A DNA stretch of 64,000 bases from a virus, in the IMG/VR virus record IMGVR_UViG_3300034105_004543, positions 38,337-102,336 of that record. One strand, 5' to 3'. Under the pieces are notes generated by a model. The model made no database searches. It was not told the origin of the DNA and saw nothing but the letters and a program-made list of their open reading frames with translations. Shown here one piece after another: positions 1 through 64,000 of this stretch. The position numbers and the translations under genes were made by a program. Every line of letters starts with the position of its first letter. Positions within the stretch are counted from its first letter, which is position 1.

Positions 1-1
1 A

Positions 2-478
2 TTAAACGAATCCGGATTTGCTGGAGACTATACAGATCTTACAACAAGAATAGATAGTTTGATAGAATCAGTTAAAACACAAAAAACTGAATCAAATATA
101 AACGAAGCTTCTAAGTCAATGAAGCAAACAGCCAACACACAAAAGGCAGACGAAGTTCTTAACGAAAATGAGAACAAAAACAAAACAGGTCTTAATTTTA
201 TTGACACAATGCCTGAAGAATACACACAAGTTTGGGAATCACTTACTGAAGGACACAAGCAATCAATTATTGCTCAAAGTAACTTCTATAGATTAGATAC
301 ACCTTACCAAGTGAAAAACTTCTGGTCAACACGTCAATTAGGAGCTGCTACTGTTGGAGTTCAAAAATTAGATGAGAGCGAGAATATTGCAATGCCTAAT
401 ACACAAGCAAATGGTTATTCTAACGAATATATGAATGCTATTGCTTCTGCATTAGAGAAAAAATTTCAAACAAGATAA
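2..478 (+). CDS. Prohead scaffold/core-like protein, C-terminal part (5'-truncated by window edge)
   Basis: The frame is open from base 2 (LNESGFAGDY...) to TAA at 476-478. It is acidic, has many (L/I/V)xE sites (LNES, LIES, INEA, LNEN, LDES), and lies directly upstream of the major capsid gene, as the T4 gp21/gp22 genes do. Confidence 0.65.
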   Translation, partial: LNESGFAGDYTDLTTRIDSLIESVKTQKTESNINEASKSMKQTANTQKADEVLNENENKNKTGLNFIDTMPEEYTQVWESLTEGHKQSIIAQSNFYRLDTPYQVKNFWSTRQLGAATVGVQKLDESENIAMPNTQANGYSNEYMNAIASALEKKFQTR

Positions 479-495
479 AAAAAAGTAAATAAATC

Positions 496-2217
496 ATGAA
501 ATTGATTAACGAACAAGAAATCTACGATACCTGGTCACCGCTTATTGAAAGCAAAGCTGGTATTACAGATGAAGGAAAAAAAGGATGGTTGACTAAATAT
601 TGTCACTATCACTCATTAAACGAATCTGCTGGAGCTTATAACTCTTTAGGTGTTGTTAATGGTATGGGTAGCGTTGCTCCCCCTGCATTCCCAGGAATGG
701 GTTCATTCCAAGGTGGTAATGCTAATGGTGGTTTCTATAACACAGGTAACCAAGGATCTGGAGATAAATTCCCATCTTTATTGCCTTTAGCAATTCAAGT
801 TGCTGCAAAAACTATCGGTTTTGATATCGTTCCAGTTATCCCTATGTCGGGTCCAACAGGTATCTTATCTTACTTAGATTATGTTTATGCTGGTGGTAAA
901 ATTGGTGCTTCTGCTGCTTCTACAGCTGCTGATCAATTAGCTTCTGCTCCAACATTAATTAAATTCCCAGTTTATACTGGATCTGGTGCTACTGGTGCTA
1001 CTGGTGCTACTGCAGCTTCATTCCCAACAGTTGGTGCTACAGGTAACATCTCAACATTACAATTAACATTTGTGGGTCTTTCTAGAATTGACGGTTTCCC
1101 AATATTTGAAGTAATGGGTCTGGCTGCTGGACAAAACATCTCTAACTATATTAATGGTACACCAACAGCTCTTACTAACTTTGGTATTGCTGGTCCTGCT
1201 TTATCAACAGGAGCTACTTATTCTCCAAATGGTTATGCACCACAATTAGTTAAAGCTTTAGAAGATCATATCCAAGGTTTCTCTGGTGCTGGTTTCAACA
1301 ACACTACTGACTGGCAAGGTCCTTATGTAGATGGTACTAAAACTTACAATCCAATGTTAAGAGGTGTAGGTGAGTCTACTTACTTCAACTCTATGGGTCT
1401 TTCGACTTTCACTAAATTCGTTGAAGCTGAAACTTTCCAAGTTGCTGCTGCAGTTACAACTGAGCAAATTCAGGATCTTAACAAACAATTCGGTATCGAC
1501 GTTATCTCAATGATCGAGAACGCATTGGTTAATGAGGTATCTCAAGCTATCAACAAACACATCTTAGCAAGAGCATTCGCTTTAGGTTGGTCTAACCACG
1601 TACAGTTCAACAACGTTGAGCAACAAAACTTAAACTTGAATCTAGTGATTGCTGGTTCTGCTGGTACAACTGCTTCTTATATAAATAAATCTGACTCTAA
1701 CGTTAGTATGGCAATTCCTGCTGGTCCTGCTTCAGGTGGTTACGAGAACTTATCAACTCTTCAAAGAAGATTATTCTCTAGAATCCTTGCAGCTGCAAAC
1801 GTAGTAGCTAACAGAGGTAGAAGAGGTCCTGCTAACTTCATCGTTACTAACGCTGCTGTAGCAAGTGCACTTCAAGATATTTCTCAGTTCACTTTCGCAC
1901 CATTCTCTAACACATTAACACAAAACAACGGTACTTTATACCCTGTAGGTTCTCTTGCTGGTATGACAGTATATGTAGATCAGAACATGAACTACAATGA
2001 TACGAGAGTGTTAATCGGAAGAAAAGGTGGTGATGACGAACCAGGATTAAAATTCATGCCTTACATGATGGCGGAGTCTATCCAGACTATCTCAGAGGGT
2101 ACGATGAGTCCAAAAATCGCAGTTAAATCTAGATACGCTTTAGTTGAAGCTGGTTTCTTACCTGAAACTATGTACTTAACATTCTATGTTAACGTACCTG
2201 CTGGTGGTTTAGCATAA
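496..2217 (+). CDS. Major capsid protein, T4 gp23-like
   Basis: gp23-family motifs: V-x-PMSGPTG, 'TTEQIQDL..QFGID', 'NEVSQAINKHIL', 'RRGPANFIV', 'G.LAGM.VYVD', 'PGLKFMPY', 'PKIAVKSRYAL'. Codon bias is that of a highly expressed gene, and a terminator follows. Confidence 0.95.
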   Translation: MKLINEQEIYDTWSPLIESKAGITDEGKKGWLTKYCHYHSLNESAGAYNSLGVVNGMGSVAPPAFPGMGSFQGGNANGGFYNTGNQGSGDKFPSLLPLAIQVAAKTIGFDIVPVIPMSGPTGILSYLDYVYAGGKIGASAASTAADQLASAPTLIKFPVYTGSGATGATGATAASFPTVGATGNISTLQLTFVGLSRIDGFPIFEVMGLAAGQNISNYINGTPTALTNFGIAGPALSTGATYSPNGYAPQLVKALEDHIQGFSGAGFNNTTDWQGPYVDGTKTYNPMLRGVGESTYFNSMGLSTFTKFVEAETFQVAAAVTTEQIQDLNKQFGIDVISMIENALVNEVSQAINKHILARAFALGWSNHVQFNNVEQQNLNLNLVIAGSAGTTASYINKSDSNVSMAIPAGPASGGYENLSTLQRRLFSRILAAANVVANRGRRGPANFIVTNAAVASALQDISQFTFAPFSNTLTQNNGTLYPVGSLAGMTVYVDQNMNYNDTRVLIGRKGGDDEPGLKFMPYMMAESIQTISEGTMSPKIAVKSRYALVEAGFLPETMYLTFYVNVPAGGLA

Positions 2218-2259
2218 TTTTGACAATCTACCGAATTTTAATTAATTCGGTTTAAATTT

Positions 2260-2289
2260 AAAGCTCCGGTGAAACCCGGAGCTTTTTTT
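2260..2289 (+). terminator. Intrinsic terminator after major capsid gene
   Basis: AAAGCTCCGG-tgaaac-CCGGAGCTTT stem followed by a T tract. A second small hairpin, ACCGAATT-ttaatt-AATTCGGT, lies at 2230-2251. Confidence 0.85.
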
Positions 2290-2329
2290 ATTATATAAGA
2301 TATGTACAATAATAGATATATTTGGACTC

Positions 2330-4081
2330 ATGGAACATTCTAAAGAATTACAATTACTGATAGTTTCTTTAATAGACTGCAGAGATAGGGGAAAAAGCTC
2401 AACTGGAGAGTTTACTAGAATGAGAGGAAAAACATCACTGTTTTCTGAGATTGGTGTACTTACTGCTTATTTGGATGATGAATGTACCGATGTTGGATTA
2501 GCACAAAGATTATATCATCTCCGTGAAAATATTAATTTTGTACAATATTGTGGATGCTGTAGGGAAAGAGGAATTTTAAATTCTAGAAAATTTCATAGAT
2601 TAAGTACCGGTTATTTTGCAACATGTGGTTCTAAAGAATGCAAGAGAAAAACTAAAATTAATTCATTTAGATCAACAATAGAAGAAAAATATGATGGTAA
2701 CTATTTCGGAGAAGGTTCAGTAGCTAGAGAAAAATATAAATCAACAATGATTGGGAAATATGGCGTTGATCATAACTGGAAATCAGGTGAATTGAGGGAT
2801 GCTGCTGAAACGACAATGATTGAGAAATATGGGGTAAAAAATGCTTTGTCTAATCCTGAAATATTGGAAAAAAGAAATCTAACATGTATAAGTAAACATG
2901 GAACGTTAGATTTTATTAATTCAGAAAAATCAAAAGCAACAACTTTTATTAAATATGGTAAGAATAATGCTATGCAAAATGATGCAATAGCAAGAAAAGT
3001 TGCTATGTCCTCATCAGCGACAAAACAGAGGATCTTATCCGATAAATTGGAATTTTTTAATATAACACTTCTTAATTATAATTCAATAAGATCCAAATTT
3101 TTGTGTAATAAATGCTCAACTGTATTTGATAATCACCCAGTTACTATAAATCATAAGATAAGAATAGGATCTGATCCATGTATTAAATGTAATCCACCAA
3201 GCCTTACCTCGTCCATAGCGGAGAATGAATTTTCAGATTTCATCACCACAATATATTCTGGAGAGATTAAAAAAAATGATAGAGAATTATTCAGAGGAAA
3301 TCCAAAATTTTCTGAGGTTGATGTGTATTTACCTGAATTAAATATAGCTTTCGAGTATAATGGCTTATATTGGCATTCCGAAATTTATAAGAATCCCACA
3401 TACCATATTGAAAAAACTCAAAATCTATTATCTAACGGGATTAAGCTGTATCATATTTGGGAGGATGATTGGTTGTATAAGAAGGATATAGTAAAATCGA
3501 TGGTGTCCGCGATATTAGGAACATGTACTAGAATATATGCAAGGAAATGTAGGGTTGATTACGTTACTTCCGCTGAGTATGTAAAATTTACTAAAGAAAA
3601 TCATCTGAAGGGTTATTCAACGGCAAGTAAAGTGATAGGTCTTTATTACAATGATGAACTAATTTCTTTGATGAGTTTTTCGAAAACCCGTAAATTGATA
3701 GATTCAAGTACTAGCTTATATGAATATGAATTAATAAGAAGCTGCACGAAAATGAATTATAGTGTTGTTGGCGGAGCATCCAAATTATTTAATTTTTTCA
3801 ATAATAATATAGGAAGATCATTAGTAACATATTGTGATGTATCATTTTCTCCCGATTTAACGAGTACTGCATATAGTAAATGCGGTATGGAATATTTGAA
3901 ACTAACTAGCCCAGGATATTATTGGGTAATAGACGGAAAAAGATCAAATAGATTAAATTGGACGAAGCAGAAATTAATAGATGCTGGTTATCCACCAGAG
4001 AAAACAGCTGATGAGATTATGACAGGGATTGGTGCATATAAAATATGGGATTGCGGAAACCATAAATTTTCTAAAAAATAA
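2330..4081 (+). CDS. Free-standing putative homing endonuclease (Cys-rich N-terminus, KYG..N repeats, Vsr/DUF559-like nuclease, Hef-like C-terminal domain)
   Basis: CxxC pairs; repeated (E/G)KYGVxN units; 'EVDVYLPELNIAFEYNGLYWH' and 'HIWEDDW' nuclease motifs; C-terminal 'RIYARKC...ENHLKG...VVGGASKL...IWDCG'. Inserted immediately after the capsid gene. Confidence 0.7.
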   Translation: MEHSKELQLLIVSLIDCRDRGKSSTGEFTRMRGKTSLFSEIGVLTAYLDDECTDVGLAQRLYHLRENINFVQYCGCCRERGILNSRKFHRLSTGYFATCGSKECKRKTKINSFRSTIEEKYDGNYFGEGSVAREKYKSTMIGKYGVDHNWKSGELRDAAETTMIEKYGVKNALSNPEILEKRNLTCISKHGTLDFINSEKSKATTFIKYGKNNAMQNDAIARKVAMSSSATKQRILSDKLEFFNITLLNYNSIRSKFLCNKCSTVFDNHPVTINHKIRIGSDPCIKCNPPSLTSSIAENEFSDFITTIYSGEIKKNDRELFRGNPKFSEVDVYLPELNIAFEYNGLYWHSEIYKNPTYHIEKTQNLLSNGIKLYHIWEDDWLYKKDIVKSMVSAILGTCTRIYARKCRVDYVTSAEYVKFTKENHLKGYSTASKVIGLYYNDELISLMSFSKTRKLIDSSTSLYEYELIRSCTKMNYSVVGGASKLFNFFNNNIGRSLVTYCDVSFSPDLTSTAYSKCGMEYLKLTSPGYYWVIDGKRSNRLNWTKQKLIDAGYPPEKTADEIMTGIGAYKIWDCGNHKFSKK

Positions 4082-4113
4082 AAGGTCACAGATATTAGTG
4101 GCTTTTTATTTTT
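4075..4113 (+). terminator. Probable intrinsic terminator
   Basis: AAAAATAAAAGGTCAC-agatatta-GTGGCTTTTTATTTTT imperfect (G-U) stem with a U tract at the end of the endonuclease gene. Confidence 0.5.
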
Positions 4114-4123
4114 CATTTCTGTC

Positions 4124-4131
4124 GATATATA
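4124..4131 (+). promoter_or_regulatory. GATATATA putative late promoter element
   Basis: Recurrent intergenic octamer, 22 nt upstream of the likely start at 4154. Confidence 0.6.
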
Positions 4132-4153
4132 GATGATAAAAATAAATAAATTT

Positions 4154-5311
4154 ATGAAAATCATTCCATCTTTTGAGGATTTCGAACAGTATGAAGGTCT
4201 TATAGAAAATCTAGATCCATCGTTGCTTAAAGAGTTAAGATCCATAGAAATTCCAGAAATAACATCCCCTATAAATGAGGGTAGAATTGCTAATTTTTTA
4301 ACCAATAAACTTTCGAAGTTCCTTCTTGGATCTTTCTCTGGAGTTGGTATGATAGATGAAGCTATCAAAGTGGTACTTGCCATTGAACTTGATCTTATTC
4401 AGAAATCTAGTGACTTTAAAAAGGAGGTAGCTAAAATTGAAGATCAGATAGACCAGCTCTCCAAGGAAAAAAACACAGATAAAATCACGGCGTTATCGAA
4501 GGAAAGGGAAGCCAAAATGAACGAATTTGATGCATACGAAAAAGCACAGAATCTCAAACTTAAAAAAGCAAGGGATGTAGCTAAACAAATCGTAAATGGC
4601 AATTCTAGAAGAAAGGAATATCTTGATTCCTGTTATGCAGAAAACGAGATAGAAATGGCTGAGCTTGAATATAGATTAGCAAAGGAAAGATCTGAGGATC
4701 AGACAGCATTAAAATCGTACGAGGAGAAACTTGCTAAAGCTAGAGAAGAAGCAGAAGCTAAAGCCAAGGAGATAGAAGAACAGATGAAGAAAGAGGAGGA
4801 TAATAAGGAACCTAAGGAAGTAAAAACTGAGGTTTCGTTTGATGCTGAAAAGGAGAAAAAAATTATATCAAGAAGAAAAGGTGGTGATGTAATTAAAAGA
4901 AAAAATGAACTTGAAAAGGAGATAGCTGATATTAAATCAGATATGGAGAGAAGATTAAATCAAATTTCTAATAAGATAAAGAAATCCACTAAACCACTAA
5001 CGGAAAGATACTTAGAAAATGCAAAACTCGATCTGATAGAGATGGCAACTGCACTTGATTATAAAAAGGAGCTTCTTTCAACATTTAGAAATCTAGGTAA
5101 GAATGCAACTGAAATTGAGAAATCACTTGGTAATAATAAGGAATTTAAGGATGCTATAGATAAGATTAATAAAGGTGCGGGTAATGCTAAACAGATAAAA
5201 GGTGAGGTGTTAAAAGCATTTAGAGATGCATTCTCAACAGTCGGTATTGGTAAATCTGGTGTATTAACTATAGGAATCATAGACAATCTTAAAGAAAAAA
5301 TAAATAAATAA
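4154..5311 (+). CDS. Coiled-coil putative internal head/ejection protein (track ORF starts 4133; ATG 4154 preferred)
   Basis: N-terminus MKIIPSFEDF...LIEN...INEG resembles a capsid-targeting sequence plus protease sites. The body is Lys/Glu-rich and helical. Paralogous to the next gene. Confidence 0.55.
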   Translation: MKIIPSFEDFEQYEGLIENLDPSLLKELRSIEIPEITSPINEGRIANFLTNKLSKFLLGSFSGVGMIDEAIKVVLAIELDLIQKSSDFKKEVAKIEDQIDQLSKEKNTDKITALSKEREAKMNEFDAYEKAQNLKLKKARDVAKQIVNGNSRRKEYLDSCYAENEIEMAELEYRLAKERSEDQTALKSYEEKLAKAREEAEAKAKEIEEQMKKEEDNKEPKEVKTEVSFDAEKEKKIISRRKGGDVIKRKNELEKEIADIKSDMERRLNQISNKIKKSTKPLTERYLENAKLDLIEMATALDYKKELLSTFRNLGKNATEIEKSLGNNKEFKDAIDKINKGAGNAKQIKGEVLKAFRDAFSTVGIGKSGVLTIGIIDNLKEKINK

Positions 5312-5313
5312 TC

Positions 5314-6216
5314 ATGACTTTAAAATTTAAAGATTGGGATCAACTCAACGAGGCTAGCATAATCGATAAAGTAAAAAACTGGTTTAGTAGCAAATTTGGC
5401 GGACCTATAGCTAAGATAGATGATATCGTGGAAGAATATAGATCTGCTGAGGGTGATTATGTGGATGAATGGGAAAAACTTAAAGGTGAACTCGACAAAC
5501 TTGATCTTGAGAAGGGTCAAACCAAAAGTGATCCAGCTGAACTTAAAAGAATTGAAAAATTCATAGATAAAAATAATCAGGCATTGGAAGCTGGAGAAAA
5601 GGCCCATGCTAAGAGGATAGATCTTATTATGAAGGAGGTTAAGCAGGAAATCAATGGCGATACAAAACTTAGAAAATACTGGGAATATAATAAAACAAAG
5701 GTTGACGCTGAGGTTGCTGAAGAAATGTATAATAGAGCTAAGAATTTAGCAGATGCAGCATTGGGTAAATCCCTATACAATAAATACAAATCGACTGTTA
5801 TAAAAGCTAAAGAAAAAGATTTAGAATTTAGAAAGTTGTACGGAGATCTCATAGGCGGTACAGGGAGAGGCAAAGAAAATGAGCCAAATTCCACTGTTCC
5901 TGGTGGGGGATCTACTGGATTAAGCGATTCCCAAATGGAACAGTTTTTAAATATGTCCATAACTGATTTTTCAAAAAGCTCTAGAACCATGGATAAGGGT
6001 GATATTAGAGAACTAGTTTCTTTTCTTATAAGAAAAAGAAATGATCTCTACGTACAGATGGATCTTGAAAGAGATGCTCTTAATGAACTAATAGCTAGAA
6101 AGCAAGGTGCTGGTGCAACTAAAGAAAGCGCAGCAACTAAGCTTAAAGAGATACGTGAAAAATACATGGATAAGATCAGGGATCTTAGAGGAAAAATAAC
6201 TGTGGTTAGAAGATGA
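5314..6216 (+). CDS. Coiled-coil putative internal head protein, paralog of 4154-5311
   Basis: MTLKFKDWDQLNEA N-terminus; shares the 'NG....+.Y........E.AE..Y..AK' block with the upstream gene. Confidence 0.55.
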   Translation: MTLKFKDWDQLNEASIIDKVKNWFSSKFGGPIAKIDDIVEEYRSAEGDYVDEWEKLKGELDKLDLEKGQTKSDPAELKRIEKFIDKNNQALEAGEKAHAKRIDLIMKEVKQEINGDTKLRKYWEYNKTKVDAEVAEEMYNRAKNLADAALGKSLYNKYKSTVIKAKEKDLEFRKLYGDLIGGTGRGKENEPNSTVPGGGSTGLSDSQMEQFLNMSITDFSKSSRTMDKGDIRELVSFLIRKRNDLYVQMDLERDALNELIARKQGAGATKESAATKLKEIREKYMDKIRDLRGKITVVRR

Positions 6217-6473
6217 TAACATTTAATTCGTTTAGATTACTCGAAGAAGAATCAGAGGCAACAAAAATACAGCAACTAAGATTGCAGTTGTCCCAAAATT
6301 TTGATGAGTTAACTGATGCAAAATCTATTAAAAAAGAAGGTGATCCAGCCTCTGAAGCAGCAAGTCTTGATCAGCAAGCAGCAGTTCATATTAAAGTATC
6401 CAATACAATGAAAGCTCTTTCAGCAGAAATTAAAAAACAACCAAAAACAGTAGCTACGCCTGCTGCAACATAA
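6213..6473 (+). CDS. Small putative internal head protein
   Basis: ATGA overlap with the previous stop; N-terminus MITFNSFRLLEEE. Confidence 0.55.
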   Translation: MITFNSFRLLEEESEATKIQQLRLQLSQNFDELTDAKSIKKEGDPASEAASLDQQAAVHIKVSNTMKALSAEIKKQPKTVATPAAT

Positions 6474-6485
6474 ACTAATAAAGAT

Positions 6486-9026
6486 ATGAATCAATATTTA
6501 AAAAATAATCCTGTAGCTAGATCAATATTCGAAAACCATAGGGAGGAGACAATCGGAAATCTATTCGAAAATGAAGTTGTTGATGCACTTTTAAGAACCA
6601 TCTGCGATGCTTGCTTGGATATCTACCAAAAGATAACTTTCGACGTAGCACCGGGTAGTGACAGAAATCCTAATGGTACCAGAGAAAAGCTTAGTCCACT
6701 TGTTGATGCAAAAAGTATTACTAATCTTATAGCTATTCTTAGAAATGACTCAGCAGAAAATGCAGTCAGAAATCCAGCTTATGCTGATTCTAAAAATCTA
6801 TATTTGCAATCCCTTGAAAAATATACAGAGGCCTTAAAAGTTGCATGTGATATAAACAAGTCAAATGAAAAATTCATACTTGATTATATCAAAGCCTGTG
6901 CTAACGTTAAGCAGAAGCAAACCGAATATATGGCAAAAGCATATAAGGATGAAATGGAAGCTAAAGTTAATGATTCTGAATCTTACTATTTTGGGGAAGA
7001 CATCGTGGACGTAAACGAAAGTGGAATTTTTACTGGATATAGAGGTAGAGTCGAGGATCTTAGAAAGATATTGACTAATCTTATACTCTCATCTAAAGAC
7101 AAGACATCAAAGAATGGGTACGGCAGGGATTGGCAAACAACATTTGTTGATCTTGATGAAAAAAGAAAAATCCTGGATATAAACAAGGGAGCATTCGGTG
7201 AGAAGGATAAAAAAGCACTAGATGAATTGGAAAAGCAAGTTGATAAATATAGACTTGAGTTTATAAAAGCTTCCAATATCGCAATAGATAAATCATTAGC
7301 TGCTGTTGAAAATGACGAGGAACTTAATGGAGCTTATGGTGATGTTAATACACTCTGTGACGAAGCTAAATTGTTAAAAACTAGAGCTGAATCCCAATAT
7401 ACAACCGCTATAGTCGCAATAAAGGATGAGCATAAAGAAAAGGAAGAGGTTTTTAATAAGACTTTATTTCCTATAAGTAAGGGTAATACTGATGCGGATG
7501 ATAAATTTAAAGATAGCGGATTAATCTTTGCTATTCAGAAAGCTCTTTGTGATGGTATACCATCGGCTGGAAAATTAATAAGATCTAAAGGTGGACCTAA
7601 TGGTAAATATGGACCAGCTACCAAGTCCGTTATTGCAACTATACAAAAGATGGAGGGAAATAAAAATGTTAATGGTGAAATAGATCAGGCTTTGCTTACT
7701 GATATACTTTCTTCTGATTGGGTCTCCACTGCAAATAAGACAGCAATAAATAAAGCATTGGATATTGCAAAAGTTAAAATGAATGATGGTCTTTCGACTG
7801 TTTTCTCCTTCAGTGATTTCGTGGGTGAGAGTAATAAAGTTAATGAAGGAAAGATTACCATCAATAATGATGATTTTGAAAAAGAATTGGCTTCCCAATA
7901 CAATCAATCTATTTCTGTAGAACCTCTTTCCCAACCCAAAAGTAAATCCCAACCAAAGGAAGGTGAGGAGGATGGTGACACTGATTCAAGTGGATCAAAA
8001 TCAGCGGATGCTAATAAGCTTGCAGAAAAGCTTAGAAGCGTTTATAAAATTGATGTTGAAGGAAAAAACTTTACAAGACCTGATGGATCACTTAAACCTT
8101 CGTATAATCCCAAATTCATGGAAGCTTGGATAAAAGCTTTAGATGGTGTATCTACCTCTCCTGGAGACTATGGATATTTCTTTAATGATGGGGGTTTATA
8201 TAAAATAAACAGAAAAGAAACATCTCTAAAATCACCATCGAATTGGTCTAAATTTGAAAAAGTTGATGAGAAAGACGATGCTTTTCTATTCTTTAAAAAC
8301 AACGCATCACATTTTAAGACAATCGGATATATTAATGGTGCTAAAAAATATGATGCTCTTAATAAATTTGCATCAGCAATTTCTGAAAATAAACTAAAGA
8401 AATTTAATAATATATCAAAAAAGATTGGAAGTATATTAATGAATAAAGAGACTCCCTTCATATCAATGGAAAATATGAAAGGTGATATAAAAACGGTATT
8501 TGATATTGCTTTAGATACCAATTCTACGAATCCTGATATGGGAGTATATGAATTTGTATTATTAAATACACTGCTTGTTTCCGTATCCAATTGTGTAACG
8601 TATGACCCAGATAAGAAAAAATATATTCCTTGTATTAAATGGATTTCTGATAACATTTTAACTGAAGAAGTTTGTCAGGGTGTTGCTGATGATAGATTAT
8701 TAAATGACGATGCTCCCGACGGTTCATTATTAATATTCACTAAGGACACATTAATTAATCCAAAAAGAAGCGATATAGAATCCATATTGAATAAAAAAAA
8801 TAACGACGGATGGTCCAATCAGAAAGAACTTTCATCTCTTGCTCCGCTTATTAAATTGAGACCTGGAACAGGAATGAAGACAGCTAAAGGTATAGTTATC
8901 CTGAATCTTAGAAGAATTTCTAAAACGATATATCCAGCGATTTCTAATCTGTGTAAGAGAATGAATACTGTTGAATTTAAAGATTTTCCTCAGGTGCTAC
9001 CAAATAAATGTATTGAAATAAAATAA
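6486..9026 (+). CDS. Large putative virion protein with a central peptidoglycan-binding (PG_binding_1-like) domain
   Basis: 'ISKG...LIFAIQKAL...GKYGPATKSVIATIQK...NGEIDQALL' at about 7470-7710; IFEN/LFEN/VNES/VNEG protease-like sites. Confidence 0.6.
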   Translation: MNQYLKNNPVARSIFENHREETIGNLFENEVVDALLRTICDACLDIYQKITFDVAPGSDRNPNGTREKLSPLVDAKSITNLIAILRNDSAENAVRNPAYADSKNLYLQSLEKYTEALKVACDINKSNEKFILDYIKACANVKQKQTEYMAKAYKDEMEAKVNDSESYYFGEDIVDVNESGIFTGYRGRVEDLRKILTNLILSSKDKTSKNGYGRDWQTTFVDLDEKRKILDINKGAFGEKDKKALDELEKQVDKYRLEFIKASNIAIDKSLAAVENDEELNGAYGDVNTLCDEAKLLKTRAESQYTTAIVAIKDEHKEKEEVFNKTLFPISKGNTDADDKFKDSGLIFAIQKALCDGIPSAGKLIRSKGGPNGKYGPATKSVIATIQKMEGNKNVNGEIDQALLTDILSSDWVSTANKTAINKALDIAKVKMNDGLSTVFSFSDFVGESNKVNEGKITINNDDFEKELASQYNQSISVEPLSQPKSKSQPKEGEEDGDTDSSGSKSADANKLAEKLRSVYKIDVEGKNFTRPDGSLKPSYNPKFMEAWIKALDGVSTSPGDYGYFFNDGGLYKINRKETSLKSPSNWSKFEKVDEKDDAFLFFKNNASHFKTIGYINGAKKYDALNKFASAISENKLKKFNNISKKIGSILMNKETPFISMENMKGDIKTVFDIALDTNSTNPDMGVYEFVLLNTLLVSVSNCVTYDPDKKKYIPCIKWISDNILTEEVCQGVADDRLLNDDAPDGSLLIFTKDTLINPKRSDIESILNKKNNDGWSNQKELSSLAPLIKLRPGTGMKTAKGIVILNLRRISKTIYPAISNLCKRMNTVEFKDFPQVLPNKCIEIK

Positions 9027-9032
9027 TAAAAT

Positions 9033-9081
9033 TTTACACAAAAAAAGGAGGATCTTAAAAATCCTCCTTTTTTTGTGTAAA
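9033..9081. terminator. Long perfect inverted repeat / bidirectional terminator
   Basis: 21-bp arms TTTACACAAAAAAAGGAGGAT / ATCCTCCTTTTTTTGTGTAAA with a 7-nt loop. Confidence 0.85.
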
Positions 9082-9091
9082 TTTGTAGGGC

Positions 9092-9121
9092 CGAAATCAA
9101 ATTAATTTTTGCATCTATAAT
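9092..9121 (+). promoter_or_regulatory. Putative bipartite promoter CGAAA-N17-TCTATAAT
   Basis: The same bipartite motif recurs at 14447-14477 and 39435-39464, each before a non-structural gene. Confidence 0.5.
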
Positions 9122-9125
9122 ATTT

Positions 9126-9680
9126 ATGATATACGTATTTGAAGGACCCAGAAATTCGGGAAAGACATACCTTTCCAAAGCTATAGAAAGAAGCTTGCTT
9201 ATAAAAAGATTCCAATTTGACTTTGGTAGCTATTTTAATCTATTGGAATTATCAAGTAAAGATAACAGGGAAGCTCATACATTCTCCATGGGTAAGGAAC
9301 TTATGATAATGCAAATGGCCAGAGATCTTAAAAGATCACTTCCTGATTATATACATGATAGAGGTATATTAACCGTTCTAGCTTGGGGTCTATCAGAGAA
9401 TAGAATAACTGAGGCTGATGTTATAAAGCAGATAGAATTTATAAGGGAGCATGATCTCATGTCCGAAATTACCATTATCTATGTTAATGGTGTGAATCCT
9501 GACAAATCTGATAGAAATAAGGATCAGTGGGATTATGCGGAACTAGATGACAAGGAGAGATCTGCTTTTAAATTTGTTATTTTTAAATTCATGGAACTTG
9601 GATTTCAAAATGTAAAGATCTTCGAAAACAAATTTGATGCCGAGAGCATCGAGACATTAAAGAATTATATAAACGATTAA
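9126..9680 (+). CDS. P-loop nucleotide kinase (dNMP/thymidylate kinase-like)
   Basis: N-terminal 'IYVFEGPRNSGKT' Walker A, and 'YIHDRG' matching the dTMP/dNMP-kinase DR motif. Confidence 0.7.
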   Translation: MIYVFEGPRNSGKTYLSKAIERSLLIKRFQFDFGSYFNLLELSSKDNREAHTFSMGKELMIMQMARDLKRSLPDYIHDRGILTVLAWGLSENRITEADVIKQIEFIREHDLMSEITIIYVNGVNPDKSDRNKDQWDYAELDDKERSAFKFVIFKFMELGFQNVKIFENKFDAESIETLKNYIND

Positions 9681-9692
9681 ATAGATATAATT

Positions 9693-11099
9693 ATGTGTGG
9701 TATAATACTAACAACCGGAGCTGGTACGAATCCCGAAATATTAGATTCTATAAAGCATAGAGGTATAGAAAGTCACAAGGAATCTTTCGGTAACATTACA
9801 TTGTGTCACCATAGGCTTCCAATTCAAACTTTGGATGGTGATAACTGGGGACAACCGATTGAGGTCGCTAAGGACATCTATATGATGTTTAACGGGGAGA
9901 TATTCAATTATGATCAGAACCTATTTTCATCCGATACTGAATATCTATGTAATCTCTTTTCTAAACTAAACGGAGTTAATCTTGAATTCTTCTCCGCTAT
10001 ATACATACCTCACATATGCACATGGGACGGATTTTGGTCGATAGTTTTATATAGCACTGTAACTGGTCAGGTAATATCATTTACTGATCCACTCGGAAAG
10101 AAGTGTCTCTATAAGAATGAACTTGGTGAAATTTGTTCCGAAATTAAAGGTCTATACACCAATAATTCTAAAATAGATGAAAAGTTCATAAGCACAGTTA
10201 GAAAATTTGGATATAATACCGACAACAGAACAGCCTATACAAACATAAAGAGGCTTCTACCAAACACATTGTATTCTTGGAATATGGAATCACCTATGTT
10301 TGAACAGACCTATGCTGAGTATTATAGAATATGGGACACTCCAATTCCTGAGCTTAAAGATGCTGACTATGAAACACATAAAGATTGGTTATGGGACAAG
10401 ATGTTCGAGAGTGTTAATAATAGGCTTGTTTCTAGAAACTATCCTATATCAATATTGGTTTCAGGTGGACTTGATTCCGCGATAATTGCAGCGATTCTGA
10501 AAGAAACTGGTGCTGATGTTAAATGGTTTAGTATAGAGAATGGTGAAACCCCCTTTGTTAATGATTTAGAAGCTCATTTAGAGACTTCTACAAATTTTCT
10601 AGACTATGATATGGACTCGGAAAAAAATGCTCTTATATACGCCCAATGGAACGAATCACCCATAGATCTTGGTTCCGTAATTCCCCAATATCACCTGTTT
10701 GAATCCATTAGAAAAAATACTGATTATAGAATAGTTATAAGTGGCGATGGCTCTGATGAGCTATTTGGTGGTTACTCACGTATACACGAGTACGATTCAC
10801 AAAAATCTGATATATTCCAAGAGCTTAGCTTTTATCATCTGCCAAGACTTGATAAGATGTCAATGGCTCATACTCTAGAATTGAGATCACCATTCTTAAA
10901 TAACGACATCATCAGATTTGCAATGCACCTTCCATTAGAATGGAGAACTGATAAAAAAATACTAAAGGACGCATTTGGTCCGATGCTTCCTGATTCAGTC
11001 GTAAATAGAAAAAAAGAAGCTCTGAAAAATCCTGAAATAAAGGAGAATAAATTAGCATATAGACAAAAAGCTGTGGATTTGTTCCTATCCAAAGCCTAG
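9693..11099 (+). CDS. Asparagine synthetase B-like glutamine-dependent amidotransferase
   Basis: N-terminal MCGI (Ntn Cys), 'HRG', 'QP', 'FNGEIFN', 'DPLGKK', PP-loop 'SGGLDS', 'SGDGSDELFGGY', 'RLDKMSMAHTLELRSPFL', 'RKK'. Confidence 0.9.
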   Translation: MCGIILTTGAGTNPEILDSIKHRGIESHKESFGNITLCHHRLPIQTLDGDNWGQPIEVAKDIYMMFNGEIFNYDQNLFSSDTEYLCNLFSKLNGVNLEFFSAIYIPHICTWDGFWSIVLYSTVTGQVISFTDPLGKKCLYKNELGEICSEIKGLYTNNSKIDEKFISTVRKFGYNTDNRTAYTNIKRLLPNTLYSWNMESPMFEQTYAEYYRIWDTPIPELKDADYETHKDWLWDKMFESVNNRLVSRNYPISILVSGGLDSAIIAAILKETGADVKWFSIENGETPFVNDLEAHLETSTNFLDYDMDSEKNALIYAQWNESPIDLGSVIPQYHLFESIRKNTDYRIVISGDGSDELFGGYSRIHEYDSQKSDIFQELSFYHLPRLDKMSMAHTLELRSPFLNNDIIRFAMHLPLEWRTDKKILKDAFGPMLPDSVVNRKKEALKNPEIKENKLAYRQKAVDLFLSKA

Positions 11100-11123
11100 T
11101 CTTTATTAATCTGAATCTTCTTG

Positions 11124-11131
11124 GATATATA
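11124..11131 (+). promoter_or_regulatory. GATATATA putative late promoter element
   Basis: Octamer 19 nt upstream of ATG 11151. Confidence 0.6.
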
Positions 11132-11150
11132 CATAAATAAAAATCTAAGA

Positions 11151-11804
11151 ATGACAAGAATAGTTAAAAATTTCGATTCTTTCTCAAGAGAGGAGCAAAT
11201 CCATGAAGATTTTGATATTATGGGATTACTAGGTAAAACTGTAGGATATCTGGGCGATGGATTTATCGATACAATAAAACAAAAATTTACTGCTAGACTA
11301 TTAGAAAGATTAGGGATAAAGGAAGATTCATTAGCTTCTGAATTTGTTCAGCAGGTTGTTTCCAGCATAGATATGAAGGAATGGCCAGGGATACTTAGCG
11401 GTGATAATGATAATATGAAATTCTTCATACCTAAAATTGCAGAGGCTATACAATTCACATTAGAAAGGAAGGGATTCGAAGGGATAACAAGTACTTTAGG
11501 TTTAGAACCTAATGGTATGATAATGAGAACTATAGTAAATACTCTACAGGATAAAGGAACAGGTAAAGCTAAAATTGAAAAATTTCTTTTTGAATTACTG
11601 GGCGATGGTAATATTGCATCTGAAACAGTAGCATCCCTGGATGATAAGGATAAAGAAAAGTTTACAAGTGCACTCACAAAAGTAGCTAGTAAAAAAGTAA
11701 ACTATAAACCAGGAACAACCGATTCCAGTACTGATGGCGAATCATTTCTTGGAAATATAATGGGTGGTTTGCTTGGAGGTAACGGAGCAGCAGCAACAGT
11801 ATAA
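11151..11804 (+). CDS. Putative internal head protein (track TTG start 11121; ATG 11151 preferred)
   Basis: MTRIVKNFDSF...IHED N-terminus; Gly-rich hydrophobic C-terminus (FLGNIMGGLLGGNGAAATV). Confidence 0.55.
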   Translation: MTRIVKNFDSFSREEQIHEDFDIMGLLGKTVGYLGDGFIDTIKQKFTARLLERLGIKEDSLASEFVQQVVSSIDMKEWPGILSGDNDNMKFFIPKIAEAIQFTLERKGFEGITSTLGLEPNGMIMRTIVNTLQDKGTGKAKIEKFLFELLGDGNIASETVASLDDKDKEKFTSALTKVASKKVNYKPGTTDSSTDGESFLGNIMGGLLGGNGAAATV

Positions 11805-11819
11805 AAATAAAGACCAGTA

Positions 11820-12155
11820 ATGAATCAAAAAGATGTAAGCAAAAGGGATATATTAGATTTTGAAAAATTTCTAACAAAAGTACATGATGATAAGTATAAG
11901 CCATTTGCTCCGATAAATCAGGAGGATAGAAGTGATGCTAGTGGGTTATCAAAAATAAAAAGGGAGGCAAGATATGATTTCGTCGGTTATGCTGATGCAG
12001 TTTTTGCACATGATTCAAAAATAGATGTACCTGGATATAGAGTTGATGCTGGAGGAAAGTCAGGAATGGCTGATGCTGGTGCTTTTGGTACAGCTTTTAA
12101 TGCCAGTGAATCTGAAAACAATGACGTATTTATTAAGAGATTATCCGATTTTTAA
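11820..12155 (+). CDS. Hypothetical small virion-associated protein
   Basis: Same-strand gene in the operon; has 'ILDFEKF' near the N-terminus and 'IKRLSDF' at the C-terminus. Confidence 0.55.
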   Translation: MNQKDVSKRDILDFEKFLTKVHDDKYKPFAPINQEDRSDASGLSKIKREARYDFVGYADAVFAHDSKIDVPGYRVDAGGKSGMADAGAFGTAFNASESENNDVFIKRLSDF

Positions 12156-12169
12156 TTAATAATACACAC

Positions 12170-12208
12170 CATAATAAAAAAGGAGCATTATGCTCCTTTT
12201 TTATTATG
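12170..12208. terminator. Bidirectional intrinsic terminator between convergent genes
   Basis: Perfect 18-bp arms CATAATAAAAAAGGAGCA-tta-TGCTCCTTTTTTATTATG. Confidence 0.85.
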
Positions 12209-12929
12209 TAATAGTTTCTATGAATCTTTCTTTTGCCAATTTATATATATCCGAATTTTCATCGAAGTCCTCATATATTTCTATTACATATAATTCCGGT
12301 GATACGTTTTTTTCTATTGAGAATGCATCTAATATTTCATGGTATATGAACTCGTAATTCATAGAATACCTAGAATTTTTTAGTATTATTTTTTTCAGTA
12401 CACATATTTTTTTATTGCCATTCTCCGTTTTTAAAGTTACTCCTCCTTGCCAATAATATGGTATGATCTTATCATTCACCATATTTCTTATTATTAATAT
12501 ACCAGAATTAACTGGATCTTCCTTTTCTAGATTAAATTTTGATTGTACTTTGAATATTTTAATTTTCGATTCCTCGTTCTTTAACATATCTAGGAATATT
12601 TCTGAGTATTCATATAGTGTTTCTAGTGAGGATTCTATTATCATCAATATGGATTCTTTTTTCTCCCGATCAAGATTAGCAAAATTAAAATTTTTAAGGT
12701 AACTTTTTTCACTATCTGTCAACTGTGAAATTATAGTTTCCCCTATTTTATTATTCTTTTTAAATTCGTTTAAAGACTTGATTATTTTCGAAACAGCCCT
12801 TAATATTGGATAGCAATTTTTAGAATTTATATTTTTACTTATGGATTTCAAGTAATCCAATAGAACATATTCTTTATGCTCTGGGTCTATTGGTTCTTTA
12901 ATGAACCAGATGGTGCTTAGGTTTTTCAT
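12204..12929 (-). CDS. Hypothetical phage protein
   Basis: 241-aa ORF filling the gap and ending at the bidirectional terminator. AATATATA (motif variant) lies upstream on the minus strand at 12957-12964. Confidence 0.7.
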   Translation of the reverse strand: MKNLSTIWFIKEPIDPEHKEYVLLDYLKSISKNINSKNCYPILRAVSKIIKSLNEFKKNNKIGETIISQLTDSEKSYLKNFNFANLDREKKESILMIIESSLETLYEYSEIFLDMLKNEESKIKIFKVQSKFNLEKEDPVNSGILIIRNMVNDKIIPYYWQGGVTLKTENGNKKICVLKKIILKNSRYSMNYEFIYHEILDAFSIEKNVSPELYVIEIYEDFDENSDIYKLAKERFIETIT

Positions 12930-12987
12930 CTTTAACTTTTAGAAGTTTGATCTGTTTATATATTTACACCATAAATTTTTTAAAATT

Positions 12988-12995
12988 GATATATA
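12988..12995 (+). promoter_or_regulatory. GATATATA putative late promoter element
   Basis: Octamer 18 nt upstream of ATG 13014. Confidence 0.6.
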
Positions 12996-13013
12996 CTTTA
13001 AAAATTTATATCA

Positions 13014-13460
13014 ATGAAAAAAATAAACGAGGGAAGGATCTATGATTATTCAGCTTTTACTGATAGTAAGAAACCAACTAATACCAGTGATTACACATTT
13101 GGGATGGAATTGGGATATACCGATATCGACATATATAATAGACCGGAAGAATATGATAACATTTCTGATGCTAAGATTTTTATAGATTATTCAGTTAACC
13201 TTATAATAAAAAAATCCGGTATAGACAGCATAGATATGGTTGTTAATTCAATGGAGCTCGATTTTGAAATTGATGATTATCCCAACGATACTAGAGAATT
13301 CGATATTGATCTCATCCCAGGCAGAACAATAGATTATAATCAAATATCCATTGATAAAGGGGAAGTTCTTATACCATCCTATCCTAAAGAAGTAAAAATT
13401 GATATGGGAAAATCAACAGATGCTAAAAATTTTAAAATAAATGTGATTTTTGGATCATAA
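13014..13460 (+). CDS. Hypothetical protein (possible internal head protein)
   Basis: MKKINEGRIYDYSAF N-terminus; acidic. Confidence 0.6.
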   Translation: MKKINEGRIYDYSAFTDSKKPTNTSDYTFGMELGYTDIDIYNRPEEYDNISDAKIFIDYSVNLIIKKSGIDSIDMVVNSMELDFEIDDYPNDTREFDIDLIPGRTIDYNQISIDKGEVLIPSYPKEVKIDMGKSTDAKNFKINVIFGS

Positions 13461-13472
13461 TTAAAGAAATAT

Positions 13473-14435
13473 ATGAAGATTTTAAACTTTAAAAATTTTA
13501 TATTGAATGAAGCAACCTCCCAGATATATGATGAAATTAGCGGGGTTAATTCCATGTCTGATAATGGGTACGAATTAGAAGCTGAGAAATTTGATAATGA
13601 AAATCATACTGCACCATTTGGAAAGATTCTTCTAACCAAGAATTTAGCAAATAATATAAGATTGTCTTTTAATAATTATAAAGGTAAAAAAATTAGTGAT
13701 TTGTGGATACCTAAAGACCATTGCGATGTTAGTGATATTAATGACGATACCACTAAAATAACAATACCAGGAAATAGTGCATGGCTAGAAATTGATGATA
13801 ATAGATCCAAAGTAGAGGATTTTATAGAGGATCTTTATAATAGTAAGATGAGAGAAAAATTATATTCCGGTGATTTAGTTGACACCATAAGGGACGACAT
13901 ATATTTCATAATGAATATAATTGGGATACCGTGTGAGGTTATCGATGTTAAAAAATTAGACGGTGATAATGAATATGAGGTTATTCTCGATAATGGAATT
14001 TCAATAGATGTTAATAAAAAATCATCTGAACAGTTAATAGGAAGCTTTAAAATGTATAAAAATAATGGTGAATCATCACCATCGGTTGAAATAAAGAGCA
14101 AAAACGGGAAACATAACTTTTATTTTTATAATGAAGATCTACCAAATCTGGATGACGAATCGGATCTATCCGATGTAAAAAAGAATCATAGACTTTATTA
14201 CCTATTAAAAAAGTCATTAGGTGTGGACGATAATGATGATAGAGAAAATTTTTATAAATATTTTGAAGAAAAATTAGGTAATTTTAAAGACGAAAATGAC
14301 ACTAATCTAAGTCCAGAGATGAAAAAATCTAGGATTGATGATGGAAAAAAATTGAAGGATCTTAAAAATATAGCAAATACGTTTAAGAACGAGGACGAAA
14401 TAAGAAAAATATTTCCAAAAAACTTAGTAAATTAA
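13473..14435 (+). CDS. Hypothetical protein with capsid-targeting-like N-terminus
   Basis: MKILNFKNFILNEA N-terminus. Confidence 0.6.
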   Translation: MKILNFKNFILNEATSQIYDEISGVNSMSDNGYELEAEKFDNENHTAPFGKILLTKNLANNIRLSFNNYKGKKISDLWIPKDHCDVSDINDDTTKITIPGNSAWLEIDDNRSKVEDFIEDLYNSKMREKLYSGDLVDTIRDDIYFIMNIIGIPCEVIDVKKLDGDNEYEVILDNGISIDVNKKSSEQLIGSFKMYKNNGESSPSVEIKSKNGKHNFYFYNEDLPNLDDESDLSDVKKNHRLYYLLKKSLGVDDNDDRENFYKYFEEKLGNFKDENDTNLSPEMKKSRIDDGKKLKDLKNIANTFKNEDEIRKIFPKNLVN

Positions 14436-14446
14436 TACTAAAATAA

Positions 14447-14497
14447 CGAAACAAAACTCCATTATATAATCTACAATGTTTATGCAATGGAGTTTTT
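14447..14497 (+). promoter_or_regulatory. Putative CGAAA-N18-TCTACAAT promoter overlapping a terminator-like hairpin
   Basis: CGAAA at 14447-14451 and TCTACAAT at 14470-14477; inverted repeat AAAACTCCATT (14453-14463) / AATGGAGTTTT (14486-14496). Confidence 0.45.
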
Positions 14498-14539
14498 GTA
14501 TACAAAGGATCCTAAATTGAAAAAAGAAAAATAAATAAA

Positions 14540-15196
14540 ATGGTATTTAGTATTAAAAATCTTTTTTCGTCAAAAAATAAAAAACAGAAAAGAATGAATT
14601 TAGCTGAAATTAAAACTGTGGATGAAATAAGAGCCATATATGGTAATATGGAATTTCAATGGATTAAAGGTGATAATATGGGATCGATTGAATCTTATAA
14701 GAATGTTACCTCAATCGGTGAAGATTATTTTATTGAATTTACCAGTGGAAAAAGGATGAACATTAATCTGTTAGATGAGTTTTTAATGTATTATCCAGCT
14801 CCGCCTAAGCAAGATTTAGGTCTAAGAGCCGAATTTACTGAGGTTATGAGTAAGCCATCCAGTGTAACATCAATAGTATACAGTGATGCTTATCCTATAA
14901 ACCAATCTGAAGAATCACCGATATATAAGTTACTTAGAAAGCAGAAAAAAAATTCAGTAGAGGTTTCAATAAAGCTCAAATTGAATTTACCATCAAAGGA
15001 ACTTTATAGTGTTTTGTCTAGCTCTTTCGATGATGCAGAGAAGGATATAATAGATTTTGTTCTTTCCGGTGTTGATATAGAAGATATAAAAGCATCACTT
15101 GCTGATTCGATAAGACAATCATATTATGTTTCCGAAAAAAAAGAAACAACAAAATCGGGAAAAAATCAGTTGAATAAAAAAGAAGACGATGAATAA
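14540..15196 (+). CDS. Hypothetical protein
   Basis: 218-aa ORF with an A-rich leader, overlapping the next gene. Confidence 0.65.
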   Translation: MVFSIKNLFSSKNKKQKRMNLAEIKTVDEIRAIYGNMEFQWIKGDNMGSIESYKNVTSIGEDYFIEFTSGKRMNINLLDEFLMYYPAPPKQDLGLRAEFTEVMSKPSSVTSIVYSDAYPINQSEESPIYKLLRKQKKNSVEVSIKLKLNLPSKELYSVLSSSFDDAEKDIIDFVLSGVDIEDIKASLADSIRQSYYVSEKKETTKSGKNQLNKKEDDE

Positions 15197-15776
15197 AAAA
15201 GAAAAAATACTATTAGAAACACCAAAATTTAAGGTTGTTGAGAGGAATGAAAAACCTGGTGTAGTATCGAGCGTTGAAACGGTTATGATACTGCCGTTTA
15301 TAAGTGATGATCAGGGACTTCCGCTAATGATCGGTGTTCTCAAGGAAGAGAATCTTTTTAGGGAGGGCGGTAATTCTCAAAGCTTAATAACAGGAACCTG
15401 CGAGGATGAGGATCCAGATTATTTGGCAACAGCAAAAAGAGAATTATTAGAGGAATCTGGGTATGATGTTGCTGATAGTAATAAGTGGTATTTTTTAGGA
15501 ACAGTATCCGGAAATAAATTTGTCGACAAGGAATATCCTGCTTTTGCTGTTGATGTTACTGGAATAGAAAAGGGTAAAGCCAAGGGTGATGGATCTAAAC
15601 AAGAAAAGAATGCAGTCTTTCATTTTATACCAGCGAATGATGTTGTGAAAGCAAGGGATATATTTATACCTGGTCTTTTTCTAAAATTGTTTAAATTTGT
15701 AGTTGGTATGGATTTATATAACAGAGAAGATTCAGTTTTTGGTAAACCCAGTGGATTTAGTGAGGTTGAACTTTAG
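15189..15776 (+). CDS. Nudix hydrolase
   Basis: Nudix box variant 'GTCEDEDPDYLATAKRELLEESGY'. Confidence 0.85.
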   Translation: MNKKEKILLETPKFKVVERNEKPGVVSSVETVMILPFISDDQGLPLMIGVLKEENLFREGGNSQSLITGTCEDEDPDYLATAKRELLEESGYDVADSNKWYFLGTVSGNKFVDKEYPAFAVDVTGIEKGKAKGDGSKQEKNAVFHFIPANDVVKARDIFIPGLFLKLFKFVVGMDLYNREDSVFGKPSGFSEVEL

Positions 15777-15788
15777 CATTTAATTTTT

Positions 15789-16079
15789 ATGAGCAACAGA
15801 AAAGAAAGAAGACATATTTTAAGATCTATGGGACTTTTGAATGTATCTAAAAATGATCCATTTAATAATAAGCTTAAACTCGAGGAGGGTAAGAATAAAC
15901 ATAGAATACATTTACAGAGAATTAAAAACGAACAAATAAAGAAGGAAAATAGAGGAGATTCGAGTGATGATTTCTTTATATATAGACAGCAGGAATCCGA
16001 ATATTCTTCATTTCGATCCATGTTGATCGAAAGAGATTGGAATAACCTGGAATCAAATGATGATAATGCAGGAAATTAA
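15789..16079 (+). CDS. Hypothetical protein, basic N-terminus (MSNRKERR)
   Basis: Same-strand ORF in the operon, overlapping the next gene. Confidence 0.6.
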   Translation: MSNRKERRHILRSMGLLNVSKNDPFNNKLKLEEGKNKHRIHLQRIKNEQIKKENRGDSSDDFFIYRQQESEYSSFRSMLIERDWNNLESNDDNAGN

Positions 16080-16392
16080 AGTAAATTTTTATTTATCAAA
16101 ATATTCACCAAAGGAAGCCAAGAAAAGATCCACCATCGGATCTGATTTTTATGTTGTTGATATATCAAAAATTATAAGGGATCTTGGCTATGAACTTGAT
16201 AATCTTACCAGTGAATCAGAGTTCGTGATAAACTACACTATTCGAAAGAAAATACTACAAGGAATATATAGTACAAAGTGTGATGGTATACTTGTGTGCT
16301 ATAAGAATATAAATCAGGATTTTATAGAGAATCTTGAGAATCTACTAGACGAACACCCAGAAGAAATACAGTATACCATTCACGATCTTTAA
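16057..16392 (+). CDS. Hypothetical protein
   Basis: Same-strand ORF in the operon; the start could be any of three nearby ATGs (16057-16066). Confidence 0.6.
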   Translation: MMIMQEIKVNFYLSKYSPKEAKKRSTIGSDFYVVDISKIIRDLGYELDNLTSESEFVINYTIRKKILQGIYSTKCDGILVCYKNINQDFIENLENLLDEHPEEIQYTIHDL

Positions 16393-16408
16393 AAAAGATT
16401 AGTGATAT

Positions 16409-18259
16409 ATGAATCCAATATTTAACAGCGGAGCTAGCGCTCCTTCTCTAGAGGAATTAAGAGGTAAGGGTGTAGTAAATGACATTGTACAAAAATGGAG
16501 TAATTTAGGTTCCGGCAATATATTTAAGGGTCCTACCGCAAGGACCCTTTTCTACGAGGCGGGAAAGAGAAAACCCGGTAAATATGGACAATTTCTATTT
16601 TATTCGCTGGGAAATCACGAGAACAACTTTATTGATGCCTATTATAGATCTGAAAATAGACAATATAATAGATCAATATCTTCGAAAAAATCCAAAAATC
16701 CATCTGCTGGTTTTCTAGTAAGAGAAACCTCTGCTCTTGAAGCTGTGTCTGTCAATTGTAATAGTATATTTAGCGGATTCACAACAAATTTCGAAAAAAA
16801 CATAGTTGGTGGCATGGCAGCTCCGTATTACTGGAAGGATTTCCTTTTCTGTAAGTATTATGCAACAATACCGAATAACTATATGCTAACATTAAGAAGA
16901 TTCCCAACACCAGTTCTCGATAATCTTTCTGTTCCAGCCGCTCTTAAATCATCATCAGCTTATAATGCGGAGGGTGTAGGTAGACCTGTTGCGCAAGCTG
17001 TAACTTGGTTTGGTGGTAATACCGGTAATAAATTAAATGATATTATTCAATTTAGTACTGGTATAAAATGGAAATCAAAGGAACAGTCAGCTGAAGTTAT
17101 ACAGCAAGCTATGTCCCAGGGTTTTCTAGATGATACCAGTAGAATTTTTGGAGATATTTTTGGTGGTCTTGGTGATGGCGCTGAAATAAGAAATACTAAA
17201 GCACTTCTTAATGCAGCTGTCATAGCGTCTGATCCAAATAATACTAGTGTTGCTAATACTAAGTTTATGAAGTTTAGAGATTTGATGAAGAATGGTGAGA
17301 AAAATGCTGGTCTTCTTAGTGAATACATATGGACATCCGTAGATGTAGTAAACAAAACTAATATTAGGGATATTGGTCTACCGTTCACCTGGGGAGCTGG
17401 AGACGGTATAACGGTTACTTTTGAATATGATCTAACTTCAGTTGGAGAGGTAAACACAAAAGCTTCCATGCTGGATATAATAGGTAATCTATTAAGTATT
17501 GGAACAAATTACGGATCTTTTTTAACCCCCGATTTTAGATACAATTCTAATTTTCCAGCTTTTGGTTTTCCTGGTGGTAGCAGAGGACTTGAAATGTTCT
17601 ATAGAGACCCAATACAATTTGTTCTTGATTATGCAGAAGAGCTAGTAAATCCAGCATCCAGCGCCAAGACATCAGCTGATATTAATAAAGGTTCCTTTGG
17701 CGATAATAACGATATATCTAAATTAAAGAATGCTCTCGAAACTGTTACCAAAAACAACGGGAATCCTGCTGCCGCTATAGAGGCTATAAAAAAAGAATTT
17801 GGCGGAGCTGCTGGGAGATTATTACAAACTACATTTACGCCAGGATTTTTTGAACAATATCAATTTCCTGCCAGTTTGTTGACGGGAGCTCCTATTGGTG
17901 AATGGCATCTTGTTGTTGGTAATCCATGTAACCCTATAGCAATGATAGGTAATCTTATATGCGAAAAAGTGAAAATAGATTTTGGCGAAGCATTGGGACC
18001 CGATGATTTTCCAACCTCAGTTAAAGCAGTATTCAGCTTGAAACACGGTAGGGATAGGGAAAGAGGTGAGATAGAGAGTATATTTAATAGAGGTGACGGT
18101 AGATTATATCAATCATCTATGCCGACAACAGCCAATGCACAGTCTTACGATGCTATTTCAACGGTTGACGGAAGAACATTAAAAAATGCAGTGTCCGACA
18201 TTTTCGATCAGAGAGCATATGGTGGATTCTCTAGTGATCAAACATCTCCAGGTAGATAA
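16409..18259 (+). CDS. Putative baseplate/tail-tube initiator-type structural protein
   Basis: First gene of the baseplate cluster, upstream of the gp53-like gene. Its C-terminal 'GEWHLVVGNPCNPIAMIGNLIC...LGPDDFPT...V..SLKHGR' block fits a tube-fold baseplate protein. Assignment is mainly by synteny. Confidence 0.45.
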   Translation: MNPIFNSGASAPSLEELRGKGVVNDIVQKWSNLGSGNIFKGPTARTLFYEAGKRKPGKYGQFLFYSLGNHENNFIDAYYRSENRQYNRSISSKKSKNPSAGFLVRETSALEAVSVNCNSIFSGFTTNFEKNIVGGMAAPYYWKDFLFCKYYATIPNNYMLTLRRFPTPVLDNLSVPAALKSSSAYNAEGVGRPVAQAVTWFGGNTGNKLNDIIQFSTGIKWKSKEQSAEVIQQAMSQGFLDDTSRIFGDIFGGLGDGAEIRNTKALLNAAVIASDPNNTSVANTKFMKFRDLMKNGEKNAGLLSEYIWTSVDVVNKTNIRDIGLPFTWGAGDGITVTFEYDLTSVGEVNTKASMLDIIGNLLSIGTNYGSFLTPDFRYNSNFPAFGFPGGSRGLEMFYRDPIQFVLDYAEELVNPASSAKTSADINKGSFGDNNDISKLKNALETVTKNNGNPAAAIEAIKKEFGGAAGRLLQTTFTPGFFEQYQFPASLLTGAPIGEWHLVVGNPCNPIAMIGNLICEKVKIDFGEALGPDDFPTSVKAVFSLKHGRDRERGEIESIFNRGDGRLYQSSMPTTANAQSYDAISTVDGRTLKNAVSDIFDQRAYGGFSSDQTSPGR

Positions 18260-18274
18260 AAATAAAATATTTAT

Positions 18275-18868
18275 ATGTCAAGTTTTCTTATAGATACAAT
18301 AGCAAAAAATAAAAGCGTGTTCAATCCGAATCCAATGCAAGATGCAAATTCTTATGGAATATGGAACCTTACTGAGGCATCTGTTAATTATGCTGGTGGT
18401 ATGAGTCTGGATGATTTTTTTGTTGTTACTGAGTATTATCAGATGAGACCTGATCTTGTTGCTGCAATAAAATACGGTGATCATGGTAAAGTTGGATCGT
18501 TACTTAAATTTAATGGTATAAGTAATCCATTTGCCATCAGGGAGGGAAATGTTCTTCTTATACCGAATCCAAAATCCATCGATGATTCATTTAATACCAG
18601 AAAAATATTAAGCCAATCTCAAGCTCAAGCAGATAATAATACAAATACTAATCAGAATACAGTGTTTAAGAAAAATCAGGAAAGCAAGAAATTTAAGGTT
18701 AGCGATGCTAGAAGAAAATTTCTTGAACAGAAAGTTAAAAATCAACCAAATATTGTTTTACCTCCTAATGTATTGCAACCAGACGAGAAAACAATAATGA
18801 AGAAGGATGGATTCTTGGTATTTGCACCTAGTGCAGGCGGGGGAGGATTTAATAAACCTACCAATTAA
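18275..18868 (+). CDS. Baseplate wedge protein, T4 gp53-like (LysM-like)
   Basis: 'MRPDLVA...YGD....LLKFNGISNPF.I.EG.VLLIP' gp53/LysM signature. Confidence 0.75.
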   Translation: MSSFLIDTIAKNKSVFNPNPMQDANSYGIWNLTEASVNYAGGMSLDDFFVVTEYYQMRPDLVAAIKYGDHGKVGSLLKFNGISNPFAIREGNVLLIPNPKSIDDSFNTRKILSQSQAQADNNTNTNQNTVFKKNQESKKFKVSDARRKFLEQKVKNQPNIVLPPNVLQPDEKTIMKKDGFLVFAPSAGGGGFNKPTN

Positions 18869-18870
18869 TA

Positions 18871-20412
18871 ATGACGGAAAAGGATATAAAAATAAATTCT
18901 ATAGCTCTCAATAACATCAAACTTGATGAGATGATTATGGTTGATAATGCGGATGGTTCGGAAGATCCTAATATTAAGAGGGAAACTAATTCCTCCGCAG
19001 AAAAAGCTACTGGTCTAAATTCTCCATTTGTTGTTATTAACGGATATAGCGTTTCCAGATACATGCGAAATTTCAGCTTGGACCTTTGCGGATTTATCCC
19101 AGTTATAAAATTTACTTTTGCCGCAGCGGATACTATATTTATGTCAGTAAATTATCCCAAGGATGGTGATATAGTTTCTGTTTATATAAGATCAGCAGAC
19201 AATTATTATAAACCATTTAGAATGGATTTTTTAATACTTAGTGTGCTAGGTGACGTTTCCAGTGCATATTCGGAGAGAGGAACAGATCCGGAGGGTGAAT
19301 ATTTTAGATTTAGTATTGTTGCTGAATGCTATATTCCTGGTTTATATAAGCAGAGAATAAAAGCATTTCCTAATATTCCTTCGATTGATGCTTTGTTAGA
19401 GGTGTCACAGGAACTGAATTTAGGATTCTCTACCAACGACAAATCCACTAATGATATAATGTCATGGATCTGTCCTAATTATTCATACTATGACTTTATA
19501 CAGGAAGTTTCAATTAGGGCATATAAGGATGATGAAACAAGTTTTTATGATTGCTGGATAGATTCTTATTATAACTTGAATTTTGTAAATTTAGGCTCAC
19601 AATTTTCTTTTGAAGGTATATCTAAAGAAACAGCTTATTTTACTCCTGGGTATACGCCTGATGGAATAAAGGTTGATGCTGCTGTTCCCGGAACACCAGC
19701 TCCAAAAACAGAAGCTGTTCCATTGGTTCTAACAAACTTTGCTGGTTCCAATATAACCCCATTTTTTATAAATGGTTATACATTAACATCCAGAGCCGGT
19801 AATAATTCAAATTCTATGGGTTATGTAACTAATATAGGATTCTATGATGATATAGATCAGAAGGTTGATCCGAAAGAAAAATATGTAAAATATAATATCG
19901 AGTCATTAACGACCGATGTAGTTTCCACCGGTATAATGTTACAAAAAGGTAGGGTTAGAAGTTCGGATTATAAGGAAGAAACAAGATCAGAGTGGTTAGG
20001 TGTCCTTAATAGATTTTCAGATGGCTCTGGTGTACATCAAAATTATTTGCATTCAAAATTTCAGAATTTAATAAATATTAATGATGTAACAAAAATAACA
20101 TTAGAAGTTGAGATTTCGACATATTATCCGGGTATAATAAGGGGACAAGTTATACCAGTTTCTATATATGTTACCAAATCTGGTAATAGACAACAGAACG
20201 TTGGACAGGTTCCAAATAATAAACCAAACAACACAAGTACACCAACTCTGGATTCGTTCCTTTCCGGTAATTATGTTGTTATGGGAATGGAAGTTACCTG
20301 GTCATCCACAGGTAAGATGCGGGAAAAATTGATATTATCTAAGAGAACATGGCAGGCTAATTCGTCTGGTCCGGTTCAAAGATCTTTCCCTAATAATATA
20401 GTGAATAAATAA
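18871..20412 (+). CDS. Putative baseplate hub protein (gp27/P2 gpD-like)
   Basis: Lies between the gp53-like and gp5-like genes; C-terminal 'IIRGQVIPV...FLSGNYVVMG...LILSKR' fits hub proteins. Confidence 0.55.
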   Translation: MTEKDIKINSIALNNIKLDEMIMVDNADGSEDPNIKRETNSSAEKATGLNSPFVVINGYSVSRYMRNFSLDLCGFIPVIKFTFAAADTIFMSVNYPKDGDIVSVYIRSADNYYKPFRMDFLILSVLGDVSSAYSERGTDPEGEYFRFSIVAECYIPGLYKQRIKAFPNIPSIDALLEVSQELNLGFSTNDKSTNDIMSWICPNYSYYDFIQEVSIRAYKDDETSFYDCWIDSYYNLNFVNLGSQFSFEGISKETAYFTPGYTPDGIKVDAAVPGTPAPKTEAVPLVLTNFAGSNITPFFINGYTLTSRAGNNSNSMGYVTNIGFYDDIDQKVDPKEKYVKYNIESLTTDVVSTGIMLQKGRVRSSDYKEETRSEWLGVLNRFSDGSGVHQNYLHSKFQNLININDVTKITLEVEISTYYPGIIRGQVIPVSIYVTKSGNRQQNVGQVPNNKPNNTSTPTLDSFLSGNYVVMGMEVTWSSTGKMREKLILSKRTWQANSSGPVQRSFPNNIVNK

Positions 20413-20427
20413 AATAATTGAAAGCCA

Positions 20428-22875
20428 TTGGGAGCAACAGATAAAGAGAGAAGTTTATTTCTAAAAGGATTTAAACTTTCTAAGCAAGGTCAATATGAAG
20501 ATCCAACATATTTAGGATTTAAGATTGTTATAGATTTTGGAAATCTACCTATAAATGGCGAGGACGGATTACCTCCTAGTCCACTCTTTAGAGAAACAAG
20601 TTATAATAACGATAGAGGTAATGATTTCTTTGGTAGGAATCCATTTGGACAGGAACAATACGATTTTAGGACCCAAACAAATACCTCTTTCTATAGTGCT
20701 ATAAGCTATTTGGAGGAGAGAGAAGCTGACTTTAGCAATTCTGGTGGTAAAAGAGCGGATATGTTAAAGCAATTCAAAAACACATTCAATGATTTATTAA
20801 CAAATTCCCCTTGGTTTATACAATCGATAACTGGTCTGGATGAGCTTATGAAGGTTCCTAGAGGTGGATATCAAACGCAATCCGAGACATCATCGGTATT
20901 TAATGTTCAAAGAACAATGGGCAAAACCTTAACTTTTAATACTTTGGAATCTATGAATCTTAGGGTAACAGCTATGGCAGACCTTTATAACCAAGCAACT
21001 TTCGATTATGATTTTATGCGTGAACTTGTACCAAGGAATCTTAGAAAATTTACGATGTACATATTTGTTTCTGAGATAAGAAACTTCTTTAAGACCTCGA
21101 GATTACTAGGGTCATCAACAGCTTTAACAGCACTAGACGGCTTATCTTCCCTGCTGGCTTCTGGTAATAACCCAGGAACCAATATCGCTTCTTCAACCAA
21201 CGTCGCTCAAGAACAAAATAAAACTTTTAGTAATGGTGGTCCAGGTAATATAAATCCTGCCAGTCCTTTTAACGCCTTCGTTGGTAATATATTTAATCAA
21301 GCTGGACTTGATAATGATTTTTCTTTATTGAAAAATCAACAGGACCAATCTGGTATAAAGCCTATGCTTGTTTTTGAATGTAAAAATTGTGAATTTGACT
21401 TCAGTGAAAGTACACCCATACAGAATCAATTGTATGCTGGTACCAATCAAGGTAGTGCCACTCCAGAAGCACAGAAGTTTAAAATACATGTTGGTAAAGT
21501 GAGAATGAGAAACCAATATCCTAATATAAGATCGGACGGTAAACCATTAATCCTTGGTGATAGCTGGGATTCCGCTAGATCATCCGTCCAAAAATCTCCT
21601 CCCGCTGACATAAATGATATATTAAGTGTAGGTGGTGAATTACTAACAAATTTTGTAAGTAATTCATTGAATGACCTTATAAATGAAGGTGTTACAAATC
21701 TTGCTAAAAATTTGGAGGGAATAGATAAGGCAATTTTAGGTAATGCATATAGTTTCAACCCAAGCGAGCTTTTGTCAAATCTTTCATTCAACAGTGCTCA
21801 GGATTTTCTTTCCCAACTAGGAGGAGCAAATATAGGAATAACCAAAACAACACTACCGAATCCGCAATCGATGGGTCTTGGTGGTCCTCCAAATAGGGTT
21901 TATAATTCACCCTCTGGTGATGCTTATCCAAAATCACCCGGAGGTGATCTTGGTCTTCCGCAAAGAATCTATAATGCACCTTCCGATGATGCTTATCCAA
22001 AATCACCTGGTGATGACCTTGGTCTTCCGCAGAGAGTTTACCCAGCTCCTGTTGGAGATGTATATTCAGAATCACCTGGACCTGATTTAGGTTTGCCCGA
22101 TAGAATCTATCCTGCTCCTGTAGGTGACGAATACCCAACATCACCAGGATCTGATCTTGGATCTCCGGATAGAATCTATCCGCCAACGACAGGTGACGAA
22201 TACCCAACATCACCAGGATCTGATCTTGGATCTCCGGATAGAATCTATCCGCCAACGACAGGTGACGAATACCCAACATCACCAGGATCTGATTTAGGTG
22301 CACCTGATAGGACATATCCGCCAACGACAGGAGACGAATACCCAACATCACCAGGATCTGATCTTGGATCTCCAGATAGAATCTATCCGCCAACGACGGG
22401 TGACGAGTATATTAAATCACCAGGACCCGATTTAGGTGCACCTTCACGAATATACAAATCTCCAAGTGGTGATGAATACCCAGGATCACCAGGACCTGAC
22501 TTAGGTTTACCCGGTAGAATTTATAAGAATGCTTCTGGCGATGAATACGTGGGATCACCAGGACCTGATTTAGGTTTACCCAACAGATCATATGAAGGTG
22601 TAAATGAAAATGTGTACCCGAATCAAGGGGTTGTTTCCGCTAATGGAAGATTGATAAACGAGAATAATAGTTTTCAACAATCACCAGGAAGTGTTTATAC
22701 TTCACCACCGATAAACACAAACCCAATATCAAGGGGAGATATGGGTAAAATATATCCACCCACAAGCGGGGACTTTTCTTTAGAAACACCACTAAATCTC
22801 GGGAACCTAAAGCCACATACTAAATATAATATAAGTACTGATGGATTTAATGGTGATATAAATGATTTTGAATAA
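20428..22875 (+). CDS. Putative tail/baseplate structural protein with a 23-aa tandem-repeat region (TTG start)
   Basis: N-terminal domain 'EDPTYLGF...PWFIQSITGLD...ESMNLRV...P.NLRKF.MYI'; C-terminal Pro/Gly-rich repeats. Confidence 0.55.
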   Translation: MGATDKERSLFLKGFKLSKQGQYEDPTYLGFKIVIDFGNLPINGEDGLPPSPLFRETSYNNDRGNDFFGRNPFGQEQYDFRTQTNTSFYSAISYLEEREADFSNSGGKRADMLKQFKNTFNDLLTNSPWFIQSITGLDELMKVPRGGYQTQSETSSVFNVQRTMGKTLTFNTLESMNLRVTAMADLYNQATFDYDFMRELVPRNLRKFTMYIFVSEIRNFFKTSRLLGSSTALTALDGLSSLLASGNNPGTNIASSTNVAQEQNKTFSNGGPGNINPASPFNAFVGNIFNQAGLDNDFSLLKNQQDQSGIKPMLVFECKNCEFDFSESTPIQNQLYAGTNQGSATPEAQKFKIHVGKVRMRNQYPNIRSDGKPLILGDSWDSARSSVQKSPPADINDILSVGGELLTNFVSNSLNDLINEGVTNLAKNLEGIDKAILGNAYSFNPSELLSNLSFNSAQDFLSQLGGANIGITKTTLPNPQSMGLGGPPNRVYNSPSGDAYPKSPGGDLGLPQRIYNAPSDDAYPKSPGDDLGLPQRVYPAPVGDVYSESPGPDLGLPDRIYPAPVGDEYPTSPGSDLGSPDRIYPPTTGDEYPTSPGSDLGSPDRIYPPTTGDEYPTSPGSDLGAPDRTYPPTTGDEYPTSPGSDLGSPDRIYPPTTGDEYIKSPGPDLGAPSRIYKSPSGDEYPGSPGPDLGLPGRIYKNASGDEYVGSPGPDLGLPNRSYEGVNENVYPNQGVVSANGRLINENNSFQQSPGSVYTSPPINTNPISRGDMGKIYPPTSGDFSLETPLNLGNLKPHTKYNISTDGFNGDINDFE
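21916..22605 (+). repeat. 10 x 69-bp in-frame tandem repeat (consensus GDEYPTSPGSDLGSPDRIYPPTT)
   Basis: Unit starts at 21916, 22123, 22192, 22261, 22330 and 22399 fit an exact 69-bp period. Central units are near-identical in DNA and the flanking units are diverged. Confidence 0.95.
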
Positions 22876-22877
22876 TT

Positions 22878-23555
22878 ATGCCTAGTGAAAAAACATACCT
22901 TGGACAGATAGTTGATATTAACGATCCTCTTAAGCAGGGAAGAGCCAGAGTTTCTGTATTTGGGTTGTTCGATGATTTAGCAGTTGAGAATATACCCTGG
23001 GCGGAACAAAATTCGTGTTTATCTTTTGGTGCCAATTATGGTGGCGGTAATATAACAGTTCCTAGATTGGGTGCTGTTGTATCTGTTCATTTTGAGGAGG
23101 AAAACTACTATAAGATAACATACGATTATATAAAGGAGCAATCCCATGATATTGCTGCCGAATTGCAAGAAGAAAATTCATACGAGGGAACGCAGTCTCT
23201 AGTTTATGATGGTGAAGCTCTCCCTGGTGCGCTTAAGATAATATACACTAGAAAGAAGGGTCTTGTCATATCCCTTGGCGATGCTAAGGTTCAATTGGAT
23301 ACACAAAATGGTGGTGAGCTTAGAATCGTTGTTAAAATGGGAGAGGATGAGATACGGATGGAAAAAAAGAAAGTAATCGTAAAGTGTGAAAATATAGAAC
23401 TTGGAGAAGGTGCTATAGAAAAGCTAGTTAAAGGTAGTACTTTCTTAAAATATTTCAATACCCACACGCACCCGACCGGAGTAGGTCCATCTGGAACACC
23501 CATTGTTAAAATGACTGATAAACAGCACCTAAGTCAGGTATCAAAAACTAAATAA
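22878..23555 (+). CDS. Baseplate spike, gp5/gpV-like (OB fold plus HxH apex; no lysozyme domain)
   Basis: 'YLGQIVDINDPLKQGRARVSVFG', 'IPWA', 'VPRLGAVVSVHF', and C-terminal 'THTHPTG'. Confidence 0.85.
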   Translation: MPSEKTYLGQIVDINDPLKQGRARVSVFGLFDDLAVENIPWAEQNSCLSFGANYGGGNITVPRLGAVVSVHFEEENYYKITYDYIKEQSHDIAAELQEENSYEGTQSLVYDGEALPGALKIIYTRKKGLVISLGDAKVQLDTQNGGELRIVVKMGEDEIRMEKKKVIVKCENIELGEGAIEKLVKGSTFLKYFNTHTHPTGVGPSGTPIVKMTDKQHLSQVSKTK

Positions 23556-23557
23556 TA

Positions 23558-25411
23558 ATGGCAGCAGATTGGGTAACATTCATAACTAAGGTTAGTGATA
23601 AATTGGGATCTCAGTCCATTAAATCCTATGATGAAATGGCGGATTTTCTTAAAAAGGAATACATCTCTGCGACAGTTGGTAAAGCGGCATCACCCTATGG
23701 GGAAATCCACGTCAAGGGAAAGGATAAAGTCATGTTGGATGGTTTTAAAAAGGGATTTAAGATGCTTTATGAGAAGGGCGATCTATCATTTGAGGATAAG
23801 CAAACAAATCCAGAATACGCAGATTTAGATGTGCAGCCACCTACTGTAGATATATCGGATGCTGCGGATCAGGTGGAACTTGATTTTAGAGATTGGACTG
23901 ATACAAACAAAGCGACAATACCAGATTTTACATATTCACAATTTTTTTCCCAATATCCAAATTTTCCCGCTGATAGGAATCAAGCAGTTATAGAGATAGC
24001 TAGAAAAATATTGCATCAATTTGATGGTACTGGTTCATATTTGCAATGGATGTATTCCTTGAGAACAGGAGCATACAGTAACTGGGGAAATTTAATAATG
24101 GATCAGGTGGTGAAATTAATAAAATCTGAAGTTGATCGTCCTCTTCAGCCCGGGGATCTTGTTAGAGGTTATGCGAAGTATAGGAACGCCGACACAATAT
24201 ATTTTGTTAAAACGATCGACGGTGGTATTAATGCAAGCTCATATACCACAACCGAACCTTCTGGATTCAACAGCGGCTTTGGAAATTTCACAAACCAATC
24301 GAGTTTAAAATTGAAAGATGCATTTAATTTAATAAAGGGTGATGTGAATGTAGATAGCATGGACCTTACTAGTTCAGCTATCGGTGTTACTAATAAAGAA
24401 AAATACCCCCTTGATAGAAGTGATCTTGTGGAGGGAAAAATTGTATCCGTATCTGGTTTGGATGGAGCTAAAACAACAAAAATATCAATTTTTAGTAAGC
24501 AGTATAATAGAACTTTAATAAAGACACTAATTCCAGGAACTATAAACAGAAAGCTAGATGTGAAGGAGATTGCTGCAAATTTGCCCTCAGTTTTACTAAG
24601 TGATAAATTATTACAAGAACAACATTATGCAAATCCAAAAAAAATACCTGATTATCTTACCGCTGAATTTATAACCACTTTTACATACTCTGCTAAATAT
24701 GATACTAAGTATTTGAAGGCCTGGCTGGGGTCAAATAATCTTTCGGATTCAATCATAAAGAAAATAGAATCTGAATTTGATGATTCATATCAGTATGCTG
24801 ATGAAATATTTGGCTTATTTTCTAATAATCTTGCAAGAAGTGGATTTTTTACTAGAAATATAAATTATCTGGGTGGAAATCAGTCAAATATAAATTATAA
24901 ATTCAATTTTAATTCAGAAAAGCAACGACGCGATCGAAATAAAAGAATCGAATATGGAGCGGAGGAGGAAAGATACAGAAATCTTAAAATTAGATGGATC
25001 AATGAGATAGCTGAGGAAGCTAGAAAAAACTCAGATCTAGATAAGCCCGAGGATCCTTATGATGTTATGGCTAAAGGGGTACTTGATTATTGGAAATCTT
25101 GTGCACAAAAACCACTATCAAAGGAACCCGCTGCTCCACCGTGTGTTATTTCCCTTCCGCAAGGTGGTCTTTACGTTCCTATATATTATGGAAGCCAGAC
25201 AATGCTTGGTAATAATATGAGAAGAGCTTTCAATACAGGAAAAAGATTTAATGAACCATTCGAAAAACCAATTGCTTCCAAATTGGTAGCATCAGCCCTT
25301 GCCTATTCTTTTGGTATGCATTTGCTCGAATTAAAATTCATTTATCGTGGTGGTATACCTGGTCCGAATGGTCCAGTTCCTATGATTGGCTTTATACCGC
25401 TCGTCTACTAA
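23558..25411 (+). CDS. Hypothetical protein, probably baseplate-associated
   Basis: 617-aa ORF starting 2 nt after the spike gene. Confidence 0.5.
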   Translation: MAADWVTFITKVSDKLGSQSIKSYDEMADFLKKEYISATVGKAASPYGEIHVKGKDKVMLDGFKKGFKMLYEKGDLSFEDKQTNPEYADLDVQPPTVDISDAADQVELDFRDWTDTNKATIPDFTYSQFFSQYPNFPADRNQAVIEIARKILHQFDGTGSYLQWMYSLRTGAYSNWGNLIMDQVVKLIKSEVDRPLQPGDLVRGYAKYRNADTIYFVKTIDGGINASSYTTTEPSGFNSGFGNFTNQSSLKLKDAFNLIKGDVNVDSMDLTSSAIGVTNKEKYPLDRSDLVEGKIVSVSGLDGAKTTKISIFSKQYNRTLIKTLIPGTINRKLDVKEIAANLPSVLLSDKLLQEQHYANPKKIPDYLTAEFITTFTYSAKYDTKYLKAWLGSNNLSDSIIKKIESEFDDSYQYADEIFGLFSNNLARSGFFTRNINYLGGNQSNINYKFNFNSEKQRRDRNKRIEYGAEEERYRNLKIRWINEIAEEARKNSDLDKPEDPYDVMAKGVLDYWKSCAQKPLSKEPAAPPCVISLPQGGLYVPIYYGSQTMLGNNMRRAFNTGKRFNEPFEKPIASKLVASALAYSFGMHLLELKFIYRGGIPGPNGPVPMIGFIPLVY

Positions 25412-25443
25412 AAAATCCTGCAATTTAAAGGAACTAAAGATGT

Positions 25444-25451
25444 GATATATA
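25444..25451 (+). promoter_or_regulatory. GATATATA putative late promoter element
   Basis: Octamer 43 nt upstream of ATG 25495. Confidence 0.5.
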
Positions 25452-25494
25452 GTATAATTAATAGTAATGTATAATCATCTAAAAACTAAAAAAA

Positions 25495-26655
25495 ATGAAT
25501 TCAGATTTCTTAGAAAATTTTGAATGGGAGCTACCTAACGGATTATCCCTCAATTCTAAAATCAAATCACCGGCAGGATCTAGAATATATTGCCACGAAC
25601 CTTACGCTGAGGAGCTAGCGAAACTTTATTTTTCGAGTAATGATAAATTTGAGGGCGGATCTAAGGATCTTTCCGATGGTGGAGTTTACACCTGTACAAT
25701 CGTAAGTGTTAAAGCTGATGAGGCTCTAGCTCAGACTGATTCAGGTCAAACGATTTATATCGATCTCAAAAGGGAGAGAAGAGATGCTGAAAAGTTGAAT
25801 ATAACTGGAATAGGTTTCTATCCTGGTGAAGAACTTAAAGCAAGAGTTAGAAAAATGAATGGAAGCTATTCAGGTTCCGTTATAGAATATTACATACACA
25901 GTCTTAGAGCTGAATTATTTGAGCAAATTAAGAAAGAAAGCAACGCTTATCTTATTAAGATTATTAGCATTAATAAAGGTGGATATATTGCTGAATTGTC
26001 AGGAATTAAATGCTTTATGCCTGGATCATTAGCAGCTGCAAATAAAATAACCGATTTTGAATCATACATCGGGAAAGAGATGCATGTTATGATTGAAGGT
26101 TACGTAGAAGCTAAGGATATATTTATTGTTTCTTACAAGAAATACCTTAATAGAATCATGGATTCTAAAATACAGGAGCTTGATCTTACTAAGAAATATA
26201 GAGGATATGTTACAGGAACAAGCGATTTTGGTGTGTTTGTTGAATGGGATGATATTTATACAGGTCTTATTCATAAGACTGAGTTTGCAGAGGGTAACAG
26301 TCTATCCGCTCTTTCACCAGGTATAGAAATAGAATTCTATGTTAAGGAGATCAAAGACAATAATAGACTGACTCTTACTTTGGACCAACCTCTTGAAAGA
26401 AACGTTATTATACAGGATCTTGAATCTCAGGTAAATGACGGAACTGTTGAACCGATGGAAGCAAAAGTTAAACATAAAAGAAAGAATGGCGCTCTAGTTG
26501 AAATTGGGGAGTTAGGACTTTTAGCGCTAATACCCCAAGATAAATTGGGTAAGAGAGGAAACAACATAAGGGTCGGTGACGACGTAACTGTAATTCCTTA
26601 CGAGGTTGAAACCATCTCGGGAAAAATATTCGTTAAAGTAGTAGATGTCGGATAA
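25495..26655 (+). CDS. Ribosomal protein S1-like protein (multiple S1/OB domains)
   Basis: S1 repeats 'NKGGYIAELSGIKCFMPGSL', 'GYVTGTSDFGVFVEWDDIYTGLIHKTE' and 'NGALVEIGELGLLALIPQDKL...VGDDVTV'. Confidence 0.8.
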   Translation: MNSDFLENFEWELPNGLSLNSKIKSPAGSRIYCHEPYAEELAKLYFSSNDKFEGGSKDLSDGGVYTCTIVSVKADEALAQTDSGQTIYIDLKRERRDAEKLNITGIGFYPGEELKARVRKMNGSYSGSVIEYYIHSLRAELFEQIKKESNAYLIKIISINKGGYIAELSGIKCFMPGSLAAANKITDFESYIGKEMHVMIEGYVEAKDIFIVSYKKYLNRIMDSKIQELDLTKKYRGYVTGTSDFGVFVEWDDIYTGLIHKTEFAEGNSLSALSPGIEIEFYVKEIKDNNRLTLTLDQPLERNVIIQDLESQVNDGTVEPMEAKVKHKRKNGALVEIGELGLLALIPQDKLGKRGNNIRVGDDVTVIPYEVETISGKIFVKVVDVG

Positions 26656-28051
26656 TAGAACACATTTTGATAAGTTAAATGCACTCAGCTCAGCCGTAAT
26701 AGGATTCGAATTTGAATTCTACACAGATCTTTTAAAAGGTAAGGCTGCTGAAGCATTATCCCAGCTTGTCAAAAAGAAAGTTATAGTTTCAGAAAAATAT
26801 CACTCAAAAACTCCTGTAGATGCTAATAACTTTAAGTTAGAACCCGATTATTCGGGTGGTAACAAAATGGTAGAGCTTATTACAGGACCACTTCCATATC
26901 TGGAGGCAATTCCAATTTTAATAAAAATATTAAAATGGATAGACGAGAATGGATGGACAAACGATAGATGTGCATTTCAATTTTCGGTAAGCTTCGATAA
27001 AAACAGAAAAGACGTAAAGGATAAAATCGAAACGATGGATAAACTTAAGTTTATATTAGGCCTTGATGAAGGTCTAATATACTCTAAGTTTGGTTCGAGA
27101 GAGAAGAACGTCTATGCAAAATCTGTAAAAAAAGTACTACCTAGAAATAGATTTTCAATACTTGAAAATATCACCACCATAGATCCTAAAATGTATAAAA
27201 TACCGGAGGACAAATATTATGGTGTAAATTTTACTAAAATGCCCAAAGGTTATATAGAATTTAGATATCTGGGTAACAGAGATTATCAGAAAAAAATTAA
27301 GGATATAAGAGAAATAATAGATTATATAATTCTCTATCTTTATGATCTATTAAGTGGTAGAATATCAGGTTATAGCAAACAGGACCTTGCTACTTTGCAG
27401 GGAATGATGAATAAATACGCTAAAGTTGTAAGGTCATTCAGTGATCCTGATATTTTTTTTAAAAATTATCCAGATTTCCATATATTCATAGATCTCAAAG
27501 GCTGGGACGAAAATGTTAAAACGTACTTCTTTGCGATAAGAGAAAAAATATTTGATCTCATAGTTGATGGTAATATAACATCATGTTATTTTAATTATGA
27601 CACGACTACGGGAAGATGCCAGATAAAAGAAGCTAGAAGTAGGGGAGCATTTGAGATTGAAGGTGTTGATCTTATATTATGTGATATAAAAAATGCAACA
27701 GTTAGAAATTGTAATATTTATAACTGCTCAATAAAAAAATCATGCATCGAGGACTCTGCCATTTTCGGTGGGACCAAGGTTATCTCATCGAAAATCAAAG
27801 CAACGATTGTTGATTTTAGTAATGAATTAAAAGATTGTTTTATTGATTGTGAAAATAAAAACATAAACTGTAAAATTGTTGGTGGTGTTTTTAGAGGCGG
27901 TATACTCGGTGATAATTCGGAGCTTAGCAAAGAAACGATGAAGGTAAAAGCTCCAGAGGATATAAGAATGACCAGATTTGTTACTGATAGCAGACTTAAG
28001 AATCTTAACGATCAGTACGGTGGTTCAAAGTTCGGTAATATGAACTACTAA
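26645..28051 (+). CDS. Amidoligase-like (COOH-NH2 ligase fold) protein with C-terminal beta-helix-like region
   Basis: 'IGFEFEFY', 'EPDYS', 'ELITGP', 'W...NG.T..RC', 'KYYGVNF', 'YIEFRYLG'; the C-terminus has short Ile/Cys-rich repeats. Confidence 0.65.
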   Translation: MSDNRTHFDKLNALSSAVIGFEFEFYTDLLKGKAAEALSQLVKKKVIVSEKYHSKTPVDANNFKLEPDYSGGNKMVELITGPLPYLEAIPILIKILKWIDENGWTNDRCAFQFSVSFDKNRKDVKDKIETMDKLKFILGLDEGLIYSKFGSREKNVYAKSVKKVLPRNRFSILENITTIDPKMYKIPEDKYYGVNFTKMPKGYIEFRYLGNRDYQKKIKDIREIIDYIILYLYDLLSGRISGYSKQDLATLQGMMNKYAKVVRSFSDPDIFFKNYPDFHIFIDLKGWDENVKTYFFAIREKIFDLIVDGNITSCYFNYDTTTGRCQIKEARSRGAFEIEGVDLILCDIKNATVRNCNIYNCSIKKSCIEDSAIFGGTKVISSKIKATIVDFSNELKDCFIDCENKNINCKIVGGVFRGGILGDNSELSKETMKVKAPEDIRMTRFVTDSRLKNLNDQYGGSKFGNMNY

Positions 28052-28065
28052 AATAAAAACTTAAT

Positions 28066-28854
28066 ATGACACAAGACGAATTAATACAGGAAATCACCGA
28101 TGCATTAAATTTTAGTTGTGCATTACCTTATAGCTTAAACGCAACTGAAATTGAAAGAATCATAAAAAGAGCTAAAGCCTGGTTTTATGATAATTATCAG
28201 TATGCTGTTGAGGATAGGGTTTTTGTTATAGCTAATAATATATTTGCTCATCCTGAATTTAAAAGAACACGCCAAATAACACTTCCCAAGTCAATAATAG
28301 GTGTATATGAAGTTAGAGAATTAGGTGGATCTGGAGTATCGGGAACACCGGATAGAGACTTTGGCGATTCTAAATTACTTGGATCTGAATTATTACTTTC
28401 CCCCTTCATGGGAGACAATATGGTTTATAGAACTGTAATGTATTCATACTTTGATCTAGCAAAAGCGTATCAACTGAATACCTTTGCATATAGATATAAT
28501 AAAAACACAAAAGCATTAACTATATTAGGTAGGGATCCGAATAGATCGGGTAAAGGCGGACAACAAGCCCAGCTTGCTCAGGGATTTGGTGTTGGTGGTA
28601 TTGATGTGTCTGTTAGATGCCATGTTGCTATTCCCGACGAATATCTTTTTGATGATGAGCTTTTTGTTAGATATTGCATAGCTAAGTCCAAAATATCGCT
28701 TTCGCAGATGCTTAGTGTTTTCACGTATAATCTTCCTGGTGGCGTTACTATAAACGCTAGTGAAATAGGATCTCAGGGAACTACCGAGCTTCAGGAGGTA
28801 ATGGACATGATAAATGGGGAAAACACAAGTTCTTACTTTTTGCAGTGGAATTAA
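28066..28854 (+). CDS. Neck protein, T4 gp13-like
   Basis: 'ITLP..IIGV', 'FVRYCIAKSK', and 'NLPGGVTIN...I...G..EL..V' signature. Confidence 0.75.
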   Translation: MTQDELIQEITDALNFSCALPYSLNATEIERIIKRAKAWFYDNYQYAVEDRVFVIANNIFAHPEFKRTRQITLPKSIIGVYEVRELGGSGVSGTPDRDFGDSKLLGSELLLSPFMGDNMVYRTVMYSYFDLAKAYQLNTFAYRYNKNTKALTILGRDPNRSGKGGQQAQLAQGFGVGGIDVSVRCHVAIPDEYLFDDELFVRYCIAKSKISLSQMLSVFTYNLPGGVTINASEIGSQGTTELQEVMDMINGENTSSYFLQWN

Positions 28855-28862
28855 CAGTAATC

Positions 28863-28899
28863 TAACGATATTTCTGATAATATATCAGAAATATCGTTA
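28863..28899. terminator. Perfect 17-bp inverted repeat between convergent genes
   Basis: TAACGATATTTCTGATA-ata-TATCAGAAATATCGTTA. Confidence 0.6.
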
Positions 28900-28906
28900 A
28901 TTATTT

Positions 28907-30238
28907 TTATATATTTACTAGATTACCTTTGCTATCAAATATCATGAATTCAAAATCCATACCCATTTCGAGACATCTTTGCATTTTCATTATATTTTTA
29001 TCTTCGTGCATTTTATAAGTATATGGGCTTTTAACTTCCAATATTTTATTTATTGATTTTATATAGATATCGGGGTAATATCTATTTCCCCCACTGTATA
29101 TTATTTGGCCGGTTATATTTGATATATCATGCATATCTGTAAGTATATCATTCTCTTCGAATTGAGTCAATAATATATCCATTGCAAACTTTTCGTAGCC
29201 CTGAAGTTTTATGATTTTTCCACTCGGCAATGTATAATCATAATACCTTCTCATTCCTAACATTGCTTTTTCGTGTATTTCTGGGATTCTCATATTGTGT
29301 TCAACCCCGTACTTTTCAAGCATTGATTTTTTCATAAGATCTATATCCATTAATGCGCACTTAAATCCATATTTTCCAATACTGGTTTTATATTTTTTAT
29401 CCTTTGTTGATTGGTGGCTTGTTGGATGTTTCCCGTCCCAATCCAGATTGTACTTCTTTGTGCATTTTTCTCTGAATTGATTTGTGCTGGTATAATATTT
29501 AGCACCATGTCTTTCCAGATTAGTCTTCTCTATGCCTTCTCTATATCCAGGTATATCCCAAGGATTTTCGATACCATATTTATTAAGCATTCCATTTTTG
29601 GAACCTTTTACTGTTGCTTTTTTTTTGCAAATTTCAGAATTACATGCTTTCGAATAGTTTGAATCCTTTTTATCTCGTATTTCAGAGAATTTATTCATAA
29701 AGCCATATTTCCTTGGTTTCCCACAAAATTCACACAATTCCAACTCCATTTTATTAAAGAATACATGATAGAATCTTTGGGAATCACTTATGTTTGTATA
29801 TTCTTCATCCAGGAACATAGTCAGCGAAAGCAGTTGATTTCTGGTATCTGTGTCTCCCGATATTTTTGCTATTAGCGAACCATATCCCTGTTTGCTATTG
29901 CCTCTTTCTTTAAAGTCATCTATTAGGCAGCTAACTGAACCGCAATGTGTGTAATAGTTTGAATCCTTTTTATCAATCTTATCCGAGAATCTATCATACA
30001 CTGAAAATTTGGCATTTCTTGCACAGTATTTACATTTTATTATGTTGTGCTCATTAAACCATACATGGTAGAATCTTTGTCCTATAGACACATTATCATA
30101 TTCTGTGTCCAGGTATCGTGTTGATTCCTCTAATTCTGAGATCATACCTGAATCCCGTTTCATTTTATTTATAAATGGTCCTAAAACTTTGGTTTCCTTA
30201 TTTTTCTCTTTCTCTATTAATTCTTCTAAATTTTTCAT
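28907..30238 (-). CDS. Free-standing putative homing endonuclease (two Cys-rich modules, KYG repeats, PD-(D/E)xK nuclease)
   Basis: Duplicated 'QRFYHV..N......C..C...DKKDSNY...C.S..C' module; KYGxxN repeats; 'LQGYE', 'YYPDIYI....ILEVKS.YT'. Lies on the opposite strand within the structural cluster. Confidence 0.7.
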   Translation of the reverse strand: MKNLEELIEKEKNKETKVLGPFINKMKRDSGMISELEESTRYLDTEYDNVSIGQRFYHVWFNEHNIIKCKYCARNAKFSVYDRFSDKIDKKDSNYYTHCGSVSCLIDDFKERGNSKQGYGSLIAKISGDTDTRNQLLSLTMFLDEEYTNISDSQRFYHVFFNKMELELCEFCGKPRKYGFMNKFSEIRDKKDSNYSKACNSEICKKKATVKGSKNGMLNKYGIENPWDIPGYREGIEKTNLERHGAKYYTSTNQFREKCTKKYNLDWDGKHPTSHQSTKDKKYKTSIGKYGFKCALMDIDLMKKSMLEKYGVEHNMRIPEIHEKAMLGMRRYYDYTLPSGKIIKLQGYEKFAMDILLTQFEENDILTDMHDISNITGQIIYSGGNRYYPDIYIKSINKILEVKSPYTYKMHEDKNIMKMQRCLEMGMDFEFMIFDSKGNLVNI

Positions 30239-30256
30239 ATCTTGGTGTGTTTTCTC

Positions 30257-30316
30257 TATATATCATATTTGAATTTATTATTTTAATTTATCATCGTCAA
30301 ATTTTATTGATATATA
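30257..30316. promoter_or_regulatory. Divergent pair of GATATATA elements
   Basis: TATATATC at 30257-30264 (minus strand, 18 nt before ATG 30238) and GATATATA at 30309-30316 (17 nt before ATG 30334). Confidence 0.6.
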
Positions 30317-30333
30317 GGATGAATTAATTCACT

Positions 30334-30705
30334 ATGAGAGAAATTTATAATAGAGATCCCAACGATCCAAAGTACAATCCCTACCAACTTGAGGTATCAG
30401 ATCCTGTGGAGATCTGTACAGGTCAGCTTAAAATGCTACTACTTACAAACAAAGGGGAAGTTTTAGGCGATCCTAAATTTGGATTGAATTTGGAGGATCT
30501 TATTTTTAATCTGGAGCTTTCTGAATATAGTATAAAAAAGGAACTTGATCTTAACCTTAAGGTCTATGTTCCTCTTTTTGCGGCATTGGGTGGTACATAT
30601 CAATTGAATTTTTATGTTGGCACACAAAGGGATATAGCAACACTTGATTTTAATATAGAATCTGACGGAGGACTTAGTCCGCTGGTTACACTAAAATTAA
30701 CATAA
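30334..30705 (+). CDS. Baseplate wedge subunit, T4 gp25-like
   Basis: 'LKMLLLTNKGEVLGDPKFGLNLEDLIF' gp25/GPW signature. Confidence 0.85.
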   Translation: MREIYNRDPNDPKYNPYQLEVSDPVEICTGQLKMLLLTNKGEVLGDPKFGLNLEDLIFNLELSEYSIKKELDLNLKVYVPLFAALGGTYQLNFYVGTQRDIATLDFNIESDGGLSPLVTLKLT

Positions 30706-30712
30706 CAAAGAA

Positions 30713-32437
30713 ATGAATATATTTAAAAAAAATAATATACTTATAGATGGATTATTAGGTGATACCTTTGCATTCCTTCAGAGCACGTATAATCAGACAG
30801 CTAATGTCTTTACTGTTGCATCAGCATGGGGACAGATACTTTTTGTTCTGCAGAATCTCTCACAGCTTATACTTTATTTTATAGAAGATTCGATAACCGA
30901 ATTAAATATTCAGCAAGCAACCAGGGATTATTCGGTTAGAAGTTTGGCTAGAATTGCGGGTTATGATCCAGGTAGAGCATCAGCAGCTCAGGGTGAAGTT
31001 TCTATTTCGTGGAATACCAGGGATGGAGATGTTAGTGGTGGTGCTGTTATAATAAAGAATAATTCACAGATAAGATGCTTGCAAAATGGTAAAATATATT
31101 CTCTTAGATTTGGTAGTAACGAAATTACTATCCCATTGGTAAGAGGAAACTCCATATCCGCTAAGATAGTTCAAGGAAATTTCGAGAGCGCGACCCTTAC
31201 CGGGGGTGGTACAGCTTTGCAAAGCTTCAATCTGCCATCAACTGCAGGAGCATACATAGATCAATTTTATATAGATGTTTATGTCAACGAGGAAAAATGG
31301 AGAAGATATGATTCACTTTATGATATACCTCTTAATGGGAAGGGATATTTAATTAGAAGCGGTATTCAGGAGGGTATAGATCTTTATTTTGGTAATTCTA
31401 ATTTTGGTATGGTCCCACAACCAGGATCAATGATAAGAGTTGAATACCTACAAACTAGTGGCATAAGTGGTAATAGTAATTCAACAAAGGAAACCCCTCT
31501 CACTTACAAATTTGTAACATCAGGAACGGATCTTTTTGGCGGCGAAGTTGATTTGAATTTATACATAGACATTAAAAACAATATAGATCCCACCTTTGGT
31601 ACCAACCCCGAAAGTATATCACTTATAAGGTTGGTTGCTCCAAAAACTAGTAGATCTTTTGTTTTTGCAAGACCTGAAAATTATGAGATATTCTTAACTA
31701 AATTTGGTGTATTTTCTCAAATCCAGGCATTTTCAACATTTGATGATGATTATCTCGATGATGATAACATAGTTTATCTTTATTTAGTACCCGATATAAC
31801 TCTAAATTTAACAACTAACGAGGATTATTTTAGTGTTCCTTATGCTAACTTTCTCCTAACTGCACAACAGAAAACAAAAATATTAAATCTGATACAGGAT
31901 ACGGGATCGATGATAGCAACCACAGTCGTGAAGATAGTTGAACCAGTTATAGCAAGATATGTTATTAATATTATTATATCAATTTTTGAAGGTAATGACC
32001 CAGAGACTATAAAGCAGTCCATTAGGAAGGGAATTTCTGATTATATGTTAAATAATAAAAGGAGAGATAAAATACCTAAATCTGATTTTATAGCTCTTAT
32101 TGAGGGAATAGATGGTGTTGATTCAGTTTCACTTTTCTTCATAGGCCAGAAAAATGAGGAGAATCAAATAGCAATTAAAAATCTTACTAATGTTAGTAAT
32201 GCACAATATGAAGAGATTATAGGAATGGATAGTTTTGGCGATATAATTATAGGTAGAAACGAACTAGTTATACTAAGAGGAGGATGGGATGATAGAAACG
32301 GAACATCTTTCACTGAGGGTGTAGTAGCAGGTAAGCCTGGACCACTTAATATAACTGTTGCTTCCCTAGTCCCTAGAAATTTTAGAAGCGAATTGACAGC
32401 TGATTTAAAAACTAGATTAGCCGCTCAAAATAAATAA
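30713..32437 (+). CDS. Baseplate wedge subunit, T4 gp6 / baseplate J-like
   Basis: 'QATRDYSVRSLARIAGYDP', 'LYFGNSNFGMVPQPGSMIRVEYL..SG..GN', 'PESI..IR..AP', 'IEGIDGVDSV'. Confidence 0.85.
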   Translation: MNIFKKNNILIDGLLGDTFAFLQSTYNQTANVFTVASAWGQILFVLQNLSQLILYFIEDSITELNIQQATRDYSVRSLARIAGYDPGRASAAQGEVSISWNTRDGDVSGGAVIIKNNSQIRCLQNGKIYSLRFGSNEITIPLVRGNSISAKIVQGNFESATLTGGGTALQSFNLPSTAGAYIDQFYIDVYVNEEKWRRYDSLYDIPLNGKGYLIRSGIQEGIDLYFGNSNFGMVPQPGSMIRVEYLQTSGISGNSNSTKETPLTYKFVTSGTDLFGGEVDLNLYIDIKNNIDPTFGTNPESISLIRLVAPKTSRSFVFARPENYEIFLTKFGVFSQIQAFSTFDDDYLDDDNIVYLYLVPDITLNLTTNEDYFSVPYANFLLTAQQKTKILNLIQDTGSMIATTVVKIVEPVIARYVINIIISIFEGNDPETIKQSIRKGISDYMLNNKRRDKIPKSDFIALIEGIDGVDSVSLFFIGQKNEENQIAIKNLTNVSNAQYEEIIGMDSFGDIIIGRNELVILRGGWDDRNGTSFTEGVVAGKPGPLNITVASLVPRNFRSELTADLKTRLAAQNK

Positions 32438-32442
32438 TAACG

Positions 32443-32973
32443 ATGCAATCATATTCCCCATTTTTTCCCGATTCTGATTTGAGTATTAATTATACAGTTA
32501 AAGGAATAACACCCAAAACTACTAATACGACTTTCTATGATAAGAAGGATTTATATCCAACAGTCGATCTTGCTACCAGCAGGGCCTATAATATAGGATG
32601 CTCCGGATATAGAGCTATTACTGCAAACGCTAATGGTAGTTATATGTTTGGTCCATGCTCCTCAGTTTCGGATTATAAAAAAATAATGAAGGAGCTTTCT
32701 CCTGAAAATGTTGATAGAAGATATTATGATTTTGATCCTGATCAGAATTTATATGACGTGAGGGATGCACAGAATGACAATTTATACAATGGATTTAATT
32801 ATAGAGAGCAGATTCTTAGAAGAAGCTTATCCAATGTTATATATAAGGATCCCGTTAAGGAAGGGATTCTAAGCTATTTTGAAAGGGTAGTATATGGATT
32901 GATTGAATCAACAAAGGAGATAAAAAACTTTGTTAATTATACAGTTAAAAGAAACAATAAAAGAGTTTTCTAA
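32443..32973 (+). CDS. Hypothetical baseplate-region protein
   Basis: Tightly packed in the operon; contains 'A..IGCSG.R......GPC'. Confidence 0.55.
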   Translation: MQSYSPFFPDSDLSINYTVKGITPKTTNTTFYDKKDLYPTVDLATSRAYNIGCSGYRAITANANGSYMFGPCSSVSDYKKIMKELSPENVDRRYYDFDPDQNLYDVRDAQNDNLYNGFNYREQILRRSLSNVIYKDPVKEGILSYFERVVYGLIESTKEIKNFVNYTVKRNNKRVF

Positions 32974-32979
32974 TTTAAA

Positions 32980-35900
32980 ATGGCAAATCTAAATCTTAAT
33001 TTTTATAATAAAAACGGTAATCCATTAAATTTTGATTACATAGGAGCAACCGGTCCAACCCCTCTTGATACCAAGTTTTCTCATATCTTAGGTGCTTCCG
33101 CATCTACGTCTGGTTATTTTCAATGGAGTGAAACATCCGATGATTATTCGCTGGTTTTTAATATAGCTGATGTAAATAGTACGGATCTTTATAAATGGTG
33201 TTTAGAAGTAAATGATTTTATAAATAAAGGTGCAACTGTTTATCTCAATGGTTATATAGCAGTTGCTAATACAAACTTTAAAGGTAAAATCACAAGCGTT
33301 AGTAATATTGGTTCAACCTTTACTATTACCTTACCCAAGAGTTATTTTCTTGGTCAGAATATAATAAGCTATGACACCCAAATTTATTTCGAGGGAACAT
33401 ACGATAACAGACCTGGCGGGTACTTTAAAGGTAATATCTATTTTGATCCGATATCAACTGGTCTCTATGAGAACCAGCAGGTTTTTGTGGTGCAAGAATT
33501 TATAAATGGTTCTGGCGATGTTGAATATGGTCTTCCACACACCTCGAATATTGGTTTAACCGGTGCAAGATGGAGAACTAGATGGTATAATAATAATTAT
33601 GGTGATGTTGATGTTTCTGAGATTATATTCACTTATGCGATAGAGGATCAGTTAAGTGGTGGGGAGGGTCAACCTTTAATTATCAGTTATCCAAATATGG
33701 CTATTCCTGTTGGATCTTCTGTGGGAGATTCCTATTCCAATGGATTAATTGTTACTAGCAATATTGAATCTGATGCTATAGCAATAAACGTAGCACTAAA
33801 TTCACCGGATGATCTGGATAATGTTTATGAGAGGAAACTTATCATTGAAGACATAACAACAGATACTCCACAGAAAGTTATAGAAATTGATTTCTATGGA
33901 CAGACCGTTGCGGAGGACGAAAGATTTAAGGTTCTTCTTGAAAATATAGGAAGATCATTTTATAACAGTGACTCTATCATACTAAGAGATCATGATCCGG
34001 CTGAACCTGTTCCAAATTTCGTGGAAATCAACGAAAAGAGAAAAGAATTGCTTATAGCAGGTGATGAAATATTTCCCTATATTGGTAGCTATAAGGGTCT
34101 TATTAATGCTCTTAAGTTCTTTGGGTACCAGGACATGAGGATAAAGGAGTATTGGTTAAATCTAAACTATAAAAATCTAAAATTAGAATCACCATTACAA
34201 CAAAACCAAACCTTTCTTAATAAGATAAAGAGTGGAGAATCTAAAAATGGATATTCGCAATCGTATAACGTTGGCGATGTTTTGGATAATGAAAATTCCG
34301 GGAAATATAAGCTTATACAGACTTATGGTCCCGATGGTGATGGAAATTATGTGCTTAATGTCACTTCCGAAAATACACAACTACCTAGTAAATCCATTAA
34401 AAAAACATCTCTATTTGGACTTTATTATGATCTGAATAAGGTTACCGGTGACATTGACGAATATGGGTATCCTATTGTTACTGATGCTTTTAAATTTACG
34501 CAGGAGGAGATATTAATAAAAATATTTGCTTTAAAGGAAAGACTTAAAAGAGATTATCTGCCATTAAATGCCAGAATAATTGACATAACTGGGGAAGGTG
34601 TTTATTTCATGATACAGAATACAAAATCATGGACAGATCAGATGATAAGATCTGATATAAACATAGGGTATGATTTCGATTTTTTTCCTAATCCCGATTT
34701 TGGTTTTATTGAGGATCTTAGAAATTTTAACATAAGACCAAATTCCAATTATATACAAACTCCAAGTTCCTATGACAATTCATATGAACTGGATGTTAGT
34801 TTTCCTGGTGGAACCGGAAGTGCCATTAGATTTTCTGGTAGTATACCATATGGTATCACTGGAGACAATCCCACTATAAAATTAGAAGCTGGTAAAACAT
34901 ATAATTTCAAAGTTAATGATTCATCCGGATATGGACTGGATTTTAATATAACAAACTATGCGGAATTTCCTAACAATCAGCAATTATGGAATTCTAATGT
35001 GCCATCGGGTATAATTAATAACGGAGCTACTGGCGGTAGTTCCCTGGAGTGGTATATAGCTCCTGGTGCTACTGGCACAATCCATTATTATTCAAATAAT
35101 AATCCGGTTTCTTTATCCGGCAGTGTTGAAATAATACCTGCCACATTATCGGACCTTGGTAATATAGTGAATCCCCTGGATTTTCAACAAAATTATACAC
35201 CTGCTCAAAACGAATCCCTATTGTTGGCTATTGATAAATTTTATAATCTAAAGCAAAATGGCAAGATAGTGGAGCTGGGTGATGATAGATTTGATTCACC
35301 TGAATATATCGATCCGTTAACTGGAATTCCGTACGAAACCCCTGTTGGTATGCCAATAATTCTTGAATTATCGACAGATAGATGGGAATGGAATGAATTA
35401 AATATAGATTGGGATGCACTGCTGATACCAACGTATAGACCTGGGGATAGAGTTAAGGTTAAATCGACAGGCATATTTGGTACCGTTAGAGTTGTCTATT
35501 ATAGCACCGGCGAATATGAGATAGCATTAGATAATTCAACGACAGCAATTTTCGGCGAGACTGAGCTTTTTTCAACAGTTCAGAATTACACCATATTAAA
35601 CTGGAAGAATGTTGATTTCTCTAATATGGTGGAAATTGAATGGCTGCTAAATAAATCTGCAACCCAACCGGGTACTCCATATAATTTCGCATTTAGAGGG
35701 TCTATAGTGGACTATTATAAACTTGCCCACTTCTTACCTTACACTGGGGAATATCAGGTTATATGTAACACCTATGATGCTTTTAATACGAAAACCACAG
35801 TTATTAAGAATGCATCAATATTTGTAGATCCTAAAACCATTGATATAGATTCATGGACAAGATACAGGGAGGTTGAGAATTATCTATGGGACAATGTGGA

Positions 35901-38475
35901 TCGGGAATGGAAGGAATATGAATCCATATGGGAGTACCCAGCGGAGGGATCAACAATAGACACTCTTAGAAAAACTATACCTACTGAGATACTTGACTTT
36001 GCAACATATGGAAATAAGGCCGATGACGGTCAGGATCTATTGGTTAGAACCACAGAGTCACCAACTGGAGCTTATGGCACCATAATATTGAATCAGGAAA
36101 TTCTTGTAGTTTCTAGTGTAATATCGAATCAGATCACGATTGGCCAGTACGGGTATGCAATAGTCACAACAACAACCCCACACTCTTTACAAAATGGTGA
36201 TAATGCAACATTAACTGGAAGTATACCAGAGATCAATGGTAGATGGCCAGTAACAGTTACTGGTGCGTCATCTTTCTATATACCAGTTACCCTCAGTTAT
36301 GCATGGTCCGGTGTTTTATTAGAAATGACACCAATAAACTATCTGTATGTTGATATCTCCATATACACATCTCAGGAAATTCTAAGTATCGGATCAATAT
36401 CCATTTATGTTAATAATAGACTGATTGGAAATAGTAAAACCGGCGACACTTTATATAACACAGCAAATGAGATAACGTCATCTATAAATTCTCTTAGAAC
36501 ATATCCGGATTACTTTGCATCGTGCGAGAATCCACAGGAAAATCCAGTGACAATCACAATATATGCACCGGGTGAGCTTGGAGCGGAACAAAATGGTGTG
36601 CCTTTGAGGGTTGAAGAAACCGGATCTGTAAATGTCATTTCATATTCACCAGTTTTAAGCGGCGGTATTAATTCTAGTGATTATTATGTTTATTGGGACG
36701 AGAACGGCGAGAATTATCCAAACCCAAATCTTAAATATTGGGGAACGAAGAGATTAAATTGGCAGATATTTAATGATAGTACATGGGATAATGGCTATGC
36801 CCATTCTTGGTATGATTATGAGTTTAATAACGATTGGTTGGGTGGATATGAATTACATTCAATTGTAGCAAACGATAAACTTAGAATTTCCACTGGTAAT
36901 GAGACTTATCCATTTCCAAGCACTCTAACTTTTTCTGGTGGTTATAATCTAACCTTATCGGAAGCAGCAGCACAGCTTAATGCTGCTGATTCACATATAA
37001 CAAATTTTTACTATAGAGTAATTCCAGACGATACAGGTTCGTTGCTAACAGTAAATGGTCCAATGAATATCGATATGGGTAATTCGATATTGAATAATGG
37101 ACCATATCCACCGCCTCCATCATTGATCGGGGGAAGTCCATTACTTGTGGTTGATTTTGGTTATGCCGGGGGATCTCCTGTTACAACATCAACGACAACA
37201 ACAAGTACAACAAGTACAACAACAACGACAACCACGACAGCTGCTCCTACAACAAGTACCACCACCACAACAACATTACCTACGACTTATAGTTATCAAG
37301 CAATTATTTATGATTGTGTGACATGTACTCCTACTGGAAGCAATGTTAGCTTTACGAATGGTGAATTATTAACTGTAGGTAAATGGTATGCATGGGAAAA
37401 TTACTCAACTGGAATTTATTATAAAATCTTAATTGATGTTTATAATGGTACAATTGGAGGTACTCCTAATGCGATACTATATGATGTAGATAAGAAAGAT
37501 ACCTGTGCGGAGGTAGTCTGTACGGATTGCGCATTTGCTGGGGGTACCGCTGTTTTTGTACCTGCAACCACAACCACAACAAGTACTACTAGCACAACAA
37601 CAACCACAACAATACCGGTTCCTGTTTCTAGTAAATATGGAGATACTGCAAATAACCCAAGATTTATGGTTATGGATTCCTCTGGTAATCTTTATGTAAC
37701 AACTTCTTATTCAAATATTATAACAAAAATAACACCTGGAGGTGTATCAAGTACTTTTGCAACAGTGGGAACTGGTCAGCAGGGTCCGATGGGAATTACT
37801 ATTGACCCTTCAAATAATCTCTATGTTGCAAATGAATTTGCAAGTACTGTTTCAAAAATAACACCTGCTGGTGTAGTTACTATTTTTGCAACTACTGGAT
37901 CTGGTCCATGGGGAATTGTTAGGGATCGTTTTGGGTATTTTTATACTTCAAATAGTAATGCAAATAGTGTTACGAAAATAACTCCGGGAGGGGCTTCTAG
38001 TCAATACGGAGGCACGATAGGAGCTGCTCCCCGTGGAATTGTTATTGATTACGATGGTAATGTCTATGTAGCATGTCAGGGTTCAAATTCAGTTTGGAAA
38101 ATTACACCTACTGGAACTACTTCTAAATTAGCAGATACCGGAATTAGTCCAAATGGAATTGTTATGGATTCATCGGGTAATATTTATACTGCAAATACAG
38201 GATCTGATAATGTTACAAAAATAACGCCTGCGGGTGCAGTTACTACTCCTTTTGCAACTACTGGCGATGCGCCAATTTCGATTGCTATTGATCCTTCGGG
38301 TAATCTTTATACTTCAAATTATGGATCTAATAATGTTTCAAAAATTACTACATCAGGGGTATCTACAATATTAGGAACTACTGGAAATAATCCATATGGA
38401 ATTTTTCTTGATCCTTTGAATAATGTATATACAGCGAATTTGAATTCGAACACAGTAACAAAAATAACAGTTTAA
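32980..38475 (+). CDS. Very large baseplate/fibre-type structural protein with C-terminal Thr-rich linkers and a 7-repeat NHL/Vgb-like beta-propeller
   Basis: 1831 aa following gp6; 'IGSYKGLINALKFFGY' (gp7/gpI-like position); Thr tracts at 37183-37287 and 37567-37611; seven 'D.SGN.Y..N..SN.V.KITP.G' repeats at about 37651-38472. Confidence 0.65.
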   Translation: MANLNLNFYNKNGNPLNFDYIGATGPTPLDTKFSHILGASASTSGYFQWSETSDDYSLVFNIADVNSTDLYKWCLEVNDFINKGATVYLNGYIAVANTNFKGKITSVSNIGSTFTITLPKSYFLGQNIISYDTQIYFEGTYDNRPGGYFKGNIYFDPISTGLYENQQVFVVQEFINGSGDVEYGLPHTSNIGLTGARWRTRWYNNNYGDVDVSEIIFTYAIEDQLSGGEGQPLIISYPNMAIPVGSSVGDSYSNGLIVTSNIESDAIAINVALNSPDDLDNVYERKLIIEDITTDTPQKVIEIDFYGQTVAEDERFKVLLENIGRSFYNSDSIILRDHDPAEPVPNFVEINEKRKELLIAGDEIFPYIGSYKGLINALKFFGYQDMRIKEYWLNLNYKNLKLESPLQQNQTFLNKIKSGESKNGYSQSYNVGDVLDNENSGKYKLIQTYGPDGDGNYVLNVTSENTQLPSKSIKKTSLFGLYYDLNKVTGDIDEYGYPIVTDAFKFTQEEILIKIFALKERLKRDYLPLNARIIDITGEGVYFMIQNTKSWTDQMIRSDINIGYDFDFFPNPDFGFIEDLRNFNIRPNSNYIQTPSSYDNSYELDVSFPGGTGSAIRFSGSIPYGITGDNPTIKLEAGKTYNFKVNDSSGYGLDFNITNYAEFPNNQQLWNSNVPSGIINNGATGGSSLEWYIAPGATGTIHYYSNNNPVSLSGSVEIIPATLSDLGNIVNPLDFQQNYTPAQNESLLLAIDKFYNLKQNGKIVELGDDRFDSPEYIDPLTGIPYETPVGMPIILELSTDRWEWNELNIDWDALLIPTYRPGDRVKVKSTGIFGTVRVVYYSTGEYEIALDNSTTAIFGETELFSTVQNYTILNWKNVDFSNMVEIEWLLNKSATQPGTPYNFAFRGSIVDYYKLAHFLPYTGEYQVICNTYDAFNTKTTVIKNASIFVDPKTIDIDSWTRYREVENYLWDNVDREWKEYESIWEYPAEGSTIDTLRKTIPTEILDFATYGNKADDGQDLLVRTTESPTGAYGTIILNQEILVVSSVISNQITIGQYGYAIVTTTTPHSLQNGDNATLTGSIPEINGRWPVTVTGASSFYIPVTLSYAWSGVLLEMTPINYLYVDISIYTSQEILSIGSISIYVNNRLIGNSKTGDTLYNTANEITSSINSLRTYPDYFASCENPQENPVTITIYAPGELGAEQNGVPLRVEETGSVNVISYSPVLSGGINSSDYYVYWDENGENYPNPNLKYWGTKRLNWQIFNDSTWDNGYAHSWYDYEFNNDWLGGYELHSIVANDKLRISTGNETYPFPSTLTFSGGYNLTLSEAAAQLNAADSHITNFYYRVIPDDTGSLLTVNGPMNIDMGNSILNNGPYPPPPSLIGGSPLLVVDFGYAGGSPVTTSTTTTSTTSTTTTTTTTAAPTTSTTTTTTLPTTYSYQAIIYDCVTCTPTGSNVSFTNGELLTVGKWYAWENYSTGIYYKILIDVYNGTIGGTPNAILYDVDKKDTCAEVVCTDCAFAGGTAVFVPATTTTTSTTSTTTTTTIPVPVSSKYGDTANNPRFMVMDSSGNLYVTTSYSNIITKITPGGVSSTFATVGTGQQGPMGITIDPSNNLYVANEFASTVSKITPAGVVTIFATTGSGPWGIVRDRFGYFYTSNSNANSVTKITPGGASSQYGGTIGAAPRGIVIDYDGNVYVACQGSNSVWKITPTGTTSKLADTGISPNGIVMDSSGNIYTANTGSDNVTKITPAGAVTTPFATTGDAPISIAIDPSGNLYTSNYGSNNVSKITTSGVSTILGTTGNNPYGIFLDPLNNVYTANLNSNTVTKITV
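37183..37611 (+). repeat. Two mucin-like Thr/Ser-rich low-complexity tracts
   Basis: TTSTTTTSTTSTTTTTTTTAAPTTSTTTTTTLPTT and TTTTTSTTSTTTTTT, encoded by ACN-rich DNA. Confidence 0.95.
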
Positions 38476-38489
38476 GTAAATAAAACCAA

Positions 38490-38576
38490 ATGATAGTATT
38501 CCTAATATTAGTCACTAAGCTGGGATTAGTTTATGTATACACATTTAAACGCATCTCCTGGTTAAAACCACTTTAA
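38490..38576 (+). CDS. Possible 28-aa hydrophobic small protein (MIVFLILVTKLGLVYVYTFKRISWLKPL)
   Basis: ATG after an A-rich leader (AAATAAAACCAAATG) like neighbouring genes; fills an otherwise empty gap; below the ORF-track cutoff. Confidence 0.3.
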   Translation: MIVFLILVTKLGLVYVYTFKRISWLKPL

Positions 38577-38609
38577 TTATGAGCTTATATTAATAGAAAT
38601 ATAAAATAA

Positions 38610-39368
38610 ATGAAAACAACTCTTGTAACAATAAATACCCCAGGCATAACAACTGGACCAACTTTCGATATATTTTCCAATGTGGATCTTATTATACCGC
38701 TGGTTTCTGGTGTGGCAAAAAGTTCACTCCTTTCTGGTTACAGTGTAACGAATGTACCTGATGCAGCCACTAGCATCAGAGTTCAATCTATAGGAACATG
38801 CACAACATATGTAGATCTCTCTATAACAACACCAACTACCACCACAACTAGTACCACCACTAGTACAACTACCACCAGTACAACTACCACAAGTACAACA
38901 ACGATTTTATCCTGGCCATCGGCATTATTTTCGTTTTATTATGCTACTGGGGGAATAAACAATTGGGAAATTTATGGATACAGCGATCAATCTTCACCGA
39001 TAAATATTCTCGGCGGTGGTCAGGATTTTGGTTCATTAGCAGTCCCAACGGACCCTGCATTTAATAATTTCGAAGTTGTTACATTTCAGTGGTACGGAGA
39101 AACGTGGGCAGGACCTGGCTATAGAAATACAGTTGTTACACTCACAATAAAAGGTGCAACATCTGAACCTACAGGTTGGTCTAATATAACAGTTAATTAC
39201 GCTGGAACAATAACAACACTACCTAGAATAGGACCTAATACCGTAGTTCAAATATACAATGAGCAGGATGGTTTTGGAATTTATAATAATTATGTTACAT
39301 GGAGATGGACCAATGTTACTCCTATACCTTTTGGATATAACTGGTCAGTTACTGTTGATGTTAACTAG
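38610..39368 (+). CDS. Two-domain protein with central Thr-rich linker (putative virion decoration/appendage protein)
   Basis: About 70-aa N-terminal domain, then TTPTTTTTSTTTSTTTTSTTTTSTTT (38826-38903), then a Trp/Tyr-rich beta domain. Confidence 0.65.
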   Translation: MKTTLVTINTPGITTGPTFDIFSNVDLIIPLVSGVAKSSLLSGYSVTNVPDAATSIRVQSIGTCTTYVDLSITTPTTTTTSTTTSTTTTSTTTTSTTTILSWPSALFSFYYATGGINNWEIYGYSDQSSPINILGGGQDFGSLAVPTDPAFNNFEVVTFQWYGETWAGPGYRNTVVTLTIKGATSEPTGWSNITVNYAGTITTLPRIGPNTVVQIYNEQDGFGIYNNYVTWRWTNVTPIPFGYNWSVTVDVN

Positions 39369-39434
39369 TATAATTATGAATATGATAGAATAAAAAAATA
39401 AATCATTCAGGTTTTGATTGTAATTTCATATACA

Positions 39435-39464
39435 CGAAACAATAAATATTCATCATTCTATAAC
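39435..39464 (+). promoter_or_regulatory. Putative bipartite promoter CGAAA-N17-TCTATAAC
   Basis: Matches the motifs at 9092 and 14447; 19 nt upstream of the glycosyltransferase ATG. Confidence 0.5.
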
Positions 39465-39483
39465 TTTTAAATATTTTTAACCT

Positions 39484-40446
39484 ATGCTGAATAAGGTCGT
39501 TTTCATTTGTGCTCAACCCGATGTTCCATATTTTCATTGGCAGGTTGAGGTTTTCATACATAATGCTATGAAAAATGGCATAAATCCCAATTGGATTGAG
39601 ATTGTATTTGGTTATGATGCTTCACCATCTGCGGAGGGTATGGCTCTTGCTGGAAGATACCCATATGTTAGAGTTTTCTTTTATAAGCAGGATAAAATTG
39701 AAAATTATGGATATATCCCAGTACTGAGGCCAAACATCCTCTCCAAGCATTTCGATGTTTATCCTGAACTTACCAATGAGAATATATTTTATCATGATTC
39801 TGATATTATATTCAGGGAGCTTCCTGATTTTGATCTTTTAACAAATGATGATGTCTGGTATCTTAGTGATACTGTTTCTTATATAGGATCAAATTATATA
39901 AAAAGTAAATCTGAGGATCTATTTATGGATATGTGCAATATTGCTGGTATTGATCCTGTAATCGTTTCTAAAAATAATCAAAATTCCGGAGGTGCTCAGT
40001 ATTTAATGAAAGGAATAGATAGTGAATTTTGGAAGGAAGTTGAATTTCTATCTCTTGATCTTTATAAATATATGAGCGATAGAGAATCCTCGGAGAGATC
40101 CAATATGCATGCAGCGGATATTGCTTCATATAATCCAATTCAAAAATGGTGTGCAGATATGTGGGCTGTTTTTTGGTGCGGATTAAAGAGAGGTAATACC
40201 ATTAGAATATCGGATGAACTTGGGTTTAGTTGGGGTTCATTCCACGGGAGAAGCGAATGGGAAAGGCATAAAATTATGCATAATGCTGGAGTTGTCGATA
40301 ACGGGAATGGTAAATTTTTCTATAAAGGAGAATTTATAAACAAGTCACCATGGGAAGCGGATTTTAGTCAAATTGATCCACATCACAATTCATACAACTA
40401 CGTTCAAGCAATATTGTATGCTAAGGAAAGAAGGAATCTTCCATAG
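39484..40446 (+). CDS. GT-A fold glycosyltransferase resembling peptide O-glycosyltransferases (HPAT/SGT1, GT95/GT96-like)
   Basis: N-terminal 'PYFHWQ', 'Y.P..RP', DxD motif 'FYHDSDIIF', 'GGAQYLM', 'WCADMWA', 'IMHNAG'. Confidence 0.7.
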   Translation: MLNKVVFICAQPDVPYFHWQVEVFIHNAMKNGINPNWIEIVFGYDASPSAEGMALAGRYPYVRVFFYKQDKIENYGYIPVLRPNILSKHFDVYPELTNENIFYHDSDIIFRELPDFDLLTNDDVWYLSDTVSYIGSNYIKSKSEDLFMDMCNIAGIDPVIVSKNNQNSGGAQYLMKGIDSEFWKEVEFLSLDLYKYMSDRESSERSNMHAADIASYNPIQKWCADMWAVFWCGLKRGNTIRISDELGFSWGSFHGRSEWERHKIMHNAGVVDNGNGKFFYKGEFINKSPWEADFSQIDPHHNSYNYVQAILYAKERRNLP

Positions 40447-40467
40447 TTTTTGTGTCGATTTTTTTTA

Positions 40468-40475
40468 GATATATA
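40468..40475 (+). promoter_or_regulatory. GATATATA putative late promoter element
   Basis: Octamer 20 nt upstream of ATG 40496. Confidence 0.6.
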
Positions 40476-40495
40476 ATCTGAATAAAAATCTATAA

Positions 40496-42340
40496 ATGGC
40501 AGATGTACAATTAGGCATAAATCAGGGAGATCGTATATATTATTATGATCTTAGTCAAGGAGGTGTATCCAGACAATGGACATTCCAGGGTGGTACGCCA
40601 GCTACTGGTGCTGCATATGGACCTGATATTATGTACTATGGAGTTAACTACAGTGGATACGACACTGGTTTAGTCGTAACTGGGGCAGGTGGATTAACTG
40701 CGGAAGCTTACAAATCCGGTATAGTGGTTGTTTATCCCGAGATATTTGATCCATCTATGCTGATAACTACAGGAATTCCAGTTGATGTTGTAAGTAGATC
40801 ATCTCTGGGTAAAACCCTCACTTATGGGGTGACTGGAACTGTGAGTAGTGGAATAGATTTGTATAGCTGGACAATACCACAATTGGGGCCAAGTAATTCT
40901 CCAACTGTGGATTTTACTTATAATGATTGGTATTTATTAACTGGTACATATTTAGGAAGCCCAAATTCATCCTATATTACAAATGTTACCGCTGGTGTTG
41001 TATCTGTAGTTGGTAACGAGACACTATTAACCAAACAAATAGATTTTAGAAAAATCGGGGTTACAGAGAGTGTTAATTACTGGTCTCCTGGTACTTATGC
41101 AACCTCAGGTAAATATTATGATTGTTCAGTTATGCCACAGAGAACCTCCGCTTTAGGGCTCGGCGGAAACTCTCTTGTAATTAAGATAGATTTTAGCCAG
41201 TATTCCCCTAGATGGAATAATACAAGTTTTCATTCGACGCAGGAGGCAGTATATCTATTACCAAATAGTCCGGATCTATCCAAGACATATTCACCAATAA
41301 AAACAAATATTATTTTGAATGGCGATGTACTTGTTAATATTGGTGCAACGGGAGGATATTCTACTCAGCCCGGAGTTATGCTAGGAAATTATATAATACC
41401 TAATGATATAGCATCCAGATTTGCAAGCAAATTTTTTATAACTGACCAGTCTTTAGGCGGTGTGATAACTGCATTGGTGGATGGTAATAGAAAATGGAAT
41501 AATAATGCCGTATCCGATTTTATGGAAAATAAGTATTATCTTTCAGGTTCTAGTAAATTTATAGAATTAGGTGGATTCTACCAAACTGCACTAGATGGTG
41601 CTACTGTTAATTTACCCAATGTCAATCTTGCCTCTGGGATGGGATTTATGAATGAAAGTGGAAATTATACCTGGGACGGCGGATGGCCAAATGTGGATGG
41701 ACCTCCATTCCCGAGTGAATGGTTTCATGGAGTTTCTATACCTTCCAGTCGTCTTTTGTATGATCTATATAATTATACAGTTAATATTGATGTCAGATTG
41801 AAACTTAGAGATTCTGCTGGATCCATCATAGATGATTTTCAATTTATAATTTCTCCCGTCAACGGGGAAGGAAATACACCAGATTATTTAATGATAACTG
41901 CAAGTGAAACCAGCTACGGTAGCTCCAATGGTTTAGATTATTTAATCAATAGCGGAATAGCCTCCAGGGGAGGAGGATTATCTAACAATATAATATTTGA
42001 AAATAATCAGGATCTTTCTCCTTACAATGACACACCCACTGGACTTTATAATGGATATGGGGCTTTTGGTGCTCTCAAAATGTCAATAATAGATCCCAGA
42101 ACTAGCTCGTCATATTCAAATCGTTATATACATTCACTAGAAATAACTTGGGGAACACAAATGTCCGAATTTTTATTTTATATGGTTGGTGATCAAGTAA
42201 ATTTCCCATCTTTCCCATTTGCATCGGATGTTAATGGACCTACAATATCATGGACTGGATTACCTAGTAAAATAACAGTACCAACATCGTCATATACCAA
42301 TTACTTTAGAGGCTGGTACATAGGCGGTGGATTATCATAA
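40496..42340 (+). CDS. Putative virion structural protein with N-terminal PKD-like domains
   Basis: 'I.QGD.IYYYDLSQGG..SRQWTFQGGTPA.....P.I.Y...GYD..LVVT' PKD-like motif. Confidence 0.6.
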   Translation: MADVQLGINQGDRIYYYDLSQGGVSRQWTFQGGTPATGAAYGPDIMYYGVNYSGYDTGLVVTGAGGLTAEAYKSGIVVVYPEIFDPSMLITTGIPVDVVSRSSLGKTLTYGVTGTVSSGIDLYSWTIPQLGPSNSPTVDFTYNDWYLLTGTYLGSPNSSYITNVTAGVVSVVGNETLLTKQIDFRKIGVTESVNYWSPGTYATSGKYYDCSVMPQRTSALGLGGNSLVIKIDFSQYSPRWNNTSFHSTQEAVYLLPNSPDLSKTYSPIKTNIILNGDVLVNIGATGGYSTQPGVMLGNYIIPNDIASRFASKFFITDQSLGGVITALVDGNRKWNNNAVSDFMENKYYLSGSSKFIELGGFYQTALDGATVNLPNVNLASGMGFMNESGNYTWDGGWPNVDGPPFPSEWFHGVSIPSSRLLYDLYNYTVNIDVRLKLRDSAGSIIDDFQFIISPVNGEGNTPDYLMITASETSYGSSNGLDYLINSGIASRGGGLSNNIIFENNQDLSPYNDTPTGLYNGYGAFGALKMSIIDPRTSSSYSNRYIHSLEITWGTQMSEFLFYMVGDQVNFPSFPFASDVNGPTISWTGLPSKITVPTSSYTNYFRGWYIGGGLS

Positions 42341-42360
42341 AATTAATAAAAAATAAATAA

Positions 42361-45300
42361 ATGGCAAGTTACGGCTTAATAATGAATCAAATAGCTTTGG
42401 ATAGCGAATTCTATGTTTGGGGGAGCGGGCAGGATATTAGAAAATATAACGGAACAAGCTGGGAATATTACGACCATACTAATTCTGCTGTCCCTAGCGG
42501 ATCCCCATATTTTTTAGATACTAGAAGTATAGATATAGATAATGAGGATGTTTTGTGGGCTGGCGTTGCACAAGGACCAACCTCTGGATTGAATGAATTT
42601 GCTGTTTTTTCCATGGATATAAAGGATGTGTCGGTTGGTAATAAATGGAAATTTTCGGACCTTGGTGTTTTTGATCAACCACAGGAAATATCTCTTGTTT
42701 ATGCTTGCCCCTTCGGTGATGACGTACTTGTATTTTCAACACCATTGAATGGCATTGGTGGAACAGGAGCTTCTGGATACACTGAAGTTAGTGGTGTTAC
42801 TGGTGGTAGACTTTTTTATTATCTTAAGACGATTGATAAATGGCGGGAAACTGTACCTGGATATAAATGGCCACATATTTATGATATAAAAGCTAAGGGA
42901 TATGACGGAAATGATTATTTTTATTATGTTGCGACATCCGAAGGGTTATATATAATGCCGGAGGGATCACAAGAGATCCAATACCTTAATGGCACAGGTG
43001 AAATAATAGAACAGGTTGAGGTTTATAATACGAAAACATCTGGTATATTATCAGATAATATTCATTCTTTGGATCTTGACGAGGATGGAAATTTATGGAT
43101 AGGTACAGATCTGGGTATTTCCTTTTTTGACGGGAAAAAATTCTGGAATTACTCATTCGAAGATTATCTTGGTTATAATGCACCTGCTACTAAAATAATT
43201 TCTAGACCAAATGGACATGTATACTTTACATTAGGTGATGGAGAATTGCAGCAGGGAACAGGATTCTGGCACTTTAATGGGTCTACTTTTGACCAGTTCG
43301 ATACAAGCAACAATTCGATAAAGATGACCAATAATAATGTTCTGGATCTAAAACTCATAAAGCATAATACAAAGCAGGGGGATACCACGTTATATGAGAA
43401 TTCTTTATGGGTTCTTTGTTATAATGATCTAGCTTATTTCAATTACGATCAGCCACATATTTATGGTTCATCCAAATATGCAGGTGCAACTGGATGGAAC
43501 TTTACATACTTTAATGATTACGAATTGCCTATTGCTATTTCCTTACCAAAAGTTAATAAATATACATGGACGTATCCAGAATGGATGGTATATCAGGATG
43601 AATATCTGGTTAATAGATTTCCAGGTCTCGATGAAAGAAATCTTTTTCTAACAACGAGACTTAGCGATATAGCTGATGGTAAAGCAGGTAAACAGGCATA
43701 TTGGAATAATTGGCCAATTGAATCTTTTGAGGAAACACAAATCGGGAACTCGATAAATTCGCCATATTTCCAGGATCAAATAACTCTACTCCAATTATCA
43801 CCGCCAGGTTCGGGAGGAATATATGTGGGCGATATCACTATTACCTGCTCCACAACAATAAAAACGAGAAATGGTACAAAGTATTACATCGGGGGTTACC
43901 TGACTGGTAATGTTTTAGCTACCTTTGGTTACAGAAATAGATATCAAGGAGAACCTGCGACACTAAGAAATCTTAACCCAACTCTAGGTGGAGTTTGTAA
44001 TAGCTTATCTTATCCATCATATTCACAGGATTATGGGACTATGGGTTTTGTTGTTTGCTACAATGAATATGGCGAGGTCGAAGCGATAGCGCCTTTCAGG
44101 GGATATAAAACATATGTCCAAGATATAGCCCCTTCTGAGGATGGTAACTTTGTGGCTGTCTCTGGATATTTTTCCAGATTTATTGAGGATGGTCCATATA
44201 TCTGGGATTCATTGGAGGGAGAAAATGCATTGAGAGGCGGACCAACAGGAGCTCCTGCTGGTTTAACTAATATTAATTATTACAATGAGCATAGCACAGA
44301 GTATCCCTGGATAGGAGGTGGAAACTCAATCGCAGGAAGCGGGGATTGGCTATATGCAACAGCCGATCCGCCAACTTTTGGTGGTTTTGGGATCGGTTTT
44401 GAGAATAATCAGGTTTTGGAAGAGATTATATGGTTTTCTTTTAACTATAATGATACTGTTCCTGACAACCAAACAGGTTTATTGCGATCGCTAGTAACCG
44501 GTAATTCTATAACTATTACCGGTGTCTCGTCGTATCTGATTGAATCAATTCAATCTGTTCCTGGCTATACTGGATTAAAGTATAATGTAAAATATGCTAG
44601 CGGAGCAAAGGGTTCATTACCCCAATCTATTGGTGATACGTTCACCTTTACGTTTTATGATTATGCGTCAGATGTGTTTCCTCTAGTTAGATTATTGAGA
44701 AGTAGAACAAGTTCCTGGAATACAAATTCGTGGATAAATGATAGTCCATTCGTTGCTAAAATAGGAAGGGATCTTGGTGGTGTAACATCATTTAGTGGTC
44801 TTGGTTCCAATTCCGATTACCATAGTGACGTTAGAAAATCATATAGAGGTTTAGGGTTTAGACATTTTCCTGCAATATACGCATCTATAGGAACCGATAT
44901 TAAGGAGAGCAAGGTTGATGTCACTAAATATTCGATAGATCTTTCCCTTAAATCGCAAGTCGACCTTCGATTAAACGGGAGAAATCCTGGTGATATGTCG
45001 ACATTAAAGAATTTATGGAATAGATCCAATGATGGTTACTACACATCTGACAAAATACTTGGTACGACGTATCCAATTTCCCAATCAACCGCATGGTGGG
45101 GCGATTCTGTATTATCGTATGTTAGATTGCTATCTGATGATCTTTCTCTTGCGGCAACAATTACCTCAGCAACATATCAGACTTTTCCGCAGGGAACAAA
45201 AATAAGGGCAACAAGGTTTCTTAGTAGCACAAAATCTATGCAAAATGATACTAGCACCATCATAACTGGTGTTTCCAGTACGTCATTCAGTATGGCTGGT

Positions 45301-46455
45301 ATTGATTTTATAAATATCTATGGAGGAAGTTACTATGAGCAATTCTATTTGCTTGTTGATAGAAATGGAATTGGTTTAACCGGTGGCTACCTTGAAGGTT
45401 CAGCTGGGACTATACAATTGCCGAAGGCAACCAACGATCAATCAGTTTATTATATAACAACAGAATTTTCAGCATCGGGTAGCTATTTTGGAAATGATTT
45501 CATAGCAGATTCCAATACTGGTACATATTTTCTTACTGCTACTATAACCGAACAAGGAACACCTAAATCATTTTATAAAACATTTGTTGATCAGCCATCA
45601 GCTTCGCTATATCTGCTTGACGTTGGGCTTTCCGGTTCAGATCAATACTATATAGCATATAGAAATAGCGCAAGTGTGGCTTTGCCACTTTATAACGTAG
45701 TTAAAACAGATATGAACGGGACTATTTTATCTAATATTAATTTTGGAAATGCTGCTATAAACTCATTCGCAACAACTTCCGATGCGGATGGTAGCATCTT
45801 TATGTCCGGTTATTATACTAATTATACTGGTATTACTGGAGATTCATACATATATTTGCCCCCTAATAGCGGATTTAGTTTATTATCCAAAAGATATAAA
45901 CCCGAACTTGGACTTAATATGGGACAAATAATATCTAGACCTGGATCCGGAGCTTGGACATGGTGTGATGTACATTCGGCAGATAGCGGAATGAAAATAC
46001 CACTTATGACTACTGTAGTTTTCAATAATTATGCATCGAATCTATATGGCAAGAAAAATAACAAATGGATACTTGGTAACTCCATAACGGGGGAGGAAAT
46101 TTTAAACGTAAAGAACACACCTTATTTCATTTATACCTTTACAACCTCTGGTAACTATACTATTTATAATAGTGTTGAGGACGCAGCTGGTAATGTGTAT
46201 ATAAAGACCAATCCTGGGTACATTGAAGTTATAGACCATAAACAAAAAAATCCGGACGATAAACGACCGGATTCTGTGGATTCTTTTGATTATGGAGAAC
46301 CTGATGTTTTTCCTGGCAGGGATTATCAAGCCGCTAAATTAGCTAAGGATCTTGCTGAGGAAGAGTCATCAATACTTAGTGATAATATCATCCCGTTTGG
46401 TGTAGGATTCACAGTTTATAATAATCCTGATGCAACATTTAGGAAGGATGTGTAA
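42361..46455 (+). CDS. Large putative virion protein with Reg_prop-type beta-propeller repeats and C-terminal PKD-like segment
   Basis: 'SGILSDNIHSLDLDEDGNLWIGTDLGISFFDG', 'RSIDIDNEDVLWAG', 'YTFTTSGNYTI'. Confidence 0.6.
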   Translation: MASYGLIMNQIALDSEFYVWGSGQDIRKYNGTSWEYYDHTNSAVPSGSPYFLDTRSIDIDNEDVLWAGVAQGPTSGLNEFAVFSMDIKDVSVGNKWKFSDLGVFDQPQEISLVYACPFGDDVLVFSTPLNGIGGTGASGYTEVSGVTGGRLFYYLKTIDKWRETVPGYKWPHIYDIKAKGYDGNDYFYYVATSEGLYIMPEGSQEIQYLNGTGEIIEQVEVYNTKTSGILSDNIHSLDLDEDGNLWIGTDLGISFFDGKKFWNYSFEDYLGYNAPATKIISRPNGHVYFTLGDGELQQGTGFWHFNGSTFDQFDTSNNSIKMTNNNVLDLKLIKHNTKQGDTTLYENSLWVLCYNDLAYFNYDQPHIYGSSKYAGATGWNFTYFNDYELPIAISLPKVNKYTWTYPEWMVYQDEYLVNRFPGLDERNLFLTTRLSDIADGKAGKQAYWNNWPIESFEETQIGNSINSPYFQDQITLLQLSPPGSGGIYVGDITITCSTTIKTRNGTKYYIGGYLTGNVLATFGYRNRYQGEPATLRNLNPTLGGVCNSLSYPSYSQDYGTMGFVVCYNEYGEVEAIAPFRGYKTYVQDIAPSEDGNFVAVSGYFSRFIEDGPYIWDSLEGENALRGGPTGAPAGLTNINYYNEHSTEYPWIGGGNSIAGSGDWLYATADPPTFGGFGIGFENNQVLEEIIWFSFNYNDTVPDNQTGLLRSLVTGNSITITGVSSYLIESIQSVPGYTGLKYNVKYASGAKGSLPQSIGDTFTFTFYDYASDVFPLVRLLRSRTSSWNTNSWINDSPFVAKIGRDLGGVTSFSGLGSNSDYHSDVRKSYRGLGFRHFPAIYASIGTDIKESKVDVTKYSIDLSLKSQVDLRLNGRNPGDMSTLKNLWNRSNDGYYTSDKILGTTYPISQSTAWWGDSVLSYVRLLSDDLSLAATITSATYQTFPQGTKIRATRFLSSTKSMQNDTSTIITGVSSTSFSMAGIDFINIYGGSYYEQFYLLVDRNGIGLTGGYLEGSAGTIQLPKATNDQSVYYITTEFSASGSYFGNDFIADSNTGTYFLTATITEQGTPKSFYKTFVDQPSASLYLLDVGLSGSDQYYIAYRNSASVALPLYNVVKTDMNGTILSNINFGNAAINSFATTSDADGSIFMSGYYTNYTGITGDSYIYLPPNSGFSLLSKRYKPELGLNMGQIISRPGSGAWTWCDVHSADSGMKIPLMTTVVFNNYASNLYGKKNNKWILGNSITGEEILNVKNTPYFIYTFTTSGNYTIYNSVEDAAGNVYIKTNPGYIEVIDHKQKNPDDKRPDSVDSFDYGEPDVFPGRDYQAAKLAKDLAEEESSILSDNIIPFGVGFTVYNNPDATFRKDV

Positions 46456-46471
46456 ATATGTATAGTTCCTA

Positions 46472-47245
46472 CTAATCTAAATTATTTTCCTCCTTATATT
46501 TTTCATAATTATCGGTAAGTTCAACAAGAATTGGGTTTCTAACTATATCATCCCTTGTAAAAGTAAATGAATCGCATTGACCCACTCCATTCGCTATTTT
46601 TTCGTAAAAAGTTAGTAGATCTTTTTTTCTTGTTTTCAAGTCCCATTGTGTAACATCCCCACATATGATTATTCTTGAATTGTGACCCATTCTGGTTACA
46701 ACCAACATTATTTGCCTAAGATCCGCATTTTGTGCTTCGTCCAATATAAGTATCGTGTCATCAAAAGTTCGGCTCCTCATGAATGCTAAAGGTTGCATAT
46801 CGATGGTTTTTGTATCAGTCATCAGCTTTATTTTTTCCTTAGCTTTAAGTATTTTTTCCATATTAGAAATATATCCCTCCATATAGGGAGCTATTTTTTC
46901 ATCAACAGATCCCGGAAGAAACCCTAAGTTTTCACCGGCTTCAACTGCTGGTCTTGCTAGAATTATTTTGGAATGCTCCCCTTTTCTTATAAGATCCAGT
47001 GCTGCATAGCATGCAACAAAGGTTTTCGCTGTACCTGCGGGACCTGTACAAACTGTTAGAAAATTATTTTCAATCGTTTTGAAGAATTTTAACTGGGAAT
47101 CAGTAAATTTGATGTAATTAAAATCTTCTTTTTGAAGAATTGGACCTTTCGGTGTGCTGTCAGTTTTAGTTATTCCTGTTGATTTAATTTGATTTTTTTC
47201 AACGTTAACCGGGATTGGTTCATTTTTTGTTTTTTTTCTTGGCAT
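46472..47245 (-). CDS. phoH: PhoH-family ATPase
   Basis: 'GPAGTAKTF.A', 'RPAVEAGENLGFLPG', 'PLAFMRSRTF', 'LDEAQN', 'TRMG', 'GDVTQ.D', 'DIVRNP'. Confidence 0.95.
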   Translation of the reverse strand: MPRKKTKNEPIPVNVEKNQIKSTGITKTDSTPKGPILQKEDFNYIKFTDSQLKFFKTIENNFLTVCTGPAGTAKTFVACYAALDLIRKGEHSKIILARPAVEAGENLGFLPGSVDEKIAPYMEGYISNMEKILKAKEKIKLMTDTKTIDMQPLAFMRSRTFDDTILILDEAQNADLRQIMLVVTRMGHNSRIIICGDVTQWDLKTRKKDLLTFYEKIANGVGQCDSFTFTRDDIVRNPILVELTDNYEKYKEENNLD

Positions 47246-47284
47246 TTGAAAATTTGTTTTGTTTTATTTATTTAATAAGAACAT

Positions 47285-47333
47285 TTTAAATCAACATTAA
47301 GGTTTGTAGTGTTGATTTGAACATAGATATATA
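47285..47333. promoter_or_regulatory. Hairpin/inverted repeat plus GATATATA element in the divergent phoH / structural-gene intergenic region
   Basis: TTTAAATCAACATTA-aggtttg-TAGTGTTGATTTGAA (15-bp stem with two G-U pairs) followed by GATATATA at 47326-47333, 28 nt before ATG 47362. Confidence 0.5.
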
Positions 47334-47361
47334 TTTAACTTAAAAAACAAATAAAAGAAAA

Positions 47362-48267
47362 ATGGCAACAGTAAACATTAATGAAATCTTAGGATCCGAC
47401 TCCATTTCTGGATCTAGAGTAACTATAAATTCTAACTTTCTCGTACTCCAAAATTGGATTAATGGTTATGTTAGCGTTTTCGGTATAGATACAACAAACG
47501 GTATATTGGATCTTTCCGGTGCTTCGACAGGTAAAGTTCAGGCAAAGATAGGTAGATTCGATTCCTTATCACTTCCATCGAGTGGTACTTCAGCAGCATC
47601 AATCAGCTCCGCTGGAGCAGCTTTATTTTCCAGTGTACAGACAACAACATTTATTTCCTCCGGAGCTTTATATGCAAATGGATCTGTAGCATTCGGGACA
47701 AGTTCAAGTTTTACCGTTGGTGGAACAGCATCCTTTAATTCCCAGCTGGTAGCAAATTCTGCTATTTTATTAGGACCACAAGGAAGAATAACTGGGCAGA
47801 ACACAACATTTGTTAATGGTGCTACTGTTGGACAAGCATTTGCTGCTAATAATGTAGGGGGAGGTGGGGTAGCTACATCATTAAACTCCCCATATTCGAT
47901 AACAGGTTTAGAAGATGTTATCTATGCAAATTGTGGTTCCACCGGATTTTATATGAAAGTTTGTGACGGCACTTCGCCAGTCGGTGGTACCGCTCCTAGT
48001 ATAGCAGCAGGTACGAGAATAACTATAATTAATACTTCAGCTTCAGCTGGATATATCGTAACTGGAGTTACAGGATCTCCTACATATTACACTGGATTTA
48101 ATACTGCAGCGTTATATGGTGGATTCAATTCACCAGGTATAACTGCTTCAGCTGGTAAAGCTTATAGATCTTCAGTAACTCTTCAATGGGAACCAAGAGT
48201 TGGTAAGGGTCAAGCAACACAAAATGGATCTTGGGTAGTTCTAAGCCATAGTAATATGACATTATAA
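47362..48267 (+). CDS. Gly/Ser/Thr-rich putative fibre/structural protein
   Basis: 'I.GSDSISGSRVTINSNF' N-terminus, related to the D..xK.N.NF N-termini of the downstream fibre genes; small-residue-rich beta-type body. Confidence 0.55.
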   Translation: MATVNINEILGSDSISGSRVTINSNFLVLQNWINGYVSVFGIDTTNGILDLSGASTGKVQAKIGRFDSLSLPSSGTSAASISSAGAALFSSVQTTTFISSGALYANGSVAFGTSSSFTVGGTASFNSQLVANSAILLGPQGRITGQNTTFVNGATVGQAFAANNVGGGGVATSLNSPYSITGLEDVIYANCGSTGFYMKVCDGTSPVGGTAPSIAAGTRITIINTSASAGYIVTGVTGSPTYYTGFNTAALYGGFNSPGITASAGKAYRSSVTLQWEPRVGKGQATQNGSWVVLSHSNMTL

Positions 48268-48277
48268 AATAAAATAT

Positions 48278-49144
48278 ATGCAAGTAATTTATAAAATAAA
48301 AAATATTTTGGATTCTAAATTTTATATAGGTAGTTCCATTGATTTCGATAGGAGAAGAGAAAGACATATATATGAACTCAGAAAGGGTATACACGCAAAT
48401 AAACATTTATTGAATGCGTGGAAAAAATTTGGTGAGCCCTCGTTTATATTTGAAATAGTGGAGATAGTAAACGATTCAAAAATTTTATTGGAAAGAGAAC
48501 AGTATTATATCGATACTACGGAAGCTTGCGATTGTAAAATTGGTTATAATATTTCGAAAACTGCTGGCAGCTGGTTGGGCAATAGACATACGGAGGAAAC
48601 TAAAAATAAAATAAGTAAAAAAATATCTGGTACTATACATAGCGACGAATCAAAAAAACTGATGTCAAAAAATAGTCCTAGACTTTCCGGCGATAAGCAT
48701 CCTATGTATGGTATTAAACATTCCGATGAATCTGTGAATAAAATGAAAAATTCTAGTAAAAGAATTTCTGGGTATAATCATCCAATGTTTGGAAAAAAAT
48801 TAACTGATGATCAGATTTGTGTGTTATCTGAAAAATCTTCCGGTGAAAATAATCCCATGTATGGCATTAATGTATATAATACATGGATAGAAAAATATGG
48901 CTATGATATTGCAAAAGAAATGTGGAACGATTGTAATAAAAGAAGATCTCTAAATTGTTTAAATAAAGGAACAAAGGGTGTAATCCAAATGACTATTTTA
49001 GGTAAGTATATTTGTGAATTTATATCATTAACAGAGGCATTTACTAATACAGGAATAAATGTTAGTTCAATATCGCAGGTATGTAAAGGTAATAAAAATA
49101 CCGCAGGCGGATATAAATGGGAATATAAAAATAAAATAAATTAA
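48278..49144 (+). CDS. Free-standing GIY-YIG homing endonuclease with NUMOD3 repeats and C-terminal NUMOD1/HTH
   Basis: 'VIYKIKN....KFYIGSS', catalytic R...H, 'EREQYYID', 'GYN'; repeats 'HTEETKNKIS', 'HPMYGIKHSDES', 'GENNPMYG'; C-terminal 'F.SLTEA...TGI....IS.VCKG...TAGGYKW'. Confidence 0.9.
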   Translation: MQVIYKIKNILDSKFYIGSSIDFDRRRERHIYELRKGIHANKHLLNAWKKFGEPSFIFEIVEIVNDSKILLEREQYYIDTTEACDCKIGYNISKTAGSWLGNRHTEETKNKISKKISGTIHSDESKKLMSKNSPRLSGDKHPMYGIKHSDESVNKMKNSSKRISGYNHPMFGKKLTDDQICVLSEKSSGENNPMYGINVYNTWIEKYGYDIAKEMWNDCNKRRSLNCLNKGTKGVIQMTILGKYICEFISLTEAFTNTGINVSSISQVCKGNKNTAGGYKWEYKNKIN

Positions 49145-49149
49145 ATAAT

Positions 49150-51366
49150 ATGGCAAAAACCCCATTTGTGAGGCCCCTTCAGGTCCAGGGAGGTACATTC
49201 TATAGTTTCTCTTCGTCAGCGGAGGATCTTTCATTTACATTTAATAACACATCCAATAAATTTAGATTCTCTAAATTTGCACTTCTAAACATACCTAATT
49301 TTGATGACGGTACGGGTACCACTGGGGGATTTGCTAATTACGCTAAGCTAAATGCACCTGATAGTGCATTCTTGGATTATGCAAATTCATCTAGAGTAAT
49401 CATAACGGGAAATGGAAATATAGATTTCTCCCAGAGTTTTCAAAGCTATTGCTTGAACCTGGAATCAACCATAACCGGAACCGATGATTATGATTCATCG
49501 CTTAAGCAAAACGTATCGGAGAGAATATTTTTTAAGTGGTTAAAGGAGATTGGTGCTATAAGATGGAGAAATGCAAATAATAGTGAGGTCGCAGGATCAT
49601 TGAATCAGACAATAGTAACATACGATTCTGCTGGTTTACCAGTAACACAAAAAAGATATGCAGAGGGTGATGCTCCTGCAGGTACAACTGGATCTAGAGG
49701 AATGACTGGTGCTGGATATAATAGAGTTGTTCAGTATGTTGGTAATCTTGATATAGTAAATTCTGTAAAAAATTCAACAAATGCATATTCAGAAGTTTAT
49801 GTTTATGTTCCTACCAAAGATGGTAATTCACCCACGGTTTTATTTAAAAATGTGGTTGATACCAATTATTATCCCGATTATCAATGGACTAATAATCCAC
49901 CAAATCCACTTAATGATGAATATCTGCATGGTAGAAATTATGACGAGACAAATCCTAGTGGTCTTACGAACCTTGCTATATTTGATGATGATGTTCTAGG
50001 ATCACCTACATCTTCATACATTGACACCTATACTGGTACATCATATACTGGAAATTGGTATTCACCTAGAGATACAGCAAATACATATTTTACTGATTCC
50101 CAATCGGCATTTACTGATCCTTCAAATTATCTTATAACCAAGAGTGCTAATAATATTGATGTAACCTACGTTAGAAGTAAACTTGATTCAATAGGTATAG
50201 ATTTTGATCCCAACTCATACCAGGGTATAATAGGCAATCCTAATATATCAACACTTGAAGAATTTAATGCAACTGCTGATTCATCGGATTTTGAATTCAA
50301 TGCTATTTTGATATACTATGATGTTTATGATCCTGCTACACCTTCCAATGTGGCTACTAATCTTTATGGTGTACTGTTTATTGATGATGTTAATCTAAAT
50401 AGCGGTGATACATTTATACCTAGACTTCAAAAAAATAGACCAAATCCAGTAACTAAATTAAATGGTAATTCCTATGGATTTAAGATCAATCTTAAATTTG
50501 ATACTGATATAGACCAAACCGGGGTTGAACAAGCTATAAATGATTACTCCCCCTTCTCATTGTCCATGTTTATGGACTCTATGAATGTGTTACAAGACGC
50601 TAGCTCAACATTAAATAATGCTGCAACTGAATTCATAGATCTTAGCAACAGGGTCACTAATTTAGAAAATATAACCCTATCGTCATCGACAACAATCAAT
50701 ATTGATAGAAGAATATCACAACTGGAACAAGCATTTGCAGCTAATCAGGCATTATTTAATAACACTCAAGCGGTAATGGGGCTTATAAATCAGAATTATG
50801 ATTTGGTTAGAGCTATTATTAACAATCAAACTAGTGTTGAAGTAACATATAATTTAGATGTTTTAAAACAAGGTCCGGGTGTCCTCTTAGATAGATCAAC
50901 CCCAAATCAGGTTGTTATCACTAATGCGAGTCAGGATTTTAATATGATAAACACATTAGGAGTTGGTACATTTACACAAAATGGTGATAATACGATAGAA
51001 CTTTTAACTTTCTCCAATTATTATAAACATATAAACAATTCCACTCCATTAACGCTGACTGGTGATTTAACAATAAGAATAGATGACAGTAAAACAAATT
51101 GGAAGAATGGGCAGAGATTTAGATTGTCTTTCGGCGATGAAATATTTCCGGGTAATTACATAATAAATATAGTTACCAATGCCCTTGGTAAATACCCTAT
51201 TTCCAATCCTACAACAAGTGCATATTCCACAATTATAGTATCTTTAGACGATAGTGTATTTTTATCCCAGGAATATGAACCAGTTTTTGATATAGTCTGT
51301 ATAGACGGGGATAATCTCAAATTCCAGGTTGATGTGATAGGAAAAAGTTTAACAAATAATCAATAA
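49150..51366 (+). CDS. Putative baseplate/tail structural protein
   Basis: 738 aa in the structural operon; motif-like blocks 'GGTFYSFSSSAED', 'SERIFFKWLK', 'FEFNAILIYYD', 'NLYGVLF'; C-terminal coiled coil. Confidence 0.55.
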   Translation: MAKTPFVRPLQVQGGTFYSFSSSAEDLSFTFNNTSNKFRFSKFALLNIPNFDDGTGTTGGFANYAKLNAPDSAFLDYANSSRVIITGNGNIDFSQSFQSYCLNLESTITGTDDYDSSLKQNVSERIFFKWLKEIGAIRWRNANNSEVAGSLNQTIVTYDSAGLPVTQKRYAEGDAPAGTTGSRGMTGAGYNRVVQYVGNLDIVNSVKNSTNAYSEVYVYVPTKDGNSPTVLFKNVVDTNYYPDYQWTNNPPNPLNDEYLHGRNYDETNPSGLTNLAIFDDDVLGSPTSSYIDTYTGTSYTGNWYSPRDTANTYFTDSQSAFTDPSNYLITKSANNIDVTYVRSKLDSIGIDFDPNSYQGIIGNPNISTLEEFNATADSSDFEFNAILIYYDVYDPATPSNVATNLYGVLFIDDVNLNSGDTFIPRLQKNRPNPVTKLNGNSYGFKINLKFDTDIDQTGVEQAINDYSPFSLSMFMDSMNVLQDASSTLNNAATEFIDLSNRVTNLENITLSSSTTINIDRRISQLEQAFAANQALFNNTQAVMGLINQNYDLVRAIINNQTSVEVTYNLDVLKQGPGVLLDRSTPNQVVITNASQDFNMINTLGVGTFTQNGDNTIELLTFSNYYKHINNSTPLTLTGDLTIRIDDSKTNWKNGQRFRLSFGDEIFPGNYIINIVTNALGKYPISNPTTSAYSTIIVSLDDSVFLSQEYEPVFDIVCIDGDNLKFQVDVIGKSLTNNQ

Positions 51367-51379
51367 AAAATAAACAAAA

Positions 51380-54300
51380 ATGTCAGGAACACAAAATACC
51401 ATAAGTTCTTTAGTAGCTCAGTTTCTAAGACTTCAGAAGAATTCTCTCGAAATAATGAACGGGTTGAATCAAGTGGCTGTATCAACAAACAATACGGTGT
51501 CAATAGAGGTTCTTGATGAACAGGGTTTACCTAAAACCGCAAATATACCTTCCTATGGATTTCTTAGAGGTGAAATAGATAGATTGGATTCAAATATAAA
51601 ATCTCTTGCAGGAATCGGGGATTCCTCATCGACCGTTAGAAATCCTGATGGAACATATTCTCAGGTTTTTAAAGTGGAAACACTAAAAAATCCACCTAGT
51701 TTATCCAATCTAGCTGTACCTAGTACATTTAGCGTCAAAGACAATTGGTTCTTTGAAAGTTTTTTAAGTCCCCTTCTTTATATAAGCATAAACGTAACTG
51801 GGCAGATAGCAGATGGCGCGGATAGAATAGTCGTTAAAAGGGTAATAGCAAACACACAAACCGATGAGCAGAAATCTTATTTTGATTCTGCTATAAAGGG
51901 AAGAAACGATTTAACATACGATCAATATTTAGCTGCATTAAGTGATAATGGTATAGGCTATTTTGTTGATGAGGACATAGTCCAATTACCGCTAAGAACC
52001 ATAAGATACATTGGAAATTTTGGAGTTATAAGTTATTATGATGATACTGTTACTACGGTGGATCAGAATGGAAATTCATTCCAAGAGACCAGAAGAAACT
52101 ATAAACTCGATAAGATAACATATACTGACGCATCAACAGAGATAAAGGACGGAAAGAGTCTGAATGTTAATGATCAAATATCGACACCAGATGGAAGCTT
52201 ATACAAGATAACTTCAGTGGATAGGGATCAAGCATCAATACAGGCTAAAAGAGTTTCTGGCTATCAGCCTATACAGATAGGTGCGAATAGTATATCCATA
52301 TCATCAACCGACTTTGGACCTAGATATGTCCAAGTAAATGTCGGGTATAATGAAAGACAAGGAGTATTCTTCAAGACCATAGACGATAATTTTAACATTG
52401 TTAGTGCTAATTGGTCAACTGGTGTTGTTTTCTGGAGCAATGAATTAAAAACCAAAAATTCTAAGGGAGAGGTAGTAAATCTTGAAACGTATTATCTCAA
52501 TGAGGTTTCTGATCTGGGTAAGGTTTTCCTTGGCACTGCAAAGGAAAATAGGATTCCTGCCATACAGGGTCTTAGACCTGATGCACCTCTGGTAACTATT
52601 GATAGTTTTAAAGTTGTACAAATAAACAAGCAAGTTACTGATTCAACATCGGTTAAGGTTGTTGAAGATAAATTAAATCTTAAAACCACTCTAAAAAGCG
52701 AAATTGATTCATTGGATCAGTCAATAGCAGGAACCAGACTTGAGCTTAATGCAAGTTTATCCAGATTCGTTACACGCTCAAGAGGTATCCGTAGATTTTT
52801 TGACAATAGATTCGGATTTGATAATGATAACGGTATCAATGTTCCAAATAGAAACTATGATAATATCATAACCAATAGTAATATAACCTCTCCACCAGGA
52901 ACTGACGTTTCCTCAATAAGAGCAAATTTAAACAGTTTGATTGACGAGAGAACGAAGAAAGCTCAGCTATATGCTTCCCTTGTTGATGAGGTTAATGTTC
53001 TTGTTAAGGATGTTCCACAGATAGTTGAACCTCCAAAATATAGAGTTAGAGGATTTTGGCCCTTTCCTGCTCCCAAAATTGATCCAACAACGGGGGCTCA
53101 GGAAGTTATACAATTTAACGTAAAGTATAGATATCTTAGTAATGGTGGTGCTTCACAGCCAGCCGAGCAGATAGAATTTGTTGATAATGACGGTGCAAAA
53201 AAGAATGCGGCATTCTCGAATTGGACTGAGTATAAAACCGATATAAGAAAGAAAAATTATGACGAGACTAAAGGTATCTATGTTTGGTCATCTGAGGTAA
53301 CTTCTGATGCAAATGTGCAAAATGTGAATCAACTCGATATACCTATAACTAAAGGTGAGAGAGTGGAAATACAAATATCATCAGTATCTGAGGCAGGTTG
53401 GCCGGAAAATCCTTTAGTGTCAGATTATTCGGCTTCTGTAATTATACAGTTTCCAGATAATTTAGCAGTTACTGGTGTGGCTGATACTCTTAATGCTAAT
53501 ATTCAGGATGCTGCTCTAGTTCAGATGCAAAGAACACTCGATTCCCAAGGTTTGCCTTCGCATCTTTCGCAACAATTTACAGCGGGAAATAATACATTTT
53601 ATCACGACACCAACGGAATAGCTAGTGGATTTTTTACTAGTTCAGGAACTGTAATAAGTTTATTTGATAAAATAACGGATCTTCAGAATCAGATAACATT
53701 ACTTACTTCTCAATTAAGTAGGGCTAAAGGTGTACTTGAAATTTATATTCTAGATTCAAATAATAATAAGATCAAGGTATCTAAGGGATCTACAGTTAAA
53801 ATAACTTCTGGTTTCTATGCCGATATATTTTCTGATCCCCTTGGGTCTGATGCAGGTAGAACAGCATCATTCACATATAATCTCCAGCTTTTTAATCAAC
53901 AAGCATCGAGTGTTGAACTTGCATCCATTATACCAGGAGGTCTCTCACAGAGAGCTCCATCTACAGTAGCCTCGACTTTTCCTGTCGGTTATAATGATAA
54001 TCTTAGATATGGTGATTGTCCGATTTCAATAACTTCTTTAACGCTGGCTGATCCCTCGATAGCTAGCAATGAATCATTTAGACAAGCTCCTCCTTTTGCA
54101 TCAGCCAATGCTTATTCACAGTATGTGTATCCTAGATTTAAAACTGTTGGTTACGATCAGCCTCTTTATCAGAGTGATCCATCACTAGCTAATTATTTTA
54201 CTAGCTCTTTTGATAATAGTTACAAATACGACGGTAGTGGTAACACTCTAATAACCAATTTCAATATTACAAAAAATGGTACCACCTCAACATATCCACA

Positions 54301-55069
54301 AAATGGCACTTGTATGATTCCGTATGATCCTTCTCCCACTGTAACGCCACCACCTGAATCGGGATCTCCCGTTTCGTCAATCTGGAATGGTACATATAGC
54401 TCTGGAACGGGCGGAACTCCTGTTGGTGGTGGAAATATAACCGAATTCTGTATCCATAAGGATCACCCGTATTTGATTAATATTGGTGCCAGATCAGGTT
54501 ATAATGGATATGCTAGTATGGTTAAGCCATTTGTAGCAGGTGGTAAGGTTTATCCTCCTTTCCGACATACGCAGACATTTTGGGGTGATACAACACTTGA
54601 TTATTATTGGGTACAACAAACATATAGATCTCCAGTAACATTTGCACAGGTATTAACGGATCCAAAAACAGATTCTATGTACTCAGATAAGCTAGGATTT
54701 ACTGTTAATGATCAGTATCTTATAGGTAAATATTCATGTGGCGCATATCTATATCTAGCACCTCAATCATCATCCTCACTACAGGTATCTGGAACAACAT
54801 CTTTATCAACATTATCCCTTGGCACTGGGGAAACTAATGCAATAAATATACCTATAATATTTCAATTTAGAGCAGTTGATAAGCTTGGTTATATTGGGGG
54901 ATGGAGAAAATCAGGAAATTTATCGAATATAACATACACCAAGAAAATTGGTGTTGATTTACAGGTTCTGAATGAAGATTCATTCACATTTGATATACAG
55001 GTTACTGGATCTTATAAAAATGACACGCTGGTTGCTCCTAATTTCGATAGTGGGCTCAGTACTAATTAA
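51380..55069 (+). CDS. Large putative structural protein with coiled-coil segments
   Basis: 1229-aa ORF in the structural operon; 'PKYRVRGFWP.P', 'NQLDIPI.KGE.VEI...S.SEAGWP'. Confidence 0.55.
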   Translation: MSGTQNTISSLVAQFLRLQKNSLEIMNGLNQVAVSTNNTVSIEVLDEQGLPKTANIPSYGFLRGEIDRLDSNIKSLAGIGDSSSTVRNPDGTYSQVFKVETLKNPPSLSNLAVPSTFSVKDNWFFESFLSPLLYISINVTGQIADGADRIVVKRVIANTQTDEQKSYFDSAIKGRNDLTYDQYLAALSDNGIGYFVDEDIVQLPLRTIRYIGNFGVISYYDDTVTTVDQNGNSFQETRRNYKLDKITYTDASTEIKDGKSLNVNDQISTPDGSLYKITSVDRDQASIQAKRVSGYQPIQIGANSISISSTDFGPRYVQVNVGYNERQGVFFKTIDDNFNIVSANWSTGVVFWSNELKTKNSKGEVVNLETYYLNEVSDLGKVFLGTAKENRIPAIQGLRPDAPLVTIDSFKVVQINKQVTDSTSVKVVEDKLNLKTTLKSEIDSLDQSIAGTRLELNASLSRFVTRSRGIRRFFDNRFGFDNDNGINVPNRNYDNIITNSNITSPPGTDVSSIRANLNSLIDERTKKAQLYASLVDEVNVLVKDVPQIVEPPKYRVRGFWPFPAPKIDPTTGAQEVIQFNVKYRYLSNGGASQPAEQIEFVDNDGAKKNAAFSNWTEYKTDIRKKNYDETKGIYVWSSEVTSDANVQNVNQLDIPITKGERVEIQISSVSEAGWPENPLVSDYSASVIIQFPDNLAVTGVADTLNANIQDAALVQMQRTLDSQGLPSHLSQQFTAGNNTFYHDTNGIASGFFTSSGTVISLFDKITDLQNQITLLTSQLSRAKGVLEIYILDSNNNKIKVSKGSTVKITSGFYADIFSDPLGSDAGRTASFTYNLQLFNQQASSVELASIIPGGLSQRAPSTVASTFPVGYNDNLRYGDCPISITSLTLADPSIASNESFRQAPPFASANAYSQYVYPRFKTVGYDQPLYQSDPSLANYFTSSFDNSYKYDGSGNTLITNFNITKNGTTSTYPQNGTCMIPYDPSPTVTPPPESGSPVSSIWNGTYSSGTGGTPVGGGNITEFCIHKDHPYLINIGARSGYNGYASMVKPFVAGGKVYPPFRHTQTFWGDTTLDYYWVQQTYRSPVTFAQVLTDPKTDSMYSDKLGFTVNDQYLIGKYSCGAYLYLAPQSSSSLQVSGTTSLSTLSLGTGETNAINIPIIFQFRAVDKLGYIGGWRKSGNLSNITYTKKIGVDLQVLNEDSFTFDIQVTGSYKNDTLVAPNFDSGLSTN

Positions 55070-55096
55070 TAATAAATAATAAATAATAAATGACAT

Positions 55097-58000
55097 ATGT
55101 CGCAATCAAAACTTTTTGATTATAATTCATCATTTATGGTTATTCGAACAAATCCCAGAATAACTGGAAATTTGAGAATAACTATTGATTCAACCAGCAG
55201 GGTTTCGTTCAATTCTATGAATGCAAATCAAACTCTTAGTAATGATAGATTTAAGAATTTTAATATAAATGGTGAGAATACCTTCGCTCTAGACGTATTT
55301 AATTTTTTTGATAAAGGAAAATTAGAAAGTAATATAATATTTGAGGCAGCAAGATTCACCAGAGGAGACCAGGAAGTTTCAAAGATCTTTTCCGATCAGT
55401 ATGACTTTTTCTACGCTAGCGGGGCATCGGCTTTAGCTGATAAGAACTATAATGAATCATTTAGCTATTTTGCTCCGCTATGGTTAAAAAGCGAAATACC
55501 TGATTATTTTGTTATTTTTAAGGTACCTGGTCCTTTAAGTTATGATTATTCGAAGAACGAAACCTTAATAGAGGAAGGAGTAAGATACAAGACAGTAAAA
55601 AATTATGACAGCGATGACGATTTTATTATATCCTATGGCAAAACCCCAACAGGTGAACCTGTATTTATAAATAGCGGTTCAATATTTACTGGTTCTAGTG
55701 AATATCAATCTTATACAATAACTAGTGGATCTGGTATAGTTTGTGTTTTTGATGAATTGTATAATATAGATCTTGTTGATGATATAGAAACTACATTTAA
55801 GGATAAGATTCTACCCAATTGTTCGGTTATAAAAACATTCGATCTTACTAAAAATTCAAGGATTGGAAACTATATAAGAAATATAGTAAACGATAAAAAT
55901 TTTACGGATTCGCCTATCGATGTTAACTGGGGTCCGAATTCATACACATATTATAACGGTGTTTCTATACGAGAAGGAATATACACAAGAAAGGGCGAGA
56001 TACTTTCGGAGTATTTATCGAGTGATTCATCAGATAGGATGATAGATTTTGAATCCTATATTACTGGTGGATTTTTAAGAAATGGAATTATATCTCCGAA
56101 TTTACTCAATATTGAGTTTCTTTTTGATGATGACGATTCAGATAACTATACAATAAATAGATACTTCGGTATGTATGTTTCTAGAAACGATTTGAATGAA
56201 ATAAGATCCAATGGCGAGTTTTATTATAAATTTAAAGATCTAGAGGGAAATGAGAATCTACCAAAACCAACAAGAGATTCAGTTGGATATTATTATAACA
56301 ACGAGAGCTACGGGATAACTGCCGATTCCGGGGTTAGACTATTTTACGAGAAGAATATTCCCATACCGGATGATGGCATTTATAGTCCCGGAATATTCCC
56401 AGGATCTGATAATGTCAACATATTTGATTCAAGTAAACTTTATTATGTAACTGATAAGGGAGGTAATTTTCACAGTTTAAAAAGAGATGAGGGATATACA
56501 ACACCCGGTGGAAATTCACCAAAATATGCATATGGTCCGTATGATCCATCGAATGAAACCTTTGGAACTACTGGTTCAAATTTTACCTTAACTACAGGAA
56601 GCTTAGTTTTACAGGATACCAAAATAGACCTGCTTGATTTCACCGGTATAACTGAAAAAATATCAACCATACCAGCAACACGTGCAACAACTCCGGGTAG
56701 AGCATACATGGAAATTAATTTTCTAAAAAATTATACACAGCCTAAACCACTTGTGTTCAAATTATATTGGCCTAATGGTACAAGCATAGAAGGAACCAAA
56801 AGATATGATATCATATCCTCAGCCGACCTCTCGGCTGTGCTCGTTTGGATAGATGGTTCGTATTATTCGACTGGATCGTCATTTTACTTTAATGCTGCTA
56901 CCGGGAATCAGAGTGACGCTGCTCTTGCTCTTGCTGGTGTCATCGGCGAGGTTGATACAGTAACGTGGGATGCAGCTGTAAATTTGAATTCCACAGTAAT
57001 ACGTCTGAGAGATTATGGTGAATATGGAAATAATGTTTATTCACTTGGAGTTTTTAGTGATTATGAAAATTTTGTTTCTAGGTTCAGGTGGGAATGGTCA
57101 AATAGTGAAACATATTATTATCTTGACGTTGTTCTCTATATGGATAAATATTATACTCCGGTCTCTACTGTTTATCCCTCATATACATCACCTGAATTGG
57201 ATGATGCCAATTGGGAACCGTATTATAGTTTTGCCGGTGCTGAATATATTGAAATTAATGGACTTGATGCGTCAACTATTAGTGGTACCTCCAAATTTAT
57301 AGGCGGGACAAAAAAGGCGGGAAGCAGATTGATTTTCCAATCCGATTATTTAAAATTTATAAATCCTGGTGATTTTATAAATACTAAATCTGGGTACGCT
57401 AAGGTTAATTCTATAACAAGATATGTTGATAACCCTGAAAGTGACCCAATAAGCGGGAAGGTTACTGGTTTTGAGAATTTTACATATGACTATGTTTTAA
57501 ATATAGATGATAACATAGAGGTTGATTTGGGCTATGATAGGTCATTCAATGTTTATAAATCAGCTAAAATGTTCATAGGTATATTTAGTTTCTTTGATGT
57601 TAAGGAATTTGATTTTGATTTTTGGAGTTCAGATTATGGCTATACCCCGACACCGGAGACCTATAAATATTTTCAAATACCAACTGGTGTAAATGGACTT
57701 ATAAAGGAGAATGTACCATATTTGGTTAAACAGGGTCAGGTTGAATATGCTGGAGAGGTTTACCCACAGCAGGGAGATGATGGTTCTGTCATAAAATCCA
57801 ATCTTTTCTATGGAATTTCTGGATTCACGTCAATAAAAAATGCTAGTCCTGACCTTTTCAAGGAACTCGTTGTTATACCCGCGGAGTATTCGGATATTGA
57901 TTATAACACTTCATCCAATGTTATATACGGAGGAACTGGAAGTCCAGCACCAATTGGGTATAATAAGGATTTTGATGCATTCAACGGATTTATAGGGATT

Positions 58001-60649
58001 CAAGATTTGTCACCTAATCCAGTTTCGATAGATGCATCAAAATTGGAAATATTTAATAGAGGGAAGCTTCAAACAGAATACGAGTACCTTAATGAAAATT
58101 ATAGTTCGGATGTATCAAATACGTCTAGAATAGTTCCTATTATTAATAAATGGGGATATACTGAAGGCACCGATGCTAGGGGAAATCAATATAGATTAAA
58201 TTCTAGTCCTGCATTCTCACCAACCAATTTTTCACCAAGTATCGATAAAAATAATGCTGATTCCAGATATCTTACACATGAATGGTTTTTACTTGAGCAA
58301 CCTCCTAGAAATTTCCCGATAGAGGCTATGAGGAATCAAAATAGTTATCTTCCCCAAAAGATAGATCTTGATTTGGCTACTGGTGCAGGAAATTATCTTG
58401 AATCATATTTTACTGTTGATCCCTCCGATTATCCTTTGGAATTTAGAGATCTTAAATCCTATACTAAGGAACTGTTCACTACGTTCTCGTATAACAAATC
58501 TAATGGCTTCTACGAGACTCTTTTCAGAGGTGTTAAGATTGTTCTTAAAAAAAGATCTAATCTCTCTAATAGCGTTGCAGATTCCTTAGATCGGTATGTA
58601 CCAAAATATAGAAATTATGAGAATTATAAATTTGCTGCAATATTAAGACCAATATCCGAAAATAATGATGTGATACAGGAACCTGTTAGATATAGAATAA
58701 TAGAAAATCAGAATCAAAAATTTATATTATTTATTTGTGATGTTGTTATGAGAGACTATAAATCCATGGGTGTTGGATATACCGGCGGTACTGGGGGTAA
58801 TCCCATATTGGATTATACACTTTTATACTCCATAAATAACAAGGAGAATTTAAGGTACCCCTTAGTAAATGGATCAAGATTATATGACATATCTGATATT
58901 AAATTGAGTGCAGCACTGAATCTTGCTGTTGGTTCCAATTCAAATGTTACCACAACAGGGGGTGGAAGAATAGGAATAATAAGTGATTCTGAATATGATA
59001 CTGATTTAAGGGAGGAAGTTCATACTTTCTTTAGCGAGAACTCCGCTGATGCCATAAATGGACCATCAGCAACTGGTCCTGGTAGTTTTTATGTTGATAA
59101 ATTCACTCCAATTGCAACATATCCCTGGCCGGTTGGGGTTGGACCGGATTATGTGGACTTTGGTAAGATAGTTCCTGCCGGAACTTCAGGACCTGTATAT
59201 ACTTTTGATTTATATTTTTCAGTACAATCACCAGTTGTAATCCCTGTGGGTCCTCAATCCATTTATATAGGTAAGCCAGTTTTCCAAAAAAACGGGGGAA
59301 CTAGTTACTATAGTTCCATACTACAGAGGATATCCCTCTCCGGTATTTCATCCAGAATAAATTCTGGATCATCCTATATTAGGTATGAGACATATAAGGA
59401 AAATAGCGACGTGGTACTTAATGATTTCGAATTTCGTATTGATAAACCATCCAAAATAGTAAAATCTGAGGGATCAAGATCCAGTAAATATTTCGGTGGA
59501 CCTCAGACTCTAGGTGAGTCTGTACCAACTGGATATACAATAGAATCAGGTTTGGATTTACCGTCAATATTGCTTAGATATTCTGGTGGATATGAACCAA
59601 TATTTAGAAAAATAATACATTTCGATAGGGATAAGAACGATTGTCCATTTCAGGTTCAGCAAGATCCAAATAACTACAGTCTAGCATTTAGAAACTGTAA
59701 TTTTGCTCCATATAAGAGATACTTTGGTATATCTAGGAACCTTTCATTTACTAAAGTTTCACCAGACGCGAATATATTATCTCTTAGCCAAAATCTACCG
59801 GAAGGTCCAGTATATCCTCTTGTTGGTCAATCTCCTATATGGAAAAAAGATTTTAATGTATTCTCTTCCTCGTGGGATCCTGGATACTATGAAAGATTTA
59901 CGAGTCCATTGACCTATGAAAGAGTTGCTGGTACAAGATCTATGAAGGAGTATAAAGGATTTCTTGGATCTAAAATAATGAAGACACCAGGTTCTTTGGA
60001 TTTTGATAATTATATAACCCTACAGATAGTTAGAGATGGCTCAGGATCATCTGATGTTACGAATATAAATTCACAAATAAATTCTTTTATAAAACCAATA
60101 CAATATATCGATGAAACCAATTCAGGAACAGGTATAGGAAGATCTGATCCTTACAATTCTGGTGTTGATTATGATAAATTGGATCTTGGAATTTTTAGTA
60201 ATGCTGAATTAGTCTGGCAGTATTTTCCTTCCGTTAATAAAGTTAAGGGGATAGTTAGACTTGATCGTATGTTAAGTAGATACTTATTAAATGACGGGGT
60301 AAAACAGGTTTTTATAGATACTATAATATCAGAGTTTGGTGTGGGTAATCCTGATTCCATAGATGATGATGTCACTGAATACATAACAGATAATGTTTCC
60401 CCGCTATATGCGGGGGATAACCTGGAATTGTATGTTCAGAAGGAAGCAATAGCAGATTCACAGTCGAGTAGTTCGATATTATTAATTAGAGGTGATATAG
60501 TAACGTCTGATAGATACCAACTGGAATACTATTATGAAGCTGATTATAAATTAACAAAATTAAGTAATTTAATATATACATTCGAATACAATCTTGATAA
60601 TAATTATGGGTATTCACTTCTATTTAACTTAGGAATAATCAAAATATAA
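55097..60649 (+). CDS. Very large putative structural protein
   Basis: 1850-aa ORF in the structural operon; 'RTNPRITGN', 'FAPLWL', 'INRYFGMYV', 'SRIVP.INKW', 'RYSGGYEPIF'. Confidence 0.55.
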   Translation: MSQSKLFDYNSSFMVIRTNPRITGNLRITIDSTSRVSFNSMNANQTLSNDRFKNFNINGENTFALDVFNFFDKGKLESNIIFEAARFTRGDQEVSKIFSDQYDFFYASGASALADKNYNESFSYFAPLWLKSEIPDYFVIFKVPGPLSYDYSKNETLIEEGVRYKTVKNYDSDDDFIISYGKTPTGEPVFINSGSIFTGSSEYQSYTITSGSGIVCVFDELYNIDLVDDIETTFKDKILPNCSVIKTFDLTKNSRIGNYIRNIVNDKNFTDSPIDVNWGPNSYTYYNGVSIREGIYTRKGEILSEYLSSDSSDRMIDFESYITGGFLRNGIISPNLLNIEFLFDDDDSDNYTINRYFGMYVSRNDLNEIRSNGEFYYKFKDLEGNENLPKPTRDSVGYYYNNESYGITADSGVRLFYEKNIPIPDDGIYSPGIFPGSDNVNIFDSSKLYYVTDKGGNFHSLKRDEGYTTPGGNSPKYAYGPYDPSNETFGTTGSNFTLTTGSLVLQDTKIDLLDFTGITEKISTIPATRATTPGRAYMEINFLKNYTQPKPLVFKLYWPNGTSIEGTKRYDIISSADLSAVLVWIDGSYYSTGSSFYFNAATGNQSDAALALAGVIGEVDTVTWDAAVNLNSTVIRLRDYGEYGNNVYSLGVFSDYENFVSRFRWEWSNSETYYYLDVVLYMDKYYTPVSTVYPSYTSPELDDANWEPYYSFAGAEYIEINGLDASTISGTSKFIGGTKKAGSRLIFQSDYLKFINPGDFINTKSGYAKVNSITRYVDNPESDPISGKVTGFENFTYDYVLNIDDNIEVDLGYDRSFNVYKSAKMFIGIFSFFDVKEFDFDFWSSDYGYTPTPETYKYFQIPTGVNGLIKENVPYLVKQGQVEYAGEVYPQQGDDGSVIKSNLFYGISGFTSIKNASPDLFKELVVIPAEYSDIDYNTSSNVIYGGTGSPAPIGYNKDFDAFNGFIGIQDLSPNPVSIDASKLEIFNRGKLQTEYEYLNENYSSDVSNTSRIVPIINKWGYTEGTDARGNQYRLNSSPAFSPTNFSPSIDKNNADSRYLTHEWFLLEQPPRNFPIEAMRNQNSYLPQKIDLDLATGAGNYLESYFTVDPSDYPLEFRDLKSYTKELFTTFSYNKSNGFYETLFRGVKIVLKKRSNLSNSVADSLDRYVPKYRNYENYKFAAILRPISENNDVIQEPVRYRIIENQNQKFILFICDVVMRDYKSMGVGYTGGTGGNPILDYTLLYSINNKENLRYPLVNGSRLYDISDIKLSAALNLAVGSNSNVTTTGGGRIGIISDSEYDTDLREEVHTFFSENSADAINGPSATGPGSFYVDKFTPIATYPWPVGVGPDYVDFGKIVPAGTSGPVYTFDLYFSVQSPVVIPVGPQSIYIGKPVFQKNGGTSYYSSILQRISLSGISSRINSGSSYIRYETYKENSDVVLNDFEFRIDKPSKIVKSEGSRSSKYFGGPQTLGESVPTGYTIESGLDLPSILLRYSGGYEPIFRKIIHFDRDKNDCPFQVQQDPNNYSLAFRNCNFAPYKRYFGISRNLSFTKVSPDANILSLSQNLPEGPVYPLVGQSPIWKKDFNVFSSSWDPGYYERFTSPLTYERVAGTRSMKEYKGFLGSKIMKTPGSLDFDNYITLQIVRDGSGSSDVTNINSQINSFIKPIQYIDETNSGTGIGRSDPYNSGVDYDKLDLGIFSNAELVWQYFPSVNKVKGIVRLDRMLSRYLLNDGVKQVFIDTIISEFGVGNPDSIDDDVTEYITDNVSPLYAGDNLELYVQKEAIADSQSSSSILLIRGDIVTSDRYQLEYYYEADYKLTKLSNLIYTFEYNLDNNYGYSLLFNLGIIKI

Positions 60650-60651
60650 TT

Positions 60652-62202
60652 ATGCCAATAACCGATATAAAATTTATAAACTACAGCGATTCACAGAATT
60701 TTGCCATAGATAAAATAAATCACAATTTTGATGAAATTGTAGAGTTTCATGGCGGATCTGTTGGTGAAACCGGACCCACCGGTGATCGTGGTTCTATAGG
60801 TCTTAATGGACCCATTGGACCAACCGGAAATTCTGGTCAAAGGGGAACAAAATGGTTTGTACAGAGTTCACCCCCTGGCGGAAATGTTGGTGTCTCGTAT
60901 GGTGACTATTGGGTAGATAGTGGAGATAGTTCAATAAAACTATTTAGTGATTCTGGTTGGAATAATAGCGGGTATACCTTATCCTCGGATGGTAATATTT
61001 TTAATGATATTCAAACATATTTTACTAGTGGTGGTACAGGTATTTCTGTAAAAATGGATCAGACAGATCCTGATAAATATACTTTTGTAGTAGCTGATAA
61101 ATCTCCACAGTCTGGTATAATAAACCAAAAATTAGCTAAATTATTAATTTCTACCGATCCATCGAGAAATCCTTCACCTCTTTTGGAGTTTATGAAAAGT
61201 GATCTTATTTCATCTGGTCCTGGAGTTTATGCTTTACAACCAACTATATCATGGTACACTAGAGTCCTTGGTGATAATTCACTAAAATTTGATATTCCTG
61301 GCGGATCATTTTTAATTGGAGCTTCTGGCGGGTTTAACTCATATTCCCAATCTATTAATGTTTCTGCTGGAACATCGGTGGATATAACATATGGGATAAC
61401 CTCAGGATCTGGAATATCTGCTACTGGAGGTATTTCTTTATTGTCTCAATCTGGTGCTTTAATAATTAATAGCGACAACCTAGATATTGGGACCAATGTA
61501 GCTAATTTTAAAAGTAACGTTGGTGTTGGTGGGAATTCTGCCAATAATAATCCATCCATATCGATGGAGATCGGCGGAACTGGAGGATTTAAAACTGAGA
61601 GAAGAGCCGATAGTTTTAATAGCTTGTCAAATTCAGTTTATAACGTTTCATTAGAAACATTGAGTGATAGGGAATTCTATATAAACACGAAGGGAAAGAT
61701 AAGAACTAAAAAAATTAGATCTGGTGTAACATACCAGAGTTACCAAGATCCTGCTGGTGTTTTTAGTACAGGCGGATCCACCATAGAATGGTATTTTGTG
61801 TCAAGACCTGGTGGTCCTGTACAATCAACACCCATAAAAAATGGTAATACAGCAATAATAACACCAAGTGATCCTGGAGCAACAGGATATGTTGGAATTG
61901 GCCTTTATAATGATCCATTATATTCGTTATGGGGTCCAACCGGTGGAATAGATTCTGGTCAATCAATGGATATAAATGTATATTGTAGTCCTGATAGTAG
62001 TAGCTATGATGCATCCACAAGATCATTATTTAAGTACATAGGTATTGGCACAACATCAGGTGTAGTAAGTGTGGTAACTCTTCCCGAACCTGCTATTTCT
62101 GTAGATTTCACTATAGCTAAAGGCGTTCCAACTGGTGCATCCACAGTTTATTATAAGGCGTACATGATTTCTGGAGGAACAGGAGGATCTTTTCAAGTTT
62201 GA
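60652..62202 (+). CDS. Collagen-like tail fibre protein
   Basis: 'DKINHNF' N-terminus, G-X-Y repeats at about 60754-60846, then 'GTKWFV...P......GDYWVD'. Confidence 0.7.
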   Translation: MPITDIKFINYSDSQNFAIDKINHNFDEIVEFHGGSVGETGPTGDRGSIGLNGPIGPTGNSGQRGTKWFVQSSPPGGNVGVSYGDYWVDSGDSSIKLFSDSGWNNSGYTLSSDGNIFNDIQTYFTSGGTGISVKMDQTDPDKYTFVVADKSPQSGIINQKLAKLLISTDPSRNPSPLLEFMKSDLISSGPGVYALQPTISWYTRVLGDNSLKFDIPGGSFLIGASGGFNSYSQSINVSAGTSVDITYGITSGSGISATGGISLLSQSGALIINSDNLDIGTNVANFKSNVGVGGNSANNNPSISMEIGGTGGFKTERRADSFNSLSNSVYNVSLETLSDREFYINTKGKIRTKKIRSGVTYQSYQDPAGVFSTGGSTIEWYFVSRPGGPVQSTPIKNGNTAIITPSDPGATGYVGIGLYNDPLYSLWGPTGGIDSGQSMDINVYCSPDSSSYDASTRSLFKYIGIGTTSGVVSVVTLPEPAISVDFTIAKGVPTGASTVYYKAYMISGGTGGSFQV

Positions 62203-62208
62203 TATATA
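62201..62208 (+). promoter_or_regulatory. GATATATA putative late promoter element overlapping the upstream TGA
   Basis: Octamer 24 nt upstream of ATG 62233. Confidence 0.55.
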
Positions 62209-62232
62209 GACTAAGATAATTAAACTATATAG

Positions 62233-63915
62233 ATGGCTCTTATAAAATTACTAAGAATAGAGGACGGTGACTCACAGAAGAATCTAACAGATAAGTTAAA
62301 CTATAACTTTGGTAGAATTGTTTCCTTTGAGGGTGGACCCTATGGAAGGAGAGGACCTAAAGGTCCAGTAGGACCTAAGGGACCGGTAGGACCAAGAGGA
62401 TCATACGGAGATCCTGGTATAAGAGGTACATCATGGTCGGTTGGTGTATGCCAGCCTTCCTCAGCATCATCCATTGATGGCGACTATTGGATGAACACAG
62501 CCTTAGATAATCAAGTTTATCAATTCACCACATTGGACGGGTGGAAATATGATGGGTTTGACATAAAGTCTAATGACCTATTTGACGTGGTTTCCCCACT
62601 TTCGACATTAAGCGGAGTAACACCATATGGCGGATATTTCATATCCTCGCAAACACCAATAGATTATTCTATAGTTATAAGCGATAATGATTTATCCAGT
62701 GGTACCGGCGTAACAGGGCCGAACAAATTTGTCAATCCCCAATATTCCAAATTTGTTATTGCAACGAATAGTACTATTCTTAGTAAAAATTTACTAGAGT
62801 TTAATAAAAGTGACTATGCAGAAATCCCGAGTTTCACACCAAAAACTCCCAGATTTTTATGGAATCCTGGATTAGCAGCAGCTGTTGGGCCATATGGACT
62901 TATGTGGAAAAACGATTTTCTTAATGTGAATCTTAGAGGAATAAACGGAAATGGAAATTTTAATATAAAATCTATTAATAAAAATTTTTTAGTAAACTCG
63001 ACGGGATTTAATTACTTTTCAAATTTCTCGCAGGTCTCCAATTTTAAATCAACCAGTAACATAACGCTGGATTTTGGATCTGGCAAATCTTTGTTCTCAA
63101 CAAAGAATTTATCATGGAATGCTAATAAATTTTATCTTAATGCATCATTGAACCTAATTACTGGGACCACTAATAGCGGATTTATATTGAATTTGATATC
63201 TGATGATCCAAACTCTGGTAATCTTAGGTATATTTACAATTCGACAAATTCCAGCGATGCAGTTCTTATGAGCTTCTATCAAAATAGTCCATCATATTAT
63301 CAACTATTTTCTGTTACTGGTGACGGGATAACATATGCGGATAAAATAGTAAGCTCCATGCAAGCAAAACAATCACTTACGCAAAGCGGCAGCAGTTCAA
63401 CTCCAAATGGCACGGTTAGGTGGGTTTCCTTAGTTCCTTCGATCATGACAACTGGATCGTCGGGAGGGTGCTTCTATGTTAATAATGGGGGTAATTATAT
63501 TATAGGCAAATCACAAGGTGCAGCATCAGGAAATAGAGGAATCTCTATATTTACACCAGCAACAGGTGGATATATTAATGGTGCAAATGGGGGATGGCTG
63601 AATCTTCTCGATAATTACGAATCAATCAGTTTCAGAGTACATAGTGATAATCCAGGTGCAACTGGAAGCTGCTTTAAATACATTGGTCTAAATACGGGTT
63701 ACCTGGAGCAAACTCCTCCAATTGTGCTAGGTAACCAGTCAAATGAGATTTCTGGGTATGCTTCTACCGTCGATATAACAATAATAAATATGGCAGGATC
63801 CGGAGGTGCTACAATAAATAATTCATGGTTTAAAGTTTATTATTCAGCATGGGGAGGCACACTATCCTCACCTCAGTGTGGGGTTTTATCAACTTATAAT
63901 TCATCATCAAATTAA
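62233..63915 (+). CDS. Collagen-like tail fibre protein, paralog of 60652-62202
   Basis: 'DSQ....DKLNYNF', G-X-Y repeats at about 62335-62427, 'GTSW.V...P......GDYW', 'LLEF.KSD', 'FKYIG', 'VD.TI', 'VYY.A' shared with the upstream gene. Confidence 0.7.
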   Translation: MALIKLLRIEDGDSQKNLTDKLNYNFGRIVSFEGGPYGRRGPKGPVGPKGPVGPRGSYGDPGIRGTSWSVGVCQPSSASSIDGDYWMNTALDNQVYQFTTLDGWKYDGFDIKSNDLFDVVSPLSTLSGVTPYGGYFISSQTPIDYSIVISDNDLSSGTGVTGPNKFVNPQYSKFVIATNSTILSKNLLEFNKSDYAEIPSFTPKTPRFLWNPGLAAAVGPYGLMWKNDFLNVNLRGINGNGNFNIKSINKNFLVNSTGFNYFSNFSQVSNFKSTSNITLDFGSGKSLFSTKNLSWNANKFYLNASLNLITGTTNSGFILNLISDDPNSGNLRYIYNSTNSSDAVLMSFYQNSPSYYQLFSVTGDGITYADKIVSSMQAKQSLTQSGSSSTPNGTVRWVSLVPSIMTTGSSGGCFYVNNGGNYIIGKSQGAASGNRGISIFTPATGGYINGANGGWLNLLDNYESISFRVHSDNPGATGSCFKYIGLNTGYLEQTPPIVLGNQSNEISGYASTVDITIINMAGSGGATINNSWFKVYYSAWGGTLSSPQCGVLSTYNSSSN

Positions 63916-63923
63916 TACATATC

Positions 63924-64000
63924 ATGCATTTTAATACTAAATACATATTTAAGGGTGACACAGGAAGGGAAGTAATTGGAAAAATTAATTATAATTTTGA
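63924..64000 (+). CDS. Start of a probable third fibre paralog (3'-truncated)
   Basis: MHFNTKYIFKGDTGREVIGKINYNF matches the 'D....xK(I/L)N(H/Y)NF' N-termini of the two preceding genes. Confidence 0.65.
   Translation, partial: MHFNTKYIFKGDTGREVIGKINYNF

Follow-up and report, generated by a model that had tools for sequence, protein, structure and literature searches.

What does a putative glycosyltransferase do in the baseplate region of a large phage, immediately 3' of two genes whose products carry long runs of threonine? The question arises from a 64,000-nucleotide stretch of viral DNA (the window; positions 38,337 to 102,336 of IMG/VR record IMGVR_UViG_3300034105_004543), for which the original prediction had proposed that a 320-aa enzyme O-glycosylates the Thr tracts of neighbouring virion proteins. 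Our analysis favors this reading: the protein probably O-glycosylates peptide Thr tracts and thereby builds mucin-like stalks, and sugar-coating of Thr runs is its most likely activity because enzyme and tract are found paired again in phages of unrelated groups and in bacterial loci for peptide antibiotics.

Gene order and Thr tracts

The gene row begins with the baseplate wedge genes (30334..32973; all features described here lie on the + strand), which encode a gp25-like protein (123 aa), a gp6-like protein (574 aa) and a 176-aa protein, with PHROG baseplate wedge matches to phrog_261 (E 3e-4) and phrog_219 (E 2.7e-33); the order 123-574-176-large protein is kept in 60 related viral loci. 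The three ORFs that follow are those originally described, at 32980-38475 (1831 aa), 38610-39368 (252 aa) and 39484-40446 (320 aa). A recurring GATATATA motif precedes several genes and lies at 30309, closely 5' of the wedge genes; it was not found before 38610 or before 39484, and sigma-70-like sites are not enriched (14 vs 13.0 in shuffles), so that neither supports the promoter of its own that had been assigned to the 320-aa gene. Nor could we confirm that this gene is the only non-structural one between gp25 and phoH.

Translations and tract scans place three Thr/Ser tracts where they had been reported: aa 1402-1436 (nt 37183..37287) and aa 1530-1544 (nt 37567..37611) of the 1831-aa protein, and aa 73-98 (nt 38826..38903) of the 252-aa protein. 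These are the only Thr tracts in the entire 102-kb contig, even under loose criteria, and they are far beyond chance; the two genes that bear them directly precede the enzyme gene, and the other genes of the contig are tract-free. The Thr codons within the tracts, the first included, are mixed (ACA/ACG/ACC/ACT), indicating a constraint on the amino acid and not a DNA repeat. Across 1176 genes of related loci Thr alone forms tracts (89 genes), apart from a single case for Pro. Tract 3 is predicted to be disordered in the AF2 model of the 252-aa protein (pLDDT ~30-37).

Both tract-bearing proteins are laid out as a conserved core or anchor, a Thr linker and a variable cargo domain, which agrees with the displayed stalks that had been envisaged. 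In the 1831-aa protein, which occupies a baseplate or fibre position, the conserved core spans aa 1-1401 (nt 32980..37182); its residues 1301-1400 align with the extreme C-terminus of the 1338-1477-aa orthologs of enzyme-less relatives (for example, with 1301-1397 of a 1401-aa ortholog and 1296-1393 of a 1396-aa ortholog), and the protein beyond aa 1401 is thus an add-on. There lie tract 1, proposed as both O-glycan acceptor and stalk; a small Cys-containing cargo domain between tracts 1 and 2 (about aa 1437-1529, nt 37288..37566), without homolog among about 250 loci compared; and a C-terminal NHL-type beta-propeller (aa 1558-1828, nt 37651..38463). The propeller had been proposed before and is confirmed (Pfam Vgb_lyase E 8.2e-32, NHL E 2.5e-13, SGL E 5.6e-11); among the relatives compared it was found in this window only. 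The 252-aa protein starts with a small beta-sandwich anchor (aa 1-72, nt 38610..38825; pLDDT 80-95 in the AF2 model) that bears a weak likeness to FN3-like domains (Z 5.0-5.5, rmsd 2.6-2.8 A, about 69 residues) and is shared by 38 proteins from related loci, every one with a Thr tract directly after it. Its Trp-rich all-beta cargo (nt 38904..39368), modelled at low confidence, is an orphan, with two homologs only out of 5.8 billion proteins searched and none among the loci compared.

Fold and family of the 320-aa enzyme

The protein encoded at 39484..40446 belongs to PHROG 4417 (E 1.1e-62), an uncharacterised family annotated as function unknown; in a Pfam search no model matched, GT8 and HPAT (GT95) included, and a PDB sequence search came back empty. 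Its proposed identity as a GT-A enzyme holds up in structural comparison: the AF2 model has a pLDDT of 96.9, its nearest folds (Foldseek, VIA-align) are of GT8 type, and the best matches have Z scores of 14.6 for both glycogenin and the Skp1 alpha-galactosyltransferase (Gat1), 13.8 for WbbM, 13.7 for both the UGGT catalytic domain and LARGE1, 13.6 for LgtC and 13.4 for GlyE of S. pneumoniae. The fold is shared with the GT8-type enzymes along the entire chain (213-247 aligned residues, Z 13.4-14.6), as are the DxD that follows the fourth strand and a His and a Lys conserved within the C-terminal portion, but sequence kinship is not detectable (6-11% identity in the structural alignments). The DxD (D105-x-D107, nt 39796-39804) comes after strand 100-104, as in GT-A enzymes. 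The motifs first noticed in the translation are present (Y16-F-H-W19-Q20, D105-S-D107 and W222-C-A-D-M-W227), most of their residues being invariant or nearly so in sets of 60 and 100 homologs; D105, D107 and K281 are among the invariant residues of the family, His266 (nt 40279-40281) is kept in at least 90% of homologs, and G269 is conserved.

Could such a protein have kept a glycosyltransferase fold without catalysis, and act as an assembly factor or a minor component of the virion that helps the Thr-tract proteins to fold or attach? The position of the gene inside virion modules, between capsid and connector or tail tube and chaperone genes, would suit this role, which we nevertheless regard as highly improbable: 100 representatives at 33-47% identity show little or no variation at the DxD, His and Lys, as active enzymes typically do; the family also occurs in non-phage peptide loci, and it is repeatedly fused to catalytic glycosyltransferase domains. 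Among 100 members almost every fusion partner is an additional glycosyltransferase domain (Glyco_transf_7C 13, GT2 models up to 7, GT25 2 and GT6 1, counts that may overlap). That these partners are ordinary glycosyltransferase domains also argues against a different chemistry, in which the Thr tracts would receive a sugar-1-phosphate (as with Stealth, GlcNAc-1-phosphotransferase) or another nucleotide-activated group, giving phosphodiester-linked decorations. Catalytic domains of GlcNAc-1-phosphotransferase (Z 9.2-9.4) and the phosphotransferase CpsY are related folds, but clearly below the GT8-type enzymes (Z 13-15), and the only non-spurious sequence hints, PDB 7s6n (E 0.2) and Stealth_CR2 (E 0.17, one member), are non-significant; we judge this chemistry distinctly unlikely.

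The fold matches also bear on the acceptor. Several GT8-type relatives act on proteins or protein-bound glycans; GlyE comes from the pneumococcal serine-rich-repeat adhesin pathway, and the LARGE1 match is its xylosyltransferase domain. LPS- or DNA-acting best matches would have counted against the original prediction; we find protein-directed transferases (glycogenin, Skp1 Gat1, UGGT, XXYLT1 and GlyE) among the best together with the LPS enzymes WbbM and LgtC, so that the prediction is not refuted on this count. WbbM and LgtC lend weight to a non-protein acceptor (host envelope polysaccharide, teichoic acid, LPS or phage DNA), in which case the Thr tracts would be unmodified flexible linkers co-travelling in a mobile fibre cassette. 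Against such an acceptor, the 320-aa translation shows no evident membrane segment, starting with the first beta-strand, and the phage DNA glucosyltransferases known to us have another fold. Among the folds, at Z 10.7, is also PBCV-1 A64R, one of the capsid glycosyltransferases of giant viruses and a virus-encoded cytoplasmic GT-A enzyme that glycosylates its virus's own structural protein; that virus is eukaryotic, the match is below those of the GT8-type enzymes, and PBCV-1 capsid glycans are not known to sit on poly-Thr tracts.

We find no support for the earlier label of a plant-like, GT95/GT96 enzyme, since the HPAT model (PF23452) has no significant match (0/60 family members, one at E 0.23; 0/100 at E 0.01) and the nearest folds are GT8-type. 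In plant and algal HPAT (GT95) and SGT1 (GT96), as described in that prediction, the order from aromatic-WQ through DxD to a Trp-rich motif is similar, and the acceptors are Ser/Hyp-rich; no solved HPAT or SGT1 structure was among the fold-comparison matches. The HPAT model is found on 10% of members in a neighbouring Atlas cluster. Pfam Glyco_transf_8 matches 0/60 family members and nothing on the contig, with matches in 6/14 control genomes.

Enzyme and Thr tracts in related viruses

Coupling of enzyme and tract is evident from 80 viral homolog loci, where gene -1 to the enzyme bears a tract in 53/79 loci vs 33/1017 genes elsewhere, and tract genes number 73/219 at -3 to -1 and 3/221 at +1 to +3; 16 control loci without homolog have 0/314 genes with a tract, and the Fisher tests on loci count related loci as independent. 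Roughly 13 of 20 apparent exceptions have 6-8 Thr runs in gene -1, and about 6/80 loci are without a Thr-rich neighbour. Among close relatives, tracts occur in 21/21 with the enzyme and in 0/20 without it, and the large protein measures 1546-1839 aa in the 21 enzyme-bearing and 1338-1477 aa in the 20 enzyme-less relatives (one outlier, 2513 aa). Homologs thus associate with poly-Thr virion proteins tightly and repeatedly, as had been anticipated. The gp6 tree requires 3-4 joint enzyme/tract changes, that is, 3-4 independent contrasts only (sign test p 0.25); because enzyme and tracts are adjacent in this lineage, joint gain or loss could be a single indel, and such co-inheritance would be compatible with a non-protein acceptor as well.

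Unrelated phages and bacterial peptide loci

It is against a non-protein acceptor that the coupling extends to non-homologous acceptors in unrelated phages, including tracts several genes off. In enzyme-bearing phages of Gram-positive hosts, poly-Thr tails extend capsid, adaptor and tail-tube proteins, and the enzyme gene is not always adjacent; in VPE25 the tract is at the tail-tube C-terminus, five genes from the enzyme. Tracts are on gp11 and the tail tube in phiCTP1, on the capsid and tail tube in R3.3, on a protease or scaffold protein and the tail tube in Staphylococcus phage RQ1, on two small proteins in Semele, and on the capsid, a 106-aa head-tail protein and the tail tube in Bacillota prophages. 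Eight Gram-positive relatives with no enzyme in the whole record have no poly-Thr tails, and capsids of enzyme-less phages that are 67-73% identical miss the C-terminal tail: the R3.3 capsid ends with two Thr runs, that of 73%-identical Sabazios with ...FTASPKA. Two observations favor a non-protein acceptor: Lactobacillus phage SAC12B carries a homolog, yet nowhere in its 137-kb genome do five or six Thr codons follow one another, and in Herelleviridae the homolog gene is beside replication and sigma-factor genes, outside the virion module.

Phage-encoded glycosyltransferases of the mycobacteriophages Che8, Corndog and Myrna are reported to modify the phages' own virion proteins, with glycans placed C-terminally on capsid and tail-tube subunits (Freeman et al. 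2023, as summarised in PMC12619734 and PMC12363180); these positions are those of the poly-Thr tails in enzyme-bearing Gram-positive phages. The systems differ in host, with actinobacteriophages in the Che8-type system and Bacteroidota-type jumbo and Bacillota phages for the PHROG 4417 family, and in the proposed acceptor, here a tag or linker of pure poly-Thr that is found also on baseplate appendages.

Beyond phages, two-domain homologs occur in Bacteroidota. Their loci also encode Cys-rich peptides with a GG leader, thioredoxin-like proteins, a C39-ABC exporter and HlyD; the peptides often begin with a Thr-rich stretch, and several contain Thr runs. Glycocin clusters are composed in this way (PMC8620827): in those for sublancin, glycocin F, enterocin F4-9 and pallidocin, GG-leader Cys-rich precursors, a C39-ABC exporter and thiol-disulfide oxidoreductases likewise stand beside a glycosyltransferase. 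The presence of the two-domain homologs in glycocin-like loci is new here. The glycocin transferases known so far belong to family 2 (PMC8620827), whereas the Bacteroidota transferase is of the PHROG 4417-type family, fused to a second glycosyltransferase domain; the likeness concerns the cellular homologs and not the window itself. Since these loci serve peptide maturation and not polysaccharide synthesis, they too speak against a non-protein acceptor, which we consider unlikely.

Proposed role in the virion

Together, these results establish the fold, the conserved catalytic-type residues, the gene order and the recurrent enzyme-tract coupling; for the peptide Thr-tract O-glycosyltransferase that we favor, they suggest the Thr tracts as acceptor. 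As a separate matter, and as a counterpoint to this reading, Thr-rich linkers can function unmodified. The enzyme, from a family nameless in Pfam, would be a soluble, cytoplasmic, metal-dependent GT-A glycosyltransferase that draws on a host nucleotide-sugar late in infection and attaches sugars to the Thr-run hydroxyls of the two virion proteins encoded just 5': the 1831-aa protein in its C-terminal add-on and the 252-aa protein in its linker. The linkage may be alpha, since the nearest folds are retaining enzymes. Dense O-glycosylation would turn the Thr runs into stiff, protease-resistant, mucin-like stalks that keep the variable cargo (the small Cys-containing domain, the NHL beta-propeller and the Trp-rich beta domain) off the baseplate, and these stalks may provide the virion with reach, rigidity, shielding or adhesion.

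Thr tracts and gene order in the window

Translation of the reading frames bears out the location of three Thr/Ser tracts in the original prediction: two lie in the 1831-aa protein encoded at 32980-38475 (37183-37287, aa 1402-1436; 37567-37611, aa 1530-1544) and one in the 252-aa protein encoded at 38610-39368 (38826-38903, aa 73-98), with the gene for the 320-aa enzyme following on the same strand at 39484-40446. A tract scan that included loose criteria returned these three only, with no further such tract in the 64-kb window or in the whole 102-kb contig. All four Thr codons are used in the tracts, as imperfect repeats, and this mixture argues for selection on the amino acid. Upstream of the tract genes are gp25-like and gp6-like baseplate wedge genes, and the C-terminal end of the 1831-aa protein is an NHL-type beta-propeller. 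Downstream, the enzyme gene is followed by genes for 614-aa and 1364-aa proteins and then by phoH on the opposite strand; because these two proteins match no family, the claim that the enzyme is the sole non-structural gene of the row could not be confirmed. Megablast of 37000-41000 against phage records gave zero matches. Just upstream of the baseplate genes, at 25495-30238, are three conserved genes, whose products are a 386-aa protein with an S1 domain, a 468-aa protein that weakly matches amidoligases and a protein of 262 aa. In the window and in some relatives, a gene for a 443-aa DUF7487 protein is inserted there on the opposite strand.

The enzyme gene had also been credited with a promoter of its own, which a promoter scan did not substantiate: sigma-70-like sites occur at chance frequency. 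The octamer GATATATA, possibly a component of a phage promoter, stands ahead of several genes, including those at 30334 and 40496, and is absent before 38610 and 39484. Copies are found at 4124, 12988, 25444, 30257 (minus strand), 30309, 40468, 47326 and 62201, and 8 of the 11 copies fall within ~50 nt upstream of start codons. This placement would fit the enzyme gene being the last of a late unit that begins at the baseplate genes, which is only a hint since the octamer is not over-represented overall (11 observed vs 9.6 expected).

The proposed acceptor proteins share a layout. The AlphaFold (AF2) model of the 252-aa protein shows, with confidence, a small beta-sandwich at residues 1-72, for which only generic FN3-like sandwiches match (Z about 5); this domain is kept in 38 proteins of related loci, with a Thr tract directly after it in every case. 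The domains beyond the tracts are orphans: a search of about 250 loci gave no homolog for any of them. For the Trp-rich domain, whose AF2 model is of low confidence, a set of 5.8 billion proteins yielded two relatives only, an Atlas search likewise returning almost none. The arrangement is therefore one of a conserved anchor or core, a Thr linker and a fast-changing cargo, which suits displayed binding modules.

Fold and family of the enzyme

The enzyme belongs to PHROG 4417 (function unknown), and searches of its sequence against Pfam and PDB gave no match. It is a member of a large family, with 2288 clusters in a set of 5.8 billion proteins and 822 representatives at 50% identity. The motifs singled out in the original prediction (Y-F-x-W-Q, DSD and W-x-A-D-M-W) are present in the protein and occupy invariant or nearly invariant columns of the family alignment. 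The AF2 model, built from a 60-sequence alignment, has a pLDDT of 96.9 and shows a single predicted Rossmann-like alpha/beta/alpha nucleotide-binding domain of the GT-A type. Foldseek returned >300 matches at E <= 0.001, all of them GT-A enzymes among the matches listed, and VIA-align reached Z 14.6 at best, with 220-247 residues aligned; the two methods agree in placing the model with GT8-type GT-A glycosyltransferases. The matches include glycogenin and the Skp1 alpha-galactosyltransferase (both Z 14.6), WbbM (13.8), the UGGT catalytic domain and LARGE1 (both 13.7), LgtC (13.6), GlyE (13.4) and, at Z 10.7, the capsid-glycosylating A64R of PBCV-1. A DxD metal-binding motif, D105-S-D107, comes directly after the central strand (100-104) and shows no variation in two homolog sets, of 60 and of 100 sequences. 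In the same two sets G269 and K281 do not vary either, and H266 is nearly invariant; these C-terminal His and Lys residues may be the counterpart of the GT8 HxxGxxKPW motif (Mn2+ and diphosphate).

Profile searches place the protein outside the named families. Pfam Glyco_transf_8 (PF01501) matches neither the enzyme nor any of 60 homologs at E <= 1, and it finds nothing on this contig vs matches in 6 of 14 control genomes; neither this model nor Pfam HPAT recognizes any of 100 more diverse representatives. The GT95-type label that the enzyme had been given was not upheld, with HPAT (PF23452) matching 1 of 60 members at E 0.23 and 0 of 100 at E <= 0.01. HPAT also found nothing on this contig and nothing in 301 genomes of Bacteroidota, in runs made without a positive control, and its occurrence on 10% of the members of a neighboring Atlas cluster is only a lead. 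Setting the fold matches and conserved residues against the lack of a GT8 or HPAT Pfam match, we regard the protein as one that is predicted to work like a GT8-type enzyme, yet by sequence belongs to neither GT8 nor GT95. A profile search of the enzyme alignment against PDB also brought up TAL-effector repeats (E 1.8e-7); no repeat is significant by itself, the score adding up a 30-residue chance similarity (…MCxIVGI…NSGGAQ…) over many repeats, and the match was therefore rejected.

Longer homologs bear a second glycosyltransferase domain: 13 of 100 have Glyco_transf_7C, and GT2, GT25 and GT6 occur as well. Rare fusion partners, seen in the family representatives P0167 and P0127, are a radical-SAM/SPASM domain, which fits a context of peptide maturation, or a Methyltransf_24 domain.

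Pairing of enzyme and tracts in viral metagenome loci

Whether homologs of the enzyme lie beside poly-Thr ORFs was examined in 80 IMG/VR loci with a homolog at 39-83% identity. Of the genes at position -1, 53 of 79 have a tract, followed by 12 of 73 genes at -2, 8 of 67 at -3 and at most 2% of downstream genes. Thr alone is the tract-forming residue in these loci, and not one of 314 genes in 16 phoH-anchored control loci without a homolog has a tract. Fisher tests, in which related loci are treated as independent, give p from 5e-10 to 2e-47. Twenty loci lack a strict tract; about 13 of these show runs of 6-8 Thr in gene -1, and about 6 are true exceptions.

Close relatives of the window were compared in loci anchored on the gp6-like protein, to all of which the row 123-574-176-large protein is common. 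Tracts are present in 21 of 21 enzyme-bearing relatives, where the large protein has 1546-1839 aa, and absent from 20 of 20 relatives without the enzyme, where it has 1338-1477 aa with one outlier of 2513 aa; in several of the latter the large protein stops exactly at the start position of the window's first tract. The gp6 tree requires four joint changes of enzyme and tract, three of them on well-supported branches. This joint gain and loss shows that enzyme and tracts travel as a cassette; because they are adjacent, it does not yet show a functional link.

Pairing in unrelated phages

The link is stronger in unrelated phages than in the lineage of the window, because there the tract-bearing proteins are non-homologous and not always adjacent to the enzyme gene. 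The enzyme gene of Enterococcus phage VPE25 lies between the capsid and connector genes, and the tail-tube protein, five genes away, has a C-terminal run of ten Thr. Clostridium phage phiCTP1 has a tail-tube protein with a poly-Thr end, then the enzyme gene, and its gp11 has such an end too; both the tail-tube and the capsid protein of Lacticaseibacillus phage R3.3 terminate in Thr runs, and a like pattern is seen in Staphylococcus phage RQ1, Lactobacillus phage Semele and Chryseobacterium phage MA9V-3. Bacillota prophages in genome assemblies have C-terminal Thr tails on the capsid, a 106-aa head-tail protein and the tail tube, with the enzyme gene flanked by the tail-tube gene and by chaperone and tape-measure genes. 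The enzyme gene is placed in virion modules, and its presence is coupled to Thr tracts on proteins of the capsid, tail tube and baseplate.

Eight relatives picked by capsid or tail-tube similarity have no enzyme in the whole record and no Thr tails; the same enzyme search recovered the gene in two positive-control records. Counted over whole records, six-codon Thr runs number 15 in VPE25, 2 in phiCTP1, 10 in Semele, 24 in RQ1, 15 in MA9V-3 and 2 in R3.3, all with the enzyme; among phages without it, phiJL-1 and Paenibacillus phage Bob have 0 and Sabazios has 1, which is non-coding. The Sabazios run (ACN x6) was ruled out as a protein tract, as it sits in an unannotated terminal region beyond the last CDS. 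Overall there are at least six or seven concordant contrasts, including 3-4 from the lineage of the window, and a sign test gives p about 0.03-0.016 if the contrasts, whose independence was judged by eye, are truly independent. Lactobacillus phage SAC12B (MK504446.1; Herelleviridae) is a genuine exception to the pairing: its homolog adjoins sigma-factor, recA and holin genes, its record has the enzyme and 0 six-codon runs, and no run of even five Thr codons occurs in the whole 137 kb.

Two of these phages also have poly-Thr reading frames that overlap the ends of virion genes. The RQ1 tail-tube gene (locus L107:8223-8925) ends in ...ACT CCC TAA, and a +1 slip at CCC_UAA would enter an overlapping ORF of ~85 residues made of repeated Thr runs; such a slip may give some of the tail-tube subunits a long poly-Thr extension. 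The arrangement resembles that of Listeria phage PSA, for whose capsid and tail genes +1 frameshifts have been described. In VPE25 (locus L002:5722-5880) an unannotated poly-Thr ORF of 52 codons in the -1 frame overlaps the major capsid gene at its stop codon (…GCA AAG TAA…), where slippage on A-AAG could yield a capsid form with a Thr-rich tail.

Bacteroidota homologs in glycocin-like loci

Homologs on Bacteroidota chromosomes are two-domain proteins of ~500-590 aa. Small peptides with a GG (double-glycine) leader and a Cys-rich core are encoded in 23 of 48 two-domain loci vs 1 of 32 single-domain loci, and several of them have a Thr run at the C-terminus or directly after the leader. Across five whole genomes (3.1-6.7 Mb), 6 of 6 exact DNA matches to the leader motif fall inside the ~21-kb loci around the enzyme gene. 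Two of the loci, L214 and L206, encode two thioredoxin-like proteins, a VKOR-thioredoxin-C39 protein, a Peptidase_C39+ABC protein (E 4e-37) and HlyD. In glycocin clusters, whose make-up is described in PMC8620827, a glycosyltransferase modifies the precursor peptide. The Bacteroidota loci, and not the window, have the same make-up (precursor, glycosyltransferase, C39-ABC exporter and thiol-disulfide oxidoreductases), with the two-domain homolog standing where glycocins use a family 2 enzyme. They lend independent support to a peptide acceptor for the family.

The glycocin-like loci (L214:3600-16000 and L206:5900-16100; also L199, L200, L203, L215, L217 and L231) come from Sphingobacterium, Pedobacter, Chitinophaga, Mucilaginibacter and Hanamia, each encoding one to three GG-leader Cys-rich peptides along with thioredoxin-like proteins, a C39-ABC exporter and HlyD.

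Proposed function and implications

From these associations we infer that the Thr-tract virion proteins are the acceptors of the enzyme. The enzyme, predicted to be a cytoplasmic, metal-dependent transferase, would O-glycosylate the Thr runs before virion assembly, and the glycosylated runs would then form mucin-like stalks. Taking the lines of evidence together, we lean towards a reading in which an unrecognized glycosyltransferase family takes a bare poly-Thr run as a glycosylation tag that can be moved between proteins. Bacteroidota and Bacillota phages would add the tag to any virion protein that is to be coated or extended, be it the capsid, adaptor or tail tube or an appendage of the baseplate, perhaps by programmed frameshift in some phages, and the two-domain Bacteroidota versions would glycosylate secreted GG-leader peptides.

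To our knowledge, glycosylated virions of tailed phages have been documented mainly for mycobacteriophages. These are the nearest described system; as summarized in PMC12619734 and PMC12363180, the glycans there sit at the C-termini of capsid and tail-tube proteins and blunt antibody recognition. In full-text literature searches, neither the enzyme family nor its association with poly-Thr tracts was found described; one candidate description, PMC7698478, has flavonoid glycosides and not virions as its subject.

If the proposal is true, bacterial viruses beyond the actinobacteriophages would have a general O-glycosylation system of mucin type, and glycocin-like peptides would have a second class of modifying enzyme. 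The proposal would then point to a class of glycosylated peptides in soil Bacteroidota, give a function to PHROG 4417, account for the odd C-terminal poly-Thr tails on capsid and tail-tube proteins, and mean that a short genetically encodable tag and a single enzyme suffice for mucin-like stalks. The family has >2000 homolog clusters and is found in 77 phage records; if it glycosylates poly-Thr tags, glycosylated virions would be widespread, extending to phages of Enterococcus, Staphylococcus, Lactobacillus, Lactococcus and Clostridium, which matter for their use in therapy or for the trouble they cause in dairy fermentation.
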